Virus record (IMG/VR): IMGVR_UViG_3300010362_000006 | Span: 1 to 43,996 of that record | DNA: 43,996 nt | Direction: 5' to 3' (one strand) | Source: a virus | In this document: positions 1-43,996 of the stretch, in pieces | How the letters are laid out: each line of letters starts with the position of its first letter | How positions within the stretch are numbered: the first letter of the stretch is position 1 | Program-made: the position numbers and the translations under genes | Notes under the pieces: model-generated | What the model saw: only the letters and a program-made list of their open reading frames with translations | Told to the model about the DNA's origin: nothing | Databases searched by the model: none

Positions 1-123
1 GTGGATGTTCGAGCACGGCCACGACTGCGTGCGGATTCTCGGCAAGGTGAATTGGCACGGCCAGAGTTTCGACCCGCGCGATCCCGGCTACGCGCTCGGA
101 CCCGTGATCGATCTCGCGTGGGA
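1..123. repeat. Terminal overlap, identical to 43874-43996 (circular closure or terminal redundancy)
   Basis: Base-by-base comparison of both ends; an ORF continues in frame across the junction. Confidence 0.95.
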
Positions 124-1021
124 ATGCGGGTTACGCACGCACCTCTGCGTCACCGGCGGCGGCGACGATCCGGTGGGCGCCGCCCACGCGATGGTGCCGA
201 TGCTCGAGGGCCGACAACACCGACTGCTCTTGATCGAATCGGTCAACGAACAGAACGCCTCGGAGGATGACGCGGTTCGCATCGCGCAGATCATGGCGCC
301 GCTCGGCGTGCCGACGGCGGTCGGGCTCGGCAACATTGGTCTCGACGCCATCAACCAGGCGACCGAAGCGGCGCACTGTGCCGTCGGGCTGCTGCACGAG
401 GAACGGTCCACCGATCCCGCGCGCAACATTCGGCAGTGTTGGGACTTTCGATTGCTCCACGGCGCGCCCGGCTGCACGGAACCACAAGGCCCGGCGTCGA
501 GCGTCGCCGAGGAAACGATGCCGGCGAATCTGGCGAGTGCGCGCTTCGCCCGCATCCTCTGTGGCGCGGGCTTGATGTGTAAGCACACCGGGCACGGCGT
601 CTTCGGCAACACCTACCCGTACAACGCGAACACGCCACCTGGCGAGTTCCACTCCGACACGCGCTGCGCGAATCTGTGGGAGGCGCCGCTCGCCGCGGAG
701 CAATCCGACGCGATGGTGAATGCCGTCGCGCATCTGCCGGTCGGCTGTGAGAACTGGTCGCCGTTCAACCAGGGGCACCCGGTCGATATTCCCGCGGGCA
801 ACGTCTCGAAACTCTACGGGTGCATCGACGGCGGGCGCTTCTGCGAGATTGCGATCGGCGCGTACGGCGGACCGGTGACGTTCCGCGCGGTGCAACCCTG
901 CCACCTTACGATCGTGAACATCGGGACCGCCGCGGTGCTGGTCGATGACCACTTCGCGCAAGGCGCCCGCGTCACCGTCGACGGGCTCTTCTGCTACGGA
1001 TTGATCGGCACCCTCGGCTAA
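1..1021 (+). CDS. C-terminal part of the junction-spanning glycoside-hydrolase-like protein
   Basis: ORF 5..1021 is the in-frame continuation of 43446..; ESVNEQN resembles the clan GH-A acid/base NE motif and CTEPQG a possible nucleophile strand; high third-position GC. Confidence 0.55.
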   Translation, partial: WMFEHGHDCVRILGKVNWHGQSFDPRDPGYALGPVIDLAWECGLRTHLCVTGGGDDPVGAAHAMVPMLEGRQHRLLLIESVNEQNASEDDAVRIAQIMAPLGVPTAVGLGNIGLDAINQATEAAHCAVGLLHEERSTDPARNIRQCWDFRLLHGAPGCTEPQGPASSVAEETMPANLASARFARILCGAGLMCKHTGHGVFGNTYPYNANTPPGEFHSDTRCANLWEAPLAAEQSDAMVNAVAHLPVGCENWSPFNQGHPVDIPAGNVSKLYGCIDGGRFCEIAIGAYGGPVTFRAVQPCHLTIVNIGTAAVLVDDHFAQGARVTVDGLFCYGLIGTLG

Positions 1022-1026
1022 GCGGG

Positions 1027-1053
1027 TTCTGAGGCCCCTGGCAGACCTCAGAA
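1027..1053 (+). terminator. Stem-loop just after the last late gene (TTCTGAGG / CCTCAGAA); no U-tract
   Basis: 8-bp stem with 11-nt loop, 6 nt after the stop at 1021; terminator function uncertain. Confidence 0.25.
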
Positions 1054-1145
1054 ACCGCGATCGGCGGCGGCGGCGTGTCTCCGGTCGCCGTCGCCGGTCG
1101 TCGTTGCTAGGACCGCGTAGCGGCGCCCGAGTGCCGAAGAAAAAA

Positions 1146-1180
1146 GGTTAGCGTTTCGGTTAGCGGTTAGCGTTTTCGGG
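1146..1180. repeat. GTTAGCG motif cluster (3 copies); 1146-1165 is a perfect 20-nt direct repeat of 1362-1381; candidate integrase arm-type sites
   Basis: GGTTAGCGTTTCGGTTAGCG occurs at 1146 and 1362, on either side of the tRNA-like core. Confidence 0.6.
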
Positions 1181-1185
1181 AAAGG

Positions 1186-1219
1186 TTCAGGCCTGAATTA
1201 GCGGTTTTTCCTAAGGATT
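1186..1219. repeat. 34-nt imperfect direct repeat of 1284-1317, immediately flanking the att core
   Basis: TTCAGGCCTGA...TTTTCC(T)TAAGGATT present in both copies. Confidence 0.6.
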
Positions 1220-1221
1220 TT

Positions 1222-1265
1222 TGGAGGCGCCGCCCGGATTTGAACCGGGGGTGGAGGTTTTGCAG
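1222..1265 (-). other. attP core: 44-nt 3' fragment of a tRNA (anticodon loop to CCA), probably tRNA-Cys(GCA)
   Basis: Minus strand reads CTGCAAA-ACCTC-CACC-CCCGG-TTCAAAT-CCGGG-CGGCGCC-T-CCA, i.e. anticodon loop, stem, variable loop, T arm, acceptor 3' strand, discriminator U and CCA. No D arm or 5' acceptor strand upstream. Confidence 0.7.
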
Positions 1266-1283
1266 TCCGCGATCACGCCATTT

Positions 1284-1317
1284 TTCAGGCCTGATCTGGC
1301 AGTTTTCCTTAAGGATT
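1284..1317. repeat. Second copy of the 34-nt imperfect direct repeat
   Basis: See 1186-1219. Confidence 0.6.
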
Positions 1318-1361
1318 CTGCCGCCTACCACCGCCCGTTGCCGCCTGATTCCGCCCTGAAT

Positions 1362-1381
1362 GGTTAGCGTTTCGGTTAGCG
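1362..1381. repeat. Second copy of the 20-nt GGTTAGCGTTTCGGTTAGCG repeat; overlaps the integrase stop codon
   Basis: Perfect match to 1146-1165. Confidence 0.6.
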
Positions 1382-2542
1382 TTTTTGTTCCTGCAGCGCC
1401 GCGTCGTACCGCCCTGCCGCCTCGACCAGATCGCCGCTCGCCACGATGTGATAGCGATCGAAGACCTCCCGCGTCTTGTGCCCGGTCAACTGTTGCGCGA
1501 CCTTCTCGGGCACCCCCGCCCGCACGAGATTGCGACACGCCGTCCGGCGGAAGTCGTGCGGCACCCGCGCCGCCTTCGGCGCCTCGTCGTCATCGACTTC
1601 AGGCTTCACGAGCCCCGCCGCCACACACGCATTGAGCCACGCCTTGTTGAACCGCTTGATCAGGCGCGGACTCTTCGGGCCTCCGCGCCCTTTGGCGACC
1701 TCGCGAAAAAAGACCTGCGGGCAGAGTTTCCCGGCCTGCTTCCAGACGTCGCGCGCCGCCTGCCGCGCCACCATCAGCCGCTCAAGATCACTGCCCGGCA
1801 CGATCGGGAACACGCGCCCCTCTTCGTTCTTCGTCTCGCCCACGTAGAGCGTGATGGTGCCGGGCCGACCCTGCCGCGGCATCTCGACCTGGCGCCACTC
1901 GAGCGTCAACACCTCACTGTCGATGCGCCAGCCGGTGATGTAGGCGAACTCGACCACCGGTTGCAGGAACGGCGAGAGGTGCGCGTAGACGGCATCAAAT
2001 TCCTCGCGTTCAAAAAATCCGGTCCGCACGTTGCGTTCTTCGAGCATCTCGATGTGCGGCGCGAACAACAGCTTCCCCGTTTCGAGGGCGAGGCTGAACG
2101 CGCGCTTCAGCACCGACAGCTCGCGGTTGATCTGCGCCTTCGACCAGCGTTGCTTCTTGCCGCTCTTGAAGGTCCGCCACTGCCCGAGCCGATGCGTGAT
2201 GTAGTCGCGCACGTCCGCGGCCGTGATCGTCGCCATCCGGCGCCCGCCGAAAAACGGCTTCAGATGCTTGATCCGGTTCTTCAGATCGTCCAGCGAATCG
2301 TAGTCGTTCATCACGTAATCGTTTTCGACGTCCTGCACGGCGTCATCGAAGCGCAGGCGCCCGACTTTCGCGTTGACGGGGACGCCGCGATCGATGTCGG
2401 TCTCGCGCGCCCGACAGAGTTTGTTGGCCTTGGTCTTGTTGTCGGTATGGCTGCTCTCCACCACGGGCACGCCGTGGCGGTAGTACTTCATCAGGTAATT
2501 CTTCGATCGGCCCTTACCCGATTGTCGGTAGACGTGTCCCAT
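1376..2542 (-). CDS. int: Tyrosine recombinase (phage integrase), 388 aa
   Basis: C-terminal HDFRRTACRNLVRAGV...LTGHKTREVFDRYHIV gives the R...HxxR...Y catalytic pattern. Start trimmed to ATG 2542 (MGHVYRQ) with AAAGGGG upstream. Adjacent to the tRNA fragment. Confidence 0.93.
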   Translation of the reverse strand: MGHVYRQSGKGRSKNYLMKYYRHGVPVVESSHTDNKTKANKLCRARETDIDRGVPVNAKVGRLRFDDAVQDVENDYVMNDYDSLDDLKNRIKHLKPFFGGRRMATITAADVRDYITHRLGQWRTFKSGKKQRWSKAQINRELSVLKRAFSLALETGKLLFAPHIEMLEERNVRTGFFEREEFDAVYAHLSPFLQPVVEFAYITGWRIDSEVLTLEWRQVEMPRQGRPGTITLYVGETKNEEGRVFPIVPGSDLERLMVARQAARDVWKQAGKLCPQVFFREVAKGRGGPKSPRLIKRFNKAWLNACVAAGLVKPEVDDDEAPKAARVPHDFRRTACRNLVRAGVPEKVAQQLTGHKTREVFDRYHIVASGDLVEAAGRYDAALQEQKR

Positions 2543-2574
2543 TGGCTCGCCCCTTTGATTGTGACTATAGGGTA

Positions 2575-2916
2575 TCACCTCTCCGGGTGGAGGCTCGCAT
2601 GCACGCGCCGACAAACCTCCTGATGGAAGCGAAAGGCTTCCTCGCGCGACGAATGCCGCATCTGGAGGCCATCGAGCAGCCCGCCCATCACCATCGTTTC
2701 CCACAGCAGCGGAGGCCCGCCGCCGAAGTTGTGATCGATCCCGAGAAACACCGTCGAGACGAGAATCTCGAGCCCGTCGGCGCCTTCATCGCGATCGTGC
2801 GCGACCACGCGCTCACGCGTCGTCGTCGCCCGCTCGAACCACTCGCCCCACTGCGCCGCGTCGTCACACGCCTCGGGCTCACCGTGCGCGTCGAGGATGT
2901 AGAGGTGACTCATCAT
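2575..2916 (-). CDS. Small phage protein, unknown function (113 aa)
   Basis: Start MMSHLYILD at 2916 forms an ATGA overlap with the upstream gene; high GC3; conserved-looking VFLGIDHNFGGGPPLLWETMV block. Confidence 0.65.
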   Translation of the reverse strand: MMSHLYILDAHGEPEACDDAAQWGEWFERATTTRERVVAHDRDEGADGLEILVSTVFLGIDHNFGGGPPLLWETMVMGGLLDGLQMRHSSREEAFRFHQEVCRRVHASLHPER

Positions 2917-3197
2917 GACGGCGGCTCGATCGGCAGCGGCTCGATCTGCGCGCACTGCATACAGACCTTCGGCGCCGTGACCTGGCGGGCCGGGTTGAAG
3001 ACGATCAAGGCGAAGCAGTGCGAGCAGCGCGAGACGCGCCCGCCCTCGGGGACGCGGCCACCAGGGAAGTCGCTGACGCGACGGCAAATCCAGACATCCG
3101 GCGTCGCGTCCTCATCAGGCGCCGGGACGAGCGGGCCGTCGGGTGTCACGCGTCCGTAGAAGCCGCCGCCCTGTACGATGGGGCCTTTCTTTTTCAT
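2913..3197 (-). CDS. Cys-rich (zinc-ribbon-like) small protein, 94 aa
   Basis: CRRV...CSHC...CMQC; 4-nt overlaps with both neighbouring genes. Confidence 0.6.
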   Translation of the reverse strand: MKKKGPIVQGGGFYGRVTPDGPLVPAPDEDATPDVWICRRVSDFPGGRVPEGGRVSRCSHCFALIVFNPARQVTAPKVCMQCAQIEPLPIEPPS

Positions 3198-3583
3198 ACG
3201 GTGAAGGCTTTCACTGTCCGCACGTAGCCGTCGCCTTTTCTTTTCAAATACCCACGTCGCACATAGGGGCCGAAGGCCCGCGCGTCCATCTTCGCGGGTC
3301 GACTCGGGGTCGCCTGGTTGAACTGCGCGAGCAGCGCCGCGATCGTCTCTCGTTTCTGCTGCGCCTTCGACAGCTTCCGCCGACGTCGACCGCGATCCAT
3401 GCCGCCCACGATCGTCGCCGCGATGATCGGCGCATTGTCGGACTGCTGTTCGGCCCGCAACAGATCGAGCACCAGGCGCGCGCCGTCCACGATTCCCTGA
3501 TGCTGGATTAAGAGCTTTTCGACCGCCGCGTAGGCGTGCTGCACGACGACACCGTTACCATTCGTTGATTTCATTGATTTCAT
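3194..3583 (-). CDS. First gene of the leftward operon; C-terminal winged-helix-like segment; candidate regulator or repressor
   Basis: ATG with AAAGGGG upstream; C-terminus FGPYVRRGYLKRKGDGYVRT resembles a wHTH wing; positioned at the divergent switch. Confidence 0.5.
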   Translation of the reverse strand: MKSMKSTNGNGVVVQHAYAAVEKLLIQHQGIVDGARLVLDLLRAEQQSDNAPIIAATIVGGMDRGRRRRKLSKAQQKRETIAALLAQFNQATPSRPAKMDARAFGPYVRRGYLKRKGDGYVRTVKAFTV

Positions 3584-3960
3584 TTTTACTCGCCCCTTTC
3601 AAATCACCGAGTCGCTTCAAGTCATAGAGTCACTGTAAGGATTCCCGACAGAACGTTAATCAACAGCTACCGCTTCGGTTTATCAACCACCCATCAAACG
3701 ATAGGTGCCACCACCGTCGTTCCCACGAGTAGTAAGCATTGTAATTGCAACGGTTGCAAGAATTATCCGGGTCCGCCGCGCTGGTTTTGTGGCGAATTTG
3801 TGGCCTACGGCCGCGCTTCCCAAGTGAGCATTACTCCTACATCCACTGCAATTTTTGACAGTTACGAAATCTTTATTTGGTCTTGCAATACACCCCTCTT
3901 AAGAAGAACTCGTAAGCCCGCTACCGTACTTTTCGCAACCCTCCTAACGCCGGGGCCGGA
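3584..3960. promoter_or_regulatory. Divergent early control region, the largest AT-richer intergenic gap in the genome
   Basis: Gene orientation switches here; three TTGCAA palindromes (3745-3750, 3754-3759, 3883-3888); TTGACA at 3855-3860; candidate leftward promoter TTAACG (3659-3654)-16 nt-TACAGT (3637-3632). Confidence 0.5.
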
Positions 3961-4275
3961 ATGATGTTGACCGAATACGAGAAGCTCGAATCCTATCGGA
4001 TCGATCGCGACTGGACCTGGGACGAGCTCGCCCATGACATGGCCGAGAAAGGGTGCCAGATCCCCGCGCGCACGCTCCACTATCTGCTGAAGCGCGCCAA
4101 GCGCACCGCGCGTCCGCTCGAACGCACGCTCCACAAGCTGCGCCAGTACCTCGAGGCGACCGAACCCGAACGCGCCGCGGCGCACGCCGTCGCGCCGGAC
4201 CTGCTCGCCCGGCGCCGACCCCGCCATCGGGAACACATGGCGCGCGGCGCACGACGACGCGTGAGGGTGTCGTGA
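3961..4275 (+). CDS. Small HTH-like DNA-binding protein (Cro/Ner-like position), 104 aa
   Basis: First rightward ORF; TWDELAHDMAEKGCQIPARTLHYLLKR looks like a helix-turn-helix. Confidence 0.6.
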   Translation: MMLTEYEKLESYRIDRDWTWDELAHDMAEKGCQIPARTLHYLLKRAKRTARPLERTLHKLRQYLEATEPERAAAHAVAPDLLARRRPRHREHMARGARRRVRVS

Positions 4276-4526
4276 AAAGCGCGCACGCCCTGGCGGACGT
4301 TGAGGTCCTGCACCCGCGGCTGCTCGACAAACACGGCGCCGCCACCTATCTGTCGGTCTCGCTCGACACGCTCGAGCGGTTGATTCAGACGGGCGCGCTC
4401 TCGGTGGTGCGCTTGCCCGTGGAACGCGCCCGTACCGGGTTGGGCGTCGTGGGTCGCACGCGTCGCGTGCTGCTCGATGTGCGGGATCTCGACGCGTTAA
4501 TTGAACGCAGTCGAGAACGATCGTGA
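4272..4526 (+). CDS. Excisionase/AlpA-family HTH protein, 84 aa
   Basis: GTG 4272 overlaps the upstream TGA; LLDKHGAATYLSVSLDTLERLIQTGALSVVRLP is MerR-superfamily Xis-like. Confidence 0.6.
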   Translation: MKSAHALADVEVLHPRLLDKHGAATYLSVSLDTLERLIQTGALSVVRLPVERARTGLGVVGRTRRVLLDVRDLDALIERSRERS

Positions 4527-4720
4527 GCCTCCGATGGTGGCCGCTCTTTGTCACGATCACGCGACGCGTCCGTTGTTGGCGGGACGGGCATCTGTGGATG
4601 CTCCGCATCGAAGACCGCGACGTGCGGCGACGCCGTCCGGCGCGGATGTTCCTCGAATGCCGTCGCTGCCTCACGACGACGCGGGGCTGGACGGCCGTTC
4701 CCGCGCCGAAACACGGCTGA
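4523..4720 (+). CDS. Small Cys/Trp-rich protein, 65 aa
   Basis: GTGA overlap with the preceding stop; high GC3. Confidence 0.4.
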   Translation: MSLRWWPLFVTITRRVRCWRDGHLWMLRIEDRDVRRRRPARMFLECRRCLTTTRGWTAVPAPKHG

Positions 4721-4730
4721 CGAGGGCGCG

Positions 4731-4940
4731 GTGACGCGCGTCCGCCGGCGCGACCAGGCGGCGCTCGAGCGCGAGTGGACCGCACAACAGCAGGCCCGCC
4801 AGGACGACGAGCTCGAGCCACCGCCACCGCCGCGCACGTCGCCGGACTACTGCCCGCAATCGCGGTTCGATCGTCATTCGTTTCGCAATGGACGCTGTTG
4901 GTTGTGTGGCAAGCGACGGGAGGACCTGTGCCCCCGTTGA
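4731..4940 (+). CDS. Small protein with a C-terminal CxxC pair, 69 aa
   Basis: GTG preceded by GAGGG; high GC3; ...CPQSRFDRHSFRNGRCWLCGK. Confidence 0.4.
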   Translation: MTRVRRRDQAALEREWTAQQQARQDDELEPPPPPRTSPDYCPQSRFDRHSFRNGRCWLCGKRREDLCPR

Positions 4941-5788
4941 CACCCGGCGTCTACCGCATCCCCGCGGCGCTCCATCACGCGGACCCGTGCCCCGAACCCT
5001 CGCTGTCGGCCTCCATCATCAAACTGATTTGTCTCGAATCACCCGCGCACGCGTGGGCGGCGCACCCGCGGCTCAACCCGAACTTTCAACGGGAGAACGG
5101 CGAACACTTCGACATCGGCACCGCCGCGCATGCGGTGCTACTCGAGGGCGAAGCCGCGGTGCAGATCATCGACGCGCCCGACTGGCGCACCAACGCCGCG
5201 AAGTCCCAACGCGAGATCGCGCGCATCGACGGACGTATCCCCCTCCTGGCGAAGACGTGGACCGACGTGCAGGCGATGGTGAAGACGGCGCGCGTGCAGC
5301 TCGGGAAACACAACCGCGACGGCGGCTGGCTGATGTTCACCGACGGCGAGCCCGAACGCACGCTCATCTGGCAAGAGGATGGGATCTGGTGTCGCGCCCG
5401 CCTCGATTGGCTGCGCCCCGGCGCCATCGACGATTTCAAAACGACGGGCGCGAGCGCGAACCCCGACACGTGGACGCGGGCGATGTTCAACGCGGGCACC
5501 GACATTCAGGTCGCGTGGTATCTGCGCGGCTACAAGGCCGTGTCCGGTGAGGACGTGATGTTTCGGTTCGCGGTGCAGGAGAACTATCCGCCGTACGCCC
5601 TGGCGGTCATCGGGCTCGGACCGGACGCGCTCGTCCTGGCCGAAAAGAAAGTGCTCTACGCGCTCGAGGTGTGGGCGCGCTGTCTCAAAAAACGCGACTG
5701 GTTCGGCTACCCGCGCCGCACGTGTTACGCGACGCTGCCGCAGTGGCACGAGGCGTGGTGGCTCGAGAAGGAACTGCAACCGGTATGA
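4928..5788 (+). CDS. PD-(D/E)XK exonuclease (RecE/DUF3799-like recombination nuclease), 286 aa
   Basis: GTG 4928 preceded by GGGAGGA; RARLDWL...IDDFKTT fits D...(D/E)xK; sits next to a Sak4-like ATPase. Confidence 0.7.
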   Translation: MPPLTPGVYRIPAALHHADPCPEPSLSASIIKLICLESPAHAWAAHPRLNPNFQRENGEHFDIGTAAHAVLLEGEAAVQIIDAPDWRTNAAKSQREIARIDGRIPLLAKTWTDVQAMVKTARVQLGKHNRDGGWLMFTDGEPERTLIWQEDGIWCRARLDWLRPGAIDDFKTTGASANPDTWTRAMFNAGTDIQVAWYLRGYKAVSGEDVMFRFAVQENYPPYALAVIGLGPDALVLAEKKVLYALEVWARCLKKRDWFGYPRRTCYATLPQWHEAWWLEKELQPV

Positions 5789-5892
5789 GCACGGGCGATC
5801 TGTTTCTCGCGTTCCTCTTCGTCGCCCTCGCGATCGCGGTCGGCTTCGTGGCGATCGCACTAACCCGCATTTGGCGCGGAGGCAAACACTGA
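5785..5892 (+). CDS. 35-aa hydrophobic peptide (single transmembrane helix)
   Basis: ATGA overlap with the exonuclease stop; MSTGDLFLAFLFVALAIAVGFVAIALTRIWRGGKH. Confidence 0.45.
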   Translation: MSTGDLFLAFLFVALAIAVGFVAIALTRIWRGGKH

Positions 5893-6110
5893 TGCCAGCC
5901 CCACTGACCCGCAAGGATCTCGACCAGGCGACGTGCAGCGTGCCAGGGTGCGACCACACCACGCACACTGGCGAGGGTCTGTTTCTGACGGGTGTCTGTC
6001 ACCCCGGCGCCCCGGTGCGCGCCTTCTATCACGAGGGCCTGCTGAAGTTCTCGTGCGCGAGCTGCGGACAGCACATCACCAGCATCGCCGTCGCGCAGTG
6101 GTGGCACTGA
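5892..6110 (+). CDS. Cys/His-rich small protein, 72 aa
   Basis: TGATG overlap; CSVPGCDH...CH...CASC. Confidence 0.5.
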   Translation: MPAPLTRKDLDQATCSVPGCDHTTHTGEGLFLTGVCHPGAPVRAFYHEGLLKFSCASCGQHITSIAVAQWWH

Positions 6111-7081
6111 TGGCGTTCGAGTTTCGACCCGCCGCCCGCGAGAACGTCGGGCTCCTGATCGGCCTCTCCGGTGCCAGCGGCAGCGGGAAGACGTGGACCG
6201 CCATGCTGCTCGCGAAAGGGATCAGCGGCGACAAACCCTTCGCCGTCATCGACACTGAGGGCGGGCGCGCCAAGCATTACGCGGATTTTTTTCACTTCGA
6301 TCACGGCGACCTCGCGCCGACCTTCACCCCGAAACGCTACACCGAGGCGATTGTCGCCGCCGACCAGGCGGGCTATGCCGCGATCGTCGTGGACAGCGCG
6401 AGTCACGAATACGCCGGCGAGGGCGGCGTGCTCGACATGCAGGAGGAAGAACTCGAGAAGATGGCCCGCGGCGACGACCGCCGACGCGAAACGATGAAGA
6501 TGGCGTCGTGGATTCGGCCGAAGATGGAACACAAGAAGTTCATTCAGAAACTCCTTCAAATTCGCGCCCACCTGATTCTCTGCTTCCGCGCTGAACCAAA
6601 AATCGAAATCGCGAAGGACGAGCACGGCAAAACGATCATCCGCGAGAAGCAATCACTCATCGGCATCAACGGGTGGATTCCCGTCTGCGAGAAGAACATG
6701 CCGTACGAGCTCACGGTCAGCCTGATGCTGATGCCTGACCGACCCGGCGTCCCGATTCCGATCAAACTGCAACAACAACACAAAGACCTCTTCCCGCTCG
6801 ACCAGGCGATCACCGAGGCCTCGGGCGCGCAGCTCGCCGCGTGGGCGCACGGTGCGGCCACACCGCAACCAAATCTCGCGCAGGCGACGACGAGTGTGTG
6901 GCTGAAGCGGATCGCCGCGGCGACGACGCGACAGGAACTCGACACGGTCAACGAGGAAATTGCCGCGGCGAAAGCGATGCTGTCGGCGCCGCAGAAGACG
7001 ACCCTCCGCGAAGCGGTCAAAGCGAAAAGCAAGACGGTGAAAAAAGACACGGTGAAACAAAGCGACATCCAGTGGCGGTGA
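6110..7081 (+). CDS. Sak4-like RecA-fold ATPase (AAA_24-type ssDNA annealing/recombination protein), 323 aa
   Basis: Walker A GLSGASGSGKT; Walker B-like AAIVVDSASHEY; TGATG start coupling. Confidence 0.8.
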   Translation: MAFEFRPAARENVGLLIGLSGASGSGKTWTAMLLAKGISGDKPFAVIDTEGGRAKHYADFFHFDHGDLAPTFTPKRYTEAIVAADQAGYAAIVVDSASHEYAGEGGVLDMQEEELEKMARGDDRRRETMKMASWIRPKMEHKKFIQKLLQIRAHLILCFRAEPKIEIAKDEHGKTIIREKQSLIGINGWIPVCEKNMPYELTVSLMLMPDRPGVPIPIKLQQQHKDLFPLDQAITEASGAQLAAWAHGAATPQPNLAQATTSVWLKRIAAATTRQELDTVNEEIAAAKAMLSAPQKTTLREAVKAKSKTVKKDTVKQSDIQWR

Positions 7082-7083
7082 TC

Positions 7084-7434
7084 ATGCGCGCGTTGTGGTG
7101 GTGGGTCGATCGATGGCGGAAGAGCACGGCGTTCACGGACATGACGCTCGAGGAACAAGGGGCGTATCGCAATCTGCTGGACGAGGCGTGTTTGCGCGGC
7201 GGGCCGCTGCCGAACGACGACCGCATCCTCGCGAAGGCGTGTGGGGATGCGACGCGCTGGCAGGCGATCCGCGGCGTCGTGCTCGCGCGGTTCACGCTGC
7301 ACCAGGACGGCTGGCGGAATGACACGCTCGACGCGGTCTTAGGGGAGTCGACCAGGCGTGCCGTCAAACAACGGGAGTATCGCAATCGGCTGAGTGCGAG
7401 TAACGCGGTGGGTAACGGGCGTGGTAACGACTAG
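7084..7434 (+). CDS. DUF1376 (YdaU-like) replication-associated protein, 116 aa
   Basis: WWWVDRWRKSTAFTDMTLEEQGAYRNLLDEACLRGGPLPND matches my recollection of the DUF1376 N-terminal signature. Confidence 0.6.
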   Translation: MRALWWWVDRWRKSTAFTDMTLEEQGAYRNLLDEACLRGGPLPNDDRILAKACGDATRWQAIRGVVLARFTLHQDGWRNDTLDAVLGESTRRAVKQREYRNRLSASNAVGNGRGND

Positions 7435-7450
7435 CGTAACGCAGCACGAC

Positions 7451-7487
7451 CTCCGTCTCCGTCTCCGTCTCCGTACTCCGTCTCCGG
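7451..7487. repeat. CTCCGT hexamer array: 4 perfect tandem copies, one more after a 1-nt spacer, one degenerate; iteron-like
   Basis: Read directly; followed by an imperfect inverted repeat around the palindrome CAGTACTG (7500-7507). Confidence 0.8.
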
Positions 7488-7527
7488 GTCCAAGTTCAAC
7501 AGTACTGGTACTTGAAACATTAGAACC

Positions 7528-7547
7528 TCGCGCTTCGCGCGAATTTT
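7528..7547 (+). terminator. Weak intrinsic terminator candidate (TCGCGC-TTC-GCGCGA then AATTTT)
   Basis: 6-bp GC stem, 3-nt loop, short T run. Confidence 0.3.
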
Positions 7548-7554
7548 CCCTGTC

Positions 7555-7743
7555 GTGACGATCACGAGTCGATTGGTAGCTCGGCTGATGCGTGAACTCT
7601 TGAAGACCAACGCCTACGACTGCTACGCCGACCTGGTGGCCGACGTGAAGGATCGCTGCGCGCGCTACCGCATCCGGTATCGCCCCCACGACATCACCGC
7701 CGCGTTGCGGGTGATCGAATCCAATCGGCCGGTGCTGCGATGA
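7555..7743 (+). CDS. Hypothetical protein, 62 aa
   Basis: GTG start; high GC3; 4-nt overlap with the next gene. Confidence 0.5.
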   Translation: MTITSRLVARLMRELLKTNAYDCYADLVADVKDRCARYRIRYRPHDITAALRVIESNRPVLR

Positions 7744-8012
7744 AGACGTGGACGCGCGCCACGGTGGAACGCCTATGCGGCCTCTGTGGAAAACATGTGC
7801 TCGAGGGGCAACCGATTCAGCTGATCGATGTCGGTCCCACGATCAAACTCTGGCGTTGCGAGCAGTGCGTCGGCCCGGCGCCGCCGGACTTGCCGCCGCT
7901 CGTCGAACGCAAGCCGGTCACGCCGCTGGTGATGACGCGCTTCGCGAAAGACATGTTGCCGCTCGATTGGAAACGACGCAGTGCCGGACGCGAGCCCGGC
8001 GAGGAAGGTTAG
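7740..8012 (+). CDS. Zinc-ribbon protein, 90 aa
   Basis: CGLCGK...CEQC; ATGA coupling. Confidence 0.55.
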   Translation: MKTWTRATVERLCGLCGKHVLEGQPIQLIDVGPTIKLWRCEQCVGPAPPDLPPLVERKPVTPLVMTRFAKDMLPLDWKRRSAGREPGEEG

Positions 8013-8567
8013 GTGCGTATGTCGCGATTGCCGAAAGGACCAGTACTTCGCATTCACTGCACGAAGGAGATCATCACGAAAGCGGTCACAGCGAACTCTG
8101 CGAAATGCTGGATCGCGGAGTCGATCAAGGCGGCGGTACCCGTCGCCCAAAACGTGGCGGTGGATCTCGCCACGATTCGCTTCAGCGATCTGCAAAAAGG
8201 ATTGCGGTACGTGTACCTCACGCCCTACACGGCACAGCGGGCCATCATTGATTTTGATGAAGGCACGCCGCCCTCGCCGTTTTCATTCCTCTTGCGGAAC
8301 GCGCACGTCACCCGCGCGGGCTCGTCGGATAACACCAAAGCCCACCGCCGCGCCGCCGCCCGCGGCAAGCAGCACCAGCGCGCGCATCTGCACGCCGACC
8401 GCAGCGAACGCAAGGGTGGGTCACACGCGGCGATCCGCCGCGTCGGAGGCCGACGTCCCCCACAGTTGCGAATGCTGCGACAGTTTGGCGTGCGGGCCTT
8501 CCGGGGCGCCTCACGCGAGCGATTACTGAAAGACCAGGCGGCAATCGAAGCGGCGATTACGAGATGA
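8013..8567 (+). CDS. Hypothetical protein, 184 aa, basic C-terminus
   Basis: GTG after GAGGAAGG; coherent ORF with high GC3. Confidence 0.55.
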   Translation: MRMSRLPKGPVLRIHCTKEIITKAVTANSAKCWIAESIKAAVPVAQNVAVDLATIRFSDLQKGLRYVYLTPYTAQRAIIDFDEGTPPSPFSFLLRNAHVTRAGSSDNTKAHRRAAARGKQHQRAHLHADRSERKGGSHAAIRRVGGRRPPQLRMLRQFGVRAFRGASRERLLKDQAAIEAAITR

Positions 8568-8920
8568 GCGCCACCGACGAACACACGTTCCTGATGGACC
8601 TGATGCCGCTCGCGGCGAAGAGTCAGGTCTTCATCGACGGCACCGACATCAGTGGCTTGCTCGCCGGCGTCAGTGTGTCATCGCATGTGCAGGGCACGAC
8701 GACCGTGCATCTCTTCGTCGCGGCGGGTCGGCGCGTGCAACTCAAAGCGATCGTGCCCGAGGCGGCGATTGTGATTCAGGGCGACTTCAAGGAAGTCGCT
8801 CGCGCGTTCGTACAAGCCGCCCTCGACGTGCTCGAGCTGCTGAACGCACACGGGCTGGCGTGTCCAGCGTCGATGGCGATCGCGGCGGAAGAGGCGCGCA
8901 ACTTGGTCAGCGGCGAATGA
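8564..8920 (+). CDS. Hypothetical protein, 118 aa
   Basis: ATGA coupling on both sides. Confidence 0.55.
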   Translation: MSATDEHTFLMDLMPLAAKSQVFIDGTDISGLLAGVSVSSHVQGTTTVHLFVAAGRRVQLKAIVPEAAIVIQGDFKEVARAFVQAALDVLELLNAHGLACPASMAIAAEEARNLVSGE

Positions 8921-9411
8921 CCCTGACGTTCACGGTCTACGGCGTGCCCAAACCGAAGGGCAATCTGCGCGCGTTCATGAAAGCGGGGATGAAGTTTCCG
9001 ATCGTGACCGACTCGAACCGCAACGTGAAGTCGTGGTCACAGCTTGTGGCCGAAGGCGCCAGCCGCGCGATCGCGGAGCTGCCCGTCCACGACCGCTCGC
9101 TGATGTTCGCGAGTGCGATCCGGTTGTCGGTCGCGTTCTACCTGCCGCGGCCGAAGAAATATCAGAAACGTGGCGTGCCGGTCGCGCACCTCACGGCGCC
9201 CGACATCGACAAATTGCTCCGCGCGATCCTCGACGCGCTGACGCAAGTCGCATGGGGGGACGACAGCCAGGTCGTGGAACTGCTTGCCACGAAGGCGTAC
9301 GCCGACGTCGATGCGCCGCCGTGTGCGGTCGTCCGCGTCGAGCGCACGACGGGCGCGCGCCCGGTGGTCGTTTCCCCCGCCCCACTGCCGCTGCTGGAGC
9401 TGGCGCCATGA
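8917..9411 (+). CDS. rusA: RusA-family Holliday junction resolvase, 164 aa
   Basis: VYGVPKPKGN..., PDIDKLLRAILDALTQVAWGDDSQV; start trimmed to the ATGA-coupled ATG 8917. Confidence 0.85.
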   Translation: MTLTFTVYGVPKPKGNLRAFMKAGMKFPIVTDSNRNVKSWSQLVAEGASRAIAELPVHDRSLMFASAIRLSVAFYLPRPKKYQKRGVPVAHLTAPDIDKLLRAILDALTQVAWGDDSQVVELLATKAYADVDAPPCAVVRVERTTGARPVVVSPAPLPLLELAP

Positions 9412-9803
9412 TCTGCCGGTTCTGCGGCGCCGACATCACCGACGATCTGCTGCATGTGCTCAGGTGCGACGGGCGGCAAGGACAGGTCGAGGCCGACGAG
9501 CCGCTGCCGTTCGTCAAAGGCAAGCCACGGTTCAACGGCGACGACTACGTCCCGCCCCGCGACGATCCCCGACTCTCGCGTCAGTACGCGCGCATCTTCA
9601 CCCTGATGCGCGACGCCAAGTGGCGCACGCTCGCGACGATCGAACAGATCACCGGCGATCCGCCGGCGAGCATCAGCGCGCAACTACGACACATGCGGAA
9701 AGCCCGCTTCGGCGGGCACACCATCAACCGGCGGTACCTCGGCGACGGGTTGTACGAATATCAACTCGTCGTCGCGCAGGTCGAGCAGGAGGTCGCACAG
9801 TGA
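9408..9803 (+). CDS. Winged-helix-like DNA-binding protein with N-terminal CxxC, 131 aa
   Basis: ATGA coupling; ASISAQLRHMRKARFGGHTINRR...YEYQL. Confidence 0.55.
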   Translation: MICRFCGADITDDLLHVLRCDGRQGQVEADEPLPFVKGKPRFNGDDYVPPRDDPRLSRQYARIFTLMRDAKWRTLATIEQITGDPPASISAQLRHMRKARFGGHTINRRYLGDGLYEYQLVVAQVEQEVAQ

Positions 9804-10150
9804 GCATCGCTTCCGAGTACGAACGCGCGCTGAATCGCCTGGCGAAGTGGCGCAGTGTCTACACCGGCCGGTGGCTCGGCACGCGCACGCTGCAGGACCC
9901 GGAGGCGATCGCCGTGCGCGACCTTTTCGAGAAATTGCTGATTCTCCGCGTCGAGGTCTCGGCACTCTCGAATCTGCTCATCGACAAGGGCCTGATCTCG
10001 GCGACGGCCTACCAGGCGCAGATCGTGATCGAGTGTGAGCATCTCCAACACGCGCTCGAGCGCCAGTTTCCCGGCTTCAAGGCGTGTGATTACGGCATGG
10101 ACATCAACACCGCGAAGGCGGTCGAGACCACGAAAGGATGGCCGAAATGA
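9800..10150 (+). CDS. Hypothetical protein, 116 aa
   Basis: GTGA coupling; high GC3. Confidence 0.5.
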   Translation: MSIASEYERALNRLAKWRSVYTGRWLGTRTLQDPEAIAVRDLFEKLLILRVEVSALSNLLIDKGLISATAYQAQIVIECEHLQHALERQFPGFKACDYGMDINTAKAVETTKGWPK

Positions 10151-10674
10151 GATTGTTCGACTTCGACAAAGTGGGCTGTTACCTCGACGCGATCGGGCAC
10201 CGCGTCGAGGACCAGGACGGGACCGAGGTCAAGATGATCGACCTCACGCTGCGCGTGCAACCGCTGACGCCGGAGCTGGCGGGCGCGCTGGACCGCGACG
10301 TCCGTACGCTGCTCTTCACTGGCGCCGACCCGAAGCCGAAGATCAAGACGCTCGAGTTCAAGCTCGCGGTCGCGCGACAGCTCGCGCGGGTGTTCCTGCT
10401 CGCCGAGGACGAGACGCCGCAGATCGCGTTCACCGACGTGGAGATTTCGAGCGTGCGCGCTCGCACCGAGAAGGGCGTCGACGGCTTCGGGCTGGTCTTC
10501 TACGCGAGCTTCGGACCCGTGGGGAAGGACGAGCTCGAATACATCTGCAACTGGTACACGCAGCAGCGGTTCATCACCTTCGACCCACAGGAAGCGGCGC
10601 TCGATCTCGCGCATGAGGCACCGGCGCCACCACGCCGACGGCGCGGGCCGGTCCGCGAATTTGCCACGCAGTGA
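10138..10674 (+). CDS. Hypothetical protein, 178 aa (alternative ATGA-coupled start at 10147)
   Basis: Coherent ORF. Confidence 0.55.
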   Translation: MAEMRLFDFDKVGCYLDAIGHRVEDQDGTEVKMIDLTLRVQPLTPELAGALDRDVRTLLFTGADPKPKIKTLEFKLAVARQLARVFLLAEDETPQIAFTDVEISSVRARTEKGVDGFGLVFYASFGPVGKDELEYICNWYTQQRFITFDPQEAALDLAHEAPAPPRRRRGPVREFATQ

Positions 10675-11048
10675 TGGCGACCGCTCCCCCGCGGCCGTGC
10701 GCGCGATGCGGCGCCTATGTCATCGGACGCTGCCCGCGCTGCACCAGGACGCGCGACCAGGCGCGCGGCACGGCGCACGCGCGAGGGTACACGGCGGCGT
10801 GGGGCCAGTTCTCGAGAGCGTGGCTGGCGAAACATCCGTGGTGCGGGGAACGTGCGGATGGGCTGCTCCACGTGGAACATTCCGCGTGCGCGCGGGCAGG
10901 CCTCCGCGTCCGCGCGACGACCACGGACCATATCGTCCCGCTCCGGTCCGGCGGCGGGCACATGGTCGCGGGCAATTCGCAATCGCTCTGCGCCGATTGC
11001 AACCGGCGAAAAGCGATCGCGTTTGAGGGCGGGCTCGGGAGGGGTTAG
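10671..11048 (+). CDS. HNH endonuclease (packaging-associated type), 125 aa
   Basis: N-terminal CxxC..CxxC; DHIVPLRSGGGHMVAGNSQSLCADCNRRK is the HNH core; last gene of the rightward operon, as in HK97-like cos phages. Confidence 0.85.
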   Translation: MMATAPPRPCARCGAYVIGRCPRCTRTRDQARGTAHARGYTAAWGQFSRAWLAKHPWCGERADGLLHVEHSACARAGLRVRATTTDHIVPLRSGGGHMVAGNSQSLCADCNRRKAIAFEGGLGRG

Positions 11049-11103
11049 GCGGGCGGCAGGGGCCAGAGGTCCGCGGCGGCAGGATCGCGCGTCCTGCGAC
11101 CGC

Positions 11104-11520
11104 TCAGCGCCTCGGGCGGGGCCTTCGGCGCGGTCGCTGTGCGGTCGGAAAATCCTTTGCGGTCGGGCCGAACCAGCAGACGAGCGCCTCGCCAATGTCG
11201 GAATAACTCTTGCCGGTCCGGCGCCGGGCATCGGTCAGCTTGTCGCCCGCAGCCGCCGGGACGCGGATCGTCAGGACGTTCGCCGCGAGCTTGCCGGGAA
11301 AGACGACGCCGGGCGCCGCGAAGGTCAACTGCTCGGCGTAGTGGATCGCCAGATGCGCCAGCACGTCGTTCCGGCTCAGGCCGCGCCGACGCACGAGCGC
11401 CTTCAGGGCGTGACGGCCTGCGGGCGTGAAGTCCATCGCGAACGATCGCGTTTTGCCGGGATAGGCCGACTTGCGCCCGGCACCCTCGCGATACCCGCCG
11501 CGCTGCGGTTTCGTTTTCAT
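11104..11520 (-). CDS. Protein with two ribbon-helix-helix-like segments, 138 aa
   Basis: Start trimmed to MKTKPQRGGYREGAGRK; LSRNDVLAHLAIHYAEQL and KSYSDIGEALVCWF look like RHH helices. Confidence 0.5.
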   Translation of the reverse strand: MKTKPQRGGYREGAGRKSAYPGKTRSFAMDFTPAGRHALKALVRRRGLSRNDVLAHLAIHYAEQLTFAAPGVVFPGKLAANVLTIRVPAAAGDKLTDARRRTGKSYSDIGEALVCWFGPTAKDFPTAQRPRRRPRPRR

Positions 11521-11732
11521 AGGATCAACCAGGGTCCGTATCGTCGGAACTGGACGGCGTGTCCATCGTCCAACGTGAGTTGCCGCCACGGCATCCCGTC
11601 ACTGTCGGTGAAGTCGATCACGTCGACCACGCGGGTGCCAATCATCCATTGCTCCACGCGGACCACATCGCGTTCGTTGCCGTCGCCGCCGACGACCTGC
11701 GGGTCAGTCATCGTCATAATCAATGGTCGCAT
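11517..11732 (-). CDS. Acidic small protein, 71 aa
   Basis: High GC3; ATGA overlap with the downstream gene; no obvious SD. Confidence 0.45.
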   Translation of the reverse strand: MRPLIMTMTDPQVVGGDGNERDVVRVEQWMIGTRVVDVIDFTDSDGMPWRQLTLDDGHAVQFRRYGPWLIL

Positions 11733-11740
11733 GGGAGGGA

Positions 11741-11768
11741 GGGGCCGTCAACGTGACGGCCCCTTTTG
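11741..11768 (+). terminator. Intrinsic terminator oriented for the + strand (GGGGCCGTCA-ACG-TGACGGCCCC-TTTTGG)
   Basis: 10-bp GC stem followed by T4; would stop rightward early transcription running antisense into the island. Confidence 0.6.
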
Positions 11769-11773
11769 GAGGG

Positions 11774-12520
11774 TTAGAACTTGAGTCGCAATCCGCCGCC
11801 GATCTGGACACCGCCCACCTTCCGATTGGCGGTACCGCCGTAGTCCTCGAGCTTCACTGTGCCGCGGCTGACGCGGGCCGTAAACCCGAGTCCGACCACG
11901 CGATTGAAAAACACCGAGACGTCCCCGCCGCCGTGGATGCCCCACGCCGAGGCCGTCGATTTGTCGGTGTTGTAGGACTTGATCGCGACGACGTTCAAGC
12001 GACCGAGCGTGGCTTGCTGGTAGTTGATGGTCGTGATCCGTTCCTGTTCGGCGACGAAGTAGGACGGCCCGCCGAACACGCGCACCCGAAAATGCCGCGT
12101 CTCGAACGGCACCACCATCGCGTGAAGATGCCACGCCCCTTCGGTCCGCGTGAGCGACCCGTCGGTCACGGTCGCGTCGGTCGCTGAGGCGTTGAAGAAA
12201 TTCGGATTCGGCACCATGATCGCGAGGCCCGCGGTGTCTTTATGCGCGGTGCCTGCAAGGCTCACCCCGATGCCCGCGCGCCGATGGAACATGTAGCCGC
12301 CGCCGACGTCGAAGGCGCCACCACGGGGCAAGCTGTAGGCGACTGCGCCGCCACCGGGCTCCTGATAGAGCGTCACCACCTTCACGGACGTGTATTCCTT
12401 CTCCGCGGCCTGCGCGGCGCCGAAATTCACGTCTACCCATCCCTTCGCGTAATCCTGCGCGACGGCGCGACCAGCCGTGAGGCCCACCAGGGCGACAGAC
12501 ACAACAATCGTTTTCTTCAT
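11774..12520 (-). CDS. Outer-membrane beta-barrel protein with signal peptide (moron), 248 aa
   Basis: MKKTIVVSVALVGLTAGRAVAQ signal; alternating beta-strand pattern; C-terminal GGGLRLKF; GGAGA SD. Confidence 0.75.
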   Translation of the reverse strand: MKKTIVVSVALVGLTAGRAVAQDYAKGWVDVNFGAAQAAEKEYTSVKVVTLYQEPGGGAVAYSLPRGGAFDVGGGYMFHRRAGIGVSLAGTAHKDTAGLAIMVPNPNFFNASATDATVTDGSLTRTEGAWHLHAMVVPFETRHFRVRVFGGPSYFVAEQERITTINYQQATLGRLNVVAIKSYNTDKSTASAWGIHGGGDVSVFFNRVVGLGFTARVSRGTVKLEDYGGTANRKVGGVQIGGGLRLKF

Positions 12521-12532
12521 GTTCGTTTCTCC

Positions 12533-12562
12533 AAAAAGTGGGGCCGTCGTCGTGACGGCCCC
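12533..12562 (-). terminator. Intrinsic terminator for the leftward P1 operon (GGGGCCGTC-loop-GACGGCCCC then U5 in the transcript)
   Basis: 9-bp GC stem; A5 on the + strand at the lower-coordinate side; 8 nt after the SpoVG-like stop. Confidence 0.7.
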
Positions 12563-12569
12563 GGATTCG

Positions 12570-12908
12570 TTACCGTTGGTTGGCGAGTTCATCGCTGACG
12601 CGCGCTTCGACTTCGGCGTACGCCTCGAGAATCAGATCGCGGATGCGGTTGTGTGCGGCGGTATCTCTCACGGCTCGCAGCAGGGCGAAGGATCGCCGCT
12701 CGCCATTCACCGAGTACTGCCGCGACGGGAAGGTGACGTTGCGGTTGTTGCCGCCACCGCCGCGGCGCTCCCACACCGCGAACCCGATCAACTTCAGGCC
12801 GTCGAGTGGGCCGTCGCTGAAGTGCAACTCAGCGTCCGCGAGTTTCCCGACCGGCGTACCCTGGCTGTTCGGCTGAATTTTGATCGTCATCGTCATCGAG
12901 GTTTTCAT
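12570..12908 (-). CDS. SpoVG-like protein, 112 aa
   Basis: GKLADAELHFSDGPLDGLKLIGFAVWE...VTFPSRQY..GERRSFALLR...IRDLILEAY parallels the SpoVG fold pattern; GGAGA 6 nt before ATG 12908. Confidence 0.6.
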   Translation of the reverse strand: MKTSMTMTIKIQPNSQGTPVGKLADAELHFSDGPLDGLKLIGFAVWERRGGGGNNRNVTFPSRQYSVNGERRSFALLRAVRDTAAHNRIRDLILEAYAEVEARVSDELANQR

Positions 12909-13032
12909 GATCGTCTCCATTGGTTACGGGTTCAGTGCCGACGCCGCCACATCGCGGACACGGTCGGCAGTCGTCGGTGTTGTCGAGTGCGACTTCGCCC
13001 GCGCCATCGCAGGCGACGCACGGGCGGGCCAT
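12829..13032 (-). CDS. DnaJ-type zinc-finger mini-protein (CxxCxGxG x2), 67 aa; overlaps the next gene by 80 nt
   Basis: CVACDGAG...CPRCGGVG; ATG 13032 preceded by GAGGGAGGAG. Confidence 0.5.
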   Translation of the reverse strand: MARPCVACDGAGEVALDNTDDCRPCPRCGGVGTEPVTNGDDHENLDDDDDQNSAEQPGYAGRETRGR

Positions 13033-13033
13033 C

Positions 13034-13402
13034 TCAGTACTCCTCCCTCAGCATGATCGTGAGCAGCCGGTACGCTTTCTTCGACGCATCCTCGGCGCCC
13101 TGCTCCATCGCGGGATTCTCGAAGTAGTCGATCTTCCAGAACACCGCGACGCTCCCGACGTCCACGCGCCCGAAGTCGTGCTCGTGGTACGGGTCGTTCG
13201 GGTCGTCATCGGCGAACGTGTCGAAGGCGGCGACGGCCCGCAGGACCGCGAGCCGCACCTCCGCGTCGAGTTCGGCCACGCCTCGCGTCATCGTCACGCG
13301 GCCGACCCGTGCGGGATAGAAGAACAAGTTGCGGCGAAAGTAATCGTTGTGCGCGGCGATCACCGCCGCGCGATTCGAGCCATCAGTCATACGCAGTGCC
13401 AC
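13034..13402 (-). CDS. DUF3768-like protein, 122 aa
   Basis: DDPNDPYHEHDFGRVDVGSVAVFWKIDYFE...RLLTIMLREEY matches my recollection of DUF3768; GTG 13402 lies 7 nt after GGGAGGA. Confidence 0.6.
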   Translation of the reverse strand: MALRMTDGSNRAAVIAAHNDYFRRNLFFYPARVGRVTMTRGVAELDAEVRLAVLRAVAAFDTFADDDPNDPYHEHDFGRVDVGSVAVFWKIDYFENPAMEQGAEDASKKAYRLLTIMLREEY

Positions 13403-13404
13403 GG

Positions 13405-13608
13405 TTAGTTCCTCCCTCGGTTCAACTCGATCGAAAATTCGCACGTGTTGCAGAAGGCAACGGTGCAGCGGCGGCGAACGGTTTCCTCGCGGCCGGGCGT
13501 CACGAAGCCACCACGCACGACGACCGATTCGGTCTCGGCCTCCGTGTCGATCGTGAACGACGAGCCCTTGCAGCGGGGGCAGTGCAGGTTCGGGTGTTCG
13601 GCTACCAC
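13405..13608 (-). CDS. Zinc-ribbon protein, 67 aa
   Basis: CPRC...CNTC; GTG start with AGGGAG SD. Confidence 0.55.
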   Translation of the reverse strand: MVAEHPNLHCPRCKGSSFTIDTEAETESVVVRGGFVTPGREETVRRRCTVAFCNTCEFSIELNRGRN

Positions 13609-13743
13609 GTGAGTGCTCCCTGAATAAGTGGGACCGGCTGCACGTCGCTCGGCCGGTCCCGTTCGGTTTGTCCTAGCCCGCGGGCGCCGTGCCCGCGTTT
13701 GTCGGTGTCGGCGCCGCCCGGCGCCGTTTTATCGTCACAATCA

Positions 13744-13772
13744 ACTCTATGGTCAAAATCAAGCACGGTCAA
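13744..13772 (-). promoter_or_regulatory. Promoter P1: TTGACC (13772-13767)-17 nt-TAGAGT (13749-13744)
   Basis: One of three near-identical elements; begins 1 nt after the upstream gene's stop codon. Confidence 0.7.
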
Positions 13773-13773
13773 G

Positions 13774-14025
13774 CTACATCACACGTTCGGCCTTCGCTTT
13801 TTTCGTCGGCGCCAAGTCGGTCGGCCGTGGTGCATCGACGCCCGCGACCAGGATGCGGGGACGATCCGCGAGCAGGAGGATTGCGCTCGCATCGCTGACG
13901 TCGCCGAACGTTTTGGCGACGAGCTCGAGCGCCTTTGCCTTGTTCGCCGCCATCACCAGGACGACGGCGGGGGCGCAGTGCGGGCGCCGAATGCGATACA
14001 GGTTCATTGCTGTTCGTTTTTTCAT
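13774..14025 (-). CDS. Hypothetical protein, 83 aa
   Basis: ATG preceded by GGGAGGG; follows the amidotransferase gene. Confidence 0.5.
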   Translation of the reverse strand: MKKRTAMNLYRIRRPHCAPAVVLVMAANKAKALELVAKTFGDVSDASAILLLADRPRILVAGVDAPRPTDLAPTKKAKAERVM

Positions 14026-14035
14026 GACGCCCTCC

Positions 14036-14659
14036 CTACCGCAGGTTCCAGATCAATCGCTGTTGTTTGTCGCCACCCTTGTCGTCATCGGCCTGCGGGC
14101 GCACGTGCAGGCACCCGCTCCGAAGAAAGTGGGTGTTGCTCGCCCACACGCCCTCGACCGGCTGCGACCAGCCGCGGCCGAATCGCTGAATGCCCTTCGG
14201 CGTGAAGAGCACCACGCGGTTCTGATCCTCGTTGACGCATTCCTCGATCGTGTCGGCGCCGTAGGCGCTGACCATCGTCGCCATCGCTCGCGAGTCGGAC
14301 CAGGCACCGTCGCCCTGCTCCACGAAGTCGCGCCACTTCCACCACGTGCCGTTGTGGAACAACACCCCGCGGCGCGAGCGGCCGTCGAGTGCGCCCGGTT
14401 TCACGCGCCCGTCGATCGCGAACGGGTGGCACAGTTCCGGGCAGATGCCGCCGACGGTGGCGATGCGCGCATGGAACACGTAGGGCATCGGCAGGGTCCG
14501 CGCGAGGACGATCGCATCCTCGTCGCTCACACCCTTCGTGAACACCACGGCGCCCTTGTCGATGTAGGCGAAGCCGTTGCCGTCGGGGTTCGCAGCGATC
14601 GCGGCCTCGACCACCTTCTTCGTCAGTCGCTTCTCTTCAGCAATCAAAATCACACACAT
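14036..14659 (-). CDS. Class II (Ntn) glutamine amidotransferase-like protein, 207 aa
   Basis: Begins MC (Cys2 nucleophile); HARIATVG, CHPF, LFHNGTW, SDSR blocks; GAGAGGA SD. Confidence 0.75.
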   Translation of the reverse strand: MCVILIAEEKRLTKKVVEAAIAANPDGNGFAYIDKGAVVFTKGVSDEDAIVLARTLPMPYVFHARIATVGGICPELCHPFAIDGRVKPGALDGRSRRGVLFHNGTWWKWRDFVEQGDGAWSDSRAMATMVSAYGADTIEECVNEDQNRVVLFTPKGIQRFGRGWSQPVEGVWASNTHFLRSGCLHVRPQADDDKGGDKQQRLIWNLR

Positions 14660-14717
14660 GGTCCGTATCCTCTCGACTCGAAAAAAATTGCGGTGGAGTT
14701 CAGGTGCGACGGGCGCC

Positions 14718-15605
14718 CTAGAGGGCGTCCGTCTCGGTGCTGTCGGCCTCGACCATCGGTCCGTCGTACTTGCTCGCCATCTGTCGGAGTTTCGCGTAGA
14801 GGCGCGGCAGCGACGCGCGATCGAACACGCCGTAGGCTTTCTTGTCGCCGTTCGCCCACCACCCGAGGTGATTGATCAAGCGACGCACGGCCTGCGCGCC
14901 ATCGCCGATGCCCTCTTTCGCTTGACGCTTGGACGCGGGCGCATCCCACGGCAGCGGCGCGCTGGAGTCACACGCCTTCTGCACGATGCCGAGGCAGATT
15001 TGAATGTAGGCCGCAATCTTCGTCGCGTTGAGAGTGCCCGCGAACACGCGGAACTCGACGGTCTGGCGACGGCCCTCTGCGAGGTTTTGCAGGTTCAGCA
15101 CGTGATAACGGCTCTGGTGCGATCGCGCGATCTGATTCAGGTTCGACAGGTCCGCGAGTGCGCGATACGCCGCTTTAATCGACGCGCAATACATGTTGTG
15201 TTCGCGGGACCGGGTGCCGGTCGTCGCGAAGAGTGCTTTTTCGTGATAGGCGACGAAGCAGATCAGGCGACGAAGTTGCTGCGCAGAGCCGTTGAAGCCG
15301 ACGTGGACGTGGAACCCGGTGGAGCGGTTCACGCTGGCGCCAATCTCCACGAGTTTCGCGATCATGCGCGTTGCTTCGGCGAGGCCTTCGGCGCCGCGGA
15401 GGATTGGCGAGACGACCTCGCAGGCAACGCGCGGATATTGCACGTGGACGCTGGAATCGCTCATCAATTTCCAGCCGGGGAATCCCGCCATTTCGGCGCC
15501 GACGTGGTAGGCGCCGACGTGCCAGCCGTTCGCGTCCAGTGCCGTGCCCGGAATGCCGCACTCGATTTCGATGCCGAACGTCATGTTGCTCAGTTCCGTT
15601 GCCAT
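14718..15605 (-). CDS. Amidoligase (Amidoligase_2, glutamine-synthetase-like fold), 295 aa
   Basis: FGIEIECG, W..MSDSS...CEVVSP, STGFHVHVG, RYHVLNL, TVEFRVFAGTLN; start trimmed to ATG 15605 with AAGGGAG SD. Confidence 0.8.
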   Translation of the reverse strand: MATELSNMTFGIEIECGIPGTALDANGWHVGAYHVGAEMAGFPGWKLMSDSSVHVQYPRVACEVVSPILRGAEGLAEATRMIAKLVEIGASVNRSTGFHVHVGFNGSAQQLRRLICFVAYHEKALFATTGTRSREHNMYCASIKAAYRALADLSNLNQIARSHQSRYHVLNLQNLAEGRRQTVEFRVFAGTLNATKIAAYIQICLGIVQKACDSSAPLPWDAPASKRQAKEGIGDGAQAVRRLINHLGWWANGDKKAYGVFDRASLPRLYAKLRQMASKYDGPMVEADSTETDAL

Positions 15606-15651
15606 GTCCCTGCTCCCTTGTGTTTGTCTATCGTCAAAATCAACTTTCCAA

Positions 15652-15680
15652 ACTCTATCGTCTGAATCAAGCACGGTCAA
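15652..15680 (-). promoter_or_regulatory. Promoter P2: TTGACC (15680-15675)-17 nt-TAGAGT (15657-15652)
   Basis: Near-identical to P1 and P3. Confidence 0.7.
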
Positions 15681-15788
15681 GACGATCGGACCAGAAAAAT
15701 GCCTACTTTTTTGCATAGTCCTGGCGGACAAATTCACTGCGTTTTATTGGGGTTTGGACGACCTATGCAGCCGGTCGCGGGCTGGAGG

Positions 15789-16313
15789 CTATGTCGCGAG
15801 GACGGCTAAAACCAGCCGGGAGACGCTGTCGGGTATCGTCAGAACGTCAGTGCAGAGGGTCAAATCCGGCGCCGCAGGCGCCTCGTACGGGTCCGAGACG
15901 CCGGTGAAGTTGGGAATCTCTCCCGCGATCGCGCGCCGATAGAGACCTTTCACGTCCCGCGCGGTCACGACCTCGAGCGGCGCCGCGACGTAGACCTCGA
16001 GGAACCGCACACCATCGACCTGCGCCTGCTCTCGCGCGAGTCGACGCGCCTCCGCGTACGGCGAGATCATCGCGACGAAGACGATCACGCCGTGCCGCGC
16101 AATCCGCGTCGCGACCCAGGCGACGCGCGCCACGTTGAGATTGCGATCACGGGCGGTGTAGCCGAGTTCCGGCGCCAGATGCGGACGGACGACGTCCGCA
16201 TCGAGCAGGTCCACCGCGAGCCCATACGAGGCCAGCTCGTCGCGCGCCGCCGCCGCGACGGTCGACTTGCCCGCACCCGAGAGTCCGGTCAACCAGGCGA
16301 TCGTGCCCCTCAC
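15789..16313 (-). CDS. cysC: Adenylylsulfate (APS) kinase, 174 aa
   Basis: GLSGAGKST P-loop, LDADVVR, ARDRNLNVARV, ISPY, RDVKGLYRRA..GEIPNFTGVSDPYEAP. Confidence 0.88.
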   Translation of the reverse strand: MRGTIAWLTGLSGAGKSTVAAAARDELASYGLAVDLLDADVVRPHLAPELGYTARDRNLNVARVAWVATRIARHGVIVFVAMISPYAEARRLAREQAQVDGVRFLEVYVAAPLEVVTARDVKGLYRRAIAGEIPNFTGVSDPYEAPAAPDLTLCTDVLTIPDSVSRLVLAVLAT

Positions 16314-16918
16314 CGCTTGCCCTTCGACCAGTTGCGATCGGCCACCTCGAGGTCGCCGCGGCGCAGCCGCTTCAAATCTTCGGCGAACAGCGACGGCCCG
16401 CGCGGGCTGAGCGCCGCATCTTCGGTCAGAAAGAAATCGCGTCGACGCAGGCCACGTCGCTTGCCCTGCATGGTGTGGCAGTCGTCGGTGTAGTCGGGCA
16501 ACGTCTCGACCTTCGTCGCGGCGAGCAGGGTCTCGACGGCCTTGTCCGACACGCCCTTCGCTTCGTGGACGAGGTTCGCGAGGTGATCGGCATCACGGCT
16601 CTTCGCCGCGGTGCAGAGCAGAATCACCGCCTTCGCCATGAAGACCCGCCCGGCCAACTTCCAGCGATCCTTGTCGGTCATTTCCTTGCGCACGAGATCC
16701 CACGAGTCGTAGAGTGCCTTCACCTCGCCCGTCACCAGGGCCGCGCAATCCTCGGCGCTGATAATCAGCAAACGCCGCCACGCGTAGGCGCCGAACCCAC
16801 TGGTGTGCAGTTCCATCGCGCAGTAACCCGCCATTCGCACGTCGTTGCGGCGGATGCCCTTCTGCATCGCCGACACCACGCGCGCTAAATCGTGCCCTCT
16901 CTTCGTTGTCAGTCGCAT
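16310..16918 (-). CDS. Stand-alone MgsA/RarA C-terminal-domain-like protein, 202 aa
   Basis: SAMQKGIRRNDVRMAGYCAMEL...RRLLIISAEDCA...LLCTAAKSRD...LPDYTDDCH parallels the MgsA_C pattern; GGAGGAG 8 nt before ATG 16918; GTGA-coupled to cysC. Confidence 0.5.
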   Translation of the reverse strand: MRLTTKRGHDLARVVSAMQKGIRRNDVRMAGYCAMELHTSGFGAYAWRRLLIISAEDCAALVTGEVKALYDSWDLVRKEMTDKDRWKLAGRVFMAKAVILLCTAAKSRDADHLANLVHEAKGVSDKAVETLLAATKVETLPDYTDDCHTMQGKRRGLRRRDFFLTEDAALSPRGPSLFAEDLKRLRRGDLEVADRNWSKGKR

Positions 16919-16943
16919 CAGTTGATCTCCTCCAGAAGCATCA

Positions 16944-16972
16944 ACTTTATCGTCGGAATCAAGAGCGGTCAA
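16944..16972 (-). promoter_or_regulatory. Promoter P3: TTGACC (16972-16967)-17 nt-TAAAGT (16949-16944)
   Basis: Near-identical to P1 and P2. Confidence 0.7.
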
Positions 16973-17031
16973 ACGGTTTTCGGCGAGGACGATCGGGGTC
17001 CTCGGGGCGAAAGCTCATACGAAAGTCCGCG

Positions 17032-17835
17032 TCAGTAGCCGAAGGGCTCGAGCGTCAGCCGATGACGATCGAGCAGCTCGCGATCCGTGACGTGGCCGGT
17101 CCGGCTCGCGTCGATGACGAACGGCACGCGGAGCCGCTGCCCGAGAAAGGCGCTCAATTCGTCGAGAACGACGATCGGGTCCGTGACCAGGCGCTCGAAC
17201 CGGACGGTGGTGGCGCGCGGACCGAGGCGCCAGACCTGCAGCTCGGCGCGCTCGACGTATTCGCGCCACCAATCGACGGCGTCCGCGGTGTCCGCGGCCC
17301 GAAGATTCGCGATCGCACGGTGCTGGCGCACCAGGCGAGCCACCGGCGCCCGACCGGCTCGCCACCGCGCCTCAACCCGCCGACGACGATCCGTGAGGCT
17401 CGCGGCCACCTCGAGCCCGTTCCGCAGCACGTGAATGACCTGCGCCTCGGGCCAGATCCGCAACCAAAACGGCAGCGTGAAGGTGGTCCGCGGGTCCTTA
17501 AACCCGTAGCGCCGCGGGCGCCGCACCAGGCGCCAGCCCCAATAGCGACGTGCGCTCCACCCCTCGACGTGCGCGCGCACCACCTGGCTGACCGCATCGG
17601 CGAGGAACGCATCCGCCAGCAGACGATCCACACCGCCGCCGCCGGCGGTCTCGATGCTGGCGCCGGCGCTCTGAAGAATCCAGCGATTCACCGCTTGCAG
17701 TGATCGACTCTCGTGATTCGACTCGACGTCGGCGCCCATGAAGACGCCGTTGCCTGCGAGGATGCGCGCGACCAGGCTGGTCCCCGACCGACTCGAGCCG
17801 ATGACGATCACGGGACTAGAGCATGTCGGTCCCAT
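17032..17835 (-). CDS. PAPS-dependent sulfotransferase, 267 aa
   Basis: 5'-PSB-like VIVIGSSRSGTSLVARIL near the N-terminus; KDPRTTFTLPFW; 3'-PB-like LRNGLEVAAS. Confidence 0.75.
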   Translation of the reverse strand: MGPTCSSPVIVIGSSRSGTSLVARILAGNGVFMGADVESNHESRSLQAVNRWILQSAGASIETAGGGGVDRLLADAFLADAVSQVVRAHVEGWSARRYWGWRLVRRPRRYGFKDPRTTFTLPFWLRIWPEAQVIHVLRNGLEVAASLTDRRRRVEARWRAGRAPVARLVRQHRAIANLRAADTADAVDWWREYVERAELQVWRLGPRATTVRFERLVTDPIVVLDELSAFLGQRLRVPFVIDASRTGHVTDRELLDRHRLTLEPFGY

Positions 17836-18562
17836 GCTGCCGCCGCTCGACTGAGATTTTGGAAATGAACGTGCCTTTGGCCCACCGCGTCCGCAAGTGC
17901 GCGCCCCACTTGCGATGCAGGTACGCGAACTCGACGTCGTGCGCGGCCTTCGTGCGATTCACCGCGTTGCCGCCCGCTTGCTTCCACCGATCGTGCGCGA
18001 ACGCGAACCGGTTGTCCTGCCAGATGATCCGAAATTTTCTGAGGTGTTGCAGCGCGAAGTCAGTATCCGCGTGCAGCTTCAACTTCGGGTCGTAGCGCAG
18101 CTCGCGGCCGACGACGCCCATCGGCCCATCGACCCACCCGTTCAAGTTGAAAGGCTGAAGAGGCGTGAACTTCCGCACGTCCCACGCCTGGTTGAAGCCG
18201 CACAGATGCGCGCCCGCGGCCTCGGCGCACTCGATGGTGTTGACGAGCAGGTCCCAAATCAGCGGCGGCGCGATGTGATTCGCGTACGTGCCGGTCAGGC
18301 CGTACGCCCCGACGATATCATCCGGCACCATGTAGACCAGGGGACTCGACACGTGGTCGAGAATCCACTGACGGACCGGACCGATGCCGGTCACGTTGTT
18401 CGGGTGCAACAGCAGCTCGCGCTTCGTGAGGCCGTGGTACTCGTCGCGCTCTTCCTCGGCCACGCACAACGTCGCCTCGGGGAAGAACCGCCCGCTCTGC
18501 CGCGGCCACGTGCGCGCCCGACGACGACTCATGCACACCAGGGCGATCGCGGGCGTGATCAT
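17816..18562 (-). CDS. GT-A-fold-like (nucleotide-sugar transferase-like) protein, 248 aa
   Basis: Start trimmed to the ATGA-coupled ATG 18562; order IALVCMSRRR...GIGPVRQWILDH...VYMVPDDIV resembles the GT-A N-terminal half with a DxD-like motif. Weak, motif-level call only. Confidence 0.35.
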   Translation of the reverse strand: MITPAIALVCMSRRRARTWPRQSGRFFPEATLCVAEEERDEYHGLTKRELLLHPNNVTGIGPVRQWILDHVSSPLVYMVPDDIVGAYGLTGTYANHIAPPLIWDLLVNTIECAEAAGAHLCGFNQAWDVRKFTPLQPFNLNGWVDGPMGVVGRELRYDPKLKLHADTDFALQHLRKFRIIWQDNRFAFAHDRWKQAGGNAVNRTKAAHDVEFAYLHRKWGAHLRTRWAKGTFISKISVERRQHGTDML

Positions 18563-19239
18563 TTCTTCCGTTTGCCGTCGAGAATCTCGAACAGCCGGTC
18601 GGCGCCGATGACGCGTCCGATGCCGATCTTGCGGCGACCCCCGAGCGTCACGCCCTCGCGTCGGATGCCCAACAAATCGCAGGCGCGCGTCCACGCGTGG
18701 CTGTCCCGAAACACCACCATGATGTAGTCGTGGTGCTCGAAGGGCTGACACTCCATCTCCGGCAACGTCTCGTCGGCGACGACGTCCTCGCTCGCGTTGA
18801 GCAATTTCGCCCACTCCGGGGGACGGAAAAAGTCCTCGAGGTTCGCGCCGCTCTCTTGCAGACTCTTCAACGTCGCCGGTTCCCACGCCAGGCCGACTTC
18901 GGTGACACGGTTGTCGGCGATGGCGAGTTCGCGCGCCGCACTGTCCGACAAATCGAGATCGGTCCGCTGCACCACCACGAGCTGCGAGCCGTCGGTCTGC
19001 ACCACCACGAGCTCGGGCGCACCACTCTCGCCCGCGGCCTCCACGGTCTTGTTCCCCGCGATCAACTGCCCGTGTTTGTCGACCAGGACGGAGCGACCGA
19101 ACCCGTACTCGCGAATCGAGGTGTGGAGCAGCGCGCGACCACGCGTCGTACCCTTGTTCGCGTTGTTCGGGTCGGGCTTGAGGTCTGCGAGGGACCGCAG
19201 GGCACCGTTGGCTGGCGCCGCGGTGGATTTTCGCTTCAA
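18559..19239 (-). CDS. ParB/Srx-fold N-terminal domain protein, 226 aa
   Basis: LKPDPNNANKGT...LLHTSIREYGFGRSVLVDKHGQLIAGNKTVEAA; TTG 19239 preceded by GTAGGGGGG. Confidence 0.65.
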   Translation of the reverse strand: MKRKSTAAPANGALRSLADLKPDPNNANKGTTRGRALLHTSIREYGFGRSVLVDKHGQLIAGNKTVEAAGESGAPELVVVQTDGSQLVVVQRTDLDLSDSAARELAIADNRVTEVGLAWEPATLKSLQESGANLEDFFRPPEWAKLLNASEDVVADETLPEMECQPFEHHDYIMVVFRDSHAWTRACDLLGIRREGVTLGGRRKIGIGRVIGADRLFEILDGKRKK

Positions 19240-19379
19240 GTTGCCCCCCCTACGCCAATTTCGCGACGGCCTACGCGAGGGGCCTGAGTGGTTTGGCGCA
19301 CCCCACGCGCCAGCGATTGACAAGCCCCCCCGGTCCCGCGACGCGCGACGAACGACGCGCGCATCGTACCACCACACCG

Positions 19380-19550
19380 ACCAACCGACGATCACCACGA
19401 CGACACGGACATACCGACGACTCACCAACGCACACACACACACACACCGACCAACTCACTCACGCACACTCACACCCACACACACTGACTAACTGACGCA
19501 CGCACTGACGAACTGAGACGCACGACACACTCACGCGCGGAGTAACATAC
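19380..19550. repeat. Strand-asymmetric C+A-rich low-complexity tract with a 16-nt (CA)8 run (19431-19446) and four ACTGA(C/G) repeats (19484-19517); candidate cos/pac or terS-binding region
   Basis: Read directly; lies between the divergent ParB-like gene and terS. Confidence 0.5.
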
Positions 19551-19556
19551 GCACGC

Positions 19557-20048
19557 ATGCGTGGGCGGAAGCCAAAGCCGACGCAACTGAAGCGACTCGC
19601 CGGGAATCCTGGTCGCAGGCCGCTCAACACTGACGAACCCGAGCATCCTGCGCTCTCGAGCGACGTCCCACGTGAACTCACGCACGACGAGGACGCACGA
19701 CTCGAATGGTTGCGCCTCGAGCCACTCCTGAAGCGCAGTCGGCAAGTGACGGAGGCGGATCGGGCCGCACTGATGGCCTGCTGTCTGGAGTGGAGCCGGT
19801 ATCTCCGCGCAACGGCGGAAGTGCGGAACAAAGGGCCGTTGATTGCGTCGCCGAACGGCTACCCCATCATCAACCCGTGGCTGTCCATCGCCACAAAGGC
19901 ACTCGCCGGATGTAACAAACTCTGGCCCGAGTTGGGCCTGACGCCGTCCAGTCGCGCACGGGTGAAGAGCGACGGACCACCACCCGCCGGTGATGCCTTC
20001 TCGGAGTTCGACATTCCACCTGAACTTGGGCCGGTGACGGAGCACTGA
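19557..20048 (+). CDS. Terminase small subunit, P27 family, 163 aa
   Basis: MRGRKPKPTQLKRLAGNPGRRPLN...NPWLSIA...LGLTPSSRARV. Confidence 0.85.
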   Translation: MRGRKPKPTQLKRLAGNPGRRPLNTDEPEHPALSSDVPRELTHDEDARLEWLRLEPLLKRSRQVTEADRAALMACCLEWSRYLRATAEVRNKGPLIASPNGYPIINPWLSIATKALAGCNKLWPELGLTPSSRARVKSDGPPPAGDAFSEFDIPPELGPVTEH

Positions 20049-20052
20049 GGCG

Positions 20053-21717
20053 TTGCATCCGATCGATGCGTATGCGCGTGCGGTGATCAGCGGCGAACGA
20101 CCAGCAGGCAAATACCACCGACTCGCCTGTGAGCGGCACGAACGCGATCGGGCGCGACAGTGGACGCCCGACTTTCCGTACGTCCTGGTCTACAAACTCG
20201 CGGATCGCTTCGTCCGCTTCACGCAACAGCTCAAGCATTACAAGGGCGAATGGGCCGGACGGCGCATCGTACTCGAGGCGCACCAACTGTTTCGCCTCGG
20301 CTCCGTGATCGCCTGGGTCCATCGCGACACGGGACTCCGTCGCTTCCGTACCGCCTACAACGAACTGCCGAGGAAGAATGGGAAGTCGCTCGAGGCCGCG
20401 ACGATTGCGTTGTACATCTCGTTTTTCGATGGCGAACCCGGTGCCGAAGGCTATTGCATCGCGACGAAGCGCGACCAGGCGAAGATCGTGTTCAACGACG
20501 CCAAGCGGTTGACGGAATCGAGCGCGCCACTCCGATCGCGATTGTCGGTGCTCGCGGCCAACCTGCATCACTACGAGAGCGCCTCGAAGCTCGAGCCACT
20601 CGGCGCTGACTACGACTCCACCGATGGCCTCAACCCGAATCTCATCATCACGGATGAGTTTCACGCGCAAAAGAATCGCGACCTGCTCGACGTCATGGAG
20701 ACGGCGACTGGTGCGCGCCGTCAACCGCTCAATTTTCAGATCACCACCGCGGGCAATGACCCGGTCTCGCCCTGCGGCGACCAGCACGACTACGCCTGCA
20801 AAATCCTCGACCAGGTGATTGTTGACGAGACGTTCTTCGCCTTCATCGCCCACGCCGAACCAACCGACGACTGGATGGCGGAAGCGACCTGGCGGAAAGC
20901 GAATCCCAATTACGGCGTGTCGGTGAAGCCGGACGATCTGCTCGCGCTCGCCACTAAAGCCCGCAACATGGAGGCGGCGACGGCCGCGTTCAAACAAAAA
21001 CGGCTGAACTTGTGGGTCAACGCGGTCTTGCCGTGGCTGGCCCTCGATGGCTGGCGCCTCGGGCAATCGGCGTGGACCCTTGAGGACATGGCGGGCGCGG
21101 CCTGCTGGATTGGCATCGACCTCAGTTCAAAAATTGACTTGACAGCCGCCGTGGTGGTGTTTCCGCCGACCGACGAGCGCGAGACCTGGCGCCTGTGGGT
21201 GTGGGCGCTCACGCCGGCGGACACCCTCGAGCAGCGCGAACGGCGCGACCGCGCACCCTACGCGCAATGGGTCAAAGAGGGTTATCTCAGCACCAACCCC
21301 GGCAATCGCATTGACCAGGGCGCCGTGCTCGAGTTCGTGCAGCGGATGTCGGCACACTTCGACGTGCAGCGCATTGGGGTGGACCCGTGGAATGCGGGCA
21401 ATCTTGTGCAGGCGCTCACCGACGACGGCTTTCAGGTGGTGGAGATTCCGCAAACGATGGCGCAGATGAGTGCGCCCTCGAAAGACTTCGAGGCCGACGT
21501 GCTCGACGGGCTCGTCGACGCGGCGCACAACCCACTGATGCAGTGGTGCGTCAGCAACGTCGTCGTGCAACGCGATGGGAAGGACAATATTTACCCGATT
21601 AAGAAAAAGAGCCGTGGCAGAATTGACCCGGTGATCGCTACGCTCATGGGCCGTAAGCTCGCCGCGATCGATCTCGCCGTGCCGCTCGCGGGCGAACCCG
21701 ATCTGGTGGTCGCATGA
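20053..21717 (+). CDS. Terminase large subunit, 554 aa (TTG start)
   Basis: Size, position and ATPase/nuclease-like blocks (ELPRKNGKS, LIITDEFH, GIDLS...DLTA). Confidence 0.88.
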   Translation: MHPIDAYARAVISGERPAGKYHRLACERHERDRARQWTPDFPYVLVYKLADRFVRFTQQLKHYKGEWAGRRIVLEAHQLFRLGSVIAWVHRDTGLRRFRTAYNELPRKNGKSLEAATIALYISFFDGEPGAEGYCIATKRDQAKIVFNDAKRLTESSAPLRSRLSVLAANLHHYESASKLEPLGADYDSTDGLNPNLIITDEFHAQKNRDLLDVMETATGARRQPLNFQITTAGNDPVSPCGDQHDYACKILDQVIVDETFFAFIAHAEPTDDWMAEATWRKANPNYGVSVKPDDLLALATKARNMEAATAAFKQKRLNLWVNAVLPWLALDGWRLGQSAWTLEDMAGAACWIGIDLSSKIDLTAAVVVFPPTDERETWRLWVWALTPADTLEQRERRDRAPYAQWVKEGYLSTNPGNRIDQGAVLEFVQRMSAHFDVQRIGVDPWNAGNLVQALTDDGFQVVEIPQTMAQMSAPSKDFEADVLDGLVDAAHNPLMQWCVSNVVVQRDGKDNIYPIKKKSRGRIDPVIATLMGRKLAAIDLAVPLAGEPDLVVA

Positions 21718-21896
21718 AGCAACAAACCCGCGGGCGCCCGAAGCTCGATGACGAATCGGACACCGTGCCGGTCTCGGTCAAGATGTCGGCGACCGAGTAC
21801 GACCGCACCTACCAACGCGCGCAAGCGCAGCGTGTCAGCGTCTCGGAACAGATTCGTGCCGACCTGCGCGCCGCCAATAAAGTAATTCAAAAATAG
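21714..21896 (+). CDS. Small RHH-like protein, 60 aa
   Basis: ATGA coupling to terL. Confidence 0.5.
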   Translation: MKQQTRGRPKLDDESDTVPVSVKMSATEYDRTYQRAQAQRVSVSEQIRADLRAANKVIQK

Positions 21897-21932
21897 ACAC
21901 CATCTCGACCGTTCGCCACACTGCTCGACCAT

Positions 21933-22154
21933 GTGACGTGGTGGTGGCGACCGCCTTGTCTGTTGCGGGCGGTGATCGTCAATCTCAAAGACGATCCAAC
22001 GACAGCGATTAAGGGCGTGCTGTGGTCCTCACGGGGACCGTGGCTCACGCTCTCTTCAGCGGCACTGCTGAAGCCCTCCCTCCCACCGACGCCGATCGAC
22101 GGCGACGTAATCGTGCATCGCGACAACGTGTCGTTTGTGCAGGTCTTGCCCTGA
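21933..22154 (+). CDS. Small conserved-looking protein preceding the portal gene, 73 aa
   Basis: TGATG coupling to the portal start. Confidence 0.45.
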   Translation: MTWWWRPPCLLRAVIVNLKDDPTTAIKGVLWSSRGPWLTLSSAALLKPSLPPTPIDGDVIVHRDNVSFVQVLP

Positions 22155-23641
22155 TGCCGGTGGTTCAGAGTTTCGGCCAACTGCAATCGCTGATCGAGAC
22201 GCGCCCGCCGTACTACACGGTGAGCACGACGCAGCGCGCGGTCCCGCTGTACGGCGAGAGTCGCAGCTTCGCCCAACTCTATGCGACGCAGCCGAACATC
22301 CGCATTTGCGTCGACTTCCTCGCGCGCAACATCGCACAGCTCGGTCTCCACTGGTTCCGCCGCGTCTCGGATACCGATCGCATTCGCCTGGTCGACCACG
22401 ACTGCGCGCGCTGGCTGGAGAAACCGAATCCCACGACGACGCGCTATCGCCTGATCGAAAGTTTGATCGGCGACCTGGGCGTGTACTTCAACGCCTTCTG
22501 GTTGAAGATTCGCTACCGCGACGCCGACGGCGCCGACCAAATCGGCCTCGCGCGTCTCCCGCCTGAAGAAATGTCCGTCGAGGGCGGACTGCTCCCGCGT
22601 CAATTCATCTGGACCTATTTTGGCGAACAGCAACCGCTGCCGCTCAGCGACGTGATCTACTTCAACGGCTACACGGCGACGAATGCGCTGATGGGCCTCT
22701 CGCCGCTCGAGACACTCCGACAGATCCTCGCGGAGGAACAAGCCGCGAGCGAACATCGCCAGTCGTACTGGCAGAACGCCTCACGCATCGACGGCGTCAT
22801 CGAACGTCCGCTGGCTGCACCACGCTGGCAGGCGACGCAGAAAAAAGAATGGCGCGAACAGTGGCAGGAACGCTTCTCGGGCGGCGCCGGCGCCGGGCTC
22901 GTCGCGGTCCTCGAAGACGGGATGACGTTCAAAGCGGCGTCGTTCTCGCCGAAGGATTCTGAATATCTCGGCGCGCGGAAACTCTCGCGCGAGGAATGCG
23001 CCGCGGCCTACCACATTCCGCTGCCGATGGTCGGCATCCTCGAGCACGCCACGTTCTCCAACATCAAGGAACAGCACAAACAGCTCTACCAGGACACGCT
23101 TGGGCCGTGGCTCGAAATGATCACGCAGGAACTCGAGCGCCAACTGCTCGTGGAGTCCACCGATCAAACCAACGTCTATGCGGAGTTCAACATCGCCGAC
23201 AAAATGAAAGGCAGCTTCGAGGAACAAGCCACCGCGCTCAACATGCTGGTCGGGCGCCCGGTGATGACGGCCAACGAAGCGCGCGCCCGCCTGAACCTCC
23301 CCCGCGTCGACGATCCCACCGCGGACCAGCTCGCCGCGCAACAGGGCGGGCCGAGTAATAACGCCGCGAACCCTCAGGCCGACCAGGCGCCGCAGGACAG
23401 CACGGCGGCGATCGCCGCGGTCATCACCGCCAACCAGGACCGCCAACGGGCGCGTCTCGAGAAGGTGCCCGTGGCCGATCGCCCGGCCGCTTTCCACCGA
23501 CATCGCGACCGCTACACCCGCGAGCTCGCGGACGACCTCACCCCGCTCGTGGAGTCACGCGAGACCGCCTGGCAGCTCGCACTCACCACCAACGCCGCGA
23601 TGCTCGCCTCGCTCGAAGCCGACGCACTCCCGACGCACTAA
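22154..23641 (+). CDS. Portal protein (HK97 family), 495 aa
   Basis: Position after terL, size, and SFAQLYATQPNIRICVDFLARNIAQL-type N-terminus. Confidence 0.85.
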   Translation: MPVVQSFGQLQSLIETRPPYYTVSTTQRAVPLYGESRSFAQLYATQPNIRICVDFLARNIAQLGLHWFRRVSDTDRIRLVDHDCARWLEKPNPTTTRYRLIESLIGDLGVYFNAFWLKIRYRDADGADQIGLARLPPEEMSVEGGLLPRQFIWTYFGEQQPLPLSDVIYFNGYTATNALMGLSPLETLRQILAEEQAASEHRQSYWQNASRIDGVIERPLAAPRWQATQKKEWREQWQERFSGGAGAGLVAVLEDGMTFKAASFSPKDSEYLGARKLSREECAAAYHIPLPMVGILEHATFSNIKEQHKQLYQDTLGPWLEMITQELERQLLVESTDQTNVYAEFNIADKMKGSFEEQATALNMLVGRPVMTANEARARLNLPRVDDPTADQLAAQQGGPSNNAANPQADQAPQDSTAAIAAVITANQDRQRARLEKVPVADRPAAFHRHRDRYTRELADDLTPLVESRETAWQLALTTNAAMLASLEADALPTH

Positions 23642-23654
23642 AAGGAGTTTTGGA

Positions 23655-23900
23655 ATGGACCTCACGAAAGCGTTTCTGCTCGTCATCACGTCGCAGGAGA
23701 CCGACATCGAGATCGACCAGGCGGCGATCGACAGTGGGCTCGCCGCGCCGGTCGACAGCTTCGCCACCGAAGACGAAGCGAACGCCGCGAAAGACGCGTG
23801 GCTCGCGAAACCGCATCCCGACGCCTATAAGGCGTCCGTGATTCCGAATCCGAACCCGGCGCCCGTGGGCTCGGGCGACACGAGCGGGCCGGGCGTCTAG
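23655..23900 (+). CDS. Acidic small protein, 81 aa
   Basis: AAAGGAG SD. Confidence 0.55.
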   Translation: MDLTKAFLLVITSQETDIEIDQAAIDSGLAAPVDSFATEDEANAAKDAWLAKPHPDAYKASVIPNPNPAPVGSGDTSGPGV

Positions 23901-24043
23901 CCCCTTGAAGTCCCACGTGGTGCGGCTCGACGTTCGAGCGATGGTTGCGGCCGGGGCCATTACGGACACGCATCTCGAACGGCGTCGGGTCCACCACGAC
24001 GGGCGCGCACTGACCGGCGACCTCGCAGCAATGAGGACCTGTC

Positions 24044-25009
24044 ATGAAGAATCACGGTTACGAACATCTCCTGAGTTTCGCGGTCGAGCACCCGTGGGCC
24101 GTCACCGAGAGCATGCGCCACGTCATCGTGGGCATCCTCGCGCGCCACATCGCCGGGGAGGACGCCGCGCCCGACACCATCGCGGCGGCGGTGAAGAGTC
24201 GGCGCGACCTGCCGCAACCGACCGCGGGCGGCGTGGCGATCATCCCGATCTACGGCGTGATCGCGCCGCGCATGAATCTGCTGAGTGACATCAGCGGCGG
24301 GACCACTTTCGAGGGCCTCAGCGCGTCCCTCAAGCAAGCGATGGCGAGTCAGGACGTGAAGACGATCGTCTTCGACGTCGATTCACCAGGCGGCAACGTC
24401 GCCGGGGCGTCGGAGTTCGCCGCGGAAGTCATGAAGGCGCGGGCGACCAAACCGATCGTCGCGCAGGTCCAGTACCTTGGGGCGTCGGCGGCGTACTGGG
24501 TGATGTCGGCCGCGACACAAATCGTCGCCGCACCGTCGGCAATGGTCGGCTCGATTGGCGTTTTCGGGATTCACGAGGACGTCAGCGAGGCGCTCGCGAA
24601 ACTCGGCGTCAAACGCACGGTCGTCTCGGCGGGGAAATACAAGACCGAGGCGCTACCCGGCGCGGCGCTGACGGATGACGCCCGCGCACATCTGCAACGT
24701 CTCGTCGACGACCAGTACAGCCGCTTCATCGCGGACGTCGCCCGCGGGCGCGGCGTGAAGGACGTCAGCGTGCGCGACGGGTACGGCGAAGGACGCGTCC
24801 TGCTCGCGAGCGACGCGCTCGCCGCCAACATGATCGACAAGATCGCCACGCTCGATGAAACGCTGGCGCGGCTCAGCGACGACCCCCACCACACGCGGAT
24901 CGCGGCCACGGCCCAGGAGCTGCCGCTCGCAGCCACGGCCCAGGAGCGGCGCGCCGACGTGCAGTGGCAGACCGGCATCGAAGCCGACCTGCTCGCCCTC
25001 GAACTCTGA
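24044..25009 (+). CDS. Prohead protease, S49 (SppA/ClpP-fold) family, 321 aa
   Basis: IVFDVDSPGG, GASAAYWV, GSIGV blocks; lies between portal and capsid genes. Confidence 0.85.
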   Translation: MKNHGYEHLLSFAVEHPWAVTESMRHVIVGILARHIAGEDAAPDTIAAAVKSRRDLPQPTAGGVAIIPIYGVIAPRMNLLSDISGGTTFEGLSASLKQAMASQDVKTIVFDVDSPGGNVAGASEFAAEVMKARATKPIVAQVQYLGASAAYWVMSAATQIVAAPSAMVGSIGVFGIHEDVSEALAKLGVKRTVVSAGKYKTEALPGAALTDDARAHLQRLVDDQYSRFIADVARGRGVKDVSVRDGYGEGRVLLASDALAANMIDKIATLDETLARLSDDPHHTRIAATAQELPLAATAQERRADVQWQTGIEADLLALEL

Positions 25010-25024
25010 CCAGAAGGAACGCCC

Positions 25025-26302
25025 ATGAATATCGCGCAACTCGAATCTGATCTGAAAGCCAAGCAGACCGCGGCAAAGGCCCTGCTCGAGCAAACGATGC
25101 AGAAGTGCCAAGACCACGTCGTGACCCCCGCCACCGACAAGACGTCGGAAGTCAAAGGCCGTCTGATGACCGCTGAGGAAAAAGCGGCGATTCAGGCGCT
25201 CTTGGACGAAGCGAAAGGCATCAAGGCGCGGCTCGATGGCGTGACCAACGACGCCAACATGATGGCCGAGATCGATCGCCTGACGAGCAACCTGCCCGAC
25301 CGGAACACCATCGCCGGTCAACGCAAGCTGCTCTCGATCGGCCAACAGTTCGTGAACAACCCGGAGTATCGCAAGTTCATCGAACGGCAAGGGCACCGCA
25401 GCTCGAGTGCGTGGAATGCGCCCGCGACGGACACCGTCATGCCGTGGCAGGCGACGACGCTCACCGAGGACCCGGCCTCGGGCGGCAAACTGATTCTCCC
25501 CGACGTGCAACCGGGGATTCTGTTTCTGCTCTTCAAACGCCTCGTCGTCGCGGACCTCATCGCGCCCGGCACGACCACGAGCAACATGATCCAGTTCATG
25601 AAGGAAACGACCTTCACGAACGCCGCGGCGGCGGTGGCCGAAGGCGGCACGAAGCCCGAGTCCGCGCTCGTCTTCGACAGCGCGACCAGCCCGGTGCAGA
25701 AGATCGCGCACTGGATTCCGGTGACGGAGGAAATGCTCGAGGACTTCGCGCAGACGCAATCGATCATCGACTCGCGGCTGCGGCTCGGGCTCGCGCTCAC
25801 GGAGGAAGATCAACTCCTGAATGGCAGCGGCACGCCGCCGAACCTGAAAGGGTTCATGAACCTGACCGGTCTCGCGACGCCCGTCGCGCGCGGCACCGAC
25901 ACGAACATGGACGCGATCTTCAAACAGATGACGGCGCTCGCCACGACGTCGTTCGTCACGCCCGACGGGTTCATCATCAACCCGACCAACTGGCAGACCT
26001 GCCAACTCTCGAAAGACGCGCAGGGCCAGTACGTCGGCGGCGGGCCGTTCACCACGGCGCAGACGCCGACGATGTGGGGTATCCCCGGCGCGGTCACGCC
26101 ATCCATCGTCGCGGGCACGTCGCTCGTGGGCGCGTTCCGATCGGCCGCACAACTCTTCCGTCGCGGCGGGGTCCGCGTCGAAGCGAGCAACAGCCACCAG
26201 GATTTTTTCATCAAGAACCTCGTGGCGATTCGCGCCGAGGAACGGCTCGCGCTGGTGGTCTACCGCGAAGGGGCGTTCGGCAAGGTGACGGGTCTCAACT
26301 AA
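25025..26302 (+). CDS. Major capsid protein, HK97 fold, with N-terminal coiled-coil delta domain, 425 aa
   Basis: Position, size and coiled N-terminus. Confidence 0.88.
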   Translation: MNIAQLESDLKAKQTAAKALLEQTMQKCQDHVVTPATDKTSEVKGRLMTAEEKAAIQALLDEAKGIKARLDGVTNDANMMAEIDRLTSNLPDRNTIAGQRKLLSIGQQFVNNPEYRKFIERQGHRSSSAWNAPATDTVMPWQATTLTEDPASGGKLILPDVQPGILFLLFKRLVVADLIAPGTTTSNMIQFMKETTFTNAAAAVAEGGTKPESALVFDSATSPVQKIAHWIPVTEEMLEDFAQTQSIIDSRLRLGLALTEEDQLLNGSGTPPNLKGFMNLTGLATPVARGTDTNMDAIFKQMTALATTSFVTPDGFIINPTNWQTCQLSKDAQGQYVGGGPFTTAQTPTMWGIPGAVTPSIVAGTSLVGAFRSAAQLFRRGGVRVEASNSHQDFFIKNLVAIRAEERLALVVYREGAFGKVTGLN

Positions 26303-26310
26303 CAACCTGG

Positions 26311-26346
26311 CGAGCGGGTCCGACCGACGGCCCGCTCGTGCTTTTC
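26311..26346 (+). terminator. Intrinsic terminator/attenuator after the capsid gene (CGAGCGGG-loop-CCCGCTCG-TGCTTTT)
   Basis: 8-bp stem, 12-nt loop, T run. Confidence 0.55.
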
Positions 26347-26365
26347 CCCGTGAAAGGACGCACCG

Positions 26366-26719
26366 ATGCCCCGCTACGACTCGGCTCGAAACCAATACGT
26401 CTACGACGCCACCGGCCCCGCGATCGTCTACACCGCCAACGGTGCGATTCAGCACAGCGACGGCGTCCATGCGATCAACAAATCGAGCGCCGCCGCGATG
26501 ACGCTGACGCCGCCGACGGCCGGCGAGGAAGGGATGCGGATGACGATCACCGGCCGCACCGCCTTCGCGCACACCGTCGTGATCACTGAAGGCCTCGGCG
26601 GCAAAGGCGGCAACTTCGACACGATGACCTACGCCGCCGTCGGCGATTCGATCACGCTGCTCGCCGACAACCTGCACTGGGTGCCGACCGCGGCGCCCTA
26701 CGGAGTGGTGGTCGCGTGA
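26366..26719 (+). CDS. Hypothetical head-associated protein, 117 aa
   Basis: Position after the capsid gene; AAAGGA SD. Confidence 0.55.
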   Translation: MPRYDSARNQYVYDATGPAIVYTANGAIQHSDGVHAINKSSAAAMTLTPPTAGEEGMRMTITGRTAFAHTVVITEGLGGKGGNFDTMTYAAVGDSITLLADNLHWVPTAAPYGVVVA

Positions 26720-26952
26720 TCTGGTTCTTCGGCGACCCCGGTCCGTGTCCCGTCGATGACGCGCCGCATACGACGTGCTGCGCGCCGGGGCCGATCGTCA
26801 TCGTCCAGTTGCCTCAGCGGGACGCCCTTGCGTCTGCACCGTCTCCGGTCTCGCCCCCGTTGATGGCGGAACGGATACAAGCGGCGCTCCCGCCTGGGCA
26901 ATTCACCACCGGTACCTATCGACGCCAACCGCGCAAGCCGAGGACGCGCTGA
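26716..26952 (+). CDS. Pro-rich hypothetical protein, 78 aa
   Basis: GTGA coupling; moderate GC3. Confidence 0.4.
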   Translation: MIWFFGDPGPCPVDDAPHTTCCAPGPIVIVQLPQRDALASAPSPVSPPLMAERIQAALPPGQFTTGTYRRQPRKPRTR

Positions 26953-27797
26953 TGTGGTGGACCGGCGGCTATGTCGCGGAACACGCCGTCTCGATGCGGG
27001 TCGAGCCGCTCACCGCGATCGCGTTCTCGACGAACGGCAATCCGGCGATTCTCGTCACGCTGTCACCGCACGGTCTCGTGGCGGGCGATACCGTCATCAT
27101 CGCCAACCATGACACCACGCCGCCGCTGAACGGTGAGCGCGTCGTTGAGACGGTGTTGACGCCAAGCAGTTTTACGGTGGACGTCAACGGCGGCGGCCAA
27201 CCCGGCACGGGCGGCACGGTGCGACGCACGATTCCCGTCGAGCCGTTGACGCTTGAGCAAGGCAAACTCCGCGCAGGCCTCGACTGGACCTCTCCCGATC
27301 CGCGCGACGCGCTCATGCAGAGTTTTATCTCGAGCGCGCGACAGCACGTCGAGCGGCGCACGGAGCTCGCGCTGCTCGCCCAAACCCGCGACGTCTACTT
27401 CGACGCGATCGCGAGTTGGGTCATCGATCTGCCGTCGCTGTGTAAACCGCTGCAATCGGTCGTGACGGTGCAGTGGTTCGACACCGCCGGCGGCGCACAC
27501 GTGCTCGACCCGGCCAGCTATCTCGTGGACACCGTGAGTGGACGCATCGGCCTCACGTCCGCGGTGACGTGGCCGAGTGGGCTTCGCACCTTTCAGGCGT
27601 GGAACATCCGCGTCATCGCGGGCGCCCCGAGTATCGCGGAGATTCCTGCACCGCTCCTGCAAGCCGTGGGGCTGCTGGTCGGGCACCTTGCCACGTTGGG
27701 CCGCGACCTGGCGGTGGCGACGACCAGCTCGGTGCTGGAGGTGCCGCAAGGCTTTGAAGACACGATCGCCCCGTGGGTCCCGGTGACGCTGCCATGA
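26952..27797 (+). CDS. Head-tail connector (gp6-like) with N-terminal extension, 281 aa
   Basis: TGATG-coupled ATG; LTLEQGKLRAGLDW...LMQSFISSARQHVERRTELALL. Confidence 0.65.
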   Translation: MWWTGGYVAEHAVSMRVEPLTAIAFSTNGNPAILVTLSPHGLVAGDTVIIANHDTTPPLNGERVVETVLTPSSFTVDVNGGGQPGTGGTVRRTIPVEPLTLEQGKLRAGLDWTSPDPRDALMQSFISSARQHVERRTELALLAQTRDVYFDAIASWVIDLPSLCKPLQSVVTVQWFDTAGGAHVLDPASYLVDTVSGRIGLTSAVTWPSGLRTFQAWNIRVIAGAPSIAEIPAPLLQAVGLLVGHLATLGRDLAVATTSSVLEVPQGFEDTIAPWVPVTLP

Positions 27798-28147
27798 GCA
27801 TGATCGGGATGACGACCAGCGTCGGCGCCCGTCCGCATCGCGTCACGGTGCAGAACGGCGGCACGGTCCCCGATGGGGACGGCGGCTACACCGAAGGCTG
27901 GAACGACGCGGCGCCGCCGCAACTCTCTGTCTCGATTCAACCGGCGACGGCGCGGGACCTCGAGCGCGTCGCCGCGGGCACGGTCGTCGCGAACGCGACG
28001 CACATCGTCCACGCGCCCTACCACCCGCAGATCACGGTGAAGTCACGACTCATTTTCAACACGCGGACCTTCAACGTGCTCGGCGTCGCCAACGTCGAGG
28101 AACGGAGCGCGGAACTCGTGCTGATTTGCGCGGAGTTGCTGCCATGA
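27794..28147 (+). CDS. Head closure / head-tail joining protein, 117 aa
   Basis: ATGA coupling; HRVTVQ...DGDGGYTEGW...THIVHAPYHPQITVKSRLIFNTRTFNV...LICAE. Confidence 0.7.
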   Translation: MSMIGMTTSVGARPHRVTVQNGGTVPDGDGGYTEGWNDAAPPQLSVSIQPATARDLERVAAGTVVANATHIVHAPYHPQITVKSRLIFNTRTFNVLGVANVEERSAELVLICAELLP

Positions 28148-28575
28148 GCACCGTAGCGCGCCTCGAATGGGATGGCCTCGCGGAGTTCCTGCTCGAGCTG
28201 CGGAACCTCCCCGACAACTTGAAGGGCGGGGTCGGGCCGATCGTCGTCGGCCACGCGCACAAGGCCGAGCAGGAGATCCGGTCGGCGTATCCCGAACGCA
28301 CCGGCAATCTAAAAAACGGGCTGGCCGTCGAAACGATCGCGAGCGAACGCTTCGGCGCCGCCGCCCGCGTCGTCAATCGCGCTCCGCACGCGGGGATTTT
28401 TGAGAGCGGCACGCAGGCGCGCCACACCGATCTCGGCGCGAATCGGGGATCGATGCCACCCGGCCACATCTTCGTCCCGATCGTGATCCGCGAGCGACGC
28501 GCGATGTACGAGGAACTCAAAGACTACCTCCGCGCGTTTGGCTTCACGGTCACGGGTGAGGTGAGCGGTGGCTGA
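28144..28575 (+). CDS. HK97 gp10-family tail component, 143 aa
   Basis: ATGA coupling; AYPERTGNLKNGL...APHAGIFESGT. Confidence 0.7.
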   Translation: MSTVARLEWDGLAEFLLELRNLPDNLKGGVGPIVVGHAHKAEQEIRSAYPERTGNLKNGLAVETIASERFGAAARVVNRAPHAGIFESGTQARHTDLGANRGSMPPGHIFVPIVIRERRAMYEELKDYLRAFGFTVTGEVSGG

Positions 28576-28987
28576 TTCCTCCGACATCGACAGCGCCCTC
28601 GTGGCGAAGCTCTCGGGCGACGTGCAACTGACGACGCTCATGCCCGACGGCGTGTTCTTCGACCAGGCGCCGCAGGGCGCGACGAAATTCGTGCTGCTGT
28701 CGATCGTCGACGAAGCGGATTTCCCGATCTTTCAGAAGCGCGGATTTGAAGATCACACGTATCTCGTCAAGGCGGTGGAACTGTCCTCGAGCGGCGCCAA
28801 CGTGAAGACTGCGGCGGCGCGGATCGACGCGCTGCTCGAGGGCGGCACCCTCACCGTCACCGGCTACAACGTCATCGTGATGCAGCGGGTGGCGCGCGTG
28901 CGCGCGACCGAAGTCGATGACGTCGATCCCTCCATTCGCTGGCAGCACCGCGGCGGTCGCTACGAGATCGTCGCCACGGCACCATGA
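28568..28987 (+). CDS. Tail completion protein (DUF3168-like), 139 aa
   Basis: Position and size. Confidence 0.55.
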   Translation: MADSSDIDSALVAKLSGDVQLTTLMPDGVFFDQAPQGATKFVLLSIVDEADFPIFQKRGFEDHTYLVKAVELSSSGANVKTAAARIDALLEGGTLTVTGYNVIVMQRVARVRATEVDDVDPSIRWQHRGGRYEIVATAP

Positions 28988-29637
28988 TGATTCCGTCACA
29001 CCATAGCGACGTCGACGAATATGGCTACTGCCCACAGCACGGTATCCCGGTGCGTCCGAATCAGGGATGTTCCGGCTGCGTCACCGGGCTTCCGTCGATC
29101 AATCCCGCACGGCGCCTGAATGTCGGGTGCGGCGAGTGGCCGTTGCTCTACTACACCAATCTCGACGCCGACCCGAAGGCGAACGCCGACCTCTATGTGA
29201 AAGTGCCGCCGCTGCCATTTGACGACGGCGGGCTCGATGACATCTACGCAGGCCATTTTCTCGAGCACCTCACGCCCGAGGACGCCGACGAATTTTTGCG
29301 CGAGTGTTTCCGCTGTCTCGTGCCCGGTGGACGGCTCGGCATCGTCGTGCCCGACACGCGGATCGTGATGGAACGGTGGCTTGGCGGCGATCCGGGGTCG
29401 ATCGAATATCCCGCGGGCACGTTTCGGCCACGCGCCGACCTCGACACGATCTGCGAGCTGTTTCTCTACAGCACCGTGCAGGAGTCGCCGCATCGCTGGT
29501 CCTACGACTCGACCACGCTCGCGCGCCGCATCACGCGCGCAGGGTTCACGCTGACGCAGGAGATTCACCGCTACACCGACATCCGCATCCCGGTGGGCGC
29601 GTGGTACCAGTGCGGATGGGACGCGGTGAAGCCGTGA
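28984..29637 (+). CDS. Class I SAM-dependent methyltransferase with N-terminal Cys cluster, 217 aa
   Basis: LNVGCG motif I, LPFDDGGLDDIYAGHFLEHL, LVPGGRLGIVVPD. Confidence 0.75.
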   Translation: MMIPSHHSDVDEYGYCPQHGIPVRPNQGCSGCVTGLPSINPARRLNVGCGEWPLLYYTNLDADPKANADLYVKVPPLPFDDGGLDDIYAGHFLEHLTPEDADEFLRECFRCLVPGGRLGIVVPDTRIVMERWLGGDPGSIEYPAGTFRPRADLDTICELFLYSTVQESPHRWSYDSTTLARRITRAGFTLTQEIHRYTDIRIPVGAWYQCGWDAVKP

Positions 29638-30749
29638 AGGTGCTGCTCGTCCACCCTGGCGCGAGCTGGTCGACCACCGACGTCGAGGCCGGCCTGCGGT
29701 ACGGGCTCACGCACCACGGCGTGCAGGTCGTCCGGTACCGCCTGGACGAACGGATCGATCGCTCGAAACGCTGGCTCTATGCCAGTTGGCGCCACGCGAA
29801 GAAACGCAACCCGACGCTCGAGCGGCCGACTATCGGCGATTTCTTCTACCAGGCGGGTGTCGGCGCGCTCGAGATGGCCCTACGACACAACGTCGATGCC
29901 GTGGTCATCGTCAGTGCGATGTTCCTGCACCCCGACGTGATCATTCTGCTGAAACGCGCGGGCCTCTTCGTCACGGTGCTCTTCACCGAAAGCCCGTACG
30001 ACCAGGTGCAGGAGTTGAAGATCGCGCCACTGGTCGACGGCTGCTGGACCTGCGAACGCTCATCGGTCCCGGCGTTCCGGGCGGTCAACCCCCGGAGCGG
30101 CTATCTCCCGCACGCGTGGCACCCCGAACGCCATCGACCAGGCGCGCAACCCGAAGACGATCTGGTCATCGGGCACGACGTCGTCTTCGTCGGGTCGGCG
30201 TTTCGTGAACGCATCGACTGGTTCTCGGCGATCGACTGGCGCGGCATCGACCTCGGGCTCTATGGCGAATGGTCCGCGCTCGGGTCCCGCCACTCGCTGC
30301 GGCACTTCGTCCGCGAAGGCCCGGTCACGAATGTCAAAACGGCGGCGCTCTACCGACGCGCCAAAATCGGCCTCAACCTCTATCGCACGTCACAGGGATG
30401 GGGCAAAGACGCTCCGTCCATCGCGCACGCAGAATCCTTAAACCCGCGGGCCTACGAGCTCGCGGCGTGTGGCGCCTTCCACCTGAGCACGCGGCGGGCG
30501 GAAGTCGGCGAAGTCTTCGGCGATCACGTCCCGACCTTCGGGGACGCGACCGAAGCTGAATCTCTCATCCGCGCCTGGCTGGCCGACGACGCACACCGAC
30601 AGCGCGTCGCCTCGAGCCTTCCGGCCTGTGTGGCCGAGTCGTCTTGGGTCGAACGGGCGACCCGAGTCATCGGAGACCTGCAAACGCTCACGCGCCCACC
30701 AACGATCGGCGCGATCGCGCTCGCCGCGGTCGGCACTGGGGCGGCGTGA
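29634..30749 (+). CDS. GT-B glycosyltransferase, CgeB/DUF3880-like, 371 aa
   Basis: GTGA coupling; HDVVFVGSAF, LGLYGEWS, AKIGLNLYR, SLNPRAYELAACGAF. Confidence 0.65.
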   Translation: MKVLLVHPGASWSTTDVEAGLRYGLTHHGVQVVRYRLDERIDRSKRWLYASWRHAKKRNPTLERPTIGDFFYQAGVGALEMALRHNVDAVVIVSAMFLHPDVIILLKRAGLFVTVLFTESPYDQVQELKIAPLVDGCWTCERSSVPAFRAVNPRSGYLPHAWHPERHRPGAQPEDDLVIGHDVVFVGSAFRERIDWFSAIDWRGIDLGLYGEWSALGSRHSLRHFVREGPVTNVKTAALYRRAKIGLNLYRTSQGWGKDAPSIAHAESLNPRAYELAACGAFHLSTRRAEVGEVFGDHVPTFGDATEAESLIRAWLADDAHRQRVASSLPACVAESSWVERATRVIGDLQTLTRPPTIGAIALAAVGTGAA

Positions 30750-30764
30750 GCAAGGAGAACACAG

Positions 30765-31163
30765 ATGGCGCGGTATCACGGCAAGAGCGGCGGGGTCTAT
30801 GGGAGCACGACGGGCGCGGGTGTCGCCGCGCCGCTCGCATCACTCTCGAAATGGTCGTTGAGCATGGCGACCGACAAGGTCGAAACGACCTCGTTCAACG
30901 ACCCCAACAAAACCTACGTGCAGGGTCTCAAGGACGTGAAGGGCACGTTCTCCGGGTTCTGGGACAACGCCGACGATTCGTTGTTCGACGGCGCGGATTC
31001 CGCGGACGGCGTGCGGCTGTATCTGTACCCGGCGACCAGCTATCAGCAGGCGTACTTCTACGGCCCGGCGTGGCTCGATGCGTCGATCGACGTCGACGTC
31101 AATGGCGCCGTGACGGTGACGGGCAACTTCGTCGCCAACGGTGCGTGGGGGCGCAAACCCTAA
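30765..31163 (+). CDS. Major tail (tube) protein, 132 aa
   Basis: AAGGAGA SD; position just before the chaperone pair and tape measure. Confidence 0.65.
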   Translation: MARYHGKSGGVYGSTTGAGVAAPLASLSKWSLSMATDKVETTSFNDPNKTYVQGLKDVKGTFSGFWDNADDSLFDGADSADGVRLYLYPATSYQQAYFYGPAWLDASIDVDVNGAVTVTGNFVANGAWGRKP

Positions 31164-31174
31164 GAAAGGACTGA

Positions 31175-31444
31175 ATGCCGCACGTCCTGACGATGCGCGG
31201 CGCCGAGGGCTTCCTCGAGTGGGGCCACCAGCGCGCCGCGCGAGTGACGGAGTGGACCGTCGCCAGAAATCCCGAGGGCCTCACCCTCACCGGCACGGTG
31301 AGAGAGGCCGATGCGTTTCGGCTGTCGCAGGAGCCGCTGACGTTTCGGGTCGCGCGCAACACCGGACCGGCCTGGACGTGGTCGGTTCGCGAACTGCAAC
31401 TCACGGACGGGTCTGTCACCGCACGACTCATCCGGTTGGAGTGA
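31175..31444 (+). CDS. Hypothetical tail-module protein, 89 aa
   Basis: AAGGA SD; coherent ORF. Confidence 0.45.
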   Translation: MPHVLTMRGAEGFLEWGHQRAARVTEWTVARNPEGLTLTGTVREADAFRLSQEPLTFRVARNTGPAWTWSVRELQLTDGSVTARLIRLE

Positions 31445-31445
31445 C

Positions 31446-31832
31446 ATGGGCCGCAATCGTTTCGTGCAACCGACCATCACCCGACTCGACCTGACCGACG
31501 GCGACTGGATCGACATCAAGACGGAACTCACCGCGGGCGAACGCCGTCACGCCTTCGGCCGACTCGTCACGGAGATGCGCGCCGGCGAGAGCGCCAGGCT
31601 CGACCCGGAACAGGTCGGGCTCACACGCCTGGCCGAATACATCACGGCCTGGTCGTTCACCGACGTCAATGGCAAACCGGTGCCGGTGAGCGAATCGGCG
31701 ATCAACGCGCTCGACGTTGATTCCTTCGGGGAACTCGTCGAGGCGATCGACAAACACGAAGCCGCGCAGGAGGTCAAGCGCGCCGCGGAAAAAAAAGACC
31801 GGGCTACGTCGAAGGTATCCGCAGCGACTTAG
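31446..31832 (+). CDS. Tail assembly chaperone (gpG-like), 128 aa
   Basis: Position before the tape measure gene; slippery site near the 3' end. Confidence 0.75.
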   Translation: MGRNRFVQPTITRLDLTDGDWIDIKTELTAGERRHAFGRLVTEMRAGESARLDPEQVGLTRLAEYITAWSFTDVNGKPVPVSESAINALDVDSFGELVEAIDKHEAAQEVKRAAEKKDRATSKVSAAT

Positions 31833-31957
31833 CCATCTGTCGCTTCATGGGCGGGTGGAAATTCGAGTGGGCCGGACAACTTCCGGCTGACGTGTACGAC
31901 GCCGTCGTCGCGATGATGCACGACGCCGCTCAACAGCGAGAACCGGAACCGGAATGA
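31446..31957 (+). CDS. gpGT-like frameshift fusion (31446..31796 joined to 31796..31957 by a -1 shift)
   Basis: The extension ...RPGYVEGIRSDLAICRFMGGWKFEWAGQLPADVYDAVVAMMHDAAQQREPEPE ends overlapping the tape-measure ATG. Confidence 0.65.
31790..31796 (+). promoter_or_regulatory. -1 programmed frameshift heptamer A_AAA_AAA
   Basis: GAA AAA AAA G in the zero frame; the -1 frame stays open from 31796 to TGA 31955-31957. Confidence 0.7.
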
Positions 31958-34900
31958 TCAGCGGGAAATTTCAGGCCGACTTCTCGTCCTTTGAAGAGGC
32001 CGTGAAAAAAGCCATCGTCACGCTCAAGAGCTTGTCGGATAACGCCGACAAGGTCCCGGCGGCGATGACCCGTATCGGCAATTCGCTGACCGGCACCAAG
32101 CTGATTCAGGACGCGACGATGATGGCGCAGTCCGTCGAACGGCTCGGCGGCGTCTCGATCCTCACCGAAAAGGAACTCGCGAAACTCGGCGGGCAAGCCC
32201 AAGAAGCGGCCGAGAAAATGAAGCTGCTCGGCATCGACGTCCCGAAAAATTTGCAGGCGATCGCCGACGCGGCGACGGCGGCGGCGAAGCCGATCGCCGA
32301 CGTGGGCAAAGCGGCGACGGACTCGCAGACAGCGCTCGGCGGCATCGGCGCCTCGTTCACGAATCTCGTCGCGGGCGTCGCGACCGGGGAACTCATCGCG
32401 GACGTCTTCAAAAAAATCGGCGAAGAACTCCTGCAACTCGGCATCCACGCGGCGGAAGTGTTGCCGATGATGGTCGAGCACGCGATCGAAGTGGGCAACT
32501 CGCTCTTTGAAATGTCCCTGAAGACGGGCGCCTCGGTCGAGAACCTCTCGAAGTTGCGGTTCGTCGCGAGTCAGACGGGCATCGACTTCCAGTCCTTCGG
32601 CACCACGCTCTTCAAGATGGAGCAGAACCTCGACGCGACCGGCAAAAAAGGTGACACGTTGGGGGGGAAGTTGGCCGCGATCGGGCTCAACCTGCGCGAT
32701 CTGAAGAACAGCAAACCGGACGACGCCTTCATCACCATCATGTCCGCGATGGAGAAGATGTCGAGTCGCGCGGAACAGGCGAGCCTCGGCGTCGCGCTCT
32801 TCGGCAAGGGCTTCAAGGACATGGCGGGCCTGACGCAGGAGTCCATTAAAGACCTGATGAAAGAAGCCGAGGACCTCGGCCTCGTCATGAGCACGCAGGA
32901 CGCGGCGGCGGCACACGCCGCGGAGGTCGGTTGGAAGAAATTCCAGATGCAGCTCGAAGCCGCGAGCATGAGCATCGGCAACGTGTTCGTCCCCGCGGTC
33001 ACGACGGCACTGAACCTCCTGAGCGAAGGATTCACGGAGGCGATGAAGAACACCGGGGTCAGCACGAAAGACTTGCAAGAGATTCTGAAGAGCGTCACGA
33101 CTGACATCGCGTTCTTCCTGGCCGACCTCGTGAAGGTCGCCGCGTATGTCGGCGACGCGCTCGCGCAGGCCTTCAGCGGACAGATTCTCGAACAGTTGGG
33201 CCTGCTCGATTTCATCGCGCGGGTCGGCGCGAAACTGATCGGCCTCGGCGAAATTGCCGCGACGATTACCGGCAACGCGTTCCTACTCAACACGCTCGAA
33301 GACCTGCGAGGGAAGTTCGACACCGTCGGCAAAAAGACAGAAGAGTACGCCGGAAAAGTCGCCGAACTCGCCGGTGCCTTGCACACGCTCGAGCAGGGCG
33401 CGCAGGGTGCCGCGAACAATCTGAAAGCGGGGTGGGACGCGGCCCTGAAGAAGACCGAGGACCAGATCAAGCACTTCGCGGAGACGAGTCACAAAGCCTT
33501 CGGCGGCGCCGGCGAGGACACCGAGTCCTTCGGCGAGAAAAACAAGAAAGCGACGAAGGACCTCGAGAGTCTCGAGAAAGAACTCTACAAGGTCGAACGG
33601 CAAGGCTACCAGGACTCCGTCGCGATGCAGGTCATGAACGCCGAACTGCTGAAATTCGGCAAGGGCGACGAGTCCGTGCAACAGCTCGGGAAGGCGCTCG
33701 AGCAGCTCCCGATCACGGTCGCGAAACTCAACGCCGAACTCGACAAGACGCCACAGAAGCTCTCCGCGATCGCGAACATCCTGCCGCAGGACACGTCGGG
33801 CTTTTTCCTGCCGTCACGACAGACGGTGCCGACGATCCAGACGCTCGGCCAGGGCGCCTACGCCGAACCCGCGGGACTTGAGATCGGCAAGGACTTCTCG
33901 AAAGGATTTGAAACCGGCATCGCGAAGATGCCCGACGCCATCCTCCGCGCGCTCGAAGGCGGCGGCAACGTCTTCGCCGCGGCGGCGGGCACCATCGGAC
34001 AGAGTATCGGCGAGTCCCTTCAGAAAAATTTGAATGACACCATCCTCAAAAATGCGAGTGGGGTGACTGGGTCCCTACTGAAAGGATTCTCAGCCGCGTT
34101 GCCCGCGATTGGCGCACTCGCCGGGCCATTGGTCGACGCCTTGTTTGGCATCGGCGGACCCTCGAAAGCGGAACTCGCCGGACGCGATGCCGTCGCGAGT
34201 TTTGAAAAAGGGTTTGGCAGCGCCGAAAAGATGATCAACGCGGTGGGCGCCGCCTACGTGGCCGAAGGCAAGACCGTCGAGGAAGCACAGAAGGACATCA
34301 AGGCGATGTGGGCCGCGGAGAAACAAGGCGCGGACGCCACCACCGCCGCGGTGCGAAAACTTCAGGACGCGCTCGCACAGCAGCAAAAACTGCAACAAGG
34401 CGCCGCGCAATTCGGCCCCTCGAAAACGGAGCTCGAGCAGATGGCGAAGGACGCGAAGGACGTCTACGACTTCATGCTCGCGCAGGGGACGTACACCGCC
34501 GACCAGCTCGCCGCCGCGTTCAAGGCGTCACAGGAAGCGCAAGCTGCCGCCCTCGGCATCAACACCGAGGCGACGAAGAAACACCTGGACGAAATGCAGA
34601 AAGGCCTCGAAGACCTGATGTCCCGGCGCGATGCGCTCTGGACGCAGGTCTCGCAGGAAGCGCCCGAGGAAGTGATGGGCGTGATCGAAACCGCACAGCG
34701 CGCGCAGCTCGGTGTCCTCGATGATCAGATCGCCGCGCAAAAGAAAGCGATCGAGAAAGAAGCCGACGATGCGGCGGCGGCGCTCGAGGCCGCACTCAAT
34801 CAAATCACGCCCGACGCGATTCATGTGCCGGTCGTCTTCGACTGGACGAACGCGCAGGATATGCCGAGTCACGGGCAACCGCAGCCCTACCCTGGCCCCG

Positions 34901-35112
34901 CGATTCCGATGGCGCGCGGCGGCGATTTCCTCGTCACCAAACCGACGTTGTTCCTCGCGGGCGAGGCGGGACCCGAACGCGCCACCTTCTCGCCAAGCAC
35001 ACGCGACAGCGATGTGAGCCGCCAGCTCGCGCAGCTCACCCGCGCGATGAACCGTCTGCCTCGCACTATCAGCCGCGCCGTGACCGATGGCCTCGTCGGG
35101 ATCACGGGCTAA
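31954..35112 (+). CDS. Tape measure protein, 1052 aa
   Basis: Length, helical Ala/Lys/Glu-rich composition, position. Confidence 0.9.
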   Translation: MISGKFQADFSSFEEAVKKAIVTLKSLSDNADKVPAAMTRIGNSLTGTKLIQDATMMAQSVERLGGVSILTEKELAKLGGQAQEAAEKMKLLGIDVPKNLQAIADAATAAAKPIADVGKAATDSQTALGGIGASFTNLVAGVATGELIADVFKKIGEELLQLGIHAAEVLPMMVEHAIEVGNSLFEMSLKTGASVENLSKLRFVASQTGIDFQSFGTTLFKMEQNLDATGKKGDTLGGKLAAIGLNLRDLKNSKPDDAFITIMSAMEKMSSRAEQASLGVALFGKGFKDMAGLTQESIKDLMKEAEDLGLVMSTQDAAAAHAAEVGWKKFQMQLEAASMSIGNVFVPAVTTALNLLSEGFTEAMKNTGVSTKDLQEILKSVTTDIAFFLADLVKVAAYVGDALAQAFSGQILEQLGLLDFIARVGAKLIGLGEIAATITGNAFLLNTLEDLRGKFDTVGKKTEEYAGKVAELAGALHTLEQGAQGAANNLKAGWDAALKKTEDQIKHFAETSHKAFGGAGEDTESFGEKNKKATKDLESLEKELYKVERQGYQDSVAMQVMNAELLKFGKGDESVQQLGKALEQLPITVAKLNAELDKTPQKLSAIANILPQDTSGFFLPSRQTVPTIQTLGQGAYAEPAGLEIGKDFSKGFETGIAKMPDAILRALEGGGNVFAAAAGTIGQSIGESLQKNLNDTILKNASGVTGSLLKGFSAALPAIGALAGPLVDALFGIGGPSKAELAGRDAVASFEKGFGSAEKMINAVGAAYVAEGKTVEEAQKDIKAMWAAEKQGADATTAAVRKLQDALAQQQKLQQGAAQFGPSKTELEQMAKDAKDVYDFMLAQGTYTADQLAAAFKASQEAQAAALGINTEATKKHLDEMQKGLEDLMSRRDALWTQVSQEAPEEVMGVIETAQRAQLGVLDDQIAAQKKAIEKEADDAAAALEAALNQITPDAIHVPVVFDWTNAQDMPSHGQPQPYPGPAIPMARGGDFLVTKPTLFLAGEAGPERATFSPSTRDSDVSRQLAQLTRAMNRLPRTISRAVTDGLVGITG

Positions 35113-35136
35113 CTAAGTTTAAAGGAGGGTTTTTCG

Positions 35137-35553
35137 ATGGCTTCTTTTGTGACGAATGAGGGCGCGAACGGCTTGGCGAACGGCACGATCACCTGGGCGA
35201 GCGACACGATCAAAGCGCGTCTCGTCGCCTCGTCGGTCACGCCCAACAAAGACGATACGACGATGACGCCCTACACGGTGATCGGCACGGACCAGACGCT
35301 CGCCTCGAAAACGCGCACGAAGAACACCACGGATGATCGCATCGACTTTTCGTCAGCGGCGATCACCTGGGCAGCGGTCGCGGCGGGCAGTACCGTGGGG
35401 TATGTCGTCATTTTCAAATTCGTGACGAACGATGCGGGTTCGACGCCGATCGCGGTGATCGACGTGACCGACGTGCCGACCAATGGCAGCGATCTCACGT
35501 ACACGCCGCCGACGGTCGGATCGGCGGCGGCGCTGTTCTCGTTGCAGGAGTAA
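35137..35553 (+). CDS. Hypothetical tail protein, 138 aa
   Basis: AAAGGAGGG SD; Thr/Ala/Val-rich beta-type sequence. Confidence 0.55.
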   Translation: MASFVTNEGANGLANGTITWASDTIKARLVASSVTPNKDDTTMTPYTVIGTDQTLASKTRTKNTTDDRIDFSSAAITWAAVAAGSTVGYVVIFKFVTNDAGSTPIAVIDVTDVPTNGSDLTYTPPTVGSAAALFSLQE

Positions 35554-35575
35554 ACCGGACGCGAGCCAAACGGTT

Positions 35576-38500
35576 ATGTTTGATGCTGCGTGGTTCGAGC
35601 GGTGGCAGTGGCTCTTACTGCTCATCCTCGAGGAACCGATCCTCGGCCGGTGGTTCCGGTGGCTGCTGTGCATTCGTCCGCACGATGTCGGCTATCGCGG
35701 GCGCATCGTCCGGCTACTCCCCCACGCCTACGTCGTCGCGAATAACGACGGCACCTTCACCGCCGATTTTCGGACGCACGATAAATTTGCCAAGCGGCTC
35801 TATTACGGTTTGCGTCCGTTCTGGCGCGCGTGTCACCTATGGGATCTGGCGATCGCGAATCGCTTCCGGCCGGCGTGGAATCTCGGCTTCGATACCTTAG
35901 GCCCCCTCTATCCTGACGCCGGATCGGGCGCCACGACCGTCGACGGGCGCGTGGAGAATTCGCCAGGCGGCAACGTGTCCTGGGCGACGATCATCGCCGG
36001 CGCGGGCACGACCGCTGAAGTGGTCTCGACGCACAACGCGTCGGTGGGCTGGCAAGACGGCACTGTCAGCAACACGTTCTCGAGCCTCTGGCGGGGCATC
36101 TCGACCTACAACACCGCGGCGCTCGGCACGGGCGCGGTGATCTCGACCGCGACGCTCTCGTTTTTCGGCAGCGGCCAGAGTAACGACGGATCCAATCCCA
36201 ATTTCAATGTGTACGGCGCCACGCCCGCCTCGAATAATGCCCTCGTCGCGGCGGACTTCACGCAAGTCGGCAGCACGGCGTTCAGCACGGCCATCAATGT
36301 CACGGCGTGGAGCACCTCCGGCTACAACGACTTCCTCCTCAACGCCAACGGCCTCGCGAACATCAACAAGAGCGGGATCAGTCGGTTCGGGGAGCGCAAC
36401 GCGAATTACGACGTCGCGGCGGTGGCGCCGTCGTGGTCGACCTCGGGGAATCTGATCTTCATCGAGCACTGGAACGCCGATCAAACCGGCACGGCGAACG
36501 ATCCGAAACTTGTCGTCACCTTCACCCCGACGGTCGTCGTCACCGCTAAAGGCACCTTCGCCACCAAATCGAATACCGATCCGATCCTGAGCAGCATCTC
36601 GGTCCCCAACGGTGAGACGTTGATCGTCTCGCTCTTCGCTGGCAACGACAACGCCAACTCGCGCCGCATGCAGTTCAACGGCAACGAGATGACGAAAGAC
36701 GTCAACGTCGAGGGACTCTTTGCGAACGCCAACACCTATCTGAGCGTCTTTCGCTGGCTCAATAACACCGGCAGTACGGTCACCGGGAACCTCCGCTATC
36801 TCACCTCCACCGGCACGGCACTCACAGGGGTGGGCATCGCGGGCACGGCTAATTCGCTCACGAATCTCGACACGACCAGTCCCTTCGATCAGCATTCGAC
36901 GACGGATTCGGCCGGCGCGACGAGCGCGGACTCCGGTAACACCGGCACGACCACGGCAGCGGCCGAGATCCTGATCGGCTTTCTCTGCACCCGAGGTCCC
37001 AACACGGATGCGGCCGGGACGTGGGGCGGTGATACCGCCACCAGCGGGCAACGCGGCGGGACGACTGGCGGATCAGCCAATTCCAACTACACCGTCTACG
37101 ACGCGAACGGCGCGCAATCGGCGACGGGTGTGCGCCATGCGGCGGTCACCGGGCTCTCTGCTGGCCGCGCCTACACCCTCGGGATCGTCACCTACAAACA
37201 GGCGAGCAGTGGCGCTGCGCTCAGCGGTGGACCCGCGACCGCGAGTTGGGCGATTACCGCCGCGACGCTCGTCGCTTCGGGTGCGGTCGCGCTCAGCGGC
37301 ACGAAACCCGTCGCTACCTGGGCGATCACCGCCGCCTCGTTTGCGGCGCCGCAAGCGTTGAGCGGCGGACCGGCGACGGCGACATGGACCGCGACGGCCG
37401 CCACGATCGCGAAAGGTCCGGTCGCGCTGAGTGGCGGTCCCGCAGCGGCGACGTGGGCGATCACCGCCGCGACCCTCAGTGGCGCGACCGCGCTCACCGG
37501 GACCAAGCCGGTCGCGACGTGGACGGCGACGGCCGCGACGCTCACGGCCTCGGGCAGCGGCGCAATTGGCGGCGTGCCGGTCGTCGCGACGTGGACGGCC
37601 ACCCCCGCCGCGCTGACGAAGGGATCGGTGGCCCTCACCGCCGCCACGCCCGCGATCGCGACCTGGACGAGCACGCCGGCGGTGCTGCGCGGCACCGGCG
37701 CGGCCACGCTCGCCGGAGTATCGGTCAGTGCCACGTGGGCGATCACGATCGGCAGTCTCGCCCCGCCGCCGCCGCCCATCGCCTCGATCTTTCTCGAAAT
37801 GGAATTTTCGGGACGCGGCAACGGGTGGACCGAGGTCAAAGATTGGCGACTCGCCGACGGTCTGCGATGGGATCGCGGGCTCCCCGGCAACGGCGTCGCC
37901 GATTGCATCGCCGACACGGGCACGCTGAATTTCGTGCTCAACAACGCGATCACGAACAGCGTGCATCTCATCGGCTACTACAGCCCCGATCACGCGAACT
38001 GTCGCGCAGGCTTTCAACTGATGATCGGCGTGCGCGTCCGCATCACGATCGGCGCGGCCGAGTACGTGCGGTTCACCGGCTATCTCGATTACATCAACCC
38101 GCAGCCGGGCATGCACCAGAATTTCGGCGTCGACTGCGAAGCGATCGGCTGGATGGGGCTCGCCGCGCGCACCCGCCTCGGCGACCTGCCGATTCTGCTC
38201 GACGCGTCGGGGGATGACGTCTTTCAGACGATCATTGATTCGCTGCCGACGTTCTCGCAGCCGCGAGCGATTGAGAAGGATCTCAGCGCCGACGTGTACC
38301 CGTACATCCTCGATCGGATTCGCGATGAAGAGACGCACGCGAACGACGAACTCTACCGCCTGGCGCTGAGTGGCCTGGATCGGATTTGGGAGCGCGGCAA
38401 CGGCACGCTCGTCTATGAGAGTCGCACGCGACGCGCCACGCGCACCGCCGACATCGACACCTTCCCCGACACGCACGGCTTCGGGGCGCCGCGGACCGCC

Positions 38501-39898
38501 GACACCGTCGCGAACTCCACGCAGACGACCGTGCATCCGCGCTTGCCGAGTGCCGTCAGCAACGCCGTGCTCTTTAGTCTCAACCAACCGATGCAGCTCG
38601 CCGTCGGTCAGCCGGTCGACGTGCTCGGGACGTGGACGGACCCGACCAATCCCGACGTGCGCGTCGGCGCGGTCAGTCTCGTGTCGCTCGTCAGCGGCAC
38701 CGACTACGTGGCGAACAGCGCCCAGGACGGCAGCGGGATCGACCTCACCGCGGCGCTCACCGTCGCGGTCGGGCTCTCGGGCAACGCGACGGCCTTCACG
38801 GTCACGCTCGGCGGCTCGACCCCTGGCTGGCTCACCAAACTCCAACAACGCGGGCGCGCGCTGCTCGATTACGGCGATGTGCAGGCGATGCAGAAAGATC
38901 AAGGCAGCATCGACCGGTTCGGGCTCAATCCGCTGAACGTCGACATGCCCTATCAGGCCGACCCGAATTTCGGCATCGAAGTCGGGCAGTACATCATCTT
39001 CACGCGGGCGCAACCGCTCACGCAGGTCGAGGCCTTCCGGCGCGTGATCGGCATGAAGAACAGCCCCGAACTGGCCCGCAGTCTCGCGCGGGAAGTCAGC
39101 GATCGCATCGGCATCACCGAACCCGTGACGGGCGTGCAGAAATCGTTTTTCATTGAACGCATCAGCGAAACGATCTACGCCACGCACGTCGAAACCGAAT
39201 GGACCCTGTCACTGCCGATCGACGGGCGCCAGTTCTGGCAGCTCGAGGTCGTCGGCCGCGGCGAACTCGACATCAACACGCGGCTCGGCTTCGGACTCAT
39301 CGTCGGCCACACCGATGTTCACCACGCCGACTTCCACGGCGATAGCCTCCACAGCGACAGCGCGCACGTGGATACGCATACCGACGATTTGCACCAGGAC
39401 CAGTTGCACGGCGATGGGAGCACGCACGGCGACACCGCCCACAGCGATACGCAGCACAGCGATCGCGCGCACACGGACGTCGCCCATCTCGATGAGCACG
39501 CGGATGATCCCTTCGAGGATCACACCGATAACAGTCATAGCGATGTGCAACACCTCGACGACCATTTCGACTATCACGGCGATTTCTTCGACGCCGCGCA
39601 TGGCGTGGCCTTCGGCGACCACGGCGATACGCACACCGACCAGGCGCACGGCGACGCGCACGGCGACAGCCCCCATATTGACGAGCGGCACGAGGACTTC
39701 AGTGACAGCGTGCCGCACAACGATGTCCCGCACGGCGACGTCGCCCACGTCGACATCGCCCACAACGACGCGTCGAGCCACTCCGACGTGTTGCACGCCG
39801 ACGTGTTGCACGCCGACGTCGCGCATGTCGACGTCGCGCACGGCGACGCGGCCCATGCCGACAACCACGATGACACCGCCCACGGAGACGCGAATTGA
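35576..39898 (+). CDS. Giant multidomain tail-tip protein, 1440 aa: N-terminal region of unknown type, 8 x ~23-aa repeats, Dit-like (siphovirus distal tail) domain, C-terminal HxD repeat array
   Basis: Single uninterrupted ORF; start trimmed to ATG 35576; IFLEMEFSGRGNGWTEV...FTGYLDYINPQ... resembles a distal tail protein. Confidence 0.75.
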   Translation: MFDAAWFERWQWLLLLILEEPILGRWFRWLLCIRPHDVGYRGRIVRLLPHAYVVANNDGTFTADFRTHDKFAKRLYYGLRPFWRACHLWDLAIANRFRPAWNLGFDTLGPLYPDAGSGATTVDGRVENSPGGNVSWATIIAGAGTTAEVVSTHNASVGWQDGTVSNTFSSLWRGISTYNTAALGTGAVISTATLSFFGSGQSNDGSNPNFNVYGATPASNNALVAADFTQVGSTAFSTAINVTAWSTSGYNDFLLNANGLANINKSGISRFGERNANYDVAAVAPSWSTSGNLIFIEHWNADQTGTANDPKLVVTFTPTVVVTAKGTFATKSNTDPILSSISVPNGETLIVSLFAGNDNANSRRMQFNGNEMTKDVNVEGLFANANTYLSVFRWLNNTGSTVTGNLRYLTSTGTALTGVGIAGTANSLTNLDTTSPFDQHSTTDSAGATSADSGNTGTTTAAAEILIGFLCTRGPNTDAAGTWGGDTATSGQRGGTTGGSANSNYTVYDANGAQSATGVRHAAVTGLSAGRAYTLGIVTYKQASSGAALSGGPATASWAITAATLVASGAVALSGTKPVATWAITAASFAAPQALSGGPATATWTATAATIAKGPVALSGGPAAATWAITAATLSGATALTGTKPVATWTATAATLTASGSGAIGGVPVVATWTATPAALTKGSVALTAATPAIATWTSTPAVLRGTGAATLAGVSVSATWAITIGSLAPPPPPIASIFLEMEFSGRGNGWTEVKDWRLADGLRWDRGLPGNGVADCIADTGTLNFVLNNAITNSVHLIGYYSPDHANCRAGFQLMIGVRVRITIGAAEYVRFTGYLDYINPQPGMHQNFGVDCEAIGWMGLAARTRLGDLPILLDASGDDVFQTIIDSLPTFSQPRAIEKDLSADVYPYILDRIRDEETHANDELYRLALSGLDRIWERGNGTLVYESRTRRATRTADIDTFPDTHGFGAPRTADTVANSTQTTVHPRLPSAVSNAVLFSLNQPMQLAVGQPVDVLGTWTDPTNPDVRVGAVSLVSLVSGTDYVANSAQDGSGIDLTAALTVAVGLSGNATAFTVTLGGSTPGWLTKLQQRGRALLDYGDVQAMQKDQGSIDRFGLNPLNVDMPYQADPNFGIEVGQYIIFTRAQPLTQVEAFRRVIGMKNSPELARSLAREVSDRIGITEPVTGVQKSFFIERISETIYATHVETEWTLSLPIDGRQFWQLEVVGRGELDINTRLGFGLIVGHTDVHHADFHGDSLHSDSAHVDTHTDDLHQDQLHGDGSTHGDTAHSDTQHSDRAHTDVAHLDEHADDPFEDHTDNSHSDVQHLDDHFDYHGDFFDAAHGVAFGDHGDTHTDQAHGDAHGDSPHIDERHEDFSDSVPHNDVPHGDVAHVDIAHNDASSHSDVLHADVLHADVAHVDVAHGDAAHADNHDDTAHGDAN
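37217..37760 (+). repeat. Coding tandem repeats: 8 units of ~23 aa, AL(S/T)GxxPxATW(A/T)xTAATLxxxG
   Basis: Read from the translation. Confidence 0.85.
39305..39895 (+). repeat. Coding repeat array: ~35 His-x-Asp units, mostly 5-residue period, ~197 aa
   Basis: GHTDVHHADFHGDSLHSDSAHVDTHTDDLHQDQLHGD...HSDVLHADVLHADVAHVDVAHGDAAHADNHDDTAHGDAN. Confidence 0.9.
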
Positions 39899-41202
39899 GC
39901 ATCGAACTGAATCCCGTTGGCGTGAAGTGCAATCTCCAGTGCGCGTACTGCTACGAAGATCCGATGCGGGCGGCGGGCAACTTCGCGCCCGGCTACGACC
40001 TGGCGGCGATGAAACGCGGGCTCGCCGCCGAGGGCTACCAGTTCTCGCTCTTCGGCGGCGAACCGTTGCTCATGCCAATCGCCGACCTCGAGGAGATGTG
40101 CCGGTGGGGTTTCGAGCAGTACGGCAGCACCGGGCTTCAGACGAACGGCAATCTGATCACGGAGGCGCACCTCGCGCTCTTCGCGCGCTACCACGTCGGC
40201 GTGGGCATTTCGATCGACGGTCCTGACGAACTCAACGACGTGCGCAGCGCCGGCACGCTCGAGAAGACGCGCGCCCTCACCGCTCGGAGCGAATGGGCCA
40301 TCCACGAGCTCTGCGCGCGCCACCAGGCGCCGAGTCTCATCGTGACGCTCCACCGCGGCAACGGCGTCGGGACACGACTGCATCGACTGAAGGCGTGGCT
40401 CGCCGACCTGCACGACCAGGGCGTCCGGTACGTGCGGCTGCACTTACTCGAAGTCGAATCCGCCGAAGTGCGGCGCCAGTGGGCGCTCACCGAGAACGAG
40501 AATGTCGCCGCCATGCTCGACCTCGCGCACTTTGGGCAACGGCACCCGCGTCTGCATCTTGACGTGTTCAGTGACCTCGACAAGCTCCTGCGCGGTCGAG
40601 ACAGCACGGGCGGCGGCGTCACGTGCATCTGGAACGCGTGCGATCCCTACACGACGCGCGCCGTCCGCGGCATCAACGGGCTCGGCGAGAACATCAACTG
40701 CGGGCGTACGAACAAAGACGGGGTCGATTGGCAGAAGGCCGAGACCGAAGGGTTCGAGCGACAGCTCGTGCTCTACGACACCCCGCAAGCGGACCACGGG
40801 TGTCGCGGCTGTCGGTTCTTCATCGCGTGCAAAGGGCAATGTCCCGGCACCGCGATCGACGGCGATTGGCGCAATCGCACGGAACACTGCGGCGTGTGGA
40901 TGCGCCTCTTCGACCGCGTCGAACGGGACTTGATCGCCGCGGGCGTCACGCCCGTGTCACGATCGCCGGAACTGCCCGCCCTCGAAGCGATCATGCTCAA
41001 CGCCTGGCGCGAGGGGCGCAACCTGTCGATCGAGCAGGCGATCGGCATCCTCCACGGCCATCCCGCCGACCAGGGCGCGCAGGAGCATGGCGATCACTGG
41101 GACGCGCCGGACGGCTATCACCACACGGACGCCGGGCTCGAGATCCACGGCGACGCGGGGACGACGGTGATGCACGGAGACACGCCACATGGCGACACGT
41201 AA
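39895..41202 (+). CDS. Radical SAM enzyme with complete SPASM domain (peptide/protein maturase type), 435 aa, HxD-rich C-terminal tail
   Basis: CNLQCAYC (CX3CX2C, 39928-39951), GGEPLL, QTNGN, SIDGP; SPASM C-x14-G-x4-C ... CRGCRFFIACKGQC (40801-40842) ... C; TTG start overlaps the upstream TGA, with GGAGA 6 nt upstream. Confidence 0.85.
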   Translation: MSIELNPVGVKCNLQCAYCYEDPMRAAGNFAPGYDLAAMKRGLAAEGYQFSLFGGEPLLMPIADLEEMCRWGFEQYGSTGLQTNGNLITEAHLALFARYHVGVGISIDGPDELNDVRSAGTLEKTRALTARSEWAIHELCARHQAPSLIVTLHRGNGVGTRLHRLKAWLADLHDQGVRYVRLHLLEVESAEVRRQWALTENENVAAMLDLAHFGQRHPRLHLDVFSDLDKLLRGRDSTGGGVTCIWNACDPYTTRAVRGINGLGENINCGRTNKDGVDWQKAETEGFERQLVLYDTPQADHGCRGCRFFIACKGQCPGTAIDGDWRNRTEHCGVWMRLFDRVERDLIAAGVTPVSRSPELPALEAIMLNAWREGRNLSIEQAIGILHGHPADQGAQEHGDHWDAPDGYHHTDAGLEIHGDAGTTVMHGDTPHGDT

Positions 41203-42295
41203 CGCGGAGTTCAGCCGACGGATGTGGAGTTCGGGCGCGGCCCGACACGCCTGGGAGGCGCGCATCGCGCACGCGGCCGACGCCTGGCTGCACCTCGAGG
41301 TCGCGACCGTGGTCGCGGGATTCCGCCGCGCAGGCCTCGTCTTCGGCACCCGGCACGTCCAACCGACGCGCCTGCCGATCGTCGCCGTCGCGCCCGACCG
41401 CTTCGCGATTGGTCCCGGCGCCCACGAGCTCGCGGACGCCTACGCGCGCACCGACGACGAGGCGATCGGCGCGCTGCTTGGGTTTCCGCGCTGCTGCCGC
41501 GCCTTTTTCGCCGCGACGTGGGCACAAGGTGCGGGCGATACCACCTGGCAGATGGCGACCAATGGCACCGACGGTCCGCTCGAGTGCAACATCCTCGGCC
41601 GCTGGCTCGGGCTGCGGTGGGTCATGCACCTCCCCTGTTCGTTCACGTGCCGCGCGAGCGCCGCGCTCGGCGCCGCGCACCGTACGTTGCTCGACGCGGA
41701 GGATGCCGCCACGATCGATGCGGTCTTGTCGTGGCCGATCGAATGGTCCGCCTTGCACGGCGCCGCGGAGATCCGCTACCCCGTCGTCAAGATCGTCACG
41801 CGCACCGGCTACACCACGGACAAGCGCATCGTCCAGCGACGCGGGTCCACGTACCCGCCCGAAGGGGCGCGCGGGCTGGTGTTCCCCTACTCGGCCGCGG
41901 ACATGCGGACGCCGCAGGAGAATGGCTTTCCCTCGAGCGCCACGCAGGACGCCGGCCACGCCATGATCCTCGACGCGCTCCGCAGCTCGCCGCCCCGCGG
42001 CGCCGTGCTCGACCTCGGCGCGGGCAATGGCCTGCTGATGGAACGGATCGCGTCGACGTTTCTCCGACCGGTCTACGGCATCGAAGTGGACGCGCACAAA
42101 GCGGCGAAGCATCCGGGGATTCGCTGTGGCGACCTCCGCGCCCTCGAGACGTTGGTGAATCCCGTGGACACGATCGTCGTCTCGGCACGGCGCTTCGAGG
42201 AAATCCCTGCATTGCGCGCCACCGTGGGACGGCTCGCGCGCCAGGTCCTCGTTTACTCGTACGACGACCCGCGCTTTGCGCGGATGGAGGCGTGA
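41189..42295 (+). CDS. Fusion of a Cys-rich N-terminal domain and a class I SAM methyltransferase-like C-terminal domain, 368 aa
   Basis: GFPRCCRAFF...HLPCSFTC; VLDLGAGNGLLMERI motif I; overlaps the rSAM gene by 14 nt. Confidence 0.6.
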   Translation: MATRNAEFSRRMWSSGAARHAWEARIAHAADAWLHLEVATVVAGFRRAGLVFGTRHVQPTRLPIVAVAPDRFAIGPGAHELADAYARTDDEAIGALLGFPRCCRAFFAATWAQGAGDTTWQMATNGTDGPLECNILGRWLGLRWVMHLPCSFTCRASAALGAAHRTLLDAEDAATIDAVLSWPIEWSALHGAAEIRYPVVKIVTRTGYTTDKRIVQRRGSTYPPEGARGLVFPYSAADMRTPQENGFPSSATQDAGHAMILDALRSSPPRGAVLDLGAGNGLLMERIASTFLRPVYGIEVDAHKAAKHPGIRCGDLRALETLVNPVDTIVVSARRFEEIPALRATVGRLARQVLVYSYDDPRFARMEA

Positions 42296-42687
42296 TGTTC
42301 ATCACACTGCTCGGACCCGAACAGTTCACGTTGCCTGATGGACAACGCGTGCGCTACATCTCCGACTATCTCGCTTGGCATCGCGTCAATCTCAACCCGA
42401 CCGCCCGCGGCGAACACGTCTGGAGTCCGCTGCCCGCGAGCGTCGAACATGGCCGCTGGCTCTGTCACTGCGTCTGTGGCGCGGGCCTGCTGACGCGGCC
42501 CGAACTCCCGATCGCGTGCTGCATCTGGTGCGGCAACATCTACGAACGCATCGAATTTCCGAAGCACTGGCGCGACATCGAACGCGTGCTCCTGCTGCGG
42601 CCGATGCGCGAACAGCAAAACTGGATCGGCGAATCGGTCGCGACCCTCATCGCCGAAAACGCAGAACATTCGATTGGAGTCTCGTGA
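42295..42687 (+). CDS. Zinc-ribbon protein, 130 aa
   Basis: TGATG coupling; CHCVC...CCIWC. Confidence 0.55.
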   Translation: MFITLLGPEQFTLPDGQRVRYISDYLAWHRVNLNPTARGEHVWSPLPASVEHGRWLCHCVCGAGLLTRPELPIACCIWCGNIYERIEFPKHWRDIERVLLLRPMREQQNWIGESVATLIAENAEHSIGVS

Positions 42688-43190
42688 TGGCGTGGACACT
42701 CCCGCGCACCTGGGTTCCCGGCGAGCTCGTCACGGCGTCGATGATGAACACGCAGATTCGGGACAATCTGAATTTTCTCTACTCGAATGTCGCGACGTGG
42801 ACCCCGACGGTCACTTTCGACACGCCGGGCAATTTGAGCGTCGCGTATGCGACCCAGGTCGGGACGTGGTGTCGCGCCGGCGGCTTCGTGGTGGCGCGCA
42901 TGGTGGTGATCACCTCGACGTTCACGTTCACGACGGCCTCGGGCGGGCTCCGCATTGGCGGGCTCCCGCTCCCGAACTCGTCCTCGCAGGAATCACCCGG
43001 TGGCGGTTTGCTGTGGGCGGGCATCACGAAGGCGGGCTATACGCACCTGACGCCGATGGTCGCGGGTAGTAGTTCCTCGGCCTACATCAACGCCTCGGGT
43101 TCGGGTCAAGCGGTCGCGACCATTAGCGCCCCTGACACGCCCTCGGGCGGCACACTGCGACTCAACGGCGAATTTATTTACCCCGTGTGA
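42687..43190 (+). CDS. Tail fiber / receptor-binding-like protein, 167 aa
   Basis: TGATG coupling; MAWTLPRTWVPGELVTASMMNTQIRDNLNFL is an N-terminus common in phage fibre-associated proteins. Confidence 0.5.
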   Translation: MAWTLPRTWVPGELVTASMMNTQIRDNLNFLYSNVATWTPTVTFDTPGNLSVAYATQVGTWCRAGGFVVARMVVITSTFTFTTASGGLRIGGLPLPNSSSQESPGGGLLWAGITKAGYTHLTPMVAGSSSSAYINASGSGQAVATISAPDTPSGGTLRLNGEFIYPV

Positions 43191-43199
43191 GGACCTGTC

Positions 43200-43334
43200 A
43201 TGACACCACCGTACATCGCGCTGCTCCTGAAGATCGTCGCGATCGTGTTGTTCCTGCTCGAGGTGATCGGCATCCCACTGGGACGCGCGCCGATTCCGCT
43301 CGGGCTCGCGTGCTGGTGCGCCAGCACGATCTGA
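43200..43334 (+). CDS. 44-aa hydrophobic peptide, holin-like (below the ORF-track length cutoff)
   Basis: GAGGA 8 nt before ATG 43200; MTPPYIALLLKIVAIVLFLLEVIGIPLGRAPIPLGLACWCASTI; upstream of the glycoside-hydrolase-like gene. Confidence 0.45.
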   Translation: MTPPYIALLLKIVAIVLFLLEVIGIPLGRAPIPLGLACWCASTI

Positions 43335-43445
43335 CTGTGACCTAGCCTGTCACTCGCTTTTCGGGCCTTCGCCAATGGCCGACGGACGCCCGCGCGCTCG
43401 ACGCGCGCTTGTTCGTCGTCAACCACTCACCCTGCGGAGGCACCT

Positions 43446-43996
43446 ATGGACCCGTGTTACGTCTTTCCCCCATCCGACGCGACGCACGCCACCCTGACCC
43501 ACGATTCCGGCTGGACCGCCGAGAGTTATCCGGCCACGCATCCCTCCGGGCGCGAGGGTTGGGCGTTCGACATTCCCGACGGCACGCCGAACGGCAACGG
43601 CGCCAGGCTGACGTTTTTCAAGAACGACAAAGAACTGCTCTGGCTGCGCGGCGTCCTGTACCTCACCAACCCGACTGGCGTCGGCCTCGAGGTCGATGAC
43701 TACACCTCGGTCAAGAGCCACGTCCGCCCTTTTGAACGATCCGGCCTCGTCCGACTGAACCGCAATCAGTGGGTCGACGACGCCGGACCCTGGTGGCCGT
43801 TTGGCACGACGCTGATGTGGGCGATCGGCGGCTACATGCGCGAAGGCCCCGATCGCGTCCGACAAAATTTTCAGTGGATGTTCGAGCACGGCCACGACTG
43901 CGTGCGGATTCTCGGCAAGGTGAATTGGCACGGCCAGAGTTTCGACCCGCGCGATCCCGGCTACGCGCTCGGACCCGTGATCGATCTCGCGTGGGA
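43446..43996 (+). CDS. N-terminal part of a junction-spanning ~482-aa protein, TIM-barrel glycoside-hydrolase-like (candidate endolysin or depolymerase); continues at 1..1021
   Basis: ATG 43446 preceded by GCGGAGG; open to the window end; same frame as 5..1021 once the 123-bp overlap is removed. Confidence 0.6.
   Translation, partial: MDPCYVFPPSDATHATLTHDSGWTAESYPATHPSGREGWAFDIPDGTPNGNGARLTFFKNDKELLWLRGVLYLTNPTGVGLEVDDYTSVKSHVRPFERSGLVRLNRNQWVDDAGPWWPFGTTLMWAIGGYMREGPDRVRQNFQWMFEHGHDCVRILGKVNWHGQSFDPRDPGYALGPVIDLAW
43874..43996. repeat. Terminal overlap, identical to 1-123
   Basis: Base-by-base comparison. Confidence 0.95.

Follow-up and report, generated by a model that had tools for sequence, protein, structure and literature searches.

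A phage amidoligase and class II amidotransferase gene pair beside genes of the DNA-modification type

Described systems and the phage pair

In ergothioneine biosynthesis, a GCS2-type gamma-glutamyl ligase (EgtA) is combined with a class II GAT-like gamma-glutamyl hydrolase (EgtC), and the butirosin proteins BtrJ and BtrG follow a gamma-glutamyl protecting-group logic. The window studied here, by which we mean the whole stretch of 43,996 nucleotides of viral DNA that was analysed (IMG/VR record IMGVR_UViG_3300010362_000006), carries a gene pair that resembles both systems in setting a predicted GS/GCS2-fold ligase beside a stand-alone Ntn class II amidohydrolase or gamma-glutamyl cyclotransferase. 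The sequence kinship with EgtA and EgtC is only at the superfamily level, however, and the window is without EgtB/D/E-type partners, so the comparison is an analogy of mechanism only. Pupylation is similar in the fold of the ligase, which matched the PafA-Pup complex and Dop entries with a probability of at least 0.99, and in the formation and hydrolysis of a glutamyl gamma-amide. However, both pupylation enzymes are GS-fold paralogues, whereas the hydrolase of the window pair is an Ntn enzyme. In addition, a Pup-like tag with a C-terminal GGQ or GGE is absent in the window, where the 83-aa open reading frame (ORF) that follows the pair is a misfit for such a role. The likeness to MurT/GatD and to the AsnB-like WbpS (PMC3267633) is one of concept only, namely that a glutaminase and an ATP-dependent carboxylate-activating partner amidate a carboxylate. 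GatD is a class I (triad) amidotransferase (GAT), MurT is a Mur ligase and AsnB has a PP-loop adenylating domain, whereas the partner in the window is modelled as a GS-fold ligase that would form an acyl-phosphate.

The pairing of an amidoligase with a GAT-II enzyme was predicted by comparative genomics (Iyer, Abhiman, Burroughs and Aravind 2009) and has been annotated in LUZ24-like, tf, PaP3 and OM43 phages. The first-pass annotation of the window had credited this prediction to Iyer, Aravind and colleagues, and rightly, as PMC10580990 cites it for exactly this pair. The window shares with these phages the two families, the ligase-then-GAT order, the tight adjacency and the phage setting. It differs in two respects: the GAT of the known phage pairs is 330-490 aa long with C-terminal extensions, whereas that of the window is a minimal 207-aa domain; and the known pairs have a phiEco32-type COOH-NH2 ligase and an ATP-grasp enzyme for neighbours in the early region, whereas in the window, from a temperate phage, the neighbours are ParB, TAGT, sulfotransferase and APS kinase genes by the terminase. 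An older suggestion that the pair modifies the cell wall is relayed in PMC10580990, and AMG-style readings also exist in the literature. Our literature searches found no functional study of an Amidoligase_2/GAT-II pair, in agreement with the earlier statement that its function is experimentally undefined.

DNA hypermodification clusters form a further point of comparison. These clusters (TET/5mYOX with TAGT; ParB-dependent T-dioxygenase; thymidine clusters with AADT and 5-HMUDK) share with the window a ParB-like gene, a TAGT-family glycosyltransferase (GT; a putative member in the window), a GATase or amidoligase and a terminase-side position, and in one relative of the window locus, L091, a C5-methylase and Mom co-occur as well. 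Thymidine-hypermodification clusters are associated with amidoligase and glutaminotransferase genes (PMC8989533), and GATases are found in ParB-dependent phage T-dioxygenase (5mYOX) clusters, the commonest neighbours being GTs, ParBs and terminases (PMC13229309). In T6, glucosyl-hmC is presumed to be extended by the TAGT-family enzyme (PMC13390438). Unlike these clusters, the window has no detected dioxygenase, AADT or 5-hmdU kinase and does have a sulfotransferase and an APS kinase; a full-text search for sulfotransferase, phage and hypermodification together returned no paper. Overall, the window pair is the already predicted enzyme pair, here inside an island that appears made to place sugar, and perhaps sulfate, on DNA.

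The three-gene unit and its enzymes

The unit lies on the minus strand and consists of an amidoligase ORF (14718-15605; 295 aa, counted from the ATG), a class II Ntn amidotransferase-like ORF (14036-14659; 207 aa, beginning Met-Cys, ATG-TGT) and a small ORF (13774-14025; 83 aa), all as placed by the first-pass annotation. All three show a GC3 of 0.76-0.88 against a GC2 of about 0.46, which is a coding signature in this 65% GC genome, and an independent gene caller run on the source contig gave identical genes of 295, 207 and 83 aa. A longer, GTG-started version of the ligase (to 15737) was rejected as implausible because a promoter-like element falls inside it. This element, P2 (15652-15680, minus strand; TTGACC-17 nt-TAGAGT), sits 47 nt upstream of the ligase ATG, in agreement with the promoter that had been proposed upstream of all three genes, and it is the middle of three copies of a 29-nt motif. 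The other minus-strand copies are P1 (16944-16972), which precedes the MgsA_C-like gene described below, and P3 (13744-13772), which begins 2 nt past the stop of the 83-aa ORF and is the downstream edge of the three-gene unit. The 16-nt core of the motif has 3 matches against 0.27 expected, a count reached in 0 of 100 shuffles, and the 29-nt pattern has 3 against 0.45 expected. We regard the three elements as putative sigma-70-like promoters, and their near-identity suggests co-regulation. Possession of its own putative promoter would also allow the pair an independent, moron-style expression from a prophage, an observation that goes against a link with DNA glycans.

The 295-aa protein matches Pfam Amidoligase_2 (PF12224; E=4.5e-28, 99.2 bits against a cutoff of 22, profile positions 40-245 of 245) and phrog_2443 'amidoligase' (3e-35), and PF12224 is carried by all 120 listed ligase homologues. 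The model is confident (pLDDT 92.5, pTM 0.91), with YbdK, GshF, glutamine synthetase, PafA/Dop and GCL as the best Foldseek matches (29 matches with E up to 0.01; probability 0.96-1.0); since the targets exceed the query in size, the query-normalised TM reaches only 0.38-0.50. The motifs FGIEIE, EVVSP, GFHVHVG and EFRVFAGTLN quoted in the first pass are all present in the translation, and G11, E13, E15, E63, S66, P67, G97, H99, R134, E184 and R186 are invariant in 44 homologues. By analogy with other ligases rather than by superposition, the conserved acidic side chains, histidines and arginines of the motifs GxExE, EVVSP, GxHVH and ExR would bind metal and ATP. A Shine-Dalgarno-like GGGAG stands ahead of the ATG. 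The profile match and the fold agree with the earlier naming of this protein, a member of Amidoligase_2 with the GS/GCS2 fold, and it is predicted to act as an ATP-dependent carboxylate-amine ligase.

The 207-aa protein had no direct match in Pfam (E up to 0.01) or NCBIfam (E up to 0.1), and its family profile reached only E=0.05 at best against the PDB (YafJ-like 1te5). Several of its homologues nevertheless carry PF13522 GATase_6 (P0049, P0065, P0106, P0108, P0116 and P0119), and the model (pLDDT 91.6) has the four-layer alpha-beta-beta-alpha fold of Ntn enzymes. It resembles the glutaminase domains of GlmS (1xff), GFAT-1 and PurF with a probability of 1.0; the PDB matches by Foldseek (1xff, 6svq, 3ooj and 6czf) had E values of 4.5e-5 to 1e-3, probability 1.0 and TMq up to 0.57, and there were 27 viral Gn_AT_II/YafJ-like structural matches. 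All of the motifs noted in the first pass (MC, HARIATVGG, HPF, HNG and SDS) are found in the translation. Residues H63, R65, H78-P79-F80, H102-N103-G104 and D122 are invariant in 52 homologues, M1 and C2 are kept in at least 90% of these, and an M-C-[VI]-[IL] start occurs in 73 of 86 loci. When the profile was aligned to GFAT-1, R65, N103-G104 and D122 fell on its HTRWATHG, HNG and DTE motifs, and we take these residues to be equivalent to R73, N98-G99 and D123 of GlmS. The glutamine site thus appears to be kept, with Arg for the alpha-carboxylate, Asn-Gly for the oxyanion hole and Asp for the alpha-amino group. A Shine-Dalgarno sequence, GAGAGGA, lies 8 nt before the ATG. This protein is a stand-alone class II Ntn glutaminase-type domain that presumably acts on glutamine or a related compound, and its first-pass identification is borne out by PF13522 in the homologues and by the Ntn fold of the model. 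Both enzymes thus have models of high confidence that show the folds expected of them. Neither lacks its conserved catalytic residues, the loss of which had been named in the first pass as a refuting outcome.

The two genes are rarely apart. The ligase adjoins the GAT in 78 of 80 related viral (IMG/VR) loci and is directly upstream of it on the same strand in 76; the gap between them has a median of 21 nt and is at most 100 nt in 56 of the 67 measurable cases. In the window it is 58 nt and includes the Shine-Dalgarno sequence. The pairing is near-obligate and the genes are functionally coupled, as the first-pass annotation had supposed. The enzymes are separable, since L091, with a ligase 70% identical to that of the window, has no GAT within 9 kb. 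In line with gamma-glutamyl chemistry, we also found a GAT-like N-terminus in proteins annotated as gamma-glutamyl cyclotransferase from two cultured or assembled phages (MW202828, phage C75C1), and in C75C1 an amidoligase lies 0.85 kb upstream of the GAT-like/gamma-glutamyl cyclotransferase gene; the window itself has no such fusion.

The 83-aa protein is basic and has the motif YRxxRP[HWY]C[AS]P with a conserved Cys. Its ORF follows the GAT after a 10-nt gap with a strong GGGAGGG Shine-Dalgarno sequence, and is translationally close-coupled to it. The earlier proposal that it may be a substrate or partner of the enzymes does not hold in general: none of the 80 viral loci has a homologue, a search of 1.84 billion representative proteins gave only 5 weak or remote relatives, L096 and L097, the two nearest relatives, are the only loci with a homologue behind the GAT, and the homologue in L099 is located away from any GAT or ligase. 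No other small protein is conserved with the pair across lineages, a ~140-aa ORF after the GAT being confined to one large lineage. Probably the 83-aa ORF is carried along in the transcription unit as an accessory gene and does not encode a substrate.

The island beside the terminase

The first-pass annotation had described the three genes as an operon with its own promoter. They do not form a self-contained system but are the last promoter unit of a larger island, the core of which recurs with the pair in several lineages in varied gene order. The island gene set adjoins the terminase, and the ligase-GAT pair, its distal part, is the last of several units beside the terminase that are preceded by the same promoter-like element. 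All of the island genes described here are on the minus strand. The first of them, divergent from terS, encodes a ParB/Srx-like N-terminal-domain protein (18559-19239; phrog_620 E=2.2e-18, phrog_498 E=4.6e-17) in which the canonical GERRxRA CTP-binding motif is not obvious. This is followed by a probable TAGT-family (TET-associated glycosyltransferase-like) glycosyltransferase of 248 aa (17816-18562; phrog_842 E=4.8e-9), whose homologues at 36-66% identity carry PF20691. The match of the window protein itself to Pfam TAGT (E=1.9e-4, 21.9 bits) is under the cutoff of 27.5, which weakens the case for glycan attachment to DNA.

Next come a sulfotransferase (17032-17835; Sulfotransfer_3, Pfam E=1.8e-18), an MgsA_C-like protein (16310-16918; phrog_16866 E=3.7e-41, with a weak MgsA_C match and a homologue in L087 that has a recorded Pfam MgsA_C match) and, directly upstream of P2, a full-length APS kinase, the enzyme that makes PAPS (15789-16313; Pfam APS_kinase E=4.7e-53). 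The N-terminal GSSRSGT motif of the sulfotransferase is invariant in three orthologues and is presumably of the type that binds the 5'-phosphosulfate of PAPS. Together the two enzymes appear to provide the components of a PAPS-dependent sulfation module. ATP sulfurylase was not among the Pfam matches of the window ORFs scanned and is presumably supplied by the host. The APS kinase gene is so far specific to the window phage, with no homologue in the 86 loci or in seven further loci and no close relative in the viral collection. Sulfotransfer_3 also includes protein-tyrosine sulfotransferases, and the sulfotransferase is therefore no proof of a glycan target.

Among the 86 loci, a ParB-like gene is present in 45, a TAGT-like gene in 43 and an MgsA_C-like gene in 40, and this trio accompanies the pair in 5 of 17 GAT lineages (50% identity clusters). 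The order of trio and pair differs in L031, L038, L080 and L084, and L095 has ParB, ligase, GAT, then a 422-aa TAGT and then the terminase. The order ParB-TAGT-sulfotransferase-MgsA_C is common to the window, L091, L092, L100 and L101. In L091 these four genes are followed by a C5-DNA methylase, Mom, the ligase and the terminase; the genes of L091 are embedded between Dam, C5-methylase and Mom. Lytic Microbacterium phages have the same trio, with a UDP-sugar dehydrogenase fragment where the pair would stand. In 12 of the 17 GAT clusters the pair has no TAGT or MgsA_C-like genes nearby, and the ParB-like gene is missing from 13. The pair is thus a portable unit, and its target may differ between phages. 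Outside the trio lineages it is often found beside a phiEco32-type COOH-NH2 ligase; among 16 loci without the trio, one has an amino-acid:DNA transferase and a P-loop nucleotide kinase, and another has FolE, QueD and radical-SAM genes.

We found no TET/JBP dioxygenase, pyrimidine hydroxymethylase, DNA C5-methyltransferase, amino-acid:DNA transferase or 5-hmdU kinase among the window ORFs scanned and the precomputed Pfam calls of the contig, a search that divergent members may have escaped. As no enzyme that forms a hydroxymethyl-pyrimidine was detected, a DNA glycosyltransferase would have no evident acceptor, which speaks against the DNA-glycan reading of the target. The island context points to DNA hypermodification, which, if true, would have an anti-restriction function. 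PADLOC matched no family, and the role in host takeover or anti-defence suggested in the first pass is still a guess.

Readings of the pair and their meaning

We favour, with a probability of roughly 0.4, the reading that a post-replicative DNA-glycan modification pathway makes a product on which the pair installs, and then trims, a gamma-glutamyl-type amide. The ligase would use ATP to turn a carboxylate into an acyl-phosphate and join it to an amine, and the product would most likely be a gamma-glutamyl-type amide because every close structural relative acts at the glutamate gamma-carboxylate. Once Met is removed, Cys2 of the GAT would be the N-terminal nucleophile, and the enzyme would hydrolyse glutamine or a gamma-glutamyl adduct at the side-chain amide, as may be expected since the residues that hold the glutamyl alpha-carboxylate, oxyanion and alpha-amino group are all kept. 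Judged from context only, the simplest account is an island that makes a post-replicative DNA (glycan) hypermodification, on which the pair would add or process an amide-linked group. It is rather unlikely that the whole amounts to a new hypermodification in which a sugar on phage DNA is sulfated via phage-boosted PAPS and then decorated or neutralised by a gamma-glutamyl or carboxamide linkage made by the ligase and GAT.

The logic of installing and then trimming, as in EgtA/EgtC or with gamma-glutamyl protecting groups, is preferred to a simple ammonia relay, although present evidence does not distinguish the two. In a relay, the GAT would split free glutamine and the ligase would turn an ATP-activated carboxylate (a glycan uronic acid, a carboxylated base or an amino-acid adduct) into a carboxamide, as a split analogue of asparagine synthetase or MurT/GatD. 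We consider this possible but doubtful. It would account for a GAT that retains every residue for binding and cleaving free glutamine and whose best structural matches are true amidotransferase glutaminase domains, for the juxtaposition of the genes, tight as for a complex, and for the UDP-sugar dehydrogenase fragment, a link to uronic acid formation, at the pair's place in Microbacterium phages; L091 could do without a GAT if its ligase takes free ammonia. However, every characterised protein that resembles the ligase in structure uses the glutamate gamma-carboxylate, and with ammonia this would only remake glutamine, in a futile cycle with the glutaminase; nor does a relay give a role to GAT-like domains fused to gamma-glutamyl cyclotransferase. 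The original idea of Iyer and Aravind, that the ligase, like PafA, tags the amine of a protein with glutamate or a peptide and the Ntn thiol peptidase, like Dop, matures or removes the tag, seems decidedly unlikely here, whether the target were a protein of the host, of the virion or the 83-aa product. In its favour, the ligase has PafA and Dop among its highest-ranking structural matches, and the 83-aa ORF, with its Cys-containing motif, is coupled to the GAT and kept after it in the two nearest relatives. Nevertheless, its family is extremely rare, missing from the 80 related loci and independent of GAT and ligase in L099, its C-terminus (...AERVM) is not Pup-like, and there is no other small protein conserved with the pair that could take its place across lineages.

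Two further readings move the pair away from DNA. The genes could be morons expressed from the prophage that remodel a host surface glycan, a cell-wall peptide or a secreted metabolite, for example for superinfection exclusion, a reading that we find quite unlikely. An integrase (1376-2704) indicates that the phage is temperate, repeated host-type promoter-like elements stand on the island genes, and the L087 module has host genes next to it and seems to sit at the end of a prophage, all of which suits lysogenic conversion, as does the cell-wall suggestion relayed in PMC10580990. An OMP-like gene is located just downstream. A sulfotransferase with an APS kinase is classic glycan or Nod-factor chemistry, which fits the same reading. 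On the other hand, the conserved partners are of nucleic-acid type (ParB-like, MgsA_C-like) together with a GT family known from DNA glycosylation, the same trio is found in strictly lytic Microbacterium phages, the L091 genes lie between Dam, C5-methylase and Mom, and no island protein has a hydrophobic segment of the transmembrane type. It is very unlikely that phage mosaicism alone placed the pair beside the island as a unit of separate function, perhaps a metabolic one ('AMG', nitrogen or glutamine). Its own promoter-like copy, its occurrence alone in most lineages and the AMG-style interpretations in the literature would fit such a view, but the co-occurrence with the trio survives rearrangements and spans GAT lineages less than 50% identical, the near-identical promoter-like copies suggest co-regulation, and a stand-alone glutaminase with a GS-like ligase brings no obvious metabolic gain.

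The Amidoligase_2/GAT-II pair is among the most widespread phage enzyme pairs still without a function, being found in therapeutic LUZ24-like Pseudomonas phages, marine OM43 phages and many metagenomic viruses. The window narrows the question without solving it: both active sites are intact, the pairing is near-obligate, and several lineages show the pair in physical linkage with ParB-like and TAGT-family genes, kinds that are now known to occur in DNA hypermodification clusters. Amide chemistry on a glycan linked to DNA is a concrete hypothesis that can be tested, and the seven-gene cassette is compact enough for reassembly in E. coli. If the reading as a new hypermodification is true, it would provide the first assigned function for the pair and the first sulfated DNA modification, made by a pathway with no recognisable TET/JBP or hydroxymethylase step at its start. 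Should the sulfotransferase and the APS kinase work on this same product, the chemistry of DNA modification would extend to sulfation, and this would matter for restriction evasion, sequencing artefacts and enzyme tools.

A near-obligate pairing of ligase and amidotransferase-like enzyme

We identified three consecutive minus-strand genes, encoding proteins of 295 aa (the ligase, 14718-15605), 207 aa (the amidotransferase-like GAT, 14036-14659) and 83 aa (13774-14025), in a window that takes in practically the whole of a 44-kb contig, assembled from a metagenome and belonging to a temperate tailed phage. The phage also carries an integrase (1376-2704), a RusA gene and terminase subunits (19557-21717) with the structural genes beyond them, and no nucleotide relatives of positions 12000-19000 were found among 50,697 phage records. 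All three ORFs show a coding signature of GC3 far above GC2 (genome 65% GC), and an independent gene caller applied to the source contig returned the identical 295-, 207- and 83-aa products, which together with the minus-strand coordinates bears out the three ORFs proposed in the first-pass annotation. Shine-Dalgarno-like sequences lie 5-8 nt 5' of the ATG in GAT and the 83-aa ORF, and GGGAG stands 10 nt 5' of the ligase ATG.

The ligase matches Pfam Amidoligase_2 (4.5e-28) and phrog_2443 'amidoligase' (3e-35). A confident structural model built from 44 homologues (pLDDT 92.5) has as its best PDB relatives YbdK, the gamma-GCS part of GshF, glutamine synthetases, the plant and E. coli glutamate-cysteine ligases, and PafA/Dop, the ligase and depupylase of Pup. 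All 29 PDB matches with E up to 0.01 have a probability of at least 0.96. A PDB search with the ligase sequence gave no match. Invariant residues are E13 and E15 (FGIEIE), E63/S66/P67 (EVVSP), H99 (GFHVHVG) and E184/R186 (EFRVFAG), at the very motif blocks by which the protein had been recognized in the first place.

GAT has no direct match in Pfam or NCBIfam, and a PDB sequence search with it was likewise negative. However, its family profile gave weak but consistent PDB matches to class II GATs, some of its 464 homologues carry PF13522 (GATase_6), and its model (pLDDT 91.6) matched the GlmS glutaminase domain, GFAT-1 and PurF at probability 1.0, as well as 27 viral Gn_AT_II/YafJ-like proteins. 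Across 52 homologues no variation occurs at H63, R65, H78-P-F80, H102-N-G104, D122 or S174-N175, while C2 is kept in at least 90%. By position these conserved residues are the predicted nucleophile, alpha-carboxylate Arg, oxyanion Asn-Gly and alpha-amino Asp of a class II amidotransferase. We take them to be the equivalents of the GlmS and PurF site residues, in agreement with the alignment of GAT to GFAT-1. The identity and fold of both enzymes are thereby established along with conserved catalytic residues, and because these residues are present in both, the concern that modelling might find them absent can be set aside.

Among 80 viral contigs encoding a GAT relative, an iterative profile search placed an amidoligase next to GAT in 78, and in 76 of these it directly precedes GAT on the same strand; in one of the two remaining contigs GAT lies at the contig edge. 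The intergenic gap has a median of 21 nt and is at most 100 nt in 56 of 67 measurable cases (58 nt in the window). The adjacency of ligase and GAT is near-obligate. Iyer et al. reportedly predicted this pair in 2009. Genome annotations of LUZ24-like Pseudomonas phages and OM43 phages regularly include it, and their authors describe its function as yet to be explored. Our literature searches found no experimental characterisation of an amidoligase/GAT pair, no paper treating amidoligase and anti-defence together, none since 2019 on Amidoligase_2 with phage, and for PF12224 only two papers, both genome descriptions, in line with the earlier statement that the function is experimentally undefined. 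The pair belongs to a known kind, predicted but uncharacterised.

A putative modification island upstream of the pair

Five genes on the same strand precede the pair and start divergent from terS. They encode a ParB/Srx-like protein (18559-19239, minus; phrog_620, 2e-18), a TAGT-family glycosyltransferase (17816-18562, minus; Pfam TAGT 1.9e-4, sub-threshold; phrog_842, 4.8e-9) whose homologues at 65-66% identity carry PF20691, a Sulfotransfer_3 enzyme (17032-17835, minus), an MgsA_C-like protein (16310-16918, minus; phrog_16866, 3.7e-41) and a full-length APS kinase (15789-16313, minus; APS_kinase 4.7e-53). PDB sequence searches with the ParB-like and sulfotransferase proteins gave no match, and PADLOC assigned no defence-system family to the island proteins other than a weak MTase-type match to the ParB-like domain. 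We also considered whether the kinase was a mis-called P-loop kinase of the 5-hmdU type, and rejected this because the full APS_kinase profile is matched. Between the ParB-like gene and terS, positions 19290-19560 are strikingly GT-rich on the minus strand, with GTGTGTG runs and repeated CGTCAGT/GTGCGTG-like units; this could be a pac/cos or regulatory region.

Across 86 loci the pair is accompanied by ParB-like genes in 45, TAGT-like genes in 43 and MgsA_C-like genes in 40. When GATs were clustered at 50% identity, five of the 17 clusters included loci with TAGT, four with ParB and four with MgsA_C-like genes, and gene order is rearranged in L031, L038, L080 and L084. Since several GAT clusters and altered gene orders are involved, the association of this trio with the pair is not just inherited synteny. 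In L095 a 422-aa TAGT comes after ParB, ligase and GAT, in that order, and immediately ahead of the terminase. Where the trio is lacking (16 loci), a phiEco32-type COOH-NH2 ligase is the most frequent neighbour (5 ORFs); one trio-less locus has an amino-acid:DNA transferase with a P-loop nucleotide kinase, and one has FolE, QueD and radical-SAM genes.

The order ParB, TAGT, sulfotransferase, MgsA_C-like recurs in four other contigs (L091, L092, L100 and L101). In L091 (ENA ERZ27257124 k141_1348568, 2000-16900) modification-type genes lie directly upstream of the terminase: the block is preceded by Dam, GT2, a PIG-L deacetylase and a deaminase-like gene, followed by a 560-aa C5 DNA methylase, Mom and a ligase that shares 70% identity with ours, and accompanied by a second GT-A-like protein, with no GAT within 9 kb of the ligase. 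From its gene content L091 is a candidate DNA-hypermodification island of unusual density. The trio was also found, together with part of a UDP-glucose/GDP-mannose dehydrogenase, in lytic Microbacterium phages of cluster EC; in phage KaiHaiDragon (L090, NC_048020, 48978-52039) the homologues are gp85, gp87 and gp89, and the dehydrogenase-type protein has 260 aa and the central domain only.

IMG/VR pattern scans found no relatives of the sulfotransferase or APS kinase, and a single metagenome scan found two short contigs. The APS kinase is so far unique to this phage. A full-text search for sulfotransferase, phage and hypermodification returned no paper. What is new is the context: the pair lies within a ParB/TAGT/MgsA_C-like island, with a sulfotransferase here and in the four other contigs.

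The 83-aa ORF and a repeated promoter-like motif

The 83-aa ORF is probably a real gene, given its strong Shine-Dalgarno sequence and homologues after GATs in L096, where a 60%-identical homologue overlaps the stop codon of a GAT with 55% identity, and in L097, where a matching partial ORF follows a 71%-identical GAT. Members of the family have YRxxRP[HWY]C[AS]P as a common motif, and Pfam and NCBIfam annotation returned nothing for the protein. The first-pass annotation saw in it a possible substrate or partner. However, none of the 80 viral loci contains a member of the family, a search of 1.84 billion representative proteins gave only five relatives with E no higher than 1e-3, and in L099 a member stands among unrelated genes. 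On this distribution we rejected a conserved partner or substrate and conclude that the ORF appears to be a lineage-specific passenger; of the earlier interpretation, the enzyme identities and their pairing stand and the suggestion that the 83-aa protein is a substrate or partner does not.

In a large island-bearing lineage (L021, L035 and about 35 others) a conserved ORF of about 140 aa directly follows GAT, in the place held here by the 83-aa ORF; coordinates given with this lineage are 10676-11098 in L005 and 4141-4563 in L087. L005 and L095 then have a DUF6908 gene. AAA ATPases of 214 and 299 aa are encoded as separate genes at a downstream distance of 1-2 kb, in 24 and 10 loci respectively, a hint that a RarA/MgsA-like ATPase has been split.

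A sigma-70-like element (TTGACC, 17-nt spacer, TAGAGT; 15680-15652, minus) lies 47 nt 5' of the ligase ATG. The window holds three copies of the 29-nt motif TTGACCG..CTTGATT..GAC.ATA.AGT, against a chance expectation of 0.3-0.45; the others are before the MgsA_C-like gene (16972-16944, minus) and 2 nt after the 83-aa stop (13772-13744, minus). No fourth copy was found 5' of the ParB-like gene with up to three mismatches. Since the motif recurs, the ligase, GAT and 83-aa genes would make up one of several units behind the same putative promoter. The unit after the last copy has a 67-aa Cys-rich ORF (13405-13608) with weak zinc-ribbon-type matches and a DUF3768 gene (13034-13444). About 20 nt past this copy's -10 there is a strong GC-rich hairpin (13703-13726, CGGCGCCGGGCGGCGCCG core), which was flagged as a terminator-like feature of the plus strand and would fall in that unit's 5' leader.

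Possible chemistry and target of the pair

By superfamily precedent the ligase would form an acyl-phosphate and then an amide. Every structurally close relative of the ligase acts at the glutamate gamma-carboxylate, and GAT-like domains are fused to gamma-glutamyl cyclotransferase in other phages; gamma-glutamyl-type chemistry is therefore favoured, in which the ligase would install an amide and GAT, an Ntn-type enzyme, would cleave it. EgtA/EgtC and gamma-glutamyl protecting groups are analogues of such install-and-cleave logic, although the likeness of our pair to EgtA/EgtC, as to PafA/Dop, is one of mechanism only. A variant of this chemistry, in which ammonia from glutamine would be relayed, is compatible with the same observations but not probable.

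From its context, the target of the pair may be the product of the neighbouring island genes. This product would be sulfated through the sulfotransferase and APS kinase, and the role of the pair would be to attach or process an amide on it. In phage clusters that contain GATases as well, ParB-like proteins were recently shown to activate thymine dioxygenases, and glycosyltransferases, ParBs and terminases are the commonest neighbours of these dioxygenases (PMC13229309). Amidoligase and glutaminotransferase genes occur beside thymidine-hypermodification genes (PMC8989533), and a T6 TAGT-family enzyme is thought to extend glucosyl-hmC (PMC13390438). Given these precedents, and since none of the island proteins contains a transmembrane-type hydrophobic stretch, the most economical reading is that the island may encode a post-replicative DNA-glycan modification pathway. 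Our best composite explanation is an install/trim pair acting in such a pathway, with a probability of about 0.4; that the product is a sulfated, amide-bearing DNA modification of a new class is unlikely.

Several observations count against the DNA-glycan reading. The pair has its own promoter-like copy, and in 12 of 17 GAT lineages it occurs without TAGT or MgsA_C-like genes; that pair and island are mere neighbours is nevertheless highly improbable to us, given the association of the trio with several GAT clusters. Sulfotransfer_3 also includes protein-tyrosine sulfotransferases. Tagging of proteins by the pair is a separate idea, which we very much doubt. Pfam scans of 30 window ORFs (the non-structural half and one distal ORF) yielded neither a TET/JBP dioxygenase nor a hydroxymethylase, C5-methylase or amino-acid:DNA transferase, so that an acceptor for a DNA glycosyltransferase is missing. 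Unlike the ParB-dependent 5mYOX clusters, the island thus has no detected dioxygenase, and we do not count it among them. The structural region has at its distal end a 368-aa ORF (41189-42295, plus) with weak Methyltransf_25 and MTS matches (E ~4e-3).

Also counting against the DNA-glycan reading, the phage is temperate and the module in L087 abuts host genes, which would fit lysogenic-conversion genes that act on a host glycan. Modification of the envelope or of a metabolite seems quite unlikely. Elsewhere in the window, a minus-strand ORF (11774-12592) has a signal-peptide-like N-terminus (MKKTIVVSVALVGLTAG…) that starts at its listed residue 25. It also gives a weak match to an outer-membrane beta-barrel (E=0.0014) and is a possible lysogenic-conversion gene; a terminator-like hairpin (12540-12562) 5' of it closes the preceding unit.

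The cluster EC phages are cultured and lytic, so that the function of the trio, for example in DNA glycosylation, is directly testable. The pair itself is ordinary as a family assignment, but offers a small, clearly bounded system in which a long-standing question can be tested.

What the first reader, a model, noticed from the sequence alone, without database searches (positions are those of the whole stretch)
15789..19239. Phage-encoded sulfation module: APS kinase plus sulfotransferase next to GT-A-like and ParB/Srx-like genes
Seen: cysC has the full APS kinase motif set (GLSGAGKST, LDADVVR, KGLY, FTGVSDPYEAP). The 267-aa sulfotransferase has PAPS 5'-PSB (GSSRSGTS) and 3'-PB-like (RNGLEVAAS) motifs. 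Both lie in consecutive leftward transcription units. The sulfotransferase overlaps a 248-aa GT-A-like ORF, which is ATGA-coupled to a ParB-fold protein. Established: APS kinase makes PAPS, the universal sulfate donor for such sulfotransferases. No ATP sulfurylase is present, so APS would have to come from the host. Inference: the phage boosts PAPS and sulfates an unknown acceptor. Candidates are a glycan on the host surface (lysogenic conversion or superinfection exclusion), a virion glycan made by the structural-module glycosyltransferase, a peptide tyrosine as in the RaxST-type precedent, or a small molecule. A dedicated donor-plus-transferase pair in a phage is rare.
Basis: partly seen in the sequence, partly recalled or inferred. 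Interest (0 to 1): 0.78.

Follow-up and report, generated by a model that had tools for sequence, protein, structure and literature searches.

The report
Phage sulfation genes in glycosylation cassette
A complete temperate phage genome carries a real PAPS-making kinase and a sulfotransferase, both inserted into a widespread phage gene cassette (ParB-like protein, DNA-type glycosyltransferase, RarA-like protein) beside the DNA-packaging genes, so the likeliest product is a sulfated sugar on a phage macromolecule, probably its DNA, which would be a new kind of modification.

Summary
**Observation: confirmed.**
- 15789-16313(-) is a bona fide APS kinase. It passes the TIGR00455 and PF01583 cut-offs.
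- 17032-17835(-) is a Sulfotransfer_3 enzyme. Its PAPS-binding and catalytic residues are intact and the model is confident.
- The ATGA coupling and the 20-nt overlap with the GT-A and ParB-like genes are as described.
- The window is a complete circular 43.9-kb phage genome without ATP sulfurylase.

**New context.**
- Every close relative of the sulfotransferase whose context could be read sits in the same array: ParB-like, TAGT-type glycosyltransferase, sulfotransferase, RarA C-terminal-like protein.
- A second, unrelated sulfotransferase lineage sits at the same position after the GT in another phage.
- The ParB-GT pair was next to each other in 78 of 80 IMG/VR loci. It usually lies beside the terminase genes, often with the RarA_C-like gene, DNA ligase and an amidoligase/GAT-like pair.
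- Other cassettes carry UDP-glucose dehydrogenase or an epimerase instead of the sulfotransferase.
- The GT's nearest structures are phage DNA glycosyltransferases.
- The ParB domain is 48% identical to one paired with a C5 DNA methylase.

**Best reading.** The sulfotransferase tailors the GT's sugar, most likely on phage DNA, using PAPS made by the phage CysC.

**Main gap.** No base hydroxymethylating enzyme was found, so the acceptor is unproven.

The parts
18559..19239 (-). ParB/Srx-like protein (226 aa). It has an N-terminal nucleotide-binding-type ParB domain, an acidic linker and a conserved C-terminal domain, with no recognisable HTH. It is the first gene of the cassette and is ATGA-coupled to the GT.
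   Evidence: phrog_620 E=2e-18 and phrog_498 'DNA methyltransferase' E=5e-17. The profile matches the Spo0J/ParB N-terminal domain in PDB at E=1e-6. The C-terminal motif PEMELQPFEHYDY...GLGRV is conserved. The N-terminal domain is 48.5% identical to a ParB-only gene that overlaps a C5 DNA methylase in Aphanizomenon phage CL131. In 78 of 80 IMG/VR loci the GT lies immediately downstream.
17816..18562 (-). GT-A glycosyltransferase (248 aa) of the TAGT / T-even beta-glucosyl-HMC-alpha-glucosyltransferase structural family.
   Evidence: Pfam TAGT E=1.9e-4, 21.9 bits, below the 27.5 cut-off; phrog_842 E=5e-9. Homologues 62-66% identical carry PF20691 in precomputed annotation. The AlphaFold model has pLDDT 84. 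Best BFVD matches are TAGT-named phage proteins and a T4-like beta-alpha-GT, TM 0.68-0.78. PDB GT-A matches reach only TM about 0.5. D81-D82 are invariant.
17032..17835 (-). PAPS-dependent sulfotransferase (267 aa). Its start overlaps the end of the GT gene by 20 nt.
   Evidence: PF13469 E=1.8e-18. PAPS-binding and catalytic residues are invariant. Model pLDDT is 93.7. Fold matches are TPST1/2, then the OLS/CurM activating STs, Stf1/9 and HS 3-OSTs. All close relatives with readable context lie between the GT and the RarA_C-like gene.
16944..16972 (-). Promoter-like 29-nt repeat (copy 1 of 3), upstream of the RarA_C-like gene.
   Evidence: TTGACC-17-TAAAGT. Three copies of the 29-mer occur in the window where 0 are expected.
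16310..16918 (-). Stand-alone RarA/MgsA C-terminal-half protein (202 aa from ATG 16918, with RBS GGAGG). It has no AAA+ module.
   Evidence: phrog_16866 E=4e-41. 438 homologues were found, many carrying PF12002 MgsA_C or named RarA. The profile matches PDB 3pvs RarA residues 249-377 and 2r9g. It lies within a few kb of ParB-GT in at least 54 of 80 loci. The start was taken from the gene call and the sequence.
15789..16313 (-). APS kinase CysC (174 aa). Its start overlaps the stop of the RarA_C-like gene (GTGA).
   Evidence: PF01583 E=4.7e-53. TIGR00455 scores 188.6 against a cut-off of 138.7. Motifs can be read directly. Among the ST-bearing cassettes it is present only in this phage.
15652..15680 (-). 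Promoter-like 29-nt repeat (copy 2 of 3), upstream of the amidoligase.
14718..15605 (-). Amidoligase_2 (295 aa from ATG 15605). A conserved distal member of the cassette.
   Evidence: PF12224 E=4e-28. A homologue follows ParB-GT-RarA_C in at least 24 of 80 IMG/VR loci and in L004 and L007.
14036..14659 (-). 207-aa protein beginning Met-Cys, the conserved partner of the amidoligase. From my own knowledge of the Pfam Amidoligase_2 description, this partner is a GATase-like N-terminal-Cys thiol peptidase.
   Evidence: No Pfam hit. Homologues lie directly after the amidoligase in L007 and in at least 14 IMG/VR loci.
19557..21717 (+). Terminase small (19557-20048) and large (20053-21717) subunits, divergent from the cassette. 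This is conserved context.
   Evidence: PF05119, PF03354 and PF20441. Terminase genes lie next to ParB-GT in 46 of 80 IMG/VR loci and in Streptococcus, Clostridium and Porphyromonas phages.

Best explanation
The APS kinase and the sulfotransferase are accessory 'tailoring' genes. They are inserted into a conserved, cytosolic phage cassette that sits beside the terminase genes. The cassette consists of a DBD-less ParB-like protein, a TAGT-family GT-A glycosyltransferase and a RarA C-terminal-like protein, often followed by DNA ligase and an Amidoligase_2/GAT-like pair.

Proposed mechanism:
1. Host CysDN supplies APS.
2. The phage CysC converts APS to PAPS. This step follows from established enzymology.
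3. The GT, helped by its ParB partner, puts a sugar from a host nucleotide-sugar onto a macromolecular acceptor. The acceptor is most likely the phage's own DNA. This is inferred from the family, the fold and the context.
4. The sulfotransferase, translationally overlapped with the GT, transfers sulfate from PAPS to that sugar or to its nucleotide-sugar precursor. This is inferred from invariant synteny and from independent recruitment of a second ST lineage.

The result would be an anionic sulfo-glycosyl modification. It would be the functional counterpart of the glucuronic-acid route implied by the UDP-glucose dehydrogenase genes in sister cassettes. Its presumed role is to protect the DNA from host nucleases or otherwise change how the DNA is handled around packaging.

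The chemical identity of the acceptor atom is unknown, because no 5-methylpyrimidine dioxygenase or hydroxymethylase is encoded.

Graded confidence:
- The enzymes are an active APS kinase and a PAPS-dependent sulfotransferase: about 0.9.
- The ST acts on the GT's sugar: about 0.7.
- The acceptor is DNA: about 0.4.
For: Enzyme identities.

Coupling of the ST to the GT:
- Every ST at least 47% identical whose context could be read lies between the GT and the RarA_C-like gene. The readable contexts are the window itself with L003 (a Logan contig carrying the identical proteins), L004, L005, L007/L008 and L234/L235.
- For one further relative the placement is inferred only from matching contig lengths: ST P0003, RarA_C P0124 and GT P0247 each list a longest contig of 3250 bp.
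- An ST of a different lineage lies directly after the GT in L037.
- The same slot holds UDP-glucose dehydrogenase, an SDR epimerase or a second GT in other cassettes.

The cassette is conserved: ParB is followed by the GT in 78 of 80 loci, the RarA_C-like gene is present in at least 54, and the amidoligase in at least 24.

Leaning towards DNA:
- The GT's best structural neighbours are TAGT proteins and the T-even beta-alpha-GT, TM 0.68-0.78.
- Its HMM hits are TAGT and phrog_842.
- The ParB domain is 48.5% identical to a ParB-only gene that overlaps a C5 DNA methylase, and it hits the ParB-methyltransferase family phrog_498.
- DBD-less phage ParBs were shown experimentally to activate a DNA-modifying dioxygenase on dsDNA (PMC13229309).
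- Phage GTs put diverse sugars, including an acidic Kdo, on DNA (bioRxiv 10.1101/2023.12.21.572611).
- Neighbours are DNA enzymes: C5 methylase, Mom and Dam in L004, N6/N4 methylase in L007, DNA ligase in 20 loci, and ArdC and RadC.
- The pair lies next to the terminase genes in phages of Proteobacteria, Actinobacteria, Firmicutes and Bacteroidota, so the acceptor should be something universal.
- All cassette proteins lack transmembrane segments, and the GT, the ST and the RarA_C-like protein are basic, with pI 9.2-11.2.
Against: - No TET/JBP-type dioxygenase and no thymidylate-synthase-like hydroxymethylase was found. This holds for the complete genome and for the recurrent neighbours of related cassettes. 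All known phage DNA glycosylation needs a hydroxymethyl acceptor.
- Pyle et al. themselves consider GTs without a neighbouring 5mYOX or ThyS less likely to act on DNA.
- The window GT scores below Pfam's TAGT threshold.
- The ST's closest solved folds are protein-tyrosine and acyl-ACP 'activating' sulfotransferases, not carbohydrate ones.
- The basic pI is not shared by the L037 ST, which has pI 6.6.
- UDP-glucose dehydrogenase and epimerase partners are equally typical of polysaccharide pathways.
- No sulfated nucleic-acid modification is known. Neither paper on phage DNA glycosylation mentions a sulfotransferase.
- Everything about the acceptor is inferred from context.
Confidence: 0.45

Rival explanations
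1. The GT and ST build or decorate a host envelope glycan (LPS, capsule or EPS). This would change the cell surface of lysogens or infected cells, giving lysogenic conversion or superinfection exclusion, with the phage CysC boosting PAPS.
For: - The phage is temperate: it has an integrase.
- The GT-A fold also resembles polysaccharide GTs such as K4CP, LARGE1 and TarP.
- Some distant ST relatives are named 'LPS sulfotransferase NodH'.
- Sister cassettes carry UDP-glucose dehydrogenase or an epimerase, which are typical of polysaccharide loci.
- A moron-like outer-membrane beta-barrel gene lies nearby.
Against: - No transmembrane segments in any cassette protein.
- No priming GT, flippase, polymerase or exporter was found.
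- The cassette is obligatorily linked to a ParB-like and a RarA_C-like protein and to the terminase genes.
- It occurs in lytic Microbacterium phages that lack integrase and repressor.
- It occurs in phages of Gram-positive, Gram-negative and Bacteroidota hosts, whose envelopes differ completely.
- The GT's structural neighbours among viral proteins are DNA GTs at a much higher TM than the polysaccharide GTs.
Confidence: 0.15
2. The cassette glycosylates and sulfates a protein. The target could be a virion or packaging protein, as in mycobacteriophage capsid glycosylation, or a host protein.
For: - The cassette always lies next to the terminase and structural genes.
- The window encodes a second GT plus a methyltransferase inside the structural module, so virion glycosylation is plausible in this phage.
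- GT-A enzymes can glycosylate proteins (own knowledge).
Against: - Nothing accounts for the ParB-like domain, which is otherwise found with DNA methylases, or for the RarA_C and DNA ligase neighbours.
- Virion proteins are not conserved across the four host phyla in which the ParB-GT pair occurs.
- The cassette is transcribed divergently from the structural operon.
Confidence: 0.12
3. The ST is a tyrosine (peptide or protein) sulfotransferase of the TPST/RaxST kind and works independently of the GT.
For: TPST1, TPST2 and tick TPST are the best PDB fold matches (TM 0.56-0.65, E about 1e-7). The only PDB sequence hit is a TPST.
Against: - The similarity is modest (17-20% identity). The next hits are acyl-ACP, glycolipid and heparan sulfotransferases.
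- Invariant synteny and start/stop overlap with the GT, plus independent recruitment of another ST lineage to the same place, argue for coupling to the GT.
- No RaxX-like peptide gene or secretion genes were identified.
Confidence: 0.07
4. Sulfation is an activation step rather than the final mark. The ST would convert a hydroxyl (on a sugar or on a hydroxymethyl base) into a sulfate leaving group. That group would then be displaced or eliminated, with the amidoligase/GAT-like pair supplying an amine. This is analogous to 5-hmdU DNA kinase in thymidine hypermodification and to the CurM/OLS activating sulfotransferases.
For: - The activating STs OLS (4gox), CurM (4gbm) and SgdX2 are among the fold matches.
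- The amidoligase plus GAT-like genes are conserved downstream.
- GATases and kinases are reported in T-hypermodification clusters linked to ParB (PMC13229309).
Against: - The amidoligase/GAT pair is present in most cassettes that lack any ST or kinase, so it does not depend on sulfation.
- L004 and L005 have the ST but not the full set.
- No hydroxymethyl source is encoded.
Confidence: 0.08

Closest known systems
Post-replicative phage DNA sugar hypermodification (C5-MT/5mYOX plus TAGT-type and other GTs; Burke et al. 2021, PMC8256090; Pyle et al. 2023, bioRxiv 10.1101/2023.12.21.572611), and T-even hmC glucosylation including the beta-glucosyl-HMC-alpha-glucosyltransferase
   Same: - A GT-A enzyme of the same structural and HMM family.
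- ParB-like and terminase neighbours are reported for such GTs.
- Sugar-tailoring enzymes sit in the clusters.
- An acidic sugar (Kdo) on DNA has been seen.
   Different: - No 5mYOX, C5-MT or hydroxymethylase in this complete genome.
- A sulfotransferase/APS kinase pair is not mentioned in those papers.
- The obligate trio with a RarA C-terminal-like protein is not described there.
ParB-dependent phage thymine dioxygenases (O'Toole et al. 2026, PMC13229309)
   Same: A short phage ParB homologue with an N-terminal nucleotide-binding-type domain and a C-terminal domain but no obvious DNA-binding domain. It is encoded immediately next to a modification enzyme, near GTs, GATases and the terminase.
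   Different: Here the cognate neighbour is a glycosyltransferase in 78 of 80 loci, not a dioxygenase. The GxxR motif reads GNKT in the window's clade. Activation of a GT by ParB has not been shown by anyone.
Bacterial donor-plus-transferase sulfation modules: NodPQ/NodH (Nod factor), RaxPQ/RaxST (RaxX tyrosine sulfation) and mycobacterial CysC/Stf enzymes (own knowledge)
   Same: A dedicated PAPS supply gene sits beside a PAPS-dependent sulfotransferase. Bacterial relatives of this ST also sit next to cysC in several genomes (L061, L074, L078, L080, L096).
   Different: - Only the kinase half of PAPS synthesis is present, without ATP sulfurylase.
- The module is phage-borne.
- The ST is embedded in a ParB-GT cassette.
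- There are no export genes and no peptide-substrate gene.
RarA/MgsA replication-associated recombination protein
   Same: The C-terminal MgsA_C region is conserved, including the SALQK.IRR and SAEDxx motifs.
   Different: It lacks the whole AAA+ ATPase module. It is a stand-alone protein of about 200 aa, specific to phage cassettes.

Membership tests
APS kinase (CysC; PF01583 / TIGR00455) | Scores above the curated family thresholds over the full domain | tested here: met
   PF01583 scores 179.7 bits against 21.1, covering profile positions 1-151 of 152. TIGR00455 scores 188.6 against 138.7.
APS kinase (CysC; PF01583 / TIGR00455) | P-loop plus APS-binding motifs (LDGD-like, ISP, KGLY, FTG..PYE) | tested here: met
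   GLSGAGKST, LDADVVR, MISPY, KGLY and FTGVSDPYEAP can be read in the translation.
APS kinase (CysC; PF01583 / TIGR00455) | Phosphorylates APS to PAPS | not testable with these tools
   Needs an enzyme assay.
PAPS-dependent sulfotransferase (Sulfotransfer_3, PF13469) | Family HMM above threshold, and the sulfotransferase fold | tested here: met
   68.1 bits against 27. Model pLDDT 93.7. Foldseek matches are all sulfotransferases, with TPST at TM about 0.6.
PAPS-dependent sulfotransferase (Sulfotransfer_3, PF13469) | 5'-phosphosulfate-binding loop and 3'-phosphate-binding Arg...Ser, plus a catalytic base and Lys | tested here: met
   R16, S17, G18, T19, E42, K113, R138 and S146 are invariant in 52 sequences. 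K113, R138 and S146 align to the TPST NKDP, IRDG and VHS elements. Assigning E42 as the catalytic base is an inference.
TAGT / phage DNA-base glycosyltransferases (PF20691; T-even beta-alpha-GT) | Pfam TAGT gathering threshold | tested here: inconclusive
   The window GT scores 21.9 bits against 27.5. Homologues 51-66% identical carry PF20691 in precomputed annotation.
TAGT / phage DNA-base glycosyltransferases (PF20691; T-even beta-alpha-GT) | GT-A fold with an acidic metal/nucleotide-sugar motif, and nearest structures in the same family | tested here: met
   Model pLDDT 84. D81-D82 are invariant. Top BFVD matches are TAGT-named proteins and a beta-glucosyl-HMC-alpha-GT, TM 0.68-0.78.
TAGT / phage DNA-base glycosyltransferases (PF20691; T-even beta-alpha-GT) | Co-occurs with an enzyme that makes the hydroxymethyl acceptor (TET/JBP 5mYOX or a dNMP hydroxymethylase) | tested here: not met
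   None was found in the complete circular genome. None was found among the recurrent neighbours of related cassettes that were scanned. Pfam-level sensitivity only.
TAGT / phage DNA-base glycosyltransferases (PF20691; T-even beta-alpha-GT) | Transfers sugar to DNA | not testable with these tools
   Needs nucleoside LC-MS or an in vitro assay.
5mYOX-associated (DBD-less) phage ParB activators | ParB/Srx N-terminal domain plus a C-terminal domain, without the central HTH DNA-binding domain | tested here: inconclusive
   Only profile positions 14-109 match the Spo0J/ParB N-terminal domain. The protein is 226 aa, with an acidic linker and a conserved C-terminal domain. No structure was predicted and no direct comparison with ParB176 was possible, because those sequences are not held.
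5mYOX-associated (DBD-less) phage ParB activators | The cognate partner is a 5-methylpyrimidine dioxygenase | tested here: not met
   The partner is the GT in 78 of 80 loci.
RarA/MgsA | AAA+ ATPase module followed by MgsA_C | tested here: not met
   Only the C-terminal half is present. It aligns to 3pvs residues 249-377. No AAA Pfam hit.
NodPQ-NodH / RaxPQ-RaxST type sulfation modules | Complete PAPS synthesis (ATP sulfurylase plus APS kinase) with an ST and an exported acceptor | tested here: not met
   APS kinase and ST are present. No ATP sulfurylase, exporter or substrate-peptide gene was found in the complete genome.

The most novel reading that the evidence does not exclude
The ParB-TAGT pair glycosylates phage DNA without any TET/JBP- or thymidylate-synthase-type hydroxymethylation, so it would use a new acceptor chemistry on DNA. 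In this phage lineage the sugar is then O-sulfated from phage-made PAPS. That would be the first sulfated nucleic-acid modification, installed by a cassette found in phages of at least four bacterial phyla.
Probability: 0.3. Interest if true: 0.9.

Novelty: new variant of a known kind. Interest (0 to 1): 0.74.

Why it matters
Phage DNA hypermodifications drive the arms race with restriction and CRISPR systems, and they are a source of tools for enzymology and sequencing. Sulfation has never been seen on a nucleic acid. Phage-encoded PAPS-dependent sulfation of any acceptor is almost undocumented.

This locus links a sulfotransferase, and in one genome its own PAPS supply, to a compact gene set that can be expressed directly. 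That makes a clear yes/no experiment possible.

Independently of the sulfation genes, the analysis exposes a widespread cassette that was not described in the papers read here: ParB-like, TAGT-like GT and RarA_C-like, often with DNA ligase and an amidoligase/GAT-like pair, beside the terminase genes. No hydroxylase was found with it. Working out its acceptor would either extend the chemistry of DNA glycosylation or reveal a new macromolecular target of phage glycosyltransferases. It would also test whether DBD-less ParBs are general activators of DNA-modifying enzymes.

Tried and rejected
- **Megablast of 13-22 kb against GenBank phages:** no match.
- **Single-sequence related-locus scans** with the ST and the RarA_C-like protein: nothing confirmed. 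Alignments were needed.
- **PDB sequence searches** with the ST and the GT: uninformative.
- **Search for a hidden base hydroxylase:** Pfam scans of essentially all ORFs of the complete genome, and of unknown neighbours in L004, L037 and L147, found no TET_JBP or thymidylate synthase. This does not exclude a very divergent enzyme.
- **Sequences of published 5mYOX and ParB176** for direct comparison: not in the held supplements. Iyer et al. 2009 and 2013 are not held.
- **RarA_C-like protein as a disguised dioxygenase or ATPase:** rejected, because it is the helical MgsA_C half only.
- **'cysC' as a DNA-base kinase like 5-HMUDK:** rejected, because it passes the APS-kinase equivalog threshold with all APS motifs.
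- **Basic pI of the ST as evidence for a polyanionic acceptor:** the phage clade has pI 9.9-11.3 against a median of 9.0 for relatives, but the independent L037 ST has pI 6.6, so this is weak.
- **IMG/VR, GTDB-genome and metagenome scans for more close ST relatives:** only L234 and L235 were added. All other hits are generic sulfotransferases at 38% identity or less.
- **The exhaustive representative-protein search** was not used, because it gives no genomic context.

Full report
**1. What is there**

The window is a complete, circularly assembled temperate phage genome.
- Its last ~123 nt repeat its first, giving a unique length of 43,873 bp.
- It encodes an integrase, RusA, a P27-type small terminase, a large terminase, portal, protease and capsid.
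- TerL is at most 42% identical to the TerL of Marinobacter, Burkholderia, Pseudomonas and Ralstonia phages. Together with 65% GC, this suggests a proteobacterial host.

Divergent from the terminase genes lies a leftward gene array:

| Gene | Coordinates |
|---|---|
| ParB-like | 18559-19239 |
| GT-A glycosyltransferase | 17816-18562 |
| Sulfotransferase | 17032-17835 |
| RarA C-terminal-like protein | 16310-16918 |
| APS kinase | 15789-16313 |
| Amidoligase_2 | 14718-15605 |
| 207-aa Met-Cys protein | 14036-14659 |

Gene junctions and transcription signals:
- ParB/GT are ATGA-coupled.
- GT/ST overlap by 20 nt.
- The stop of the RarA_C-like gene overlaps the cysC start.
- A 29-nt promoter-like repeat (TTGACCG..CTTGATT..GAC.ATARAGT) occurs three times on this strand, where 0 are expected. 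The copies precede the RarA_C-like gene, the amidoligase and a downstream small gene.

**2.

APS kinase:
- It passes the curated APS-kinase thresholds: PF01583 at 179.7 bits and TIGR00455 at 188.6 bits against 138.7.

Sulfotransferase:
- It is a Sulfotransfer_3 member at 68 bits.
- The 5'-PSB loop RSGT, E42, K113-D-P, R138 and S146 are invariant across 52 homologues.
- These align with the corresponding TPST elements.
- The model is confident, with pLDDT 93.7.

Context:
- No ATP sulfurylase is encoded.
- Rarity is real. There is no ST homologue in 50,697 GenBank phage records, and APS kinase appears in only five of them.

**3. The sulfotransferase is not a free-standing module**

Its close relatives (47-83% identity) are few. 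Scans of IMG/VR, one genome per GTDB species and JGI metagenomes added only two more.

Every close relative whose context could be read lies in the same order, [ParB]-[GT]-[ST]-[RarA_C-like]:
- the window itself, and L003, a Logan contig with identical proteins;
- L004;
- L005;
- L007/L008;
- L234/L235.

This rests. One further relative (ST P0003 with RarA_C P0124 and GT P0247) is placed on a single 3250-bp contig only by inference, because the three proteins list the same longest-contig length. I did not look it up.

In IMG/VR contig 3300028840_002119 (L037) an ST of a different lineage sits directly after the homologous GT. Its best matches are other sulfotransferases, not the window clade. 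Two independent recruitments to one position, plus the start/stop overlap, argue that the ST works on what the GT makes or uses.

cysC is present only in the window's version of the ST cassette. A different ParB-GT phage (L147) carries an APS kinase next to TerL.

**4. The cassette is widespread**

A scan with the GT alignment returned 27 IMG/VR loci. ParB lies immediately upstream in nearly all of them, and the RarA_C-like gene is nearby in most.

A scan with the ParB alignment returned 80 loci:

| Feature | Loci |
|---|---|
| GT directly downstream of ParB | 78 (the other two are truncated) |
| RarA_C-like gene present | at least 54 |
| Amidoligase_2 present | at least 24 |
| Partner 207-aa protein present | at least 14 |
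| DNA ligase present | 20 |
| Divergent GpA-type terminase upstream | 46 |

The ParB-GT pair next to the terminase genes also occurs in:
- Microbacterium cluster EC phages, which are lytic (ParB, small ORF, GT, UDP-glucose dehydrogenase-like, 'AAA-ATPase' = RarA_C);
- a Streptococcus prophage and a Clostridium phage;
- a Porphyromonas phage, where the GT is annotated beta-glucosyl-HMC-alpha-glucosyltransferase.

The position after the GT is variable. It can hold nothing, an ST, UDP-glucose dehydrogenase, an SDR epimerase/dehydratase or a second GT. Full-length UDP-glucose dehydrogenase accompanies eight loci. Sulfation and uronic-acid formation are therefore alternative ways to make the transferred sugar anionic. 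That last point is an inference.

**5. What the parts are**

GT:
- The model (pLDDT 84) is a GT-A fold.
- Solved GT-A structures match only at TM about 0.5.
- Predicted viral structures named TET-associated glycosyltransferase, and a T4-like beta-glucosyl-HMC-alpha-glucosyltransferase, match at TM 0.68-0.78.
- HMM hits agree: TAGT (below threshold for the window protein, above it for 51-66%-identical homologues) and phrog_842.

ParB-like protein:
- It has a ParB N-terminal domain (PDB Spo0J/ParB, E=1e-6), an acidic linker and a conserved C-terminal domain, with no detectable HTH.
- Its N-terminal domain is 48.5% identical to a ParB-only gene that overlaps a C5 cytosine DNA methylase in Aphanizomenon phage CL131.
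- It also hits the ParB-methyltransferase PHROG.
- A 2026 study showed that such DBD-less phage ParBs activate a neighbouring thymine dioxygenase specifically on dsDNA. That study lists GTs, ParBs and terminases as the commonest neighbours of phage 5mYOXs (PMC13229309).

RarA_C-like protein:
- The 202-aa protein is the C-terminal half of RarA/MgsA without the ATPase.

Sulfotransferase fold:
- The nearest solved folds are TPST1/2, then the 'activating' sulfotransferases of olefin synthase and curacin, the Stf enzymes and heparan 3-OSTs.
- Fold alone does not fix the acceptor class.

General properties:
- All cassette proteins lack transmembrane segments.
- The GT, the ST and the RarA_C-like protein are basic.

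**6. Most likely mechanism**

1. Host ATP sulfurylase provides APS.
2. The phage CysC makes PAPS.
3. The GT, with its ParB partner, glycosylates a cytosolic macromolecule.
4. The ST sulfates that sugar.

I consider DNA the most likely acceptor, for these reasons:
- the GT's family;
- the other partners of this ParB type (DNA methylases, and in the literature a DNA dioxygenase);
- the DNA-enzyme neighbourhood: C5 methylase, Mom and Dam in L004, N6/N4 methylase in L007, plus ligase, ArdC and RadC;
- the invariant placement beside the packaging genes;
- the presence of the pair in phages of four phyla, which calls for a universal substrate.

Phage GTs are already known to place varied sugars, including an acidic one, on DNA.

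**7. The weak point**

Known DNA glycosylation needs 5-hydroxymethyl-pyrimidine. I found no TET/JBP dioxygenase, hydroxymethylase or C5 methylase in this complete genome. I also found no recurrent candidate in the related cassettes.

Pyle et al. note that about 65% of phage GT hits lack such a neighbour, and they regard those as less obviously DNA-directed.

So one of three things is true:
- the acceptor chemistry on DNA is new;
- a hydroxylase is too divergent for Pfam to detect;
- the target is not DNA.

I put about 0.7 on 'the ST tailors the GT's sugar' and about 0.4 on 'the acceptor is DNA'. The rivals are an envelope glycan, a virion or other protein, tyrosine sulfation, and sulfation as a leaving-group activation. 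Each is weighed in its own section of this report.

**8. Novelty**

Neither paper on phage DNA glycosylation or ParB-dependent oxidation mentions a sulfotransferase. A full-text search for sulfotransferase together with phage DNA hypermodification returned nothing. The only paper found that mentions the Microbacterium genes lists them without interpretation.

I classify the finding as a new variant of a known kind, namely phage GT-based macromolecule modification clusters with tailoring enzymes. There is a real chance, about 0.3, that it is something categorically new: sulfated DNA glycans installed without hydroxymethylation.

Noticed in passing
window 1-123 and 43874-43996: The two ends of the window are identical over about 123 nt, so the contig is a circular, complete phage genome with a unique length of 43,873 bp. 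The ORFs 43341-43994 and 5-1021 are one gene across the junction (about 482-517 aa, no Pfam family).
   Followed up: yes
window 13744-13772, 15652-15680, 16944-16972 (minus strand): Three copies of a 29-nt sigma-70-like promoter repeat (TTGACCG..CTTGATT..GAC.ATARAGT), where 0 are expected by chance. Each lies just upstream of a gene start. They divide the leftward array into separate units: [ParB-GT-ST], [RarA_C-CysC], [amidoligase-207aa-83aa] and [67aa-DUF3768...].
   Followed up: partly
window 28984-30749: Inside the virion structural module lie a SAM methyltransferase (28984-29637) and a Glyco_trans_1_2 glycosyltransferase (within 29304-30749). This is a second glycosylation system, probably directed at the virion and unrelated to the ParB-GT cassette.
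   Followed up: no
window 39895-42295: A radical SAM protein (435 aa) and a methyltransferase-like protein (368 aa) directly follow the 1471-aa tail protein gene. This cargo is unusual at the end of a tail module.
   Followed up: no
window 19240-19556: The divergent intergenic region between ParB and the small terminase is strongly C/A-rich on the + strand. It has (CA)n and imperfect 26-38-nt tandem units. It may be a promoter region or a packaging site.
   Followed up: partly
window 14036-15605; L171-L231 and others: The Amidoligase_2 gene plus a Met-Cys (GATase-like) partner is a conserved distal part of the ParB-GT-RarA_C cassette: at least 24 of 80 loci have the amidoligase and at least 14 also have the partner. 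An ATP-dependent DNA ligase often lies between them (20 loci). The function of this pair in phages is unknown.
   Followed up: partly
L147 7032-7757 (IMGVR_UViG_3300033141_005366): Another ParB-GT phage encodes a genuine APS kinase (PF01583, E=6e-43) between the large terminase and the portal. No sulfotransferase was found in the 12.6 kb that was fetched.
   Followed up: partly
L004 1-16000 (ENA ERZ27257124 k141_1348568): A sister phage with ParB-GT-ST-RarA_C carries many further candidate DNA- and sugar-modifying genes: Dam, a 560-aa C5 methylase, Mom, a cytidine-deaminase-like 297-aa protein, a GT2 plus a PIG-L deacetylase, and another GT-A-like protein.
   Followed up: no
L316 2471-4002 (Aphanizomenon phage CL131 gp004/gp003): A 182-aa gene annotated 'DNA methylase N-4/N-6' is really only a ParB N-terminal domain, 48.5% identical to the window's. 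It overlaps the start of a C5 cytosine DNA methyltransferase, so it is a ParB plus DNA-modifying-enzyme pair analogous to ParB plus GT.
   Followed up: partly
window 11774-12592 and 13034-13444: Two further genes lie at the distal end of the leftward array: a signal-peptide-bearing outer-membrane beta-barrel-like protein (weak OMP_b-brl hit), which is a likely moron, and a DUF3768 protein.
   Followed up: no

Follow-up and report, generated by a model that had tools for sequence, protein, structure and literature searches.

A His-x-Asp array on a predicted phage tail-tip protein and its adjoining radical SAM/SPASM enzyme: candidate cross-linking of a virion protein

The window analysed here, a stretch of 43,996 bases, is the entire contig of a tailed phage, and all features described below lie on its plus strand. 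The start of the distal tail genes is marked by a tape measure protein gene (31954–35112), which matches PHROG tail length tape measure families with E-values of 6e-15 and 2e-13. Downstream of it lies a long tail ORF (35483/35576–39898) of 1471 or 1440 aa, according to the start chosen. Its N-terminal 734 aa (35576–37777, with an alternative ATG at 35483) form one continuous ORF with the domain that follows and include about nine Ala/Thr-rich repeats of about 20 aa each (ALSGGPATATWAITAATL). This part has no match in Pfam or PHROG, and partial homologues are found in two related loci (L004 and L014).

The next segment (37778–39307) is predicted by AlphaFold2 and Foldseek to be a baseplate hub or Tal-like domain with the gp27, Mu gp44 and VgrG fold. 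Residues 1–490 of this domain are modelled with pLDDT of about 90, and the closest PDB structures found by Foldseek are the contractile-injection-system (CIS) baseplate chains 7aef and 7b5h (E 7e-13 and 3e-12) and the MuSo2 43-kDa tail protein 3cdd (E 6e-11, TM 0.67), with further matches to Mu gp44 and to the tail tips of 80alpha and Bxb1. The hub gene is downstream of the tape measure gene, and in the array-less homologue of the related locus L164 the hub gene directly follows the tape measure gene. The modelled fold and the gene order bear out the tail-tip assignment of the initial annotation and support the view that the protein is a tail-tip baseplate hub.

The final 196 aa of the tail ORF (39308–39895) contain 37 H-x-D units (39308–39889, the proposed substrate or core region) and reach the extreme C-terminus, ending in HGDAN before the stop codon at 39896–39898; the initial annotation had put the array at about 35 repeats in about 197 aa. 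Asp is found at position +2 for 37 of the 39 His residues in this segment, and successive units are spaced by 5 aa in 23 cases, by 4 aa in 8 and by 6–15 aa in the remainder. In 100,000 shuffles of the segment the mean number of H-x-D units was 8.9 and the maximum 20, and the other 1244 aa of the ORF contain none. Tandem Repeats Finder detects only a weak 15-nt periodicity in the array DNA (73–85% matches), which indicates a diverged coding sequence and no fresh slippage repeat. AlphaFold2 assigns the array pLDDT values of 34–48 and no secondary structure, adjoining the confidently modelled hub, as would be expected of an accessible core region.

The TGA of the tail ORF (39896–39898) overlaps the TTG start of the next gene (39895–39897) in the sequence TTGA, and a GGAGA ribosome-binding site (39884–39888) is located 6 nt upstream of the TTG, both as initially described. 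The use of TTG is supported by homologues that begin with M-x-x-E-L at the equivalent position. An identical 4-nt overlap occurs at 31 array–enzyme junctions of related loci, and at about 70 junctions the stop of the array ORF overlaps or abuts the start of the enzyme gene (−3 to +12 nt).

This gene (39895–41202) encodes a radical SAM (rSAM)/SPASM enzyme of 435 aa that matches Pfam Radical_SAM PF04055 with 41 bits (cut-off 29.5). The features on which the initial annotation based its identification are all present: the CX3CX2C motif (C12/C16/C19; 39928–39951), GGEPLL, and a full set of SPASM cysteines (C244–C332; 40624–40890) arranged as C249-x14-G-x4-C269, C303-x2-C306-x5-C312-x3-C316 and C332, plus C244. 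The eight C-terminal cysteines are invariant in an alignment of 38 homologues, and the Pfam SPASM model gives no match on the enzyme. The top NCBIfam matches are anSME, YhhB, AmcB and DynA, each far under its cut-off, and cyclophane-forming rSAM/SPASM maturases account for 7 of the 15 best matches. The scores of about 60 bits against triceptide-synthase models (cut-offs 310–450 bits) and of 61.6 bits against the anSME model (cut-off 349 bits) are equally close, so that the sequence leaves the chemistry of the rSAM unassigned. In sequence, anSME 4k36 (E 4e-18, across the rSAM core) and ChlB 9gm3 are the nearest PDB chains. The cluster motif is already reached at residue 12, which leaves the enzyme without an N-terminal recognition domain, and neither a leader peptide for the array substrate nor an RRE (the leader-binding RiPP recognition element) was found. 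Thus, of the “RiPP-style” modification first suggested, the pairing of array and enzyme stands, while the likeness to a canonical RiPP system does not.

The C-terminal tail of the enzyme (aa 398–434; 41086–41196) itself bears six H-x-D units (HGD HWD .. HTD .. HGD .. HGD .. HGD), which the initial annotation had missed. At least three such units follow the SPASM motif in 66 of 120 rSAM homologues, and the rSAM ORFs of four related loci (L065, L082, L083 and L124) bear 8–21 of them.

The third gene of the module (41189–42295; gene caller start 41222) encodes a DUF483-like domain (aa ~10–235) followed by a class I SAM methyltransferase domain (aa ~245–368, VLDLGAGNG). Residues C102, C103, H147, C150 and C154 of the former and the motifs of the latter are invariant in alignment. 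Pfam matches to DUF483 and methyltransferase families are weak; the AlphaFold2 model has a pLDDT of 91.8, and Foldseek matches only its C-terminal ~120–140 aa, where the hits are SAM methyltransferases, TehB and BamL among them. A homologue adjoins the rSAM gene in nearly all loci, nearly always on its 3′ side, and the two are fused in three proteins (P0063, P0073 and P0113). Next comes a small Cys-rich ORF of 130 aa (42295–42687; CHCVCG...CCIWCG), possibly an accessory gene, whose conservation is limited to close relatives (L004, L011, L014 and L070) and which has no match in PHROG or PADLOC. It is followed by a tail-fibre-like ORF (42687–43190) with the N-terminal motif WTLPRTWVPGELVTASMMNTQIRDNL, which heads tail-fibre-like genes in 13 related loci, including the HxD proteins of L043, L045, L074 and L080. 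With this ORF on the 3′ side, the genes for the rSAM and the DUF483 protein are seen to lie inside the tail module.

The association between array and enzyme recurs in some 100 further phages and bacteria. Of the 121 related loci with enough flanking sequence, 84 have a same-strand array of 8 or more units beside the rSAM gene, meaning no more than 1.5 kb upstream or 3.5 kb downstream of it, and in another 10 an array of this size occurs elsewhere within the locus. Approximately 20% of the rSAM loci, mostly in bacterial MAGs, have no long array, and several of these contain short aromatic-x-Asp precursor-like ORFs. In the opposite direction, 19 complex arrays were located by DNA pattern alone, independently of the enzyme, on viral contigs with room downstream, and 18 of them have the rSAM next door. 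In one viral family (L245, L198 and L280) the array has 12–13 units; L245 has no rSAM within 10 kb downstream, and the flanks of the other two members are too short to judge. Hub-domain homologues with at least 50% identity bear the array, distant ones stop exactly at the position where it starts ('...TRLGY*'), and on two long contigs neither rSAM nor DUF483 genes occur within 10 kb of such array-less hubs.

The proteins that carry the array differ widely, but the enzyme stays with it. They include the C-terminus of hubs, separate fibre-like proteins of 270–340 aa, giant proteins of up to 2646 aa, Tat-signal lipoproteins of bacterial genomes and the C-terminus of the rSAM itself; the cellular HxD proteins bear both Tat signals and lipoboxes. 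The rSAM homologues are placed in tail modules or beside these lipoproteins, not among cofactor or nucleotide pathways, and no nucleotide-metabolism genes flank the rSAM in the window. The co-occurrence across relatives, the rarity of arrays without an rSAM and the genomic placement of the enzyme together support, at the level of sequence comparison, the initial proposal that the array is the substrate of the rSAM.

Across about 120 diverged arrays with 3566 units in total, His and Asp are the only fixed residues, with Asp at His+2 in 94% and His at Asp−2 in 85%, and the units are spaced by 3 to 9 aa. Fixed His and Asp combined with variable spacing indicate that the tripeptide is the functional unit, as opposed to a structural repeat of fixed period. 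Cys is nearly absent (0.3% of residues). In one viral clade (L025, L028 and L030–L041) Phe takes the place of His and Asn that of Asp (SHTNIGFSNVGFSN, FSNTPFGNTPFTN). Judged from these sequences, the resulting aromatic-x-Asp/Asn pattern follows the grammar of triceptide (three-residue cyclophane) motifs, in which Phe is a known ring donor.

These results lead us to favour, with modest confidence, the reading that the array is the substrate of the adjoining rSAM and that each unit undergoes triceptide-type cross-linking, giving a stiffened filament at the tail tip. Post-translational, enzymatic cross-linking of the virion protein is probable, and a His-to-Asp crosslink is our best guess for the bond. 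The predicted hub protein, whose counterparts in other phages are trimers, carries the predicted unstructured extension of 196 aa, and the translationally coupled rSAM/SPASM enzyme, with two auxiliary Fe-S clusters, would modify the units of this extension while they are still in the cytoplasm, either ahead of tail assembly or in the course of it. The chemistry would most likely be that of the triceptide synthases: a 5′-deoxyadenosyl radical would take hydrogen from the beta-carbon of the position-3 Asp (or Asn), and the carbon radical would then attack the ring at position 1, imidazole or phenyl. Each unit would thereby gain one small strained macrocycle and lose 2 Da, for a chain of as many as 37 rings. 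The DUF483-methyltransferase probably serves in substrate handling, in methylation, or in both. The product would be a filament or needle extending from the tail tip, stiffened, rich in His and Asp and resistant to proteases and heat. Several observations weigh against this reading: the loci with no long array, only some of which have short motif-bearing ORFs; the L245 array; the lack of a leader peptide and of an N-terminal recognition domain; the absence of a Pfam SPASM match; the fact that the rSAM is as close to anSME as to the triceptide synthases; and the three His and three Asp per level of a trimeric hub, which could coordinate metal ions.

It is possible, although on balance we doubt it, that the same enzyme acts on the same substrate with a chemistry other than the His–Asp cyclophane, the DUF483 protein adding methyl groups. 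The rSAM might instead epimerise the array to D-residues, oxidise or decarboxylate its Asp, form a His N–C or intermolecular His–Asp crosslink among the three chains of a hub trimer, or insert a carbon in a manner comparable to the +8 Da change in HxsA. The level score of anSME, a C-beta oxidant, is in keeping with such alternatives, as is the HXS system, where a His-x-Ser motif acquires +8 Da from an rSAM with no cyclophane being formed (PMC13128918). The conserved methyltransferase domain likewise implies at least one further modification, and inter-chain links would be geometrically possible on a hub fold shared with trimeric proteins. However, the exchanges of His for Phe and Asp for Asn at fixed i/i+2 positions fit cyclophane grammar better than they fit epimerisation or Asp-specific oxidation, as Asn and Asp have only beta-carbon chemistry in common and Phe and His only the aromatic ring.

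The same exchanges speak against an unmodified needle in which three chains bind Fe, Zn or Ni while the rSAM and DUF483 proteins act elsewhere, for instance on DNA. Phe is unable to bind metal, so that the His/Phe alternation argues against simple metal binding and the clade with Phe and Asn is incompatible with ligation; the spacing of 3 to 9 aa is also hard to square with a regular metal-stacked fibre. The proposal draws on His and Asp being classic metal ligands, on a hub type that is trimeric in other phages, and on the HxH motifs that bind iron along the fibre axis in T4 gp37, the tip of the long tail fibre. Kolesnik et al. furthermore observed that some cyanobacteria have rSAM and DUF483 homologues in the neighbourhood of genes for deazapurine modification of DNA (PMC11437467). 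Against it, array and enzyme co-occur in both directions, on unrelated carriers, across phyla and with frequent stop/start overlap, array-less hub homologues have no enzyme, the SPASM domain and the best matches of the rSAM point to peptide or protein maturases, and the window has no nucleotide-metabolism genes beside the rSAM; we consider this explanation improbable. Least credible of all is a functionless disordered linker that merely shares a mobile cassette with the rSAM genes, in line with the lack of predicted structure and the weak 15-nt periodicity, since the i/i+2 His/Asp pair kept in 3566 otherwise variable units points to the tripeptide being under strong selection, many unrelated proteins end in the array and have the enzyme alongside, and a cassette leaves the H-x-D motif of the rSAM itself unaccounted for.

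Among known systems, the cross-linking reading comes closest to the triceptide synthases (XncB, OscB/GrrM, MscB, YxdB, HaaB, YhhB and HtkB), in which a single rSAM/SPASM enzyme likewise adjoins an aromatic-x-X3 repeat substrate, some precursors having several motifs that are processed iteratively. His ring donors and Asp/Asn C-beta acceptors are both already known: HaaB and YhhB link His-C2 to the C-beta of Ala or Arg, YxdB Tyr-C3 to Asp, OscB Trp-C7 to Asn/Asp, and XncB/OscB Phe-C4 to Asn (PMC11002830), and HtkB joins His-C2 to the C-beta of Lys (PMC11499958). In contrast, H-x-D is absent from the characterised motifs (PMC11002830, PMC11499958). The substrate is a C-terminal array of 20–90 units on large phage structural proteins or Tat lipoproteins instead of a short leader–core peptide, the DUF483-methyltransferase is an obligatory partner, the enzyme often bears the motif itself, leader and RRE were not found, and the score of the rSAM is far under the cut-off of every curated family.

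A second parallel is the HXS anti-phage system, in which HxsA, with five His-x-Ser repeats, is matured by the rSAM proteins HxsB/HxsC plus HxsD (PMC13128918). Both have a His-x-small/polar repeat protein in place of a small peptide and, as proposed here, cytoplasmic rSAM maturation followed by work outside the cytoplasm; the Tat/lipobox HxD proteins parallel the periplasmic HxsA, and both systems act at the phage–envelope interface. They differ in that HXS uses two rSAM proteins and HxsD on 5 repeats, with one mapped +8 Da site, in host defence, whereas here one rSAM and a DUF483-methyltransferase accompany tens of H-x-D units on phage tail proteins, and neither HxsB nor HxsC appears in the top 25 NCBIfam matches of the rSAM.

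By sequence the nearest structure and best NCBIfam match is anSME, which makes formylglycine in sulfatases; QhpD, which forms Cys-to-Asp/Glu thioethers in the gamma subunit of amine dehydrogenase, is also among the matches. Both act on protein substrates with no classical RiPP leader, and QhpD abstracts hydrogen at Asp C-beta and yields a product that is exported. The array, in contrast, lacks the Cys/Ser-x-Pro-x-Arg sulfatase motif and is almost free of Cys, and it would need dozens of modifications where anSME and QhpD modify one or a few sites.

On the structural side, the fold of the domain before the array and the tape measure gene upstream are shared with T4 gp27–gp5, Mu gp44, VgrG and siphophage Tal. 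Hubs of the Tal/gp27 kind commonly bear a C-terminal spike, fibre or lysin. To our knowledge these extensions are folded beta-helices, OB folds or enzymes, and none is a His/Asp tripeptide array with a coupled maturase.

The initial annotation was unaware of any description of such enzymatic maturation of a structural tail-tip protein; the gene module itself is already on record. An “rSAM module” was reported in 2024 in the Thermus phages Cumys and phiMa, with similar prophage loci noted, and was suggested to serve an unknown DNA modification; His repeats were not mentioned (Kolesnik et al. 2024, PMC11437467). It consists of the same three genes, a “hypothetical protein” upstream, the rSAM and a DUF483 protein downstream. 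The Cumys rSAM is 50% identical to that of the window, and the gene upstream of the rSAM in the Cumys/phiMa module encodes 54 H-x-D units. Enzymatic cross-linking of a phage tail protein is without previous report. The present comparison makes the link of the module to tail proteins general, beyond Cumys and phiMa.

The window is a tailed phage contig of 43,996 bases with ~65% G+C. Genes for the large terminase, portal, head protease, major head protein and adaptor are followed by the tape measure gene (31954–35112), a 138-aa gene and the tail ORF (35576–39898), which encodes 1440 aa, or 1471 aa if the ATG at 35483 is used. An ORF between the head and tail genes (28984–29637) gives a weak PHROG methyltransferase match (E = 6e-10) and is perhaps not a real gene because it is overlapped by a longer ORF (29304–30749). 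The initial annotation had reported that the tail protein ends in a His-x-Asp array and that its stop codon overlaps the start of a radical SAM (rSAM) gene, and both claims hold. Of the 39 His in the final 196 residues, which also include 45 Asp, 37 have an Asp at position +2, compared with a mean of 8.9 and a maximum of 20 H-x-D in 100,000 shuffles of the same segment and with none in the remaining 1244 residues of the protein. Most units are spaced by 5 residues (23 cases) or 4 residues (8 cases). The DNA periodicity of the array is only weak (15 nt, 73–85% matches), which argues that it is an old, diverged coding sequence selected for the tripeptide. The stop codon of the tail ORF (TGA, 39896–39898) overlaps the start codon of the 435-aa rSAM ORF (TTG, 39895–39897), with GGAGA located 6 nt upstream.

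The relationship between enzyme and array was surveyed in 160 loci around rSAM homologues in viral contigs and in bacterial and archaeal genomes, which were scanned in six frames for runs of at least eight H-x-D units. Among the 121 loci with enough flanking sequence to be counted, 69 had an array upstream of the rSAM gene on the same strand within 1.5 kb, 12 had one downstream on the same strand within 3.5 kb, and 3 had arrays on both sides, so that an array adjoins the enzyme in 84 loci. A further 10 loci contained an array elsewhere, mostly in the gene order array–DUF483–x–rSAM, and the remaining 27 had no array of eight or more units. In the fetched loci the array nearly always forms the very C-terminal end of its ORF, whose stop lies −3 to +12 nt from the rSAM start at ~70 junctions; the 4-nt stop/start overlap seen in the window recurs at 31 of these.

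In the reverse direction, viral contigs were searched with a DNA pattern that describes four units in succession at a period of 5, disregarding the enzyme. The stretches listed, at least 120 in number, included 57 without an in-frame array, 29 with fewer than 12 units, 9 perfect 15-nt tandem repeats, and 25 complex arrays, defined as having at least 12 units of diverse sequence. Among these listed matches, an rSAM gene was present in the fetched stretch for 21 of the 25 complex arrays, and for 18 of the 19 that had at least 1.5 kb of downstream sequence. The co-occurrence of array and enzyme expected from the initial annotation is thus found from both sides. The one clear exception is L245 (array at 1753–1965), in which no rSAM gene occurs within 10 kb downstream. 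It belongs to a viral family with a 12–13-unit array (HADITHNDITHTDTPHNDTVHND) near the C-terminus of a ~365-aa protein; in L198 and L280, of the same family, the flanks are too short to judge. In 50,697 GenBank phage records, a close and near-full-length rSAM homologue was found only in phages Cumys, phiMa and phiLo, and all three also contain arrays; the proposed relationship can therefore be tested on cultured phages. We consider it highly probable that the array is the substrate of this rSAM enzyme.

The protein that carries the array in the window has no Pfam, PHROG or NCBIfam family, nor do ten related HxD proteins, and the array is uncatalogued in these libraries. Sequence searches of PDB and of GenBank phages with the tail protein also yielded no match. 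Because sequence methods recognised nothing in the carrier, its assignment came from a fold search. Homologues were gathered with the 510 residues that precede the array, and this segment and the array were modelled together by AlphaFold. Residues 1–490 of the model reach a pLDDT of ~90, and the array has a pLDDT of 34–48 and is predicted to have no secondary structure. Foldseek matched the folded part to baseplate chains of contractile injection systems (E = 7e-13 and 3e-12), and to the MuSo2 43-kDa tail protein 3cdd (TM 0.67). TM was 0.65–0.67 for 3cdd, 3d37 and 1wru, and the Foldseek E-values ranged from 7e-13 to 1e-9; further matches were Mu gp44, VgrG, T4 gp27, the 80alpha baseplate, the Bxb1 tail tip and a siphophage tail-associated lysin. 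Judging from the modelled fold and the position downstream of the tape measure gene, the folded part of the carrier (37778–39307) is a baseplate hub of the gp27/Tal kind, which makes the array an extension at the C-terminus of the tail-tip hub. Hubs of this kind form trimers, and in other phages their C-terminus is the place of the spike, the central fibre or the lysin.

All hub homologues with at least 50% identity carry an array after the sequence "...TRLGFGLIVG", and distant homologues stop at "...TRLGY", precisely at the starting point of the array. Two array-less homologues on long contigs lie next to the tape measure region, either immediately behind it or a short way downstream, and neither an rSAM nor a DUF483 gene was found within 10 kb of them. 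The 734-aa N-terminal extension of the window's tail ORF is absent from most homologues. Residues ~590–733 (~37340–37775), between this extension and the hub, hold approximately nine repeats of ~20 aa that are rich in Ala and Thr (ALSGGPATATWAITAATL), and after them a PPPPP linker.

Fusion of the array to the hub, as in the window, was found in 11 viral loci. In four others (L043, L045, L074 and L080) the hub is a separate gene and the array is on the next, fibre-like protein with a "WTxPxTW" N-terminus. The commonest viral carrier is a protein of 270–340 aa with a ~95-aa N-terminal domain, the array, and a conserved end "H.D(Q/N)P(V/T)x(V/I)GP". The N-terminal domain consists of three "PGSxWxEGxxLHYxD" repeats in many viral loci (e.g., L001 7961–8242 and L051 7102–7404), and neither it nor the conserved end of these small proteins belongs to a Pfam or PHROG family. 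One such carrier is Cumys_13 of the Thermus phage Cumys, which has 54 units; its gene follows those for the baseplate and the tail-collar fibre and immediately precedes genes annotated as "rSAM protein" and "DUF483-domain protein". In the jumbo phage phiLo, three consecutive "hypothetical" genes on the minus strand (phiLo_135–137, 14816–19370) contain ~180 H-x-D units in total and lie 4–9 kb from the rSAM and methyltransferase genes, which are on the opposite strand.

Carriers in bacterial metagenome-assembled genomes (MAGs) reach 2646 aa. Bacterial genomes also include at least 14 loci in which the gene with the array lies downstream of the DUF483 gene and the array is preceded by a twin-arginine (Tat) signal and lipobox ("FSRRELLRAG...AACGG"). 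These loci (L094–L111, L133, L140, L147, L149, L151 and L155; e.g., L101 7409–7987 and L147 10721–11908) are a cellular and presumably exported version of the module. Loci without long arrays include several with short precursor-like ORFs beside the rSAM gene, with 2–5 aromatic-x-Asp motifs (L106, L109, L119, L144 and L163), and the rSAM family therefore seems to span RiPP-like peptides and giant arrays. Loci of Pseudoalteromonas and Pyrinomonadaceae have a layout resembling a RiPP cluster, in which an 84–94-aa precursor-like ORF ("..HTD..(VD)n..HTD") is located upstream of the rSAM–DUF483 pair with an ORF of ~240–267 aa between precursor and rSAM (L109 6957–7238 and 7273–7986; L119 6828–7079 and 7172–7972). 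The carrier proteins have only the array in common, and the tripeptide units must therefore be what the enzyme module recognises.

The motifs that the initial annotation ascribed to the enzyme (39895–41202) were recovered in full. The radical SAM CX3CX2C motif is formed by C12, C16 and C19, of which C16 and C19 are conserved in at least 90% of the homologue alignment; the GGE motif (G54, G55, E56) is invariant or nearly so, and the match to Pfam PF04055 (41 bits) exceeds the cut-off of 29.5. The two auxiliary clusters of a SPASM enzyme require the pattern CX9-15GX4C ... CX2CX5CX3C ... C, which is present as C249-x14-G264-x4-C269, C303-x2-C306-x5-C312-x3-C316 and C332, with C244 in addition, and the eight C-terminal cysteines are invariant across 38 homologues. 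The Pfam SPASM model gave no match (at E ≤ 0.01 only PF04055 and a weak Fer4_12 were detected), so that SPASM membership is assigned by the cysteine motif. Of the 15 best NCBIfam matches, 7 are cyclophane-forming maturases. The window enzyme belongs to none of the curated families of triceptide synthases (enzymes that form three-residue cyclophanes), scoring 60.3 bits against a cut-off of 445 for YhhB, 60.0 against 425 for AmcB, 45.4 against 450 for XyeB, 41.9 against 310 for GrrM/OscB and 34.1 against 370 for FxsB. The anSME score is as good as those of the triceptide models, and anSME is the nearest solved structure by sequence. With ~35–60 bits against cut-offs of 310–450, and anSME equal, the enzyme sequence does not by itself decide the chemistry. 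Identity with anSME was rejected, as the match (61.6 bits, cut-off 349.45) is confined to residues 6–116 and the array contains almost no Cys and no Cys/Ser-x-Pro/Ala-x-Arg motif. A defence-system reading was likewise discarded, PADLOC giving only a generic likeness of the rSAM core to viperins and a weak methyltransferase match.

The rSAM family comprises 2163 proteins at E ≤ 1e-10 among the candidates, a threshold that may admit other SPASM enzymes; the best 120 homologues are all at least 51% identical. It ranges over Acidobacteriota, Actinomycetota, Chloroflexota, Cyanobacteria, Planctomycetota, Bacillota, Pseudomonadota and one Nitrososphaeraceae MAG. The window enzyme itself ends in six H-x-D units (41086–41196), at least three such units follow the SPASM motif in 66 of the 120 homologues, and in four loci (L065, L082, L083 and L124) the rSAM ORF contains 8–21. 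Candidate roles for this tail are those of a self-substrate, a pseudo-substrate or a docking element.

The third gene of the module (41189–42295, 368 aa) overlaps the rSAM gene. The N-terminal two thirds of its product match DUF483 weakly and contain invariant C102, C103, H147, C150 and C154, and the C-terminal third contains the invariant methyltransferase motif VLDLGxGNG, with D275, G277, G279 and G281 invariant. In Foldseek searches with the AlphaFold2 model (pLDDT 91.8), the final ~120–140 residues matched TehB, BamL, CysG and others with probability 1.00. The solved-structure matches are all class I SAM methyltransferases, among them BamL, the plantazolicin methyltransferase, and the DUF483 domain returned no structural neighbour. 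Fold and SAM-binding motif identify the C-terminal domain as a class I SAM-dependent methyltransferase; its Pfam and NCBIfam methyltransferase matches fall below the cut-offs. A homologue of this DUF483-methyltransferase occurs near the rSAM gene in nearly all fetched loci, and three database proteins are rSAM–DUF483 fusions. A small ORF (42295–42687) begins at the stop of the DUF483 gene and encodes two zinc-ribbon-like Cys clusters (CHCVCG ... CCIWCG); it is conserved only in close relatives (L004, L011, L014 and L070). It is followed by a tail-fibre-like gene (42687–43190), whose N-terminal motif heads fibre genes in 13 related loci, and which thus leaves the rSAM and DUF483-methyltransferase genes embedded in the tail module.

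The composition of the units was analysed in 123 arrays with 3566 units. Asp is found at His+2 in 94% and His at Asp−2 in 85%, with a small residue (G, T, S, V or A) in between. Neighbouring units are 5 residues apart in 1180 cases, 4 in 615 and 3 in 295, and 6–9 otherwise. A structural repeat needs a fixed period, and the variable spacing therefore marks the tripeptide as the unit; a pentapeptide-repeat or beta-solenoid reading was rejected on account of the spacing of 3–9 aa and the lack of structure in the AlphaFold model. Within the arrays of a single viral clade (L025, L028 and L030–L041), position 1 varies between His and Phe and position 3 between Asp and Asn (e.g., SHTNIGFSNVGFSNSYTPFSNVG and FSNTPFGNTPFTN). 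Several array genes stand in a row upstream of the rSAM gene in this clade (L030 7018–7911; L040 7027–7911). Phe and His share an aromatic ring, Asp and Asn share a beta-methylene group, and Phe is no metal ligand. The H/F-x-D/N pattern is the aromatic-x-X3 grammar of triceptides, and the gene immediately upstream of the window's enzyme supplies 37 H-x-D units as a probable adjacent substrate of that kind.

In triceptides an rSAM-SPASM enzyme joins a ring carbon of residue i to the C-beta of residue i+2, and the characterised links include His C2 to Ala (HaaB) or Arg (YhhB), Tyr C3 to Asp (YxdB), Trp C7 to Asn or Asp (OscB) and Phe C4 to Asn (XncB and OscB) (PMC11002830), as well as His C2 to Lys (HtkB; PMC11499958). 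Both halves of a His-to-Asp link thus have precedent, as His C2 donors and Asp C-beta acceptors have been characterised. We regard the specific His-Asp cyclophane chemistry as about evenly balanced, slightly on the doubtful side, and the combined statement, that the array is the rSAM substrate and is converted to His-Asp cyclophanes, as modestly favoured. The same enzyme and substrate could instead be engaged in epimerisation, Asp oxidation, inter-chain links or an HxsA-like carbon insertion, which we consider unlikely although a serious competitor. It is quite improbable that the array binds metal as an unmodified needle while the enzymes modify DNA, as proposed for Cumys (PMC11437467); this reading conflicts with the two-way linkage of array and enzyme, the Phe and Asn variants of the motif, the variable spacing and the SPASM type of the enzyme. 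A functionless low-complexity linker is hardly credible given the strict conservation of His and Asp.

These considerations lead us to speculate on how cyclophane formation on the array could proceed. The rSAM enzyme would be made in step with the hub protein during late expression and would act on the flexible C-terminal array. Proceeding from one unit to the next, it would take hydrogen from the C-beta of Asp (or Asn) and close a three-residue ring onto His C2 (or a carbon of Phe). The DUF483-methyltransferase could hold the substrate, methylate it, or both. Assuming that the hub is a trimer like its structural relatives, the tail tip would then bear three poly-cyclophane chains, and these would form a needle or filament that is rich in His and Asp, stiff and resistant to degradation, with rigidity, stability, and receptor or metal binding as candidate functions. 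More broadly, we can only tentatively suggest, judging the full statement somewhat short of an even chance, that phage-encoded rSAM enzymes build dozens of cyclophanes, His-Asp or Phe-Asn, into the C-terminus of a protein of the tail tip or tail fibre, giving a RiPP-type "armoured" virion needle, by a module that occurs in tailed phages from many phyla and in lab-growable Thermus phages and that, on Tat-exported lipoproteins, would produce a new class of modified bacterial cell-envelope proteins.

Phage tail proteins are known to mature by folding, proteolysis, chaperones and metal binding. We found no report of radical chemistry on phage tail proteins, and no description of His-x-Asp arrays or of rSAM maturation of such proteins in the openly accessible literature. 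If the proposal is true, this would be the first phage structural protein to have carbon-carbon crosslinks installed by an enzyme, and among known rSAM substrates none would come close to it in extent of modification. Cross-linking of the array would bring virion structural proteins, and substrates that have tens of sites, into the range of RiPP-type enzymology, and would provide a natural system in which cyclophanes form iteratively and apparently without a leader. It would also define a new tail-tip organelle, whose stiffness, protease or heat resistance, or charge could matter, possibly by affecting envelope penetration or receptor binding.

Several known systems resemble the one described here. 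A three-gene "rSAM module" has been noted in Thermus phages, where the repeats went unrecognised and DNA modification was guessed (PMC11437467); if the array is cross-linked, that module gets a new reading, and an existing phage-host pair allows a test. The present system would work like the triceptide pathway, yet it belongs to no curated triceptide family. Short precursor-like ORFs in some bacterial loci recall RiPP clusters, but the substrate of a canonical RiPP pathway is a short precursor with a leader or follower, and the enzyme or a partner contains a recognition element (RRE), whereas here it is the C-terminus of a 1440-aa structural protein and the enzyme, whose cluster motif starts at residue 12, has no room for an N-terminal RRE; we therefore rejected a canonical RiPP pathway for the window. 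A useful parallel from cells is the HXS anti-phage system, whose periplasmic effector contains five His-x-Ser repeats and is matured by two rSAM enzymes (PMC13128918). HXS combines paired HxsB and HxsC with HxsD and a His-x-Ser protein, in contrast to one rSAM enzyme and a DUF483-methyltransferase here, and it has Ser at position 3, where 94% of the present units have Asp; identity with HXS was rejected, Hxs models being absent among the best 25 of 45 NCBIfam matches. If the array is cross-linked, the phage system would be tied to the bacterial His-x-Asp lipoproteins and, by analogy, to the His-x-Ser effector, and in their conflict at the cell envelope, phage and host may each rely on His-repeat proteins that rSAM enzymes have matured. 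What is familiar in this system is the enzyme class and probably also the bond type; what is new is the scale of the substrate, its virion context, the DUF483-methyltransferase partner and the self-tagged enzyme.

Follow-up and report, generated by a model that had tools for sequence, protein, structure and literature searches.

In triceptides, an aromatic carbon is bonded to the C-beta of residue X3, with a mass change of -2 Da per motif. In the known systems (XncB, OscB, MscB, YxdB, HaaB, YhhB, HtkB, ChlB, and MicB), as at the locus described here, a radical SAM/SPASM gene adjoins a substrate with aromatic-x-X3 repeats. The bonds documented so far connect Phe C4 with Asn Cβ, Trp with Asn or Asp, Tyr C3 with Asp Cβ, and His C2 with the Cβ of Ala, Arg, or Lys (PMC11002830, PMC11499958). 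His-x-Ser is also among the documented His triads, and His-x-Asp is not (PMC11002830, PMC11499958, PMC12912966). Triceptide substrates are short leader precursors that are cleaved and released, whereas the candidate substrates considered here are a 1440-aa virion protein, or fibres of 200–650 aa, carrying 20–90 motifs.

A gene cluster of this kind has been published as the "rSAM module" of the Thermus phages Cumys and phiMa (Viruses 2024, PMC11437467), the one article on the module that was found. Both phages carry the same three-gene module as the window, the 43,996-nt stretch of viral DNA analysed here. Their enzyme is about 50% identical to that of the window, and its gene is flanked by one for a repeat protein on the upstream side and by a DUF483 gene on the downstream side. 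The repeats lie on a 343-aa protein in Cumys and phiMa, whereas they are fused to the tail hub in the window. Where that article treats the module, the product of the first gene is a protein of unknown function and DNA modification is suggested as the role; the terms "histidine" and "RiPP" appear nowhere in the article, nor are the repeats mentioned in it. Searches of the literature on radical SAM or triceptide together with phage or tail returned nothing on an array-enzyme system.

The terminase, portal, and major capsid proteins of the window were recognised by PHROGs. The tape measure gene is followed by a gene of 138 aa and then by the gene of the large tail-tip protein, which overlaps the enzyme gene (Table 1). 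A tRNA call inside the tape measure gene was judged to be a false positive. The N-terminal extension of the tail-tip protein contains Ala/Thr-rich repeats of about 22–24 aa and a PPPPP linker (37205–37777); it is missing or different in the homologues, some of which carry Laminin_G_3. The hub domain was modelled by AlphaFold2 with a pLDDT of about 90 over residues 1–477 of a 702-aa query. Foldseek matched the model to phage Mu gp44, the MuSo2 43-kDa tail protein, VgrG, the 80alpha baseplate, and the baseplates of phages Milano and 7-7-1, mostly with E values of 1e-11 to 1e-7, and to T5 tail-tip proteins with an E value of 2e-5. The predicted gp27/Mu gp44-like fold, together with the position of the gene after the tape measure, identifies the protein as a baseplate hub/Tal protein. 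The central tail fibre of known siphophages emerges at the C-terminal end of the gp27-like hub.

Table 1. Coordinates of the tail-tip and radical SAM genes in the window and of the features within them.
Feature	Position (nt)	Strand	Remarks
Tape measure gene	31954–35112		PHROGs
Large tail-tip protein gene	35576–39898	+	1440 aa from ATG at 35576 (probable start); open frame from 35483; homologues P0131–P0168
Variable N-terminal extension of tail protein	35576–37789	+	No Pfam or PHROG match
Baseplate-hub/Tal domain, gp27-like fold	37790–39220	+	AlphaFold2 and Foldseek
His-x-Asp array, 37 triads	39305–39895	+	C-terminal 197 aa of tail-tip protein; proposed multi-site substrate region
Radical SAM/SPASM enzyme, 435 aa	39895–41202	+	Pfam Radical_SAM; TTG start overlaps tail-gene stop codon
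CxxxCxxC motif (C12, C16, C19), radical SAM [4Fe-4S] cluster	39928–39951	+	Conserved in homologue alignments A1 and A3
SPASM region, Cys 244, 249, 269, 303, 306, 312, 316, 332	40624–40890	+	Invariant columns in A1 and A3
C-terminal tail of the enzyme, six H-x-D triads (HGDHWDAPDGYHHTD...HGD...MHGDTPHGD)	41086–41196	+	Low pLDDT
DUF483-like N-terminal domain and class I SAM-methyltransferase	41189–42295	+	Third module gene; Cys motif FPRCC...LPCSFTC

The array begins with G-H-T-D at nt 39305 and reaches the final codon at 39895, in the + frame of ORF 35483–39898. An earlier note on this DNA had placed a His/Asp repeat array at exactly these positions, and the strings it quoted are present in this frame. 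The array contains 39 His, 45 Asp, 0 Cys, 0 Trp, 0 Lys, 2 Arg, 7 Phe, and 1 Tyr, so that the reported lack of Cys holds and the reported near-absence of aromatic residues apart from His is roughly correct. The share of His is 19.8% in the array versus 1.2% in the remaining tail protein. Asp is found at +2 for 37 of the 39 His, whereas 8.9±2.3 H-x-D motifs, and at most 19, were obtained when the residues of the array were shuffled 10,000 times. Consecutive triads are 5 residues apart in 23 of 36 cases, 4 in 8, 6 in 2, and 8, 9, or 15 in one case each, and no more than 5 five-residue units follow one another without interruption. The five-residue repeat described earlier is thus merely the commonest spacing. 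The underlying DNA is a degenerate repeat with a period of 15 and 75–78% matches (TRF). The conserved unit of the array is the His-x-Asp triad, not a five-residue repeat.

A dominant period of five residues is shared with pentapeptide-repeat proteins (Qnr/MfpA/Rfr and the SV2 luminal domain), and the earlier note had proposed a pentapeptide-repeat beta-helix with ladders of His and Asp. The regular stretches could fold as such a right-handed quadrilateral helix, with His replacing the core Leu/Phe or forming ladders on the surface. In agreement with this, the residue three positions downstream of His is in most cases Val, Thr, Ala, or Ser, like the inward i-2 position, and 23 of the 36 spacings are 5. 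Moreover, the related array L032, which consists of Phe-x-Asn units (39 of its 42 Phe lie in the motif), scores 57 bits against Pentapeptide_3 (cut-off 27) and 56 bits against Pentapeptide_4 (cut-off 38), also passes LD_SV2, and, when aligned with the SV2C beta-helix, has its Phe where the helix has its core Phe. The fold-based rationale thus survives for regular arrays, and a beta-helical state is conceivable for the most regular stretches, but with His in the core instead of in surface ladders.

The array of the window itself matched no Pentapeptide family at E≤1 in Pfam, nothing in NCBIfam, and no PDB sequence at E≤10; the whole tail protein likewise gave no Pentapeptide match at E≤1, and its tail half matched no PDB sequence. 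It reaches the gathering score of none of PF00805, PF13576, and PF13599, loses register after at most 5 units where these families call for at least two coils (8 or more units), and departs from their core-residue pattern: in the pentapeptide register proposed earlier, the centre of the array is mostly polar, not Leu/Phe. Across 84 related arrays, spacings of 5, 4, and 3 make up 44%, 23%, and 11%, one third thus being 3 or 4, and a slot with motifs on either side of it, at +5 and at -5, is filled by an aromatic residue in 723 of 943 cases and by an aliphatic one in 22, the usual core residues being nearly barred from it. In an AlphaFold2 model based on a 35-sequence alignment, the array has a pLDDT of 30–42 and neither strands nor other secondary structure, compared with about 90 for the preceding domain; the model is a monomer and as such uninformative on a trimer, on metals, or on a modified chain. 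Predicted disorder and a missing pentapeptide HMM signal had been named in the earlier note as observations that would speak against its beta-helix, and both were obtained, the former for the monomer only. In all likelihood the His/Asp array does not form a pentapeptide beta-helix, and we consider folding of its regular stretches in this manner quite improbable.

Selection on the motif was assessed with six homologues whose arrays are 50–75% identical. Among the 56 invariant array columns, 50 are His or Asp, and more than one synonymous codon is used at 48 of these 50; other ungapped columns are invariant in 6 of 116 cases. As judged from these columns, the H-x-D pattern is genuine, belongs to coding sequence, and is maintained by selection. 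In addition to the Phe-x-Asn units of L032, variant arrays consist of His-x-Asn (L068), mix His, Phe, and Tyr (L056), or contain Tyr-x-Asp, giving a family motif of [H/F/Y/W]-x-[D/N]. These data bear on the view that the array is an unmodified, disordered, acidic His-rich tail, acting as a pH/ion-sensitive tether or an entropic brush, while the enzymes encoded beside it have their targets elsewhere, for example in DNA. The low pLDDT and the extreme composition would suit such a tail, and homologues of the radical SAM (rSAM) enzyme and of DUF483 occur near deazapurine DNA-modification genes in some cyanobacteria, according to PMC11437467. Invariant His and Asp at fixed i, i+2 despite synonymous turnover, substitution by aromatic residues alone, and the way in which array and enzymes come and go together (see below) are, however, left unexplained, and the closest relatives of the enzyme act on proteins or peptides, not on nucleic acids. 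We hold a plain disordered tail to be very unlikely.

Metal-bound needles offer another comparison. The tip of the T4 long tail fibre, gp37, is a His-x-His iron needle, and the P2 spike gpV is likewise a His-x-His metal needle. As in these needles, pairs of potential ligand residues, at i and i+2, recur in the array along a trimeric structure at the distal end of the tail. Three hub chains might be zipped round a row of metal ions for which His and Asp serve as ligands, with the rSAM enzyme and the methyltransferase serving another role or merely helping assembly. Spaced in this way, His and Asp would project from the same face of a strand, and both are typical ligands of metals. The hub that bears the array has a gp27-like fold, which is trimeric in known phages, and a low-pLDDT monomer model is uninformative for a trimeric metal assembly. 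In contrast to the needles, the array consists of tens of His-x-Asp copies, is replaceable by Phe-x-Asn, and is coupled to a radical SAM enzyme, and PDB sequence searches revealed no similarity of the array or the tail half to them. Metal ligands are not retained in all members, as Phe-x-Asn (L032) and Phe/Tyr-mixed (L056) arrays occur in the same family and operon and Phe cannot bind metal. Neither the strict coupling to a SPASM enzyme nor the loss of the enzyme where the array is absent would be explained by metal binding. We consider a metal-coordinating fibre unlikely.

The enzyme belongs to a family of about 300 clusters at 50% identity. Its SPASM region has a full set of cysteines, including CxxCxxxxxCxxxC, and this segment aligns to the SPASM motif of anSME. 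Partial NCBIfam matches were obtained to the anaerobic sulfatase maturase (TIGR03942, 61.6 bits, cut-off 349), to the cyclophane-forming YhhB, AmcB, XyeB, GrrM/OscB, and FxsB, and to the QhpD-type and PapB families. All scores against the cyclophane-synthase models (34–60 bits) are below the cut-offs of 310–450. The closest PDB sequences are ChlB and anSME. The AlphaFold2 model (pLDDT 83) has anSMEcpe and ChlB as its top Foldseek matches, over the full length and with a target-normalised TM of about 0.69, so that a triceptide synthase, ChlB, is among the nearest solved structures. These best matches by sequence and fold modify proteins or peptides at C-beta. The locus shares with triceptide systems the CxxxCxxC and SPASM enzyme and the adjacent aromatic-x-X3 substrate. 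It differs from the characterised ones in that the enzyme falls below every named family cut-off, and thus outside the known cyclophane synthases, in that its partner is a DUF483-methyltransferase, and in that the candidate substrate is no short released leader precursor; no protease or exporter was found in the module of the window in the ORF list or with Pfam or PHROGs.

A C-terminal H-x-D tail like that of the window's enzyme is present on 63 of 81 enzyme homologues of 400–520 aa and on none of the 34 shorter than 400 aa. The product of the third gene was assigned as a methyltransferase by PHROGs and gave weak, below-cut-off Pfam matches to DUF483 and methyltransferase families; its matches in the PDB were insignificant ones to methyltransferases only. 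The DUF483-methyltransferase gene adjoins the rSAM gene in 55 of 63 non-duplicate loci, and the two are fused in P0169, P0171, and P0172.

Loci were collected by a search with an alignment of the enzyme, scans with single sequences having caught close relatives only. Linkage was counted in those non-duplicate viral loci that extend 3.5 kb or more upstream of the enzyme gene, 50 in all. Of these, 47 carry an array on the strand of the enzyme; it lies upstream of the enzyme in 45, and the array ORF ends at most 40 nt from the enzyme start in 35. At three enzyme loci (L011, L020, and L074), an array was not found within the available locus DNA, and in phage phiLo the arrays are on the strand opposite to the enzyme. 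A partial Rokubacteria enzyme match from a contig scan with one enzyme sequence (L007) is without an array. The reverse search, which used a back-translated DNA pattern of four H-x-D units, found the enzyme at all 11 genuine long arrays with sufficient flank. Stretches without an in-frame array were left out of this count, as were perfect DNA tandem repeats (L122, L167, L190, and others), which read H-x-D in one frame only. Homology search with the array alone gave just 10 matches, probably because of composition filtering, and these served as examples rather than as a census. The loci L206, L207, and L210 have hub cores 52% identical and modules that are otherwise syntenic; in them a pectate-lyase-like beta-helix replaces the array, and the rSAM enzyme and the methyltransferase are both missing. 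In L208 the hub is bare, the array is on a separate fibre, and the enzyme is nearby. Across these loci, the presence of the enzyme tracks the array, not the hub.

Our preferred reading, to which we assign a probability of roughly one half, is that the array serves as a multi-site substrate for radical crosslinking from i to i+2 and not as an autonomous fold. That the repeats are a substrate lattice for the enzyme next to them had been the last alternative of the earlier note, and it is this part of its interpretation that the comparative evidence favours. Because the array has no Cys, thioether chemistry of the sactipeptide or ranthipeptide kind is ruled out, and what remains as the simplest reaction is that the two conserved residues are joined to each other. 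Linkage of the genes and the logic of the motif are plain in the loci themselves, and the bond is one that we infer. The radical SAM enzyme would act on the still-unfolded tail in the cytoplasm, take a hydrogen from the Asp beta-carbon at each triad, and bond this Cβ to C2 of the imidazole in the His that precedes the Asp by two residues. Each product would be a three-residue, triceptide-like cyclophane, with at most 37 rings per chain. The DUF483-methyltransferase is a putative obligate partner that may methylate the product or handle the substrate. A floppy, acidic tail poor in Lys and Arg could in this way be stapled covalently and stiffened, so that it prolongs the tail tip, resists proteases and heat, and touches the host surface.

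As a counterpoint, the enzyme is equally close to anSME, an oxidising rather than a crosslinking enzyme. anSME (e.g., anSMEcpe) is its best match by profile and fold and, like it, has no N-terminal recognition domain; it acts on a full-length protein by C-beta hydrogen abstraction, which resembles the activity proposed here. The reaction differs, as anSME oxidises one Cys or Ser in C/S-x-P/A-x-R to formylglycine, a motif that is missing from the array.

We tentatively suggest, as a possibility somewhat short of even odds, that phages use RiPP-type radical chemistry for building part of the virion, a dedicated radical SAM/SPASM enzyme placing tens of His-Asp (or Phe-Asn) three-residue cyclophanes along the distal end of tail-hub and tail-fibre proteins. 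If this is true, about 110 rings would be present per tail tip here, with three chains per hub, and stapling would turn an unstructured chain into a rod; the enzyme would modify its own H-x-D tail or use it for docking onto the substrate. Carbon-carbon crosslinks made by an enzyme would then be on record for the first time in a structural protein of a virus, and triceptides for the first time at the scale of a protein. The probable chemical stapling of the 37 target sites by the radical SAM enzyme has no described precedent in a virus particle. The Thermus phages phiMa and Cumys, which are in culture and have the same three genes, make direct tests available. The module, linked to DNA modification in the literature, would gain a new reading, and a new enzyme-substrate pair with tens of identical sites would be at hand for protein stapling. 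In annotation, it is advisable neither to mask nor to disregard His/Asp-rich "low-complexity" tails next to radical SAM genes. If the proposed chemistry holds, three-residue cyclophanes would extend beyond small secreted peptides to the hardening of a structural protein, in phages that span hot springs, soil, and freshwater.

The window is a tailed-phage genome or prophage with 62-70% G+C. The five-residue units quoted in the earlier note were found in the frame of the large tail-protein ORF (see table). The array contains 39 His, 45 Asp, 7 Phe, 2 Arg, and 1 Tyr, and no Cys, Trp, or Lys. Asp is located at +2 of 37 of the 39 His, compared with 8.9 ± 2.3 H-x-D triads expected by shuffling (maximum 19 in 10,000 shuffles). 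Successive triads are spaced by 5 (23 times), 4 (8 times), 6 (twice), or 8, 9, and 15 residues (once each), and the longest run of consecutive five-residue units is five. The repeat is degenerate at the DNA level. Comparison of six homologues gives 56 invariant array columns, of which 50 are His or Asp, and more than one synonymous codon is used at 48 of these 50; just 6 of the 116 other ungapped columns are invariant. Invariant His/Asp columns combined with synonymous codon turnover indicate that the conserved object is the His-x-Asp triad, kept by protein-level selection. Reading the array as a simple disordered tail leaves this selection pattern without explanation.

Features of the window and of related loci
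Feature	Position	Description
Terminase	20053-21717	PHROGs
Portal	22022-23641	PHROGs
Major capsid	25025-26302	PHROGs
Tape measure	31954-35112	PHROGs
tRNA-like ARAGORN call	34957-35045 (-)	Within tape-measure gene; anticodon undefined; probably a false positive
Large tail-protein ORF	35483-39898	Likely start 35576; array is its very end
Ala/Thr/Gly-rich repeats	37205-37777	Eight of ~22-24 aa, A-[T/S]-W triplet in each; close with PPPPP linker immediately ahead of hub domain; no family match
Array	39305-39895 (+)	G-H-T-D to last codon; 197 aa
Radical SAM enzyme	39895-41202 (+)	Start overlaps tail-gene stop codon; CxxxCxxC and complete SPASM cysteine set
Enzyme C-terminal tail	41086-41196	Six H-x-D triads (HGDHWDAPDGY..HGD..MHGD..HGD)
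Third gene	41189-42295	DUF483-like Cys-rich domain and SAM-methyltransferase domain
131-aa protein	42292-42687	Cys-rich (CHCVC...CCIWC); just downstream of module
168-aa protein	42684-43190	Just downstream of module
L032 array protein	2163-3200	N-terminal 'GSxWVEG..LHY' repeats; 39 Phe-x-Asn/Asp units, period 5
L056 enzyme homologue	7493-9448	Tail of >10 'PHGDHTD' units
L003 (phiLo) array proteins	12816-13964; 14268-15389 (-)	72 and 54 H-x-D triads; 4-7 kb from enzyme
L208 array-bearing fibre	8865-9665	N-terminal anchor like 168-aa protein
L012 and L013 array protein	9035-11884	949 aa; FAD_binding_4 domain; two H-[I/V]-D-[I/V]-P arrays
L165 collagen-like Gly-x-y stretch	1753-1965	Leads straight into 12 H-x-[D/N] triads

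In an AlphaFold2 model with 35 homologues, the 477 residues preceding the array fold confidently (pLDDT about 90), and the array itself shows pLDDT of 30-42 without secondary structure. By fold match, mostly at E values of 1e-11 to 1e-7, the folded part resembles baseplate-hub/Tal proteins, including Mu gp44, the MuSo2 tail protein, the phage Milano and 7-7-1 baseplates, VgrG, the 80alpha baseplate, and T5 tail-tip proteins, indicating that the array projects from a gp27-like hub. Such hubs are trimeric in known phages, and a central fibre or spike is usual at the position of the array. Homologous hubs carry other C-terminal modules, such as a Pel9A-like beta-helix in the homologous proteins P0156-P0160.

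NCBIfam matches to the adjacent enzyme are only partial and sub-threshold; the leading ones are to anaerobic sulfatase maturase and to the cyclophane-forming YhhB, AmcB, XyeB, GrrM/OscB, and FxsB. Its closest solved structures, by both sequence and fold, are anSME and ChlB (target-normalised TM about 0.69), the latter a synthase of triceptides, which are three-residue cyclophane peptides. Among homologues of the enzyme, 63 of the 81 that are 400-520 aa long share its H-x-D tail, which none of the 34 below 400 aa has. The tail is expanded in some homologues and could be a self-substrate, decoy, or docking element. Natural fusions of the radical SAM and DUF483 proteins (P0169, P0171, and P0172; a methyltransferase domain was detected in P0172, the one scanned) argue that the two act together. 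The homologues P0228 and P0280 carry an intein-like insertion of ~340 aa within the CxxxCxxC motif (C..C.YC before it, ..HNCYQ after it).

The enzyme belongs to a large family, for which the clustered database contains >2000 matches at E ≤ 1e-20 and which forms 302 clusters at 50% identity (E ≤ 1e-30). The Thermus phages phiMa, Cumys, and phiLo encode homologues with 46-51% identity. The enzyme gene of phiMa and of Cumys is flanked by genes for a 343-aa protein with 53-54 H-x-D triads (directly upstream) and a DUF483 protein (directly downstream). A viral-contig scan yielded 75 enzyme loci. The linkage census was limited to non-duplicate loci in which ≥3.5 kb precedes the enzyme gene (50 loci), and counted as arrays those with at least 10 aromatic-x-[D/N] triads: 47 have a same-strand array, 45 an array upstream of the enzyme, and 35 an array ORF ending ≤40 nt from the enzyme start. 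In phiLo, two arrays are on the strand opposite to the enzyme, and the enzyme gene is immediately preceded by IS605-type transposase fragments. Of 63 non-duplicate loci, 55 have a recognisable methyltransferase gene. In the reverse search, which started from arrays, all 11 genuine long arrays with sufficient flanking sequence had the enzyme; three enzyme-less arrays were discounted as perfect DNA tandem repeats rather than degenerate protein repeats. In three syntenic phages (L206, L207, and L210), the hub carries a beta-helix in place of the array, both enzyme genes are missing, and homologues of the 131-aa and 168-aa proteins directly follow the hub gene. In L208, the hub is bare, the array is on a separate 266-aa fibre, and the enzyme is close by. 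The enzyme thus follows the array and is independent of the hub. Array-bearing fibres elsewhere (P0124, P0128, L059, and L208) share as their anchor the N-terminus of the 168-aa protein (W-T-L-P-R-T-W...IRDNL). In L165, no enzyme homologue was found within 10 kb downstream of the array. The array protein of L012 and L013 adjoins the enzyme and a 516-aa methyltransferase on bacterial chromosomal contigs, so the system is not restricted to phage tails.

Array motifs vary among relatives. The L032 protein, of the same architecture, contains 42 Phe, 39 of them in Phe-x-Asn/Asp; the motif is His-x-Asn in L068, and in L056 His-x-Asp alternates with Phe-x-Asn/Ser and His-Tyr-Asp. In a set of 84 non-redundant arrays (17,056 aa), motifs begin with His 2919 times, with Tyr 208 times, with Phe 176 times, and with Trp 34 times, and spacings of 5 (44%), 4 (23%), and 3 (11%) prevail. 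Of 943 slots with motifs at both +5 and -5, 723 hold an aromatic residue and just 22 hold Leu/Ile/Val/Met. A metal-lined trimeric fibre, like the His-x-His metal needle of T4 gp37, would be consistent with the His and Asp, but is at odds with the Phe-x-Asn variants and with the array-enzyme coupling. The family motif is that of triceptides, aromatic-x-X3, for which bonds have been demonstrated between Phe C4 and Asn Cβ, Trp and Asn/Asp, Tyr C3 and Asp Cβ, and His C2 and Ala/Arg/Lys Cβ (PMC11002830; PMC11499958); His-x-Ser is also a documented triad (PMC12912966). Thioether chemistry is ruled out because the array has no Cys.

The earlier note had proposed a pentapeptide-repeat beta-helix with His/Asp ladders. 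Irregular spacing, at most five units in register, and pLDDT of 30-42 leave such a helix unsupported for the window array. It has to be reckoned with for some relatives, as the very regular L032 array passes the Pentapeptide_3, Pentapeptide_4, and LD_SV2 (SV2 luminal-domain) Pfam thresholds and, aligned with the SV2C helix, matches Phe with Phe. By this analogy, His would take the core position instead of forming surface ladders. By known helix geometry, an i-to-i+2 crosslink and a pentapeptide helix would be mutually exclusive at any one unit. Linkage, co-variation, and motif evidence favour the closing alternative of the same note, in which the adjacent enzyme uses the array as a substrate lattice.

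The best-supported reading, to which we give a probability of about 0.5, treats the array as a multi-site substrate that is stapled at each triad. The enzyme would join Asp Cβ to the ring of the His two residues upstream, triad by triad, with the DUF483-methyltransferase as its putative partner. The sole mention of the module found is in a 2024 Thermus-phage paper, whose passages on the radical SAM module treat the repeat gene as encoding a protein of unknown function, and which suggests a role in DNA modification (PMC11437467). This suggestion fits neither the array linkage nor an enzyme whose relatives work on proteins and peptides. Our literature search returned no searchable paper connecting triceptides or cyclophane synthases with phage tail proteins. 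Stapling of the array would likely produce a stiff, covalently stapled extension of the tail tip, which may benefit the phage, and would bring triceptide-like logic to virion proteins through a distinct enzyme clade and partner.
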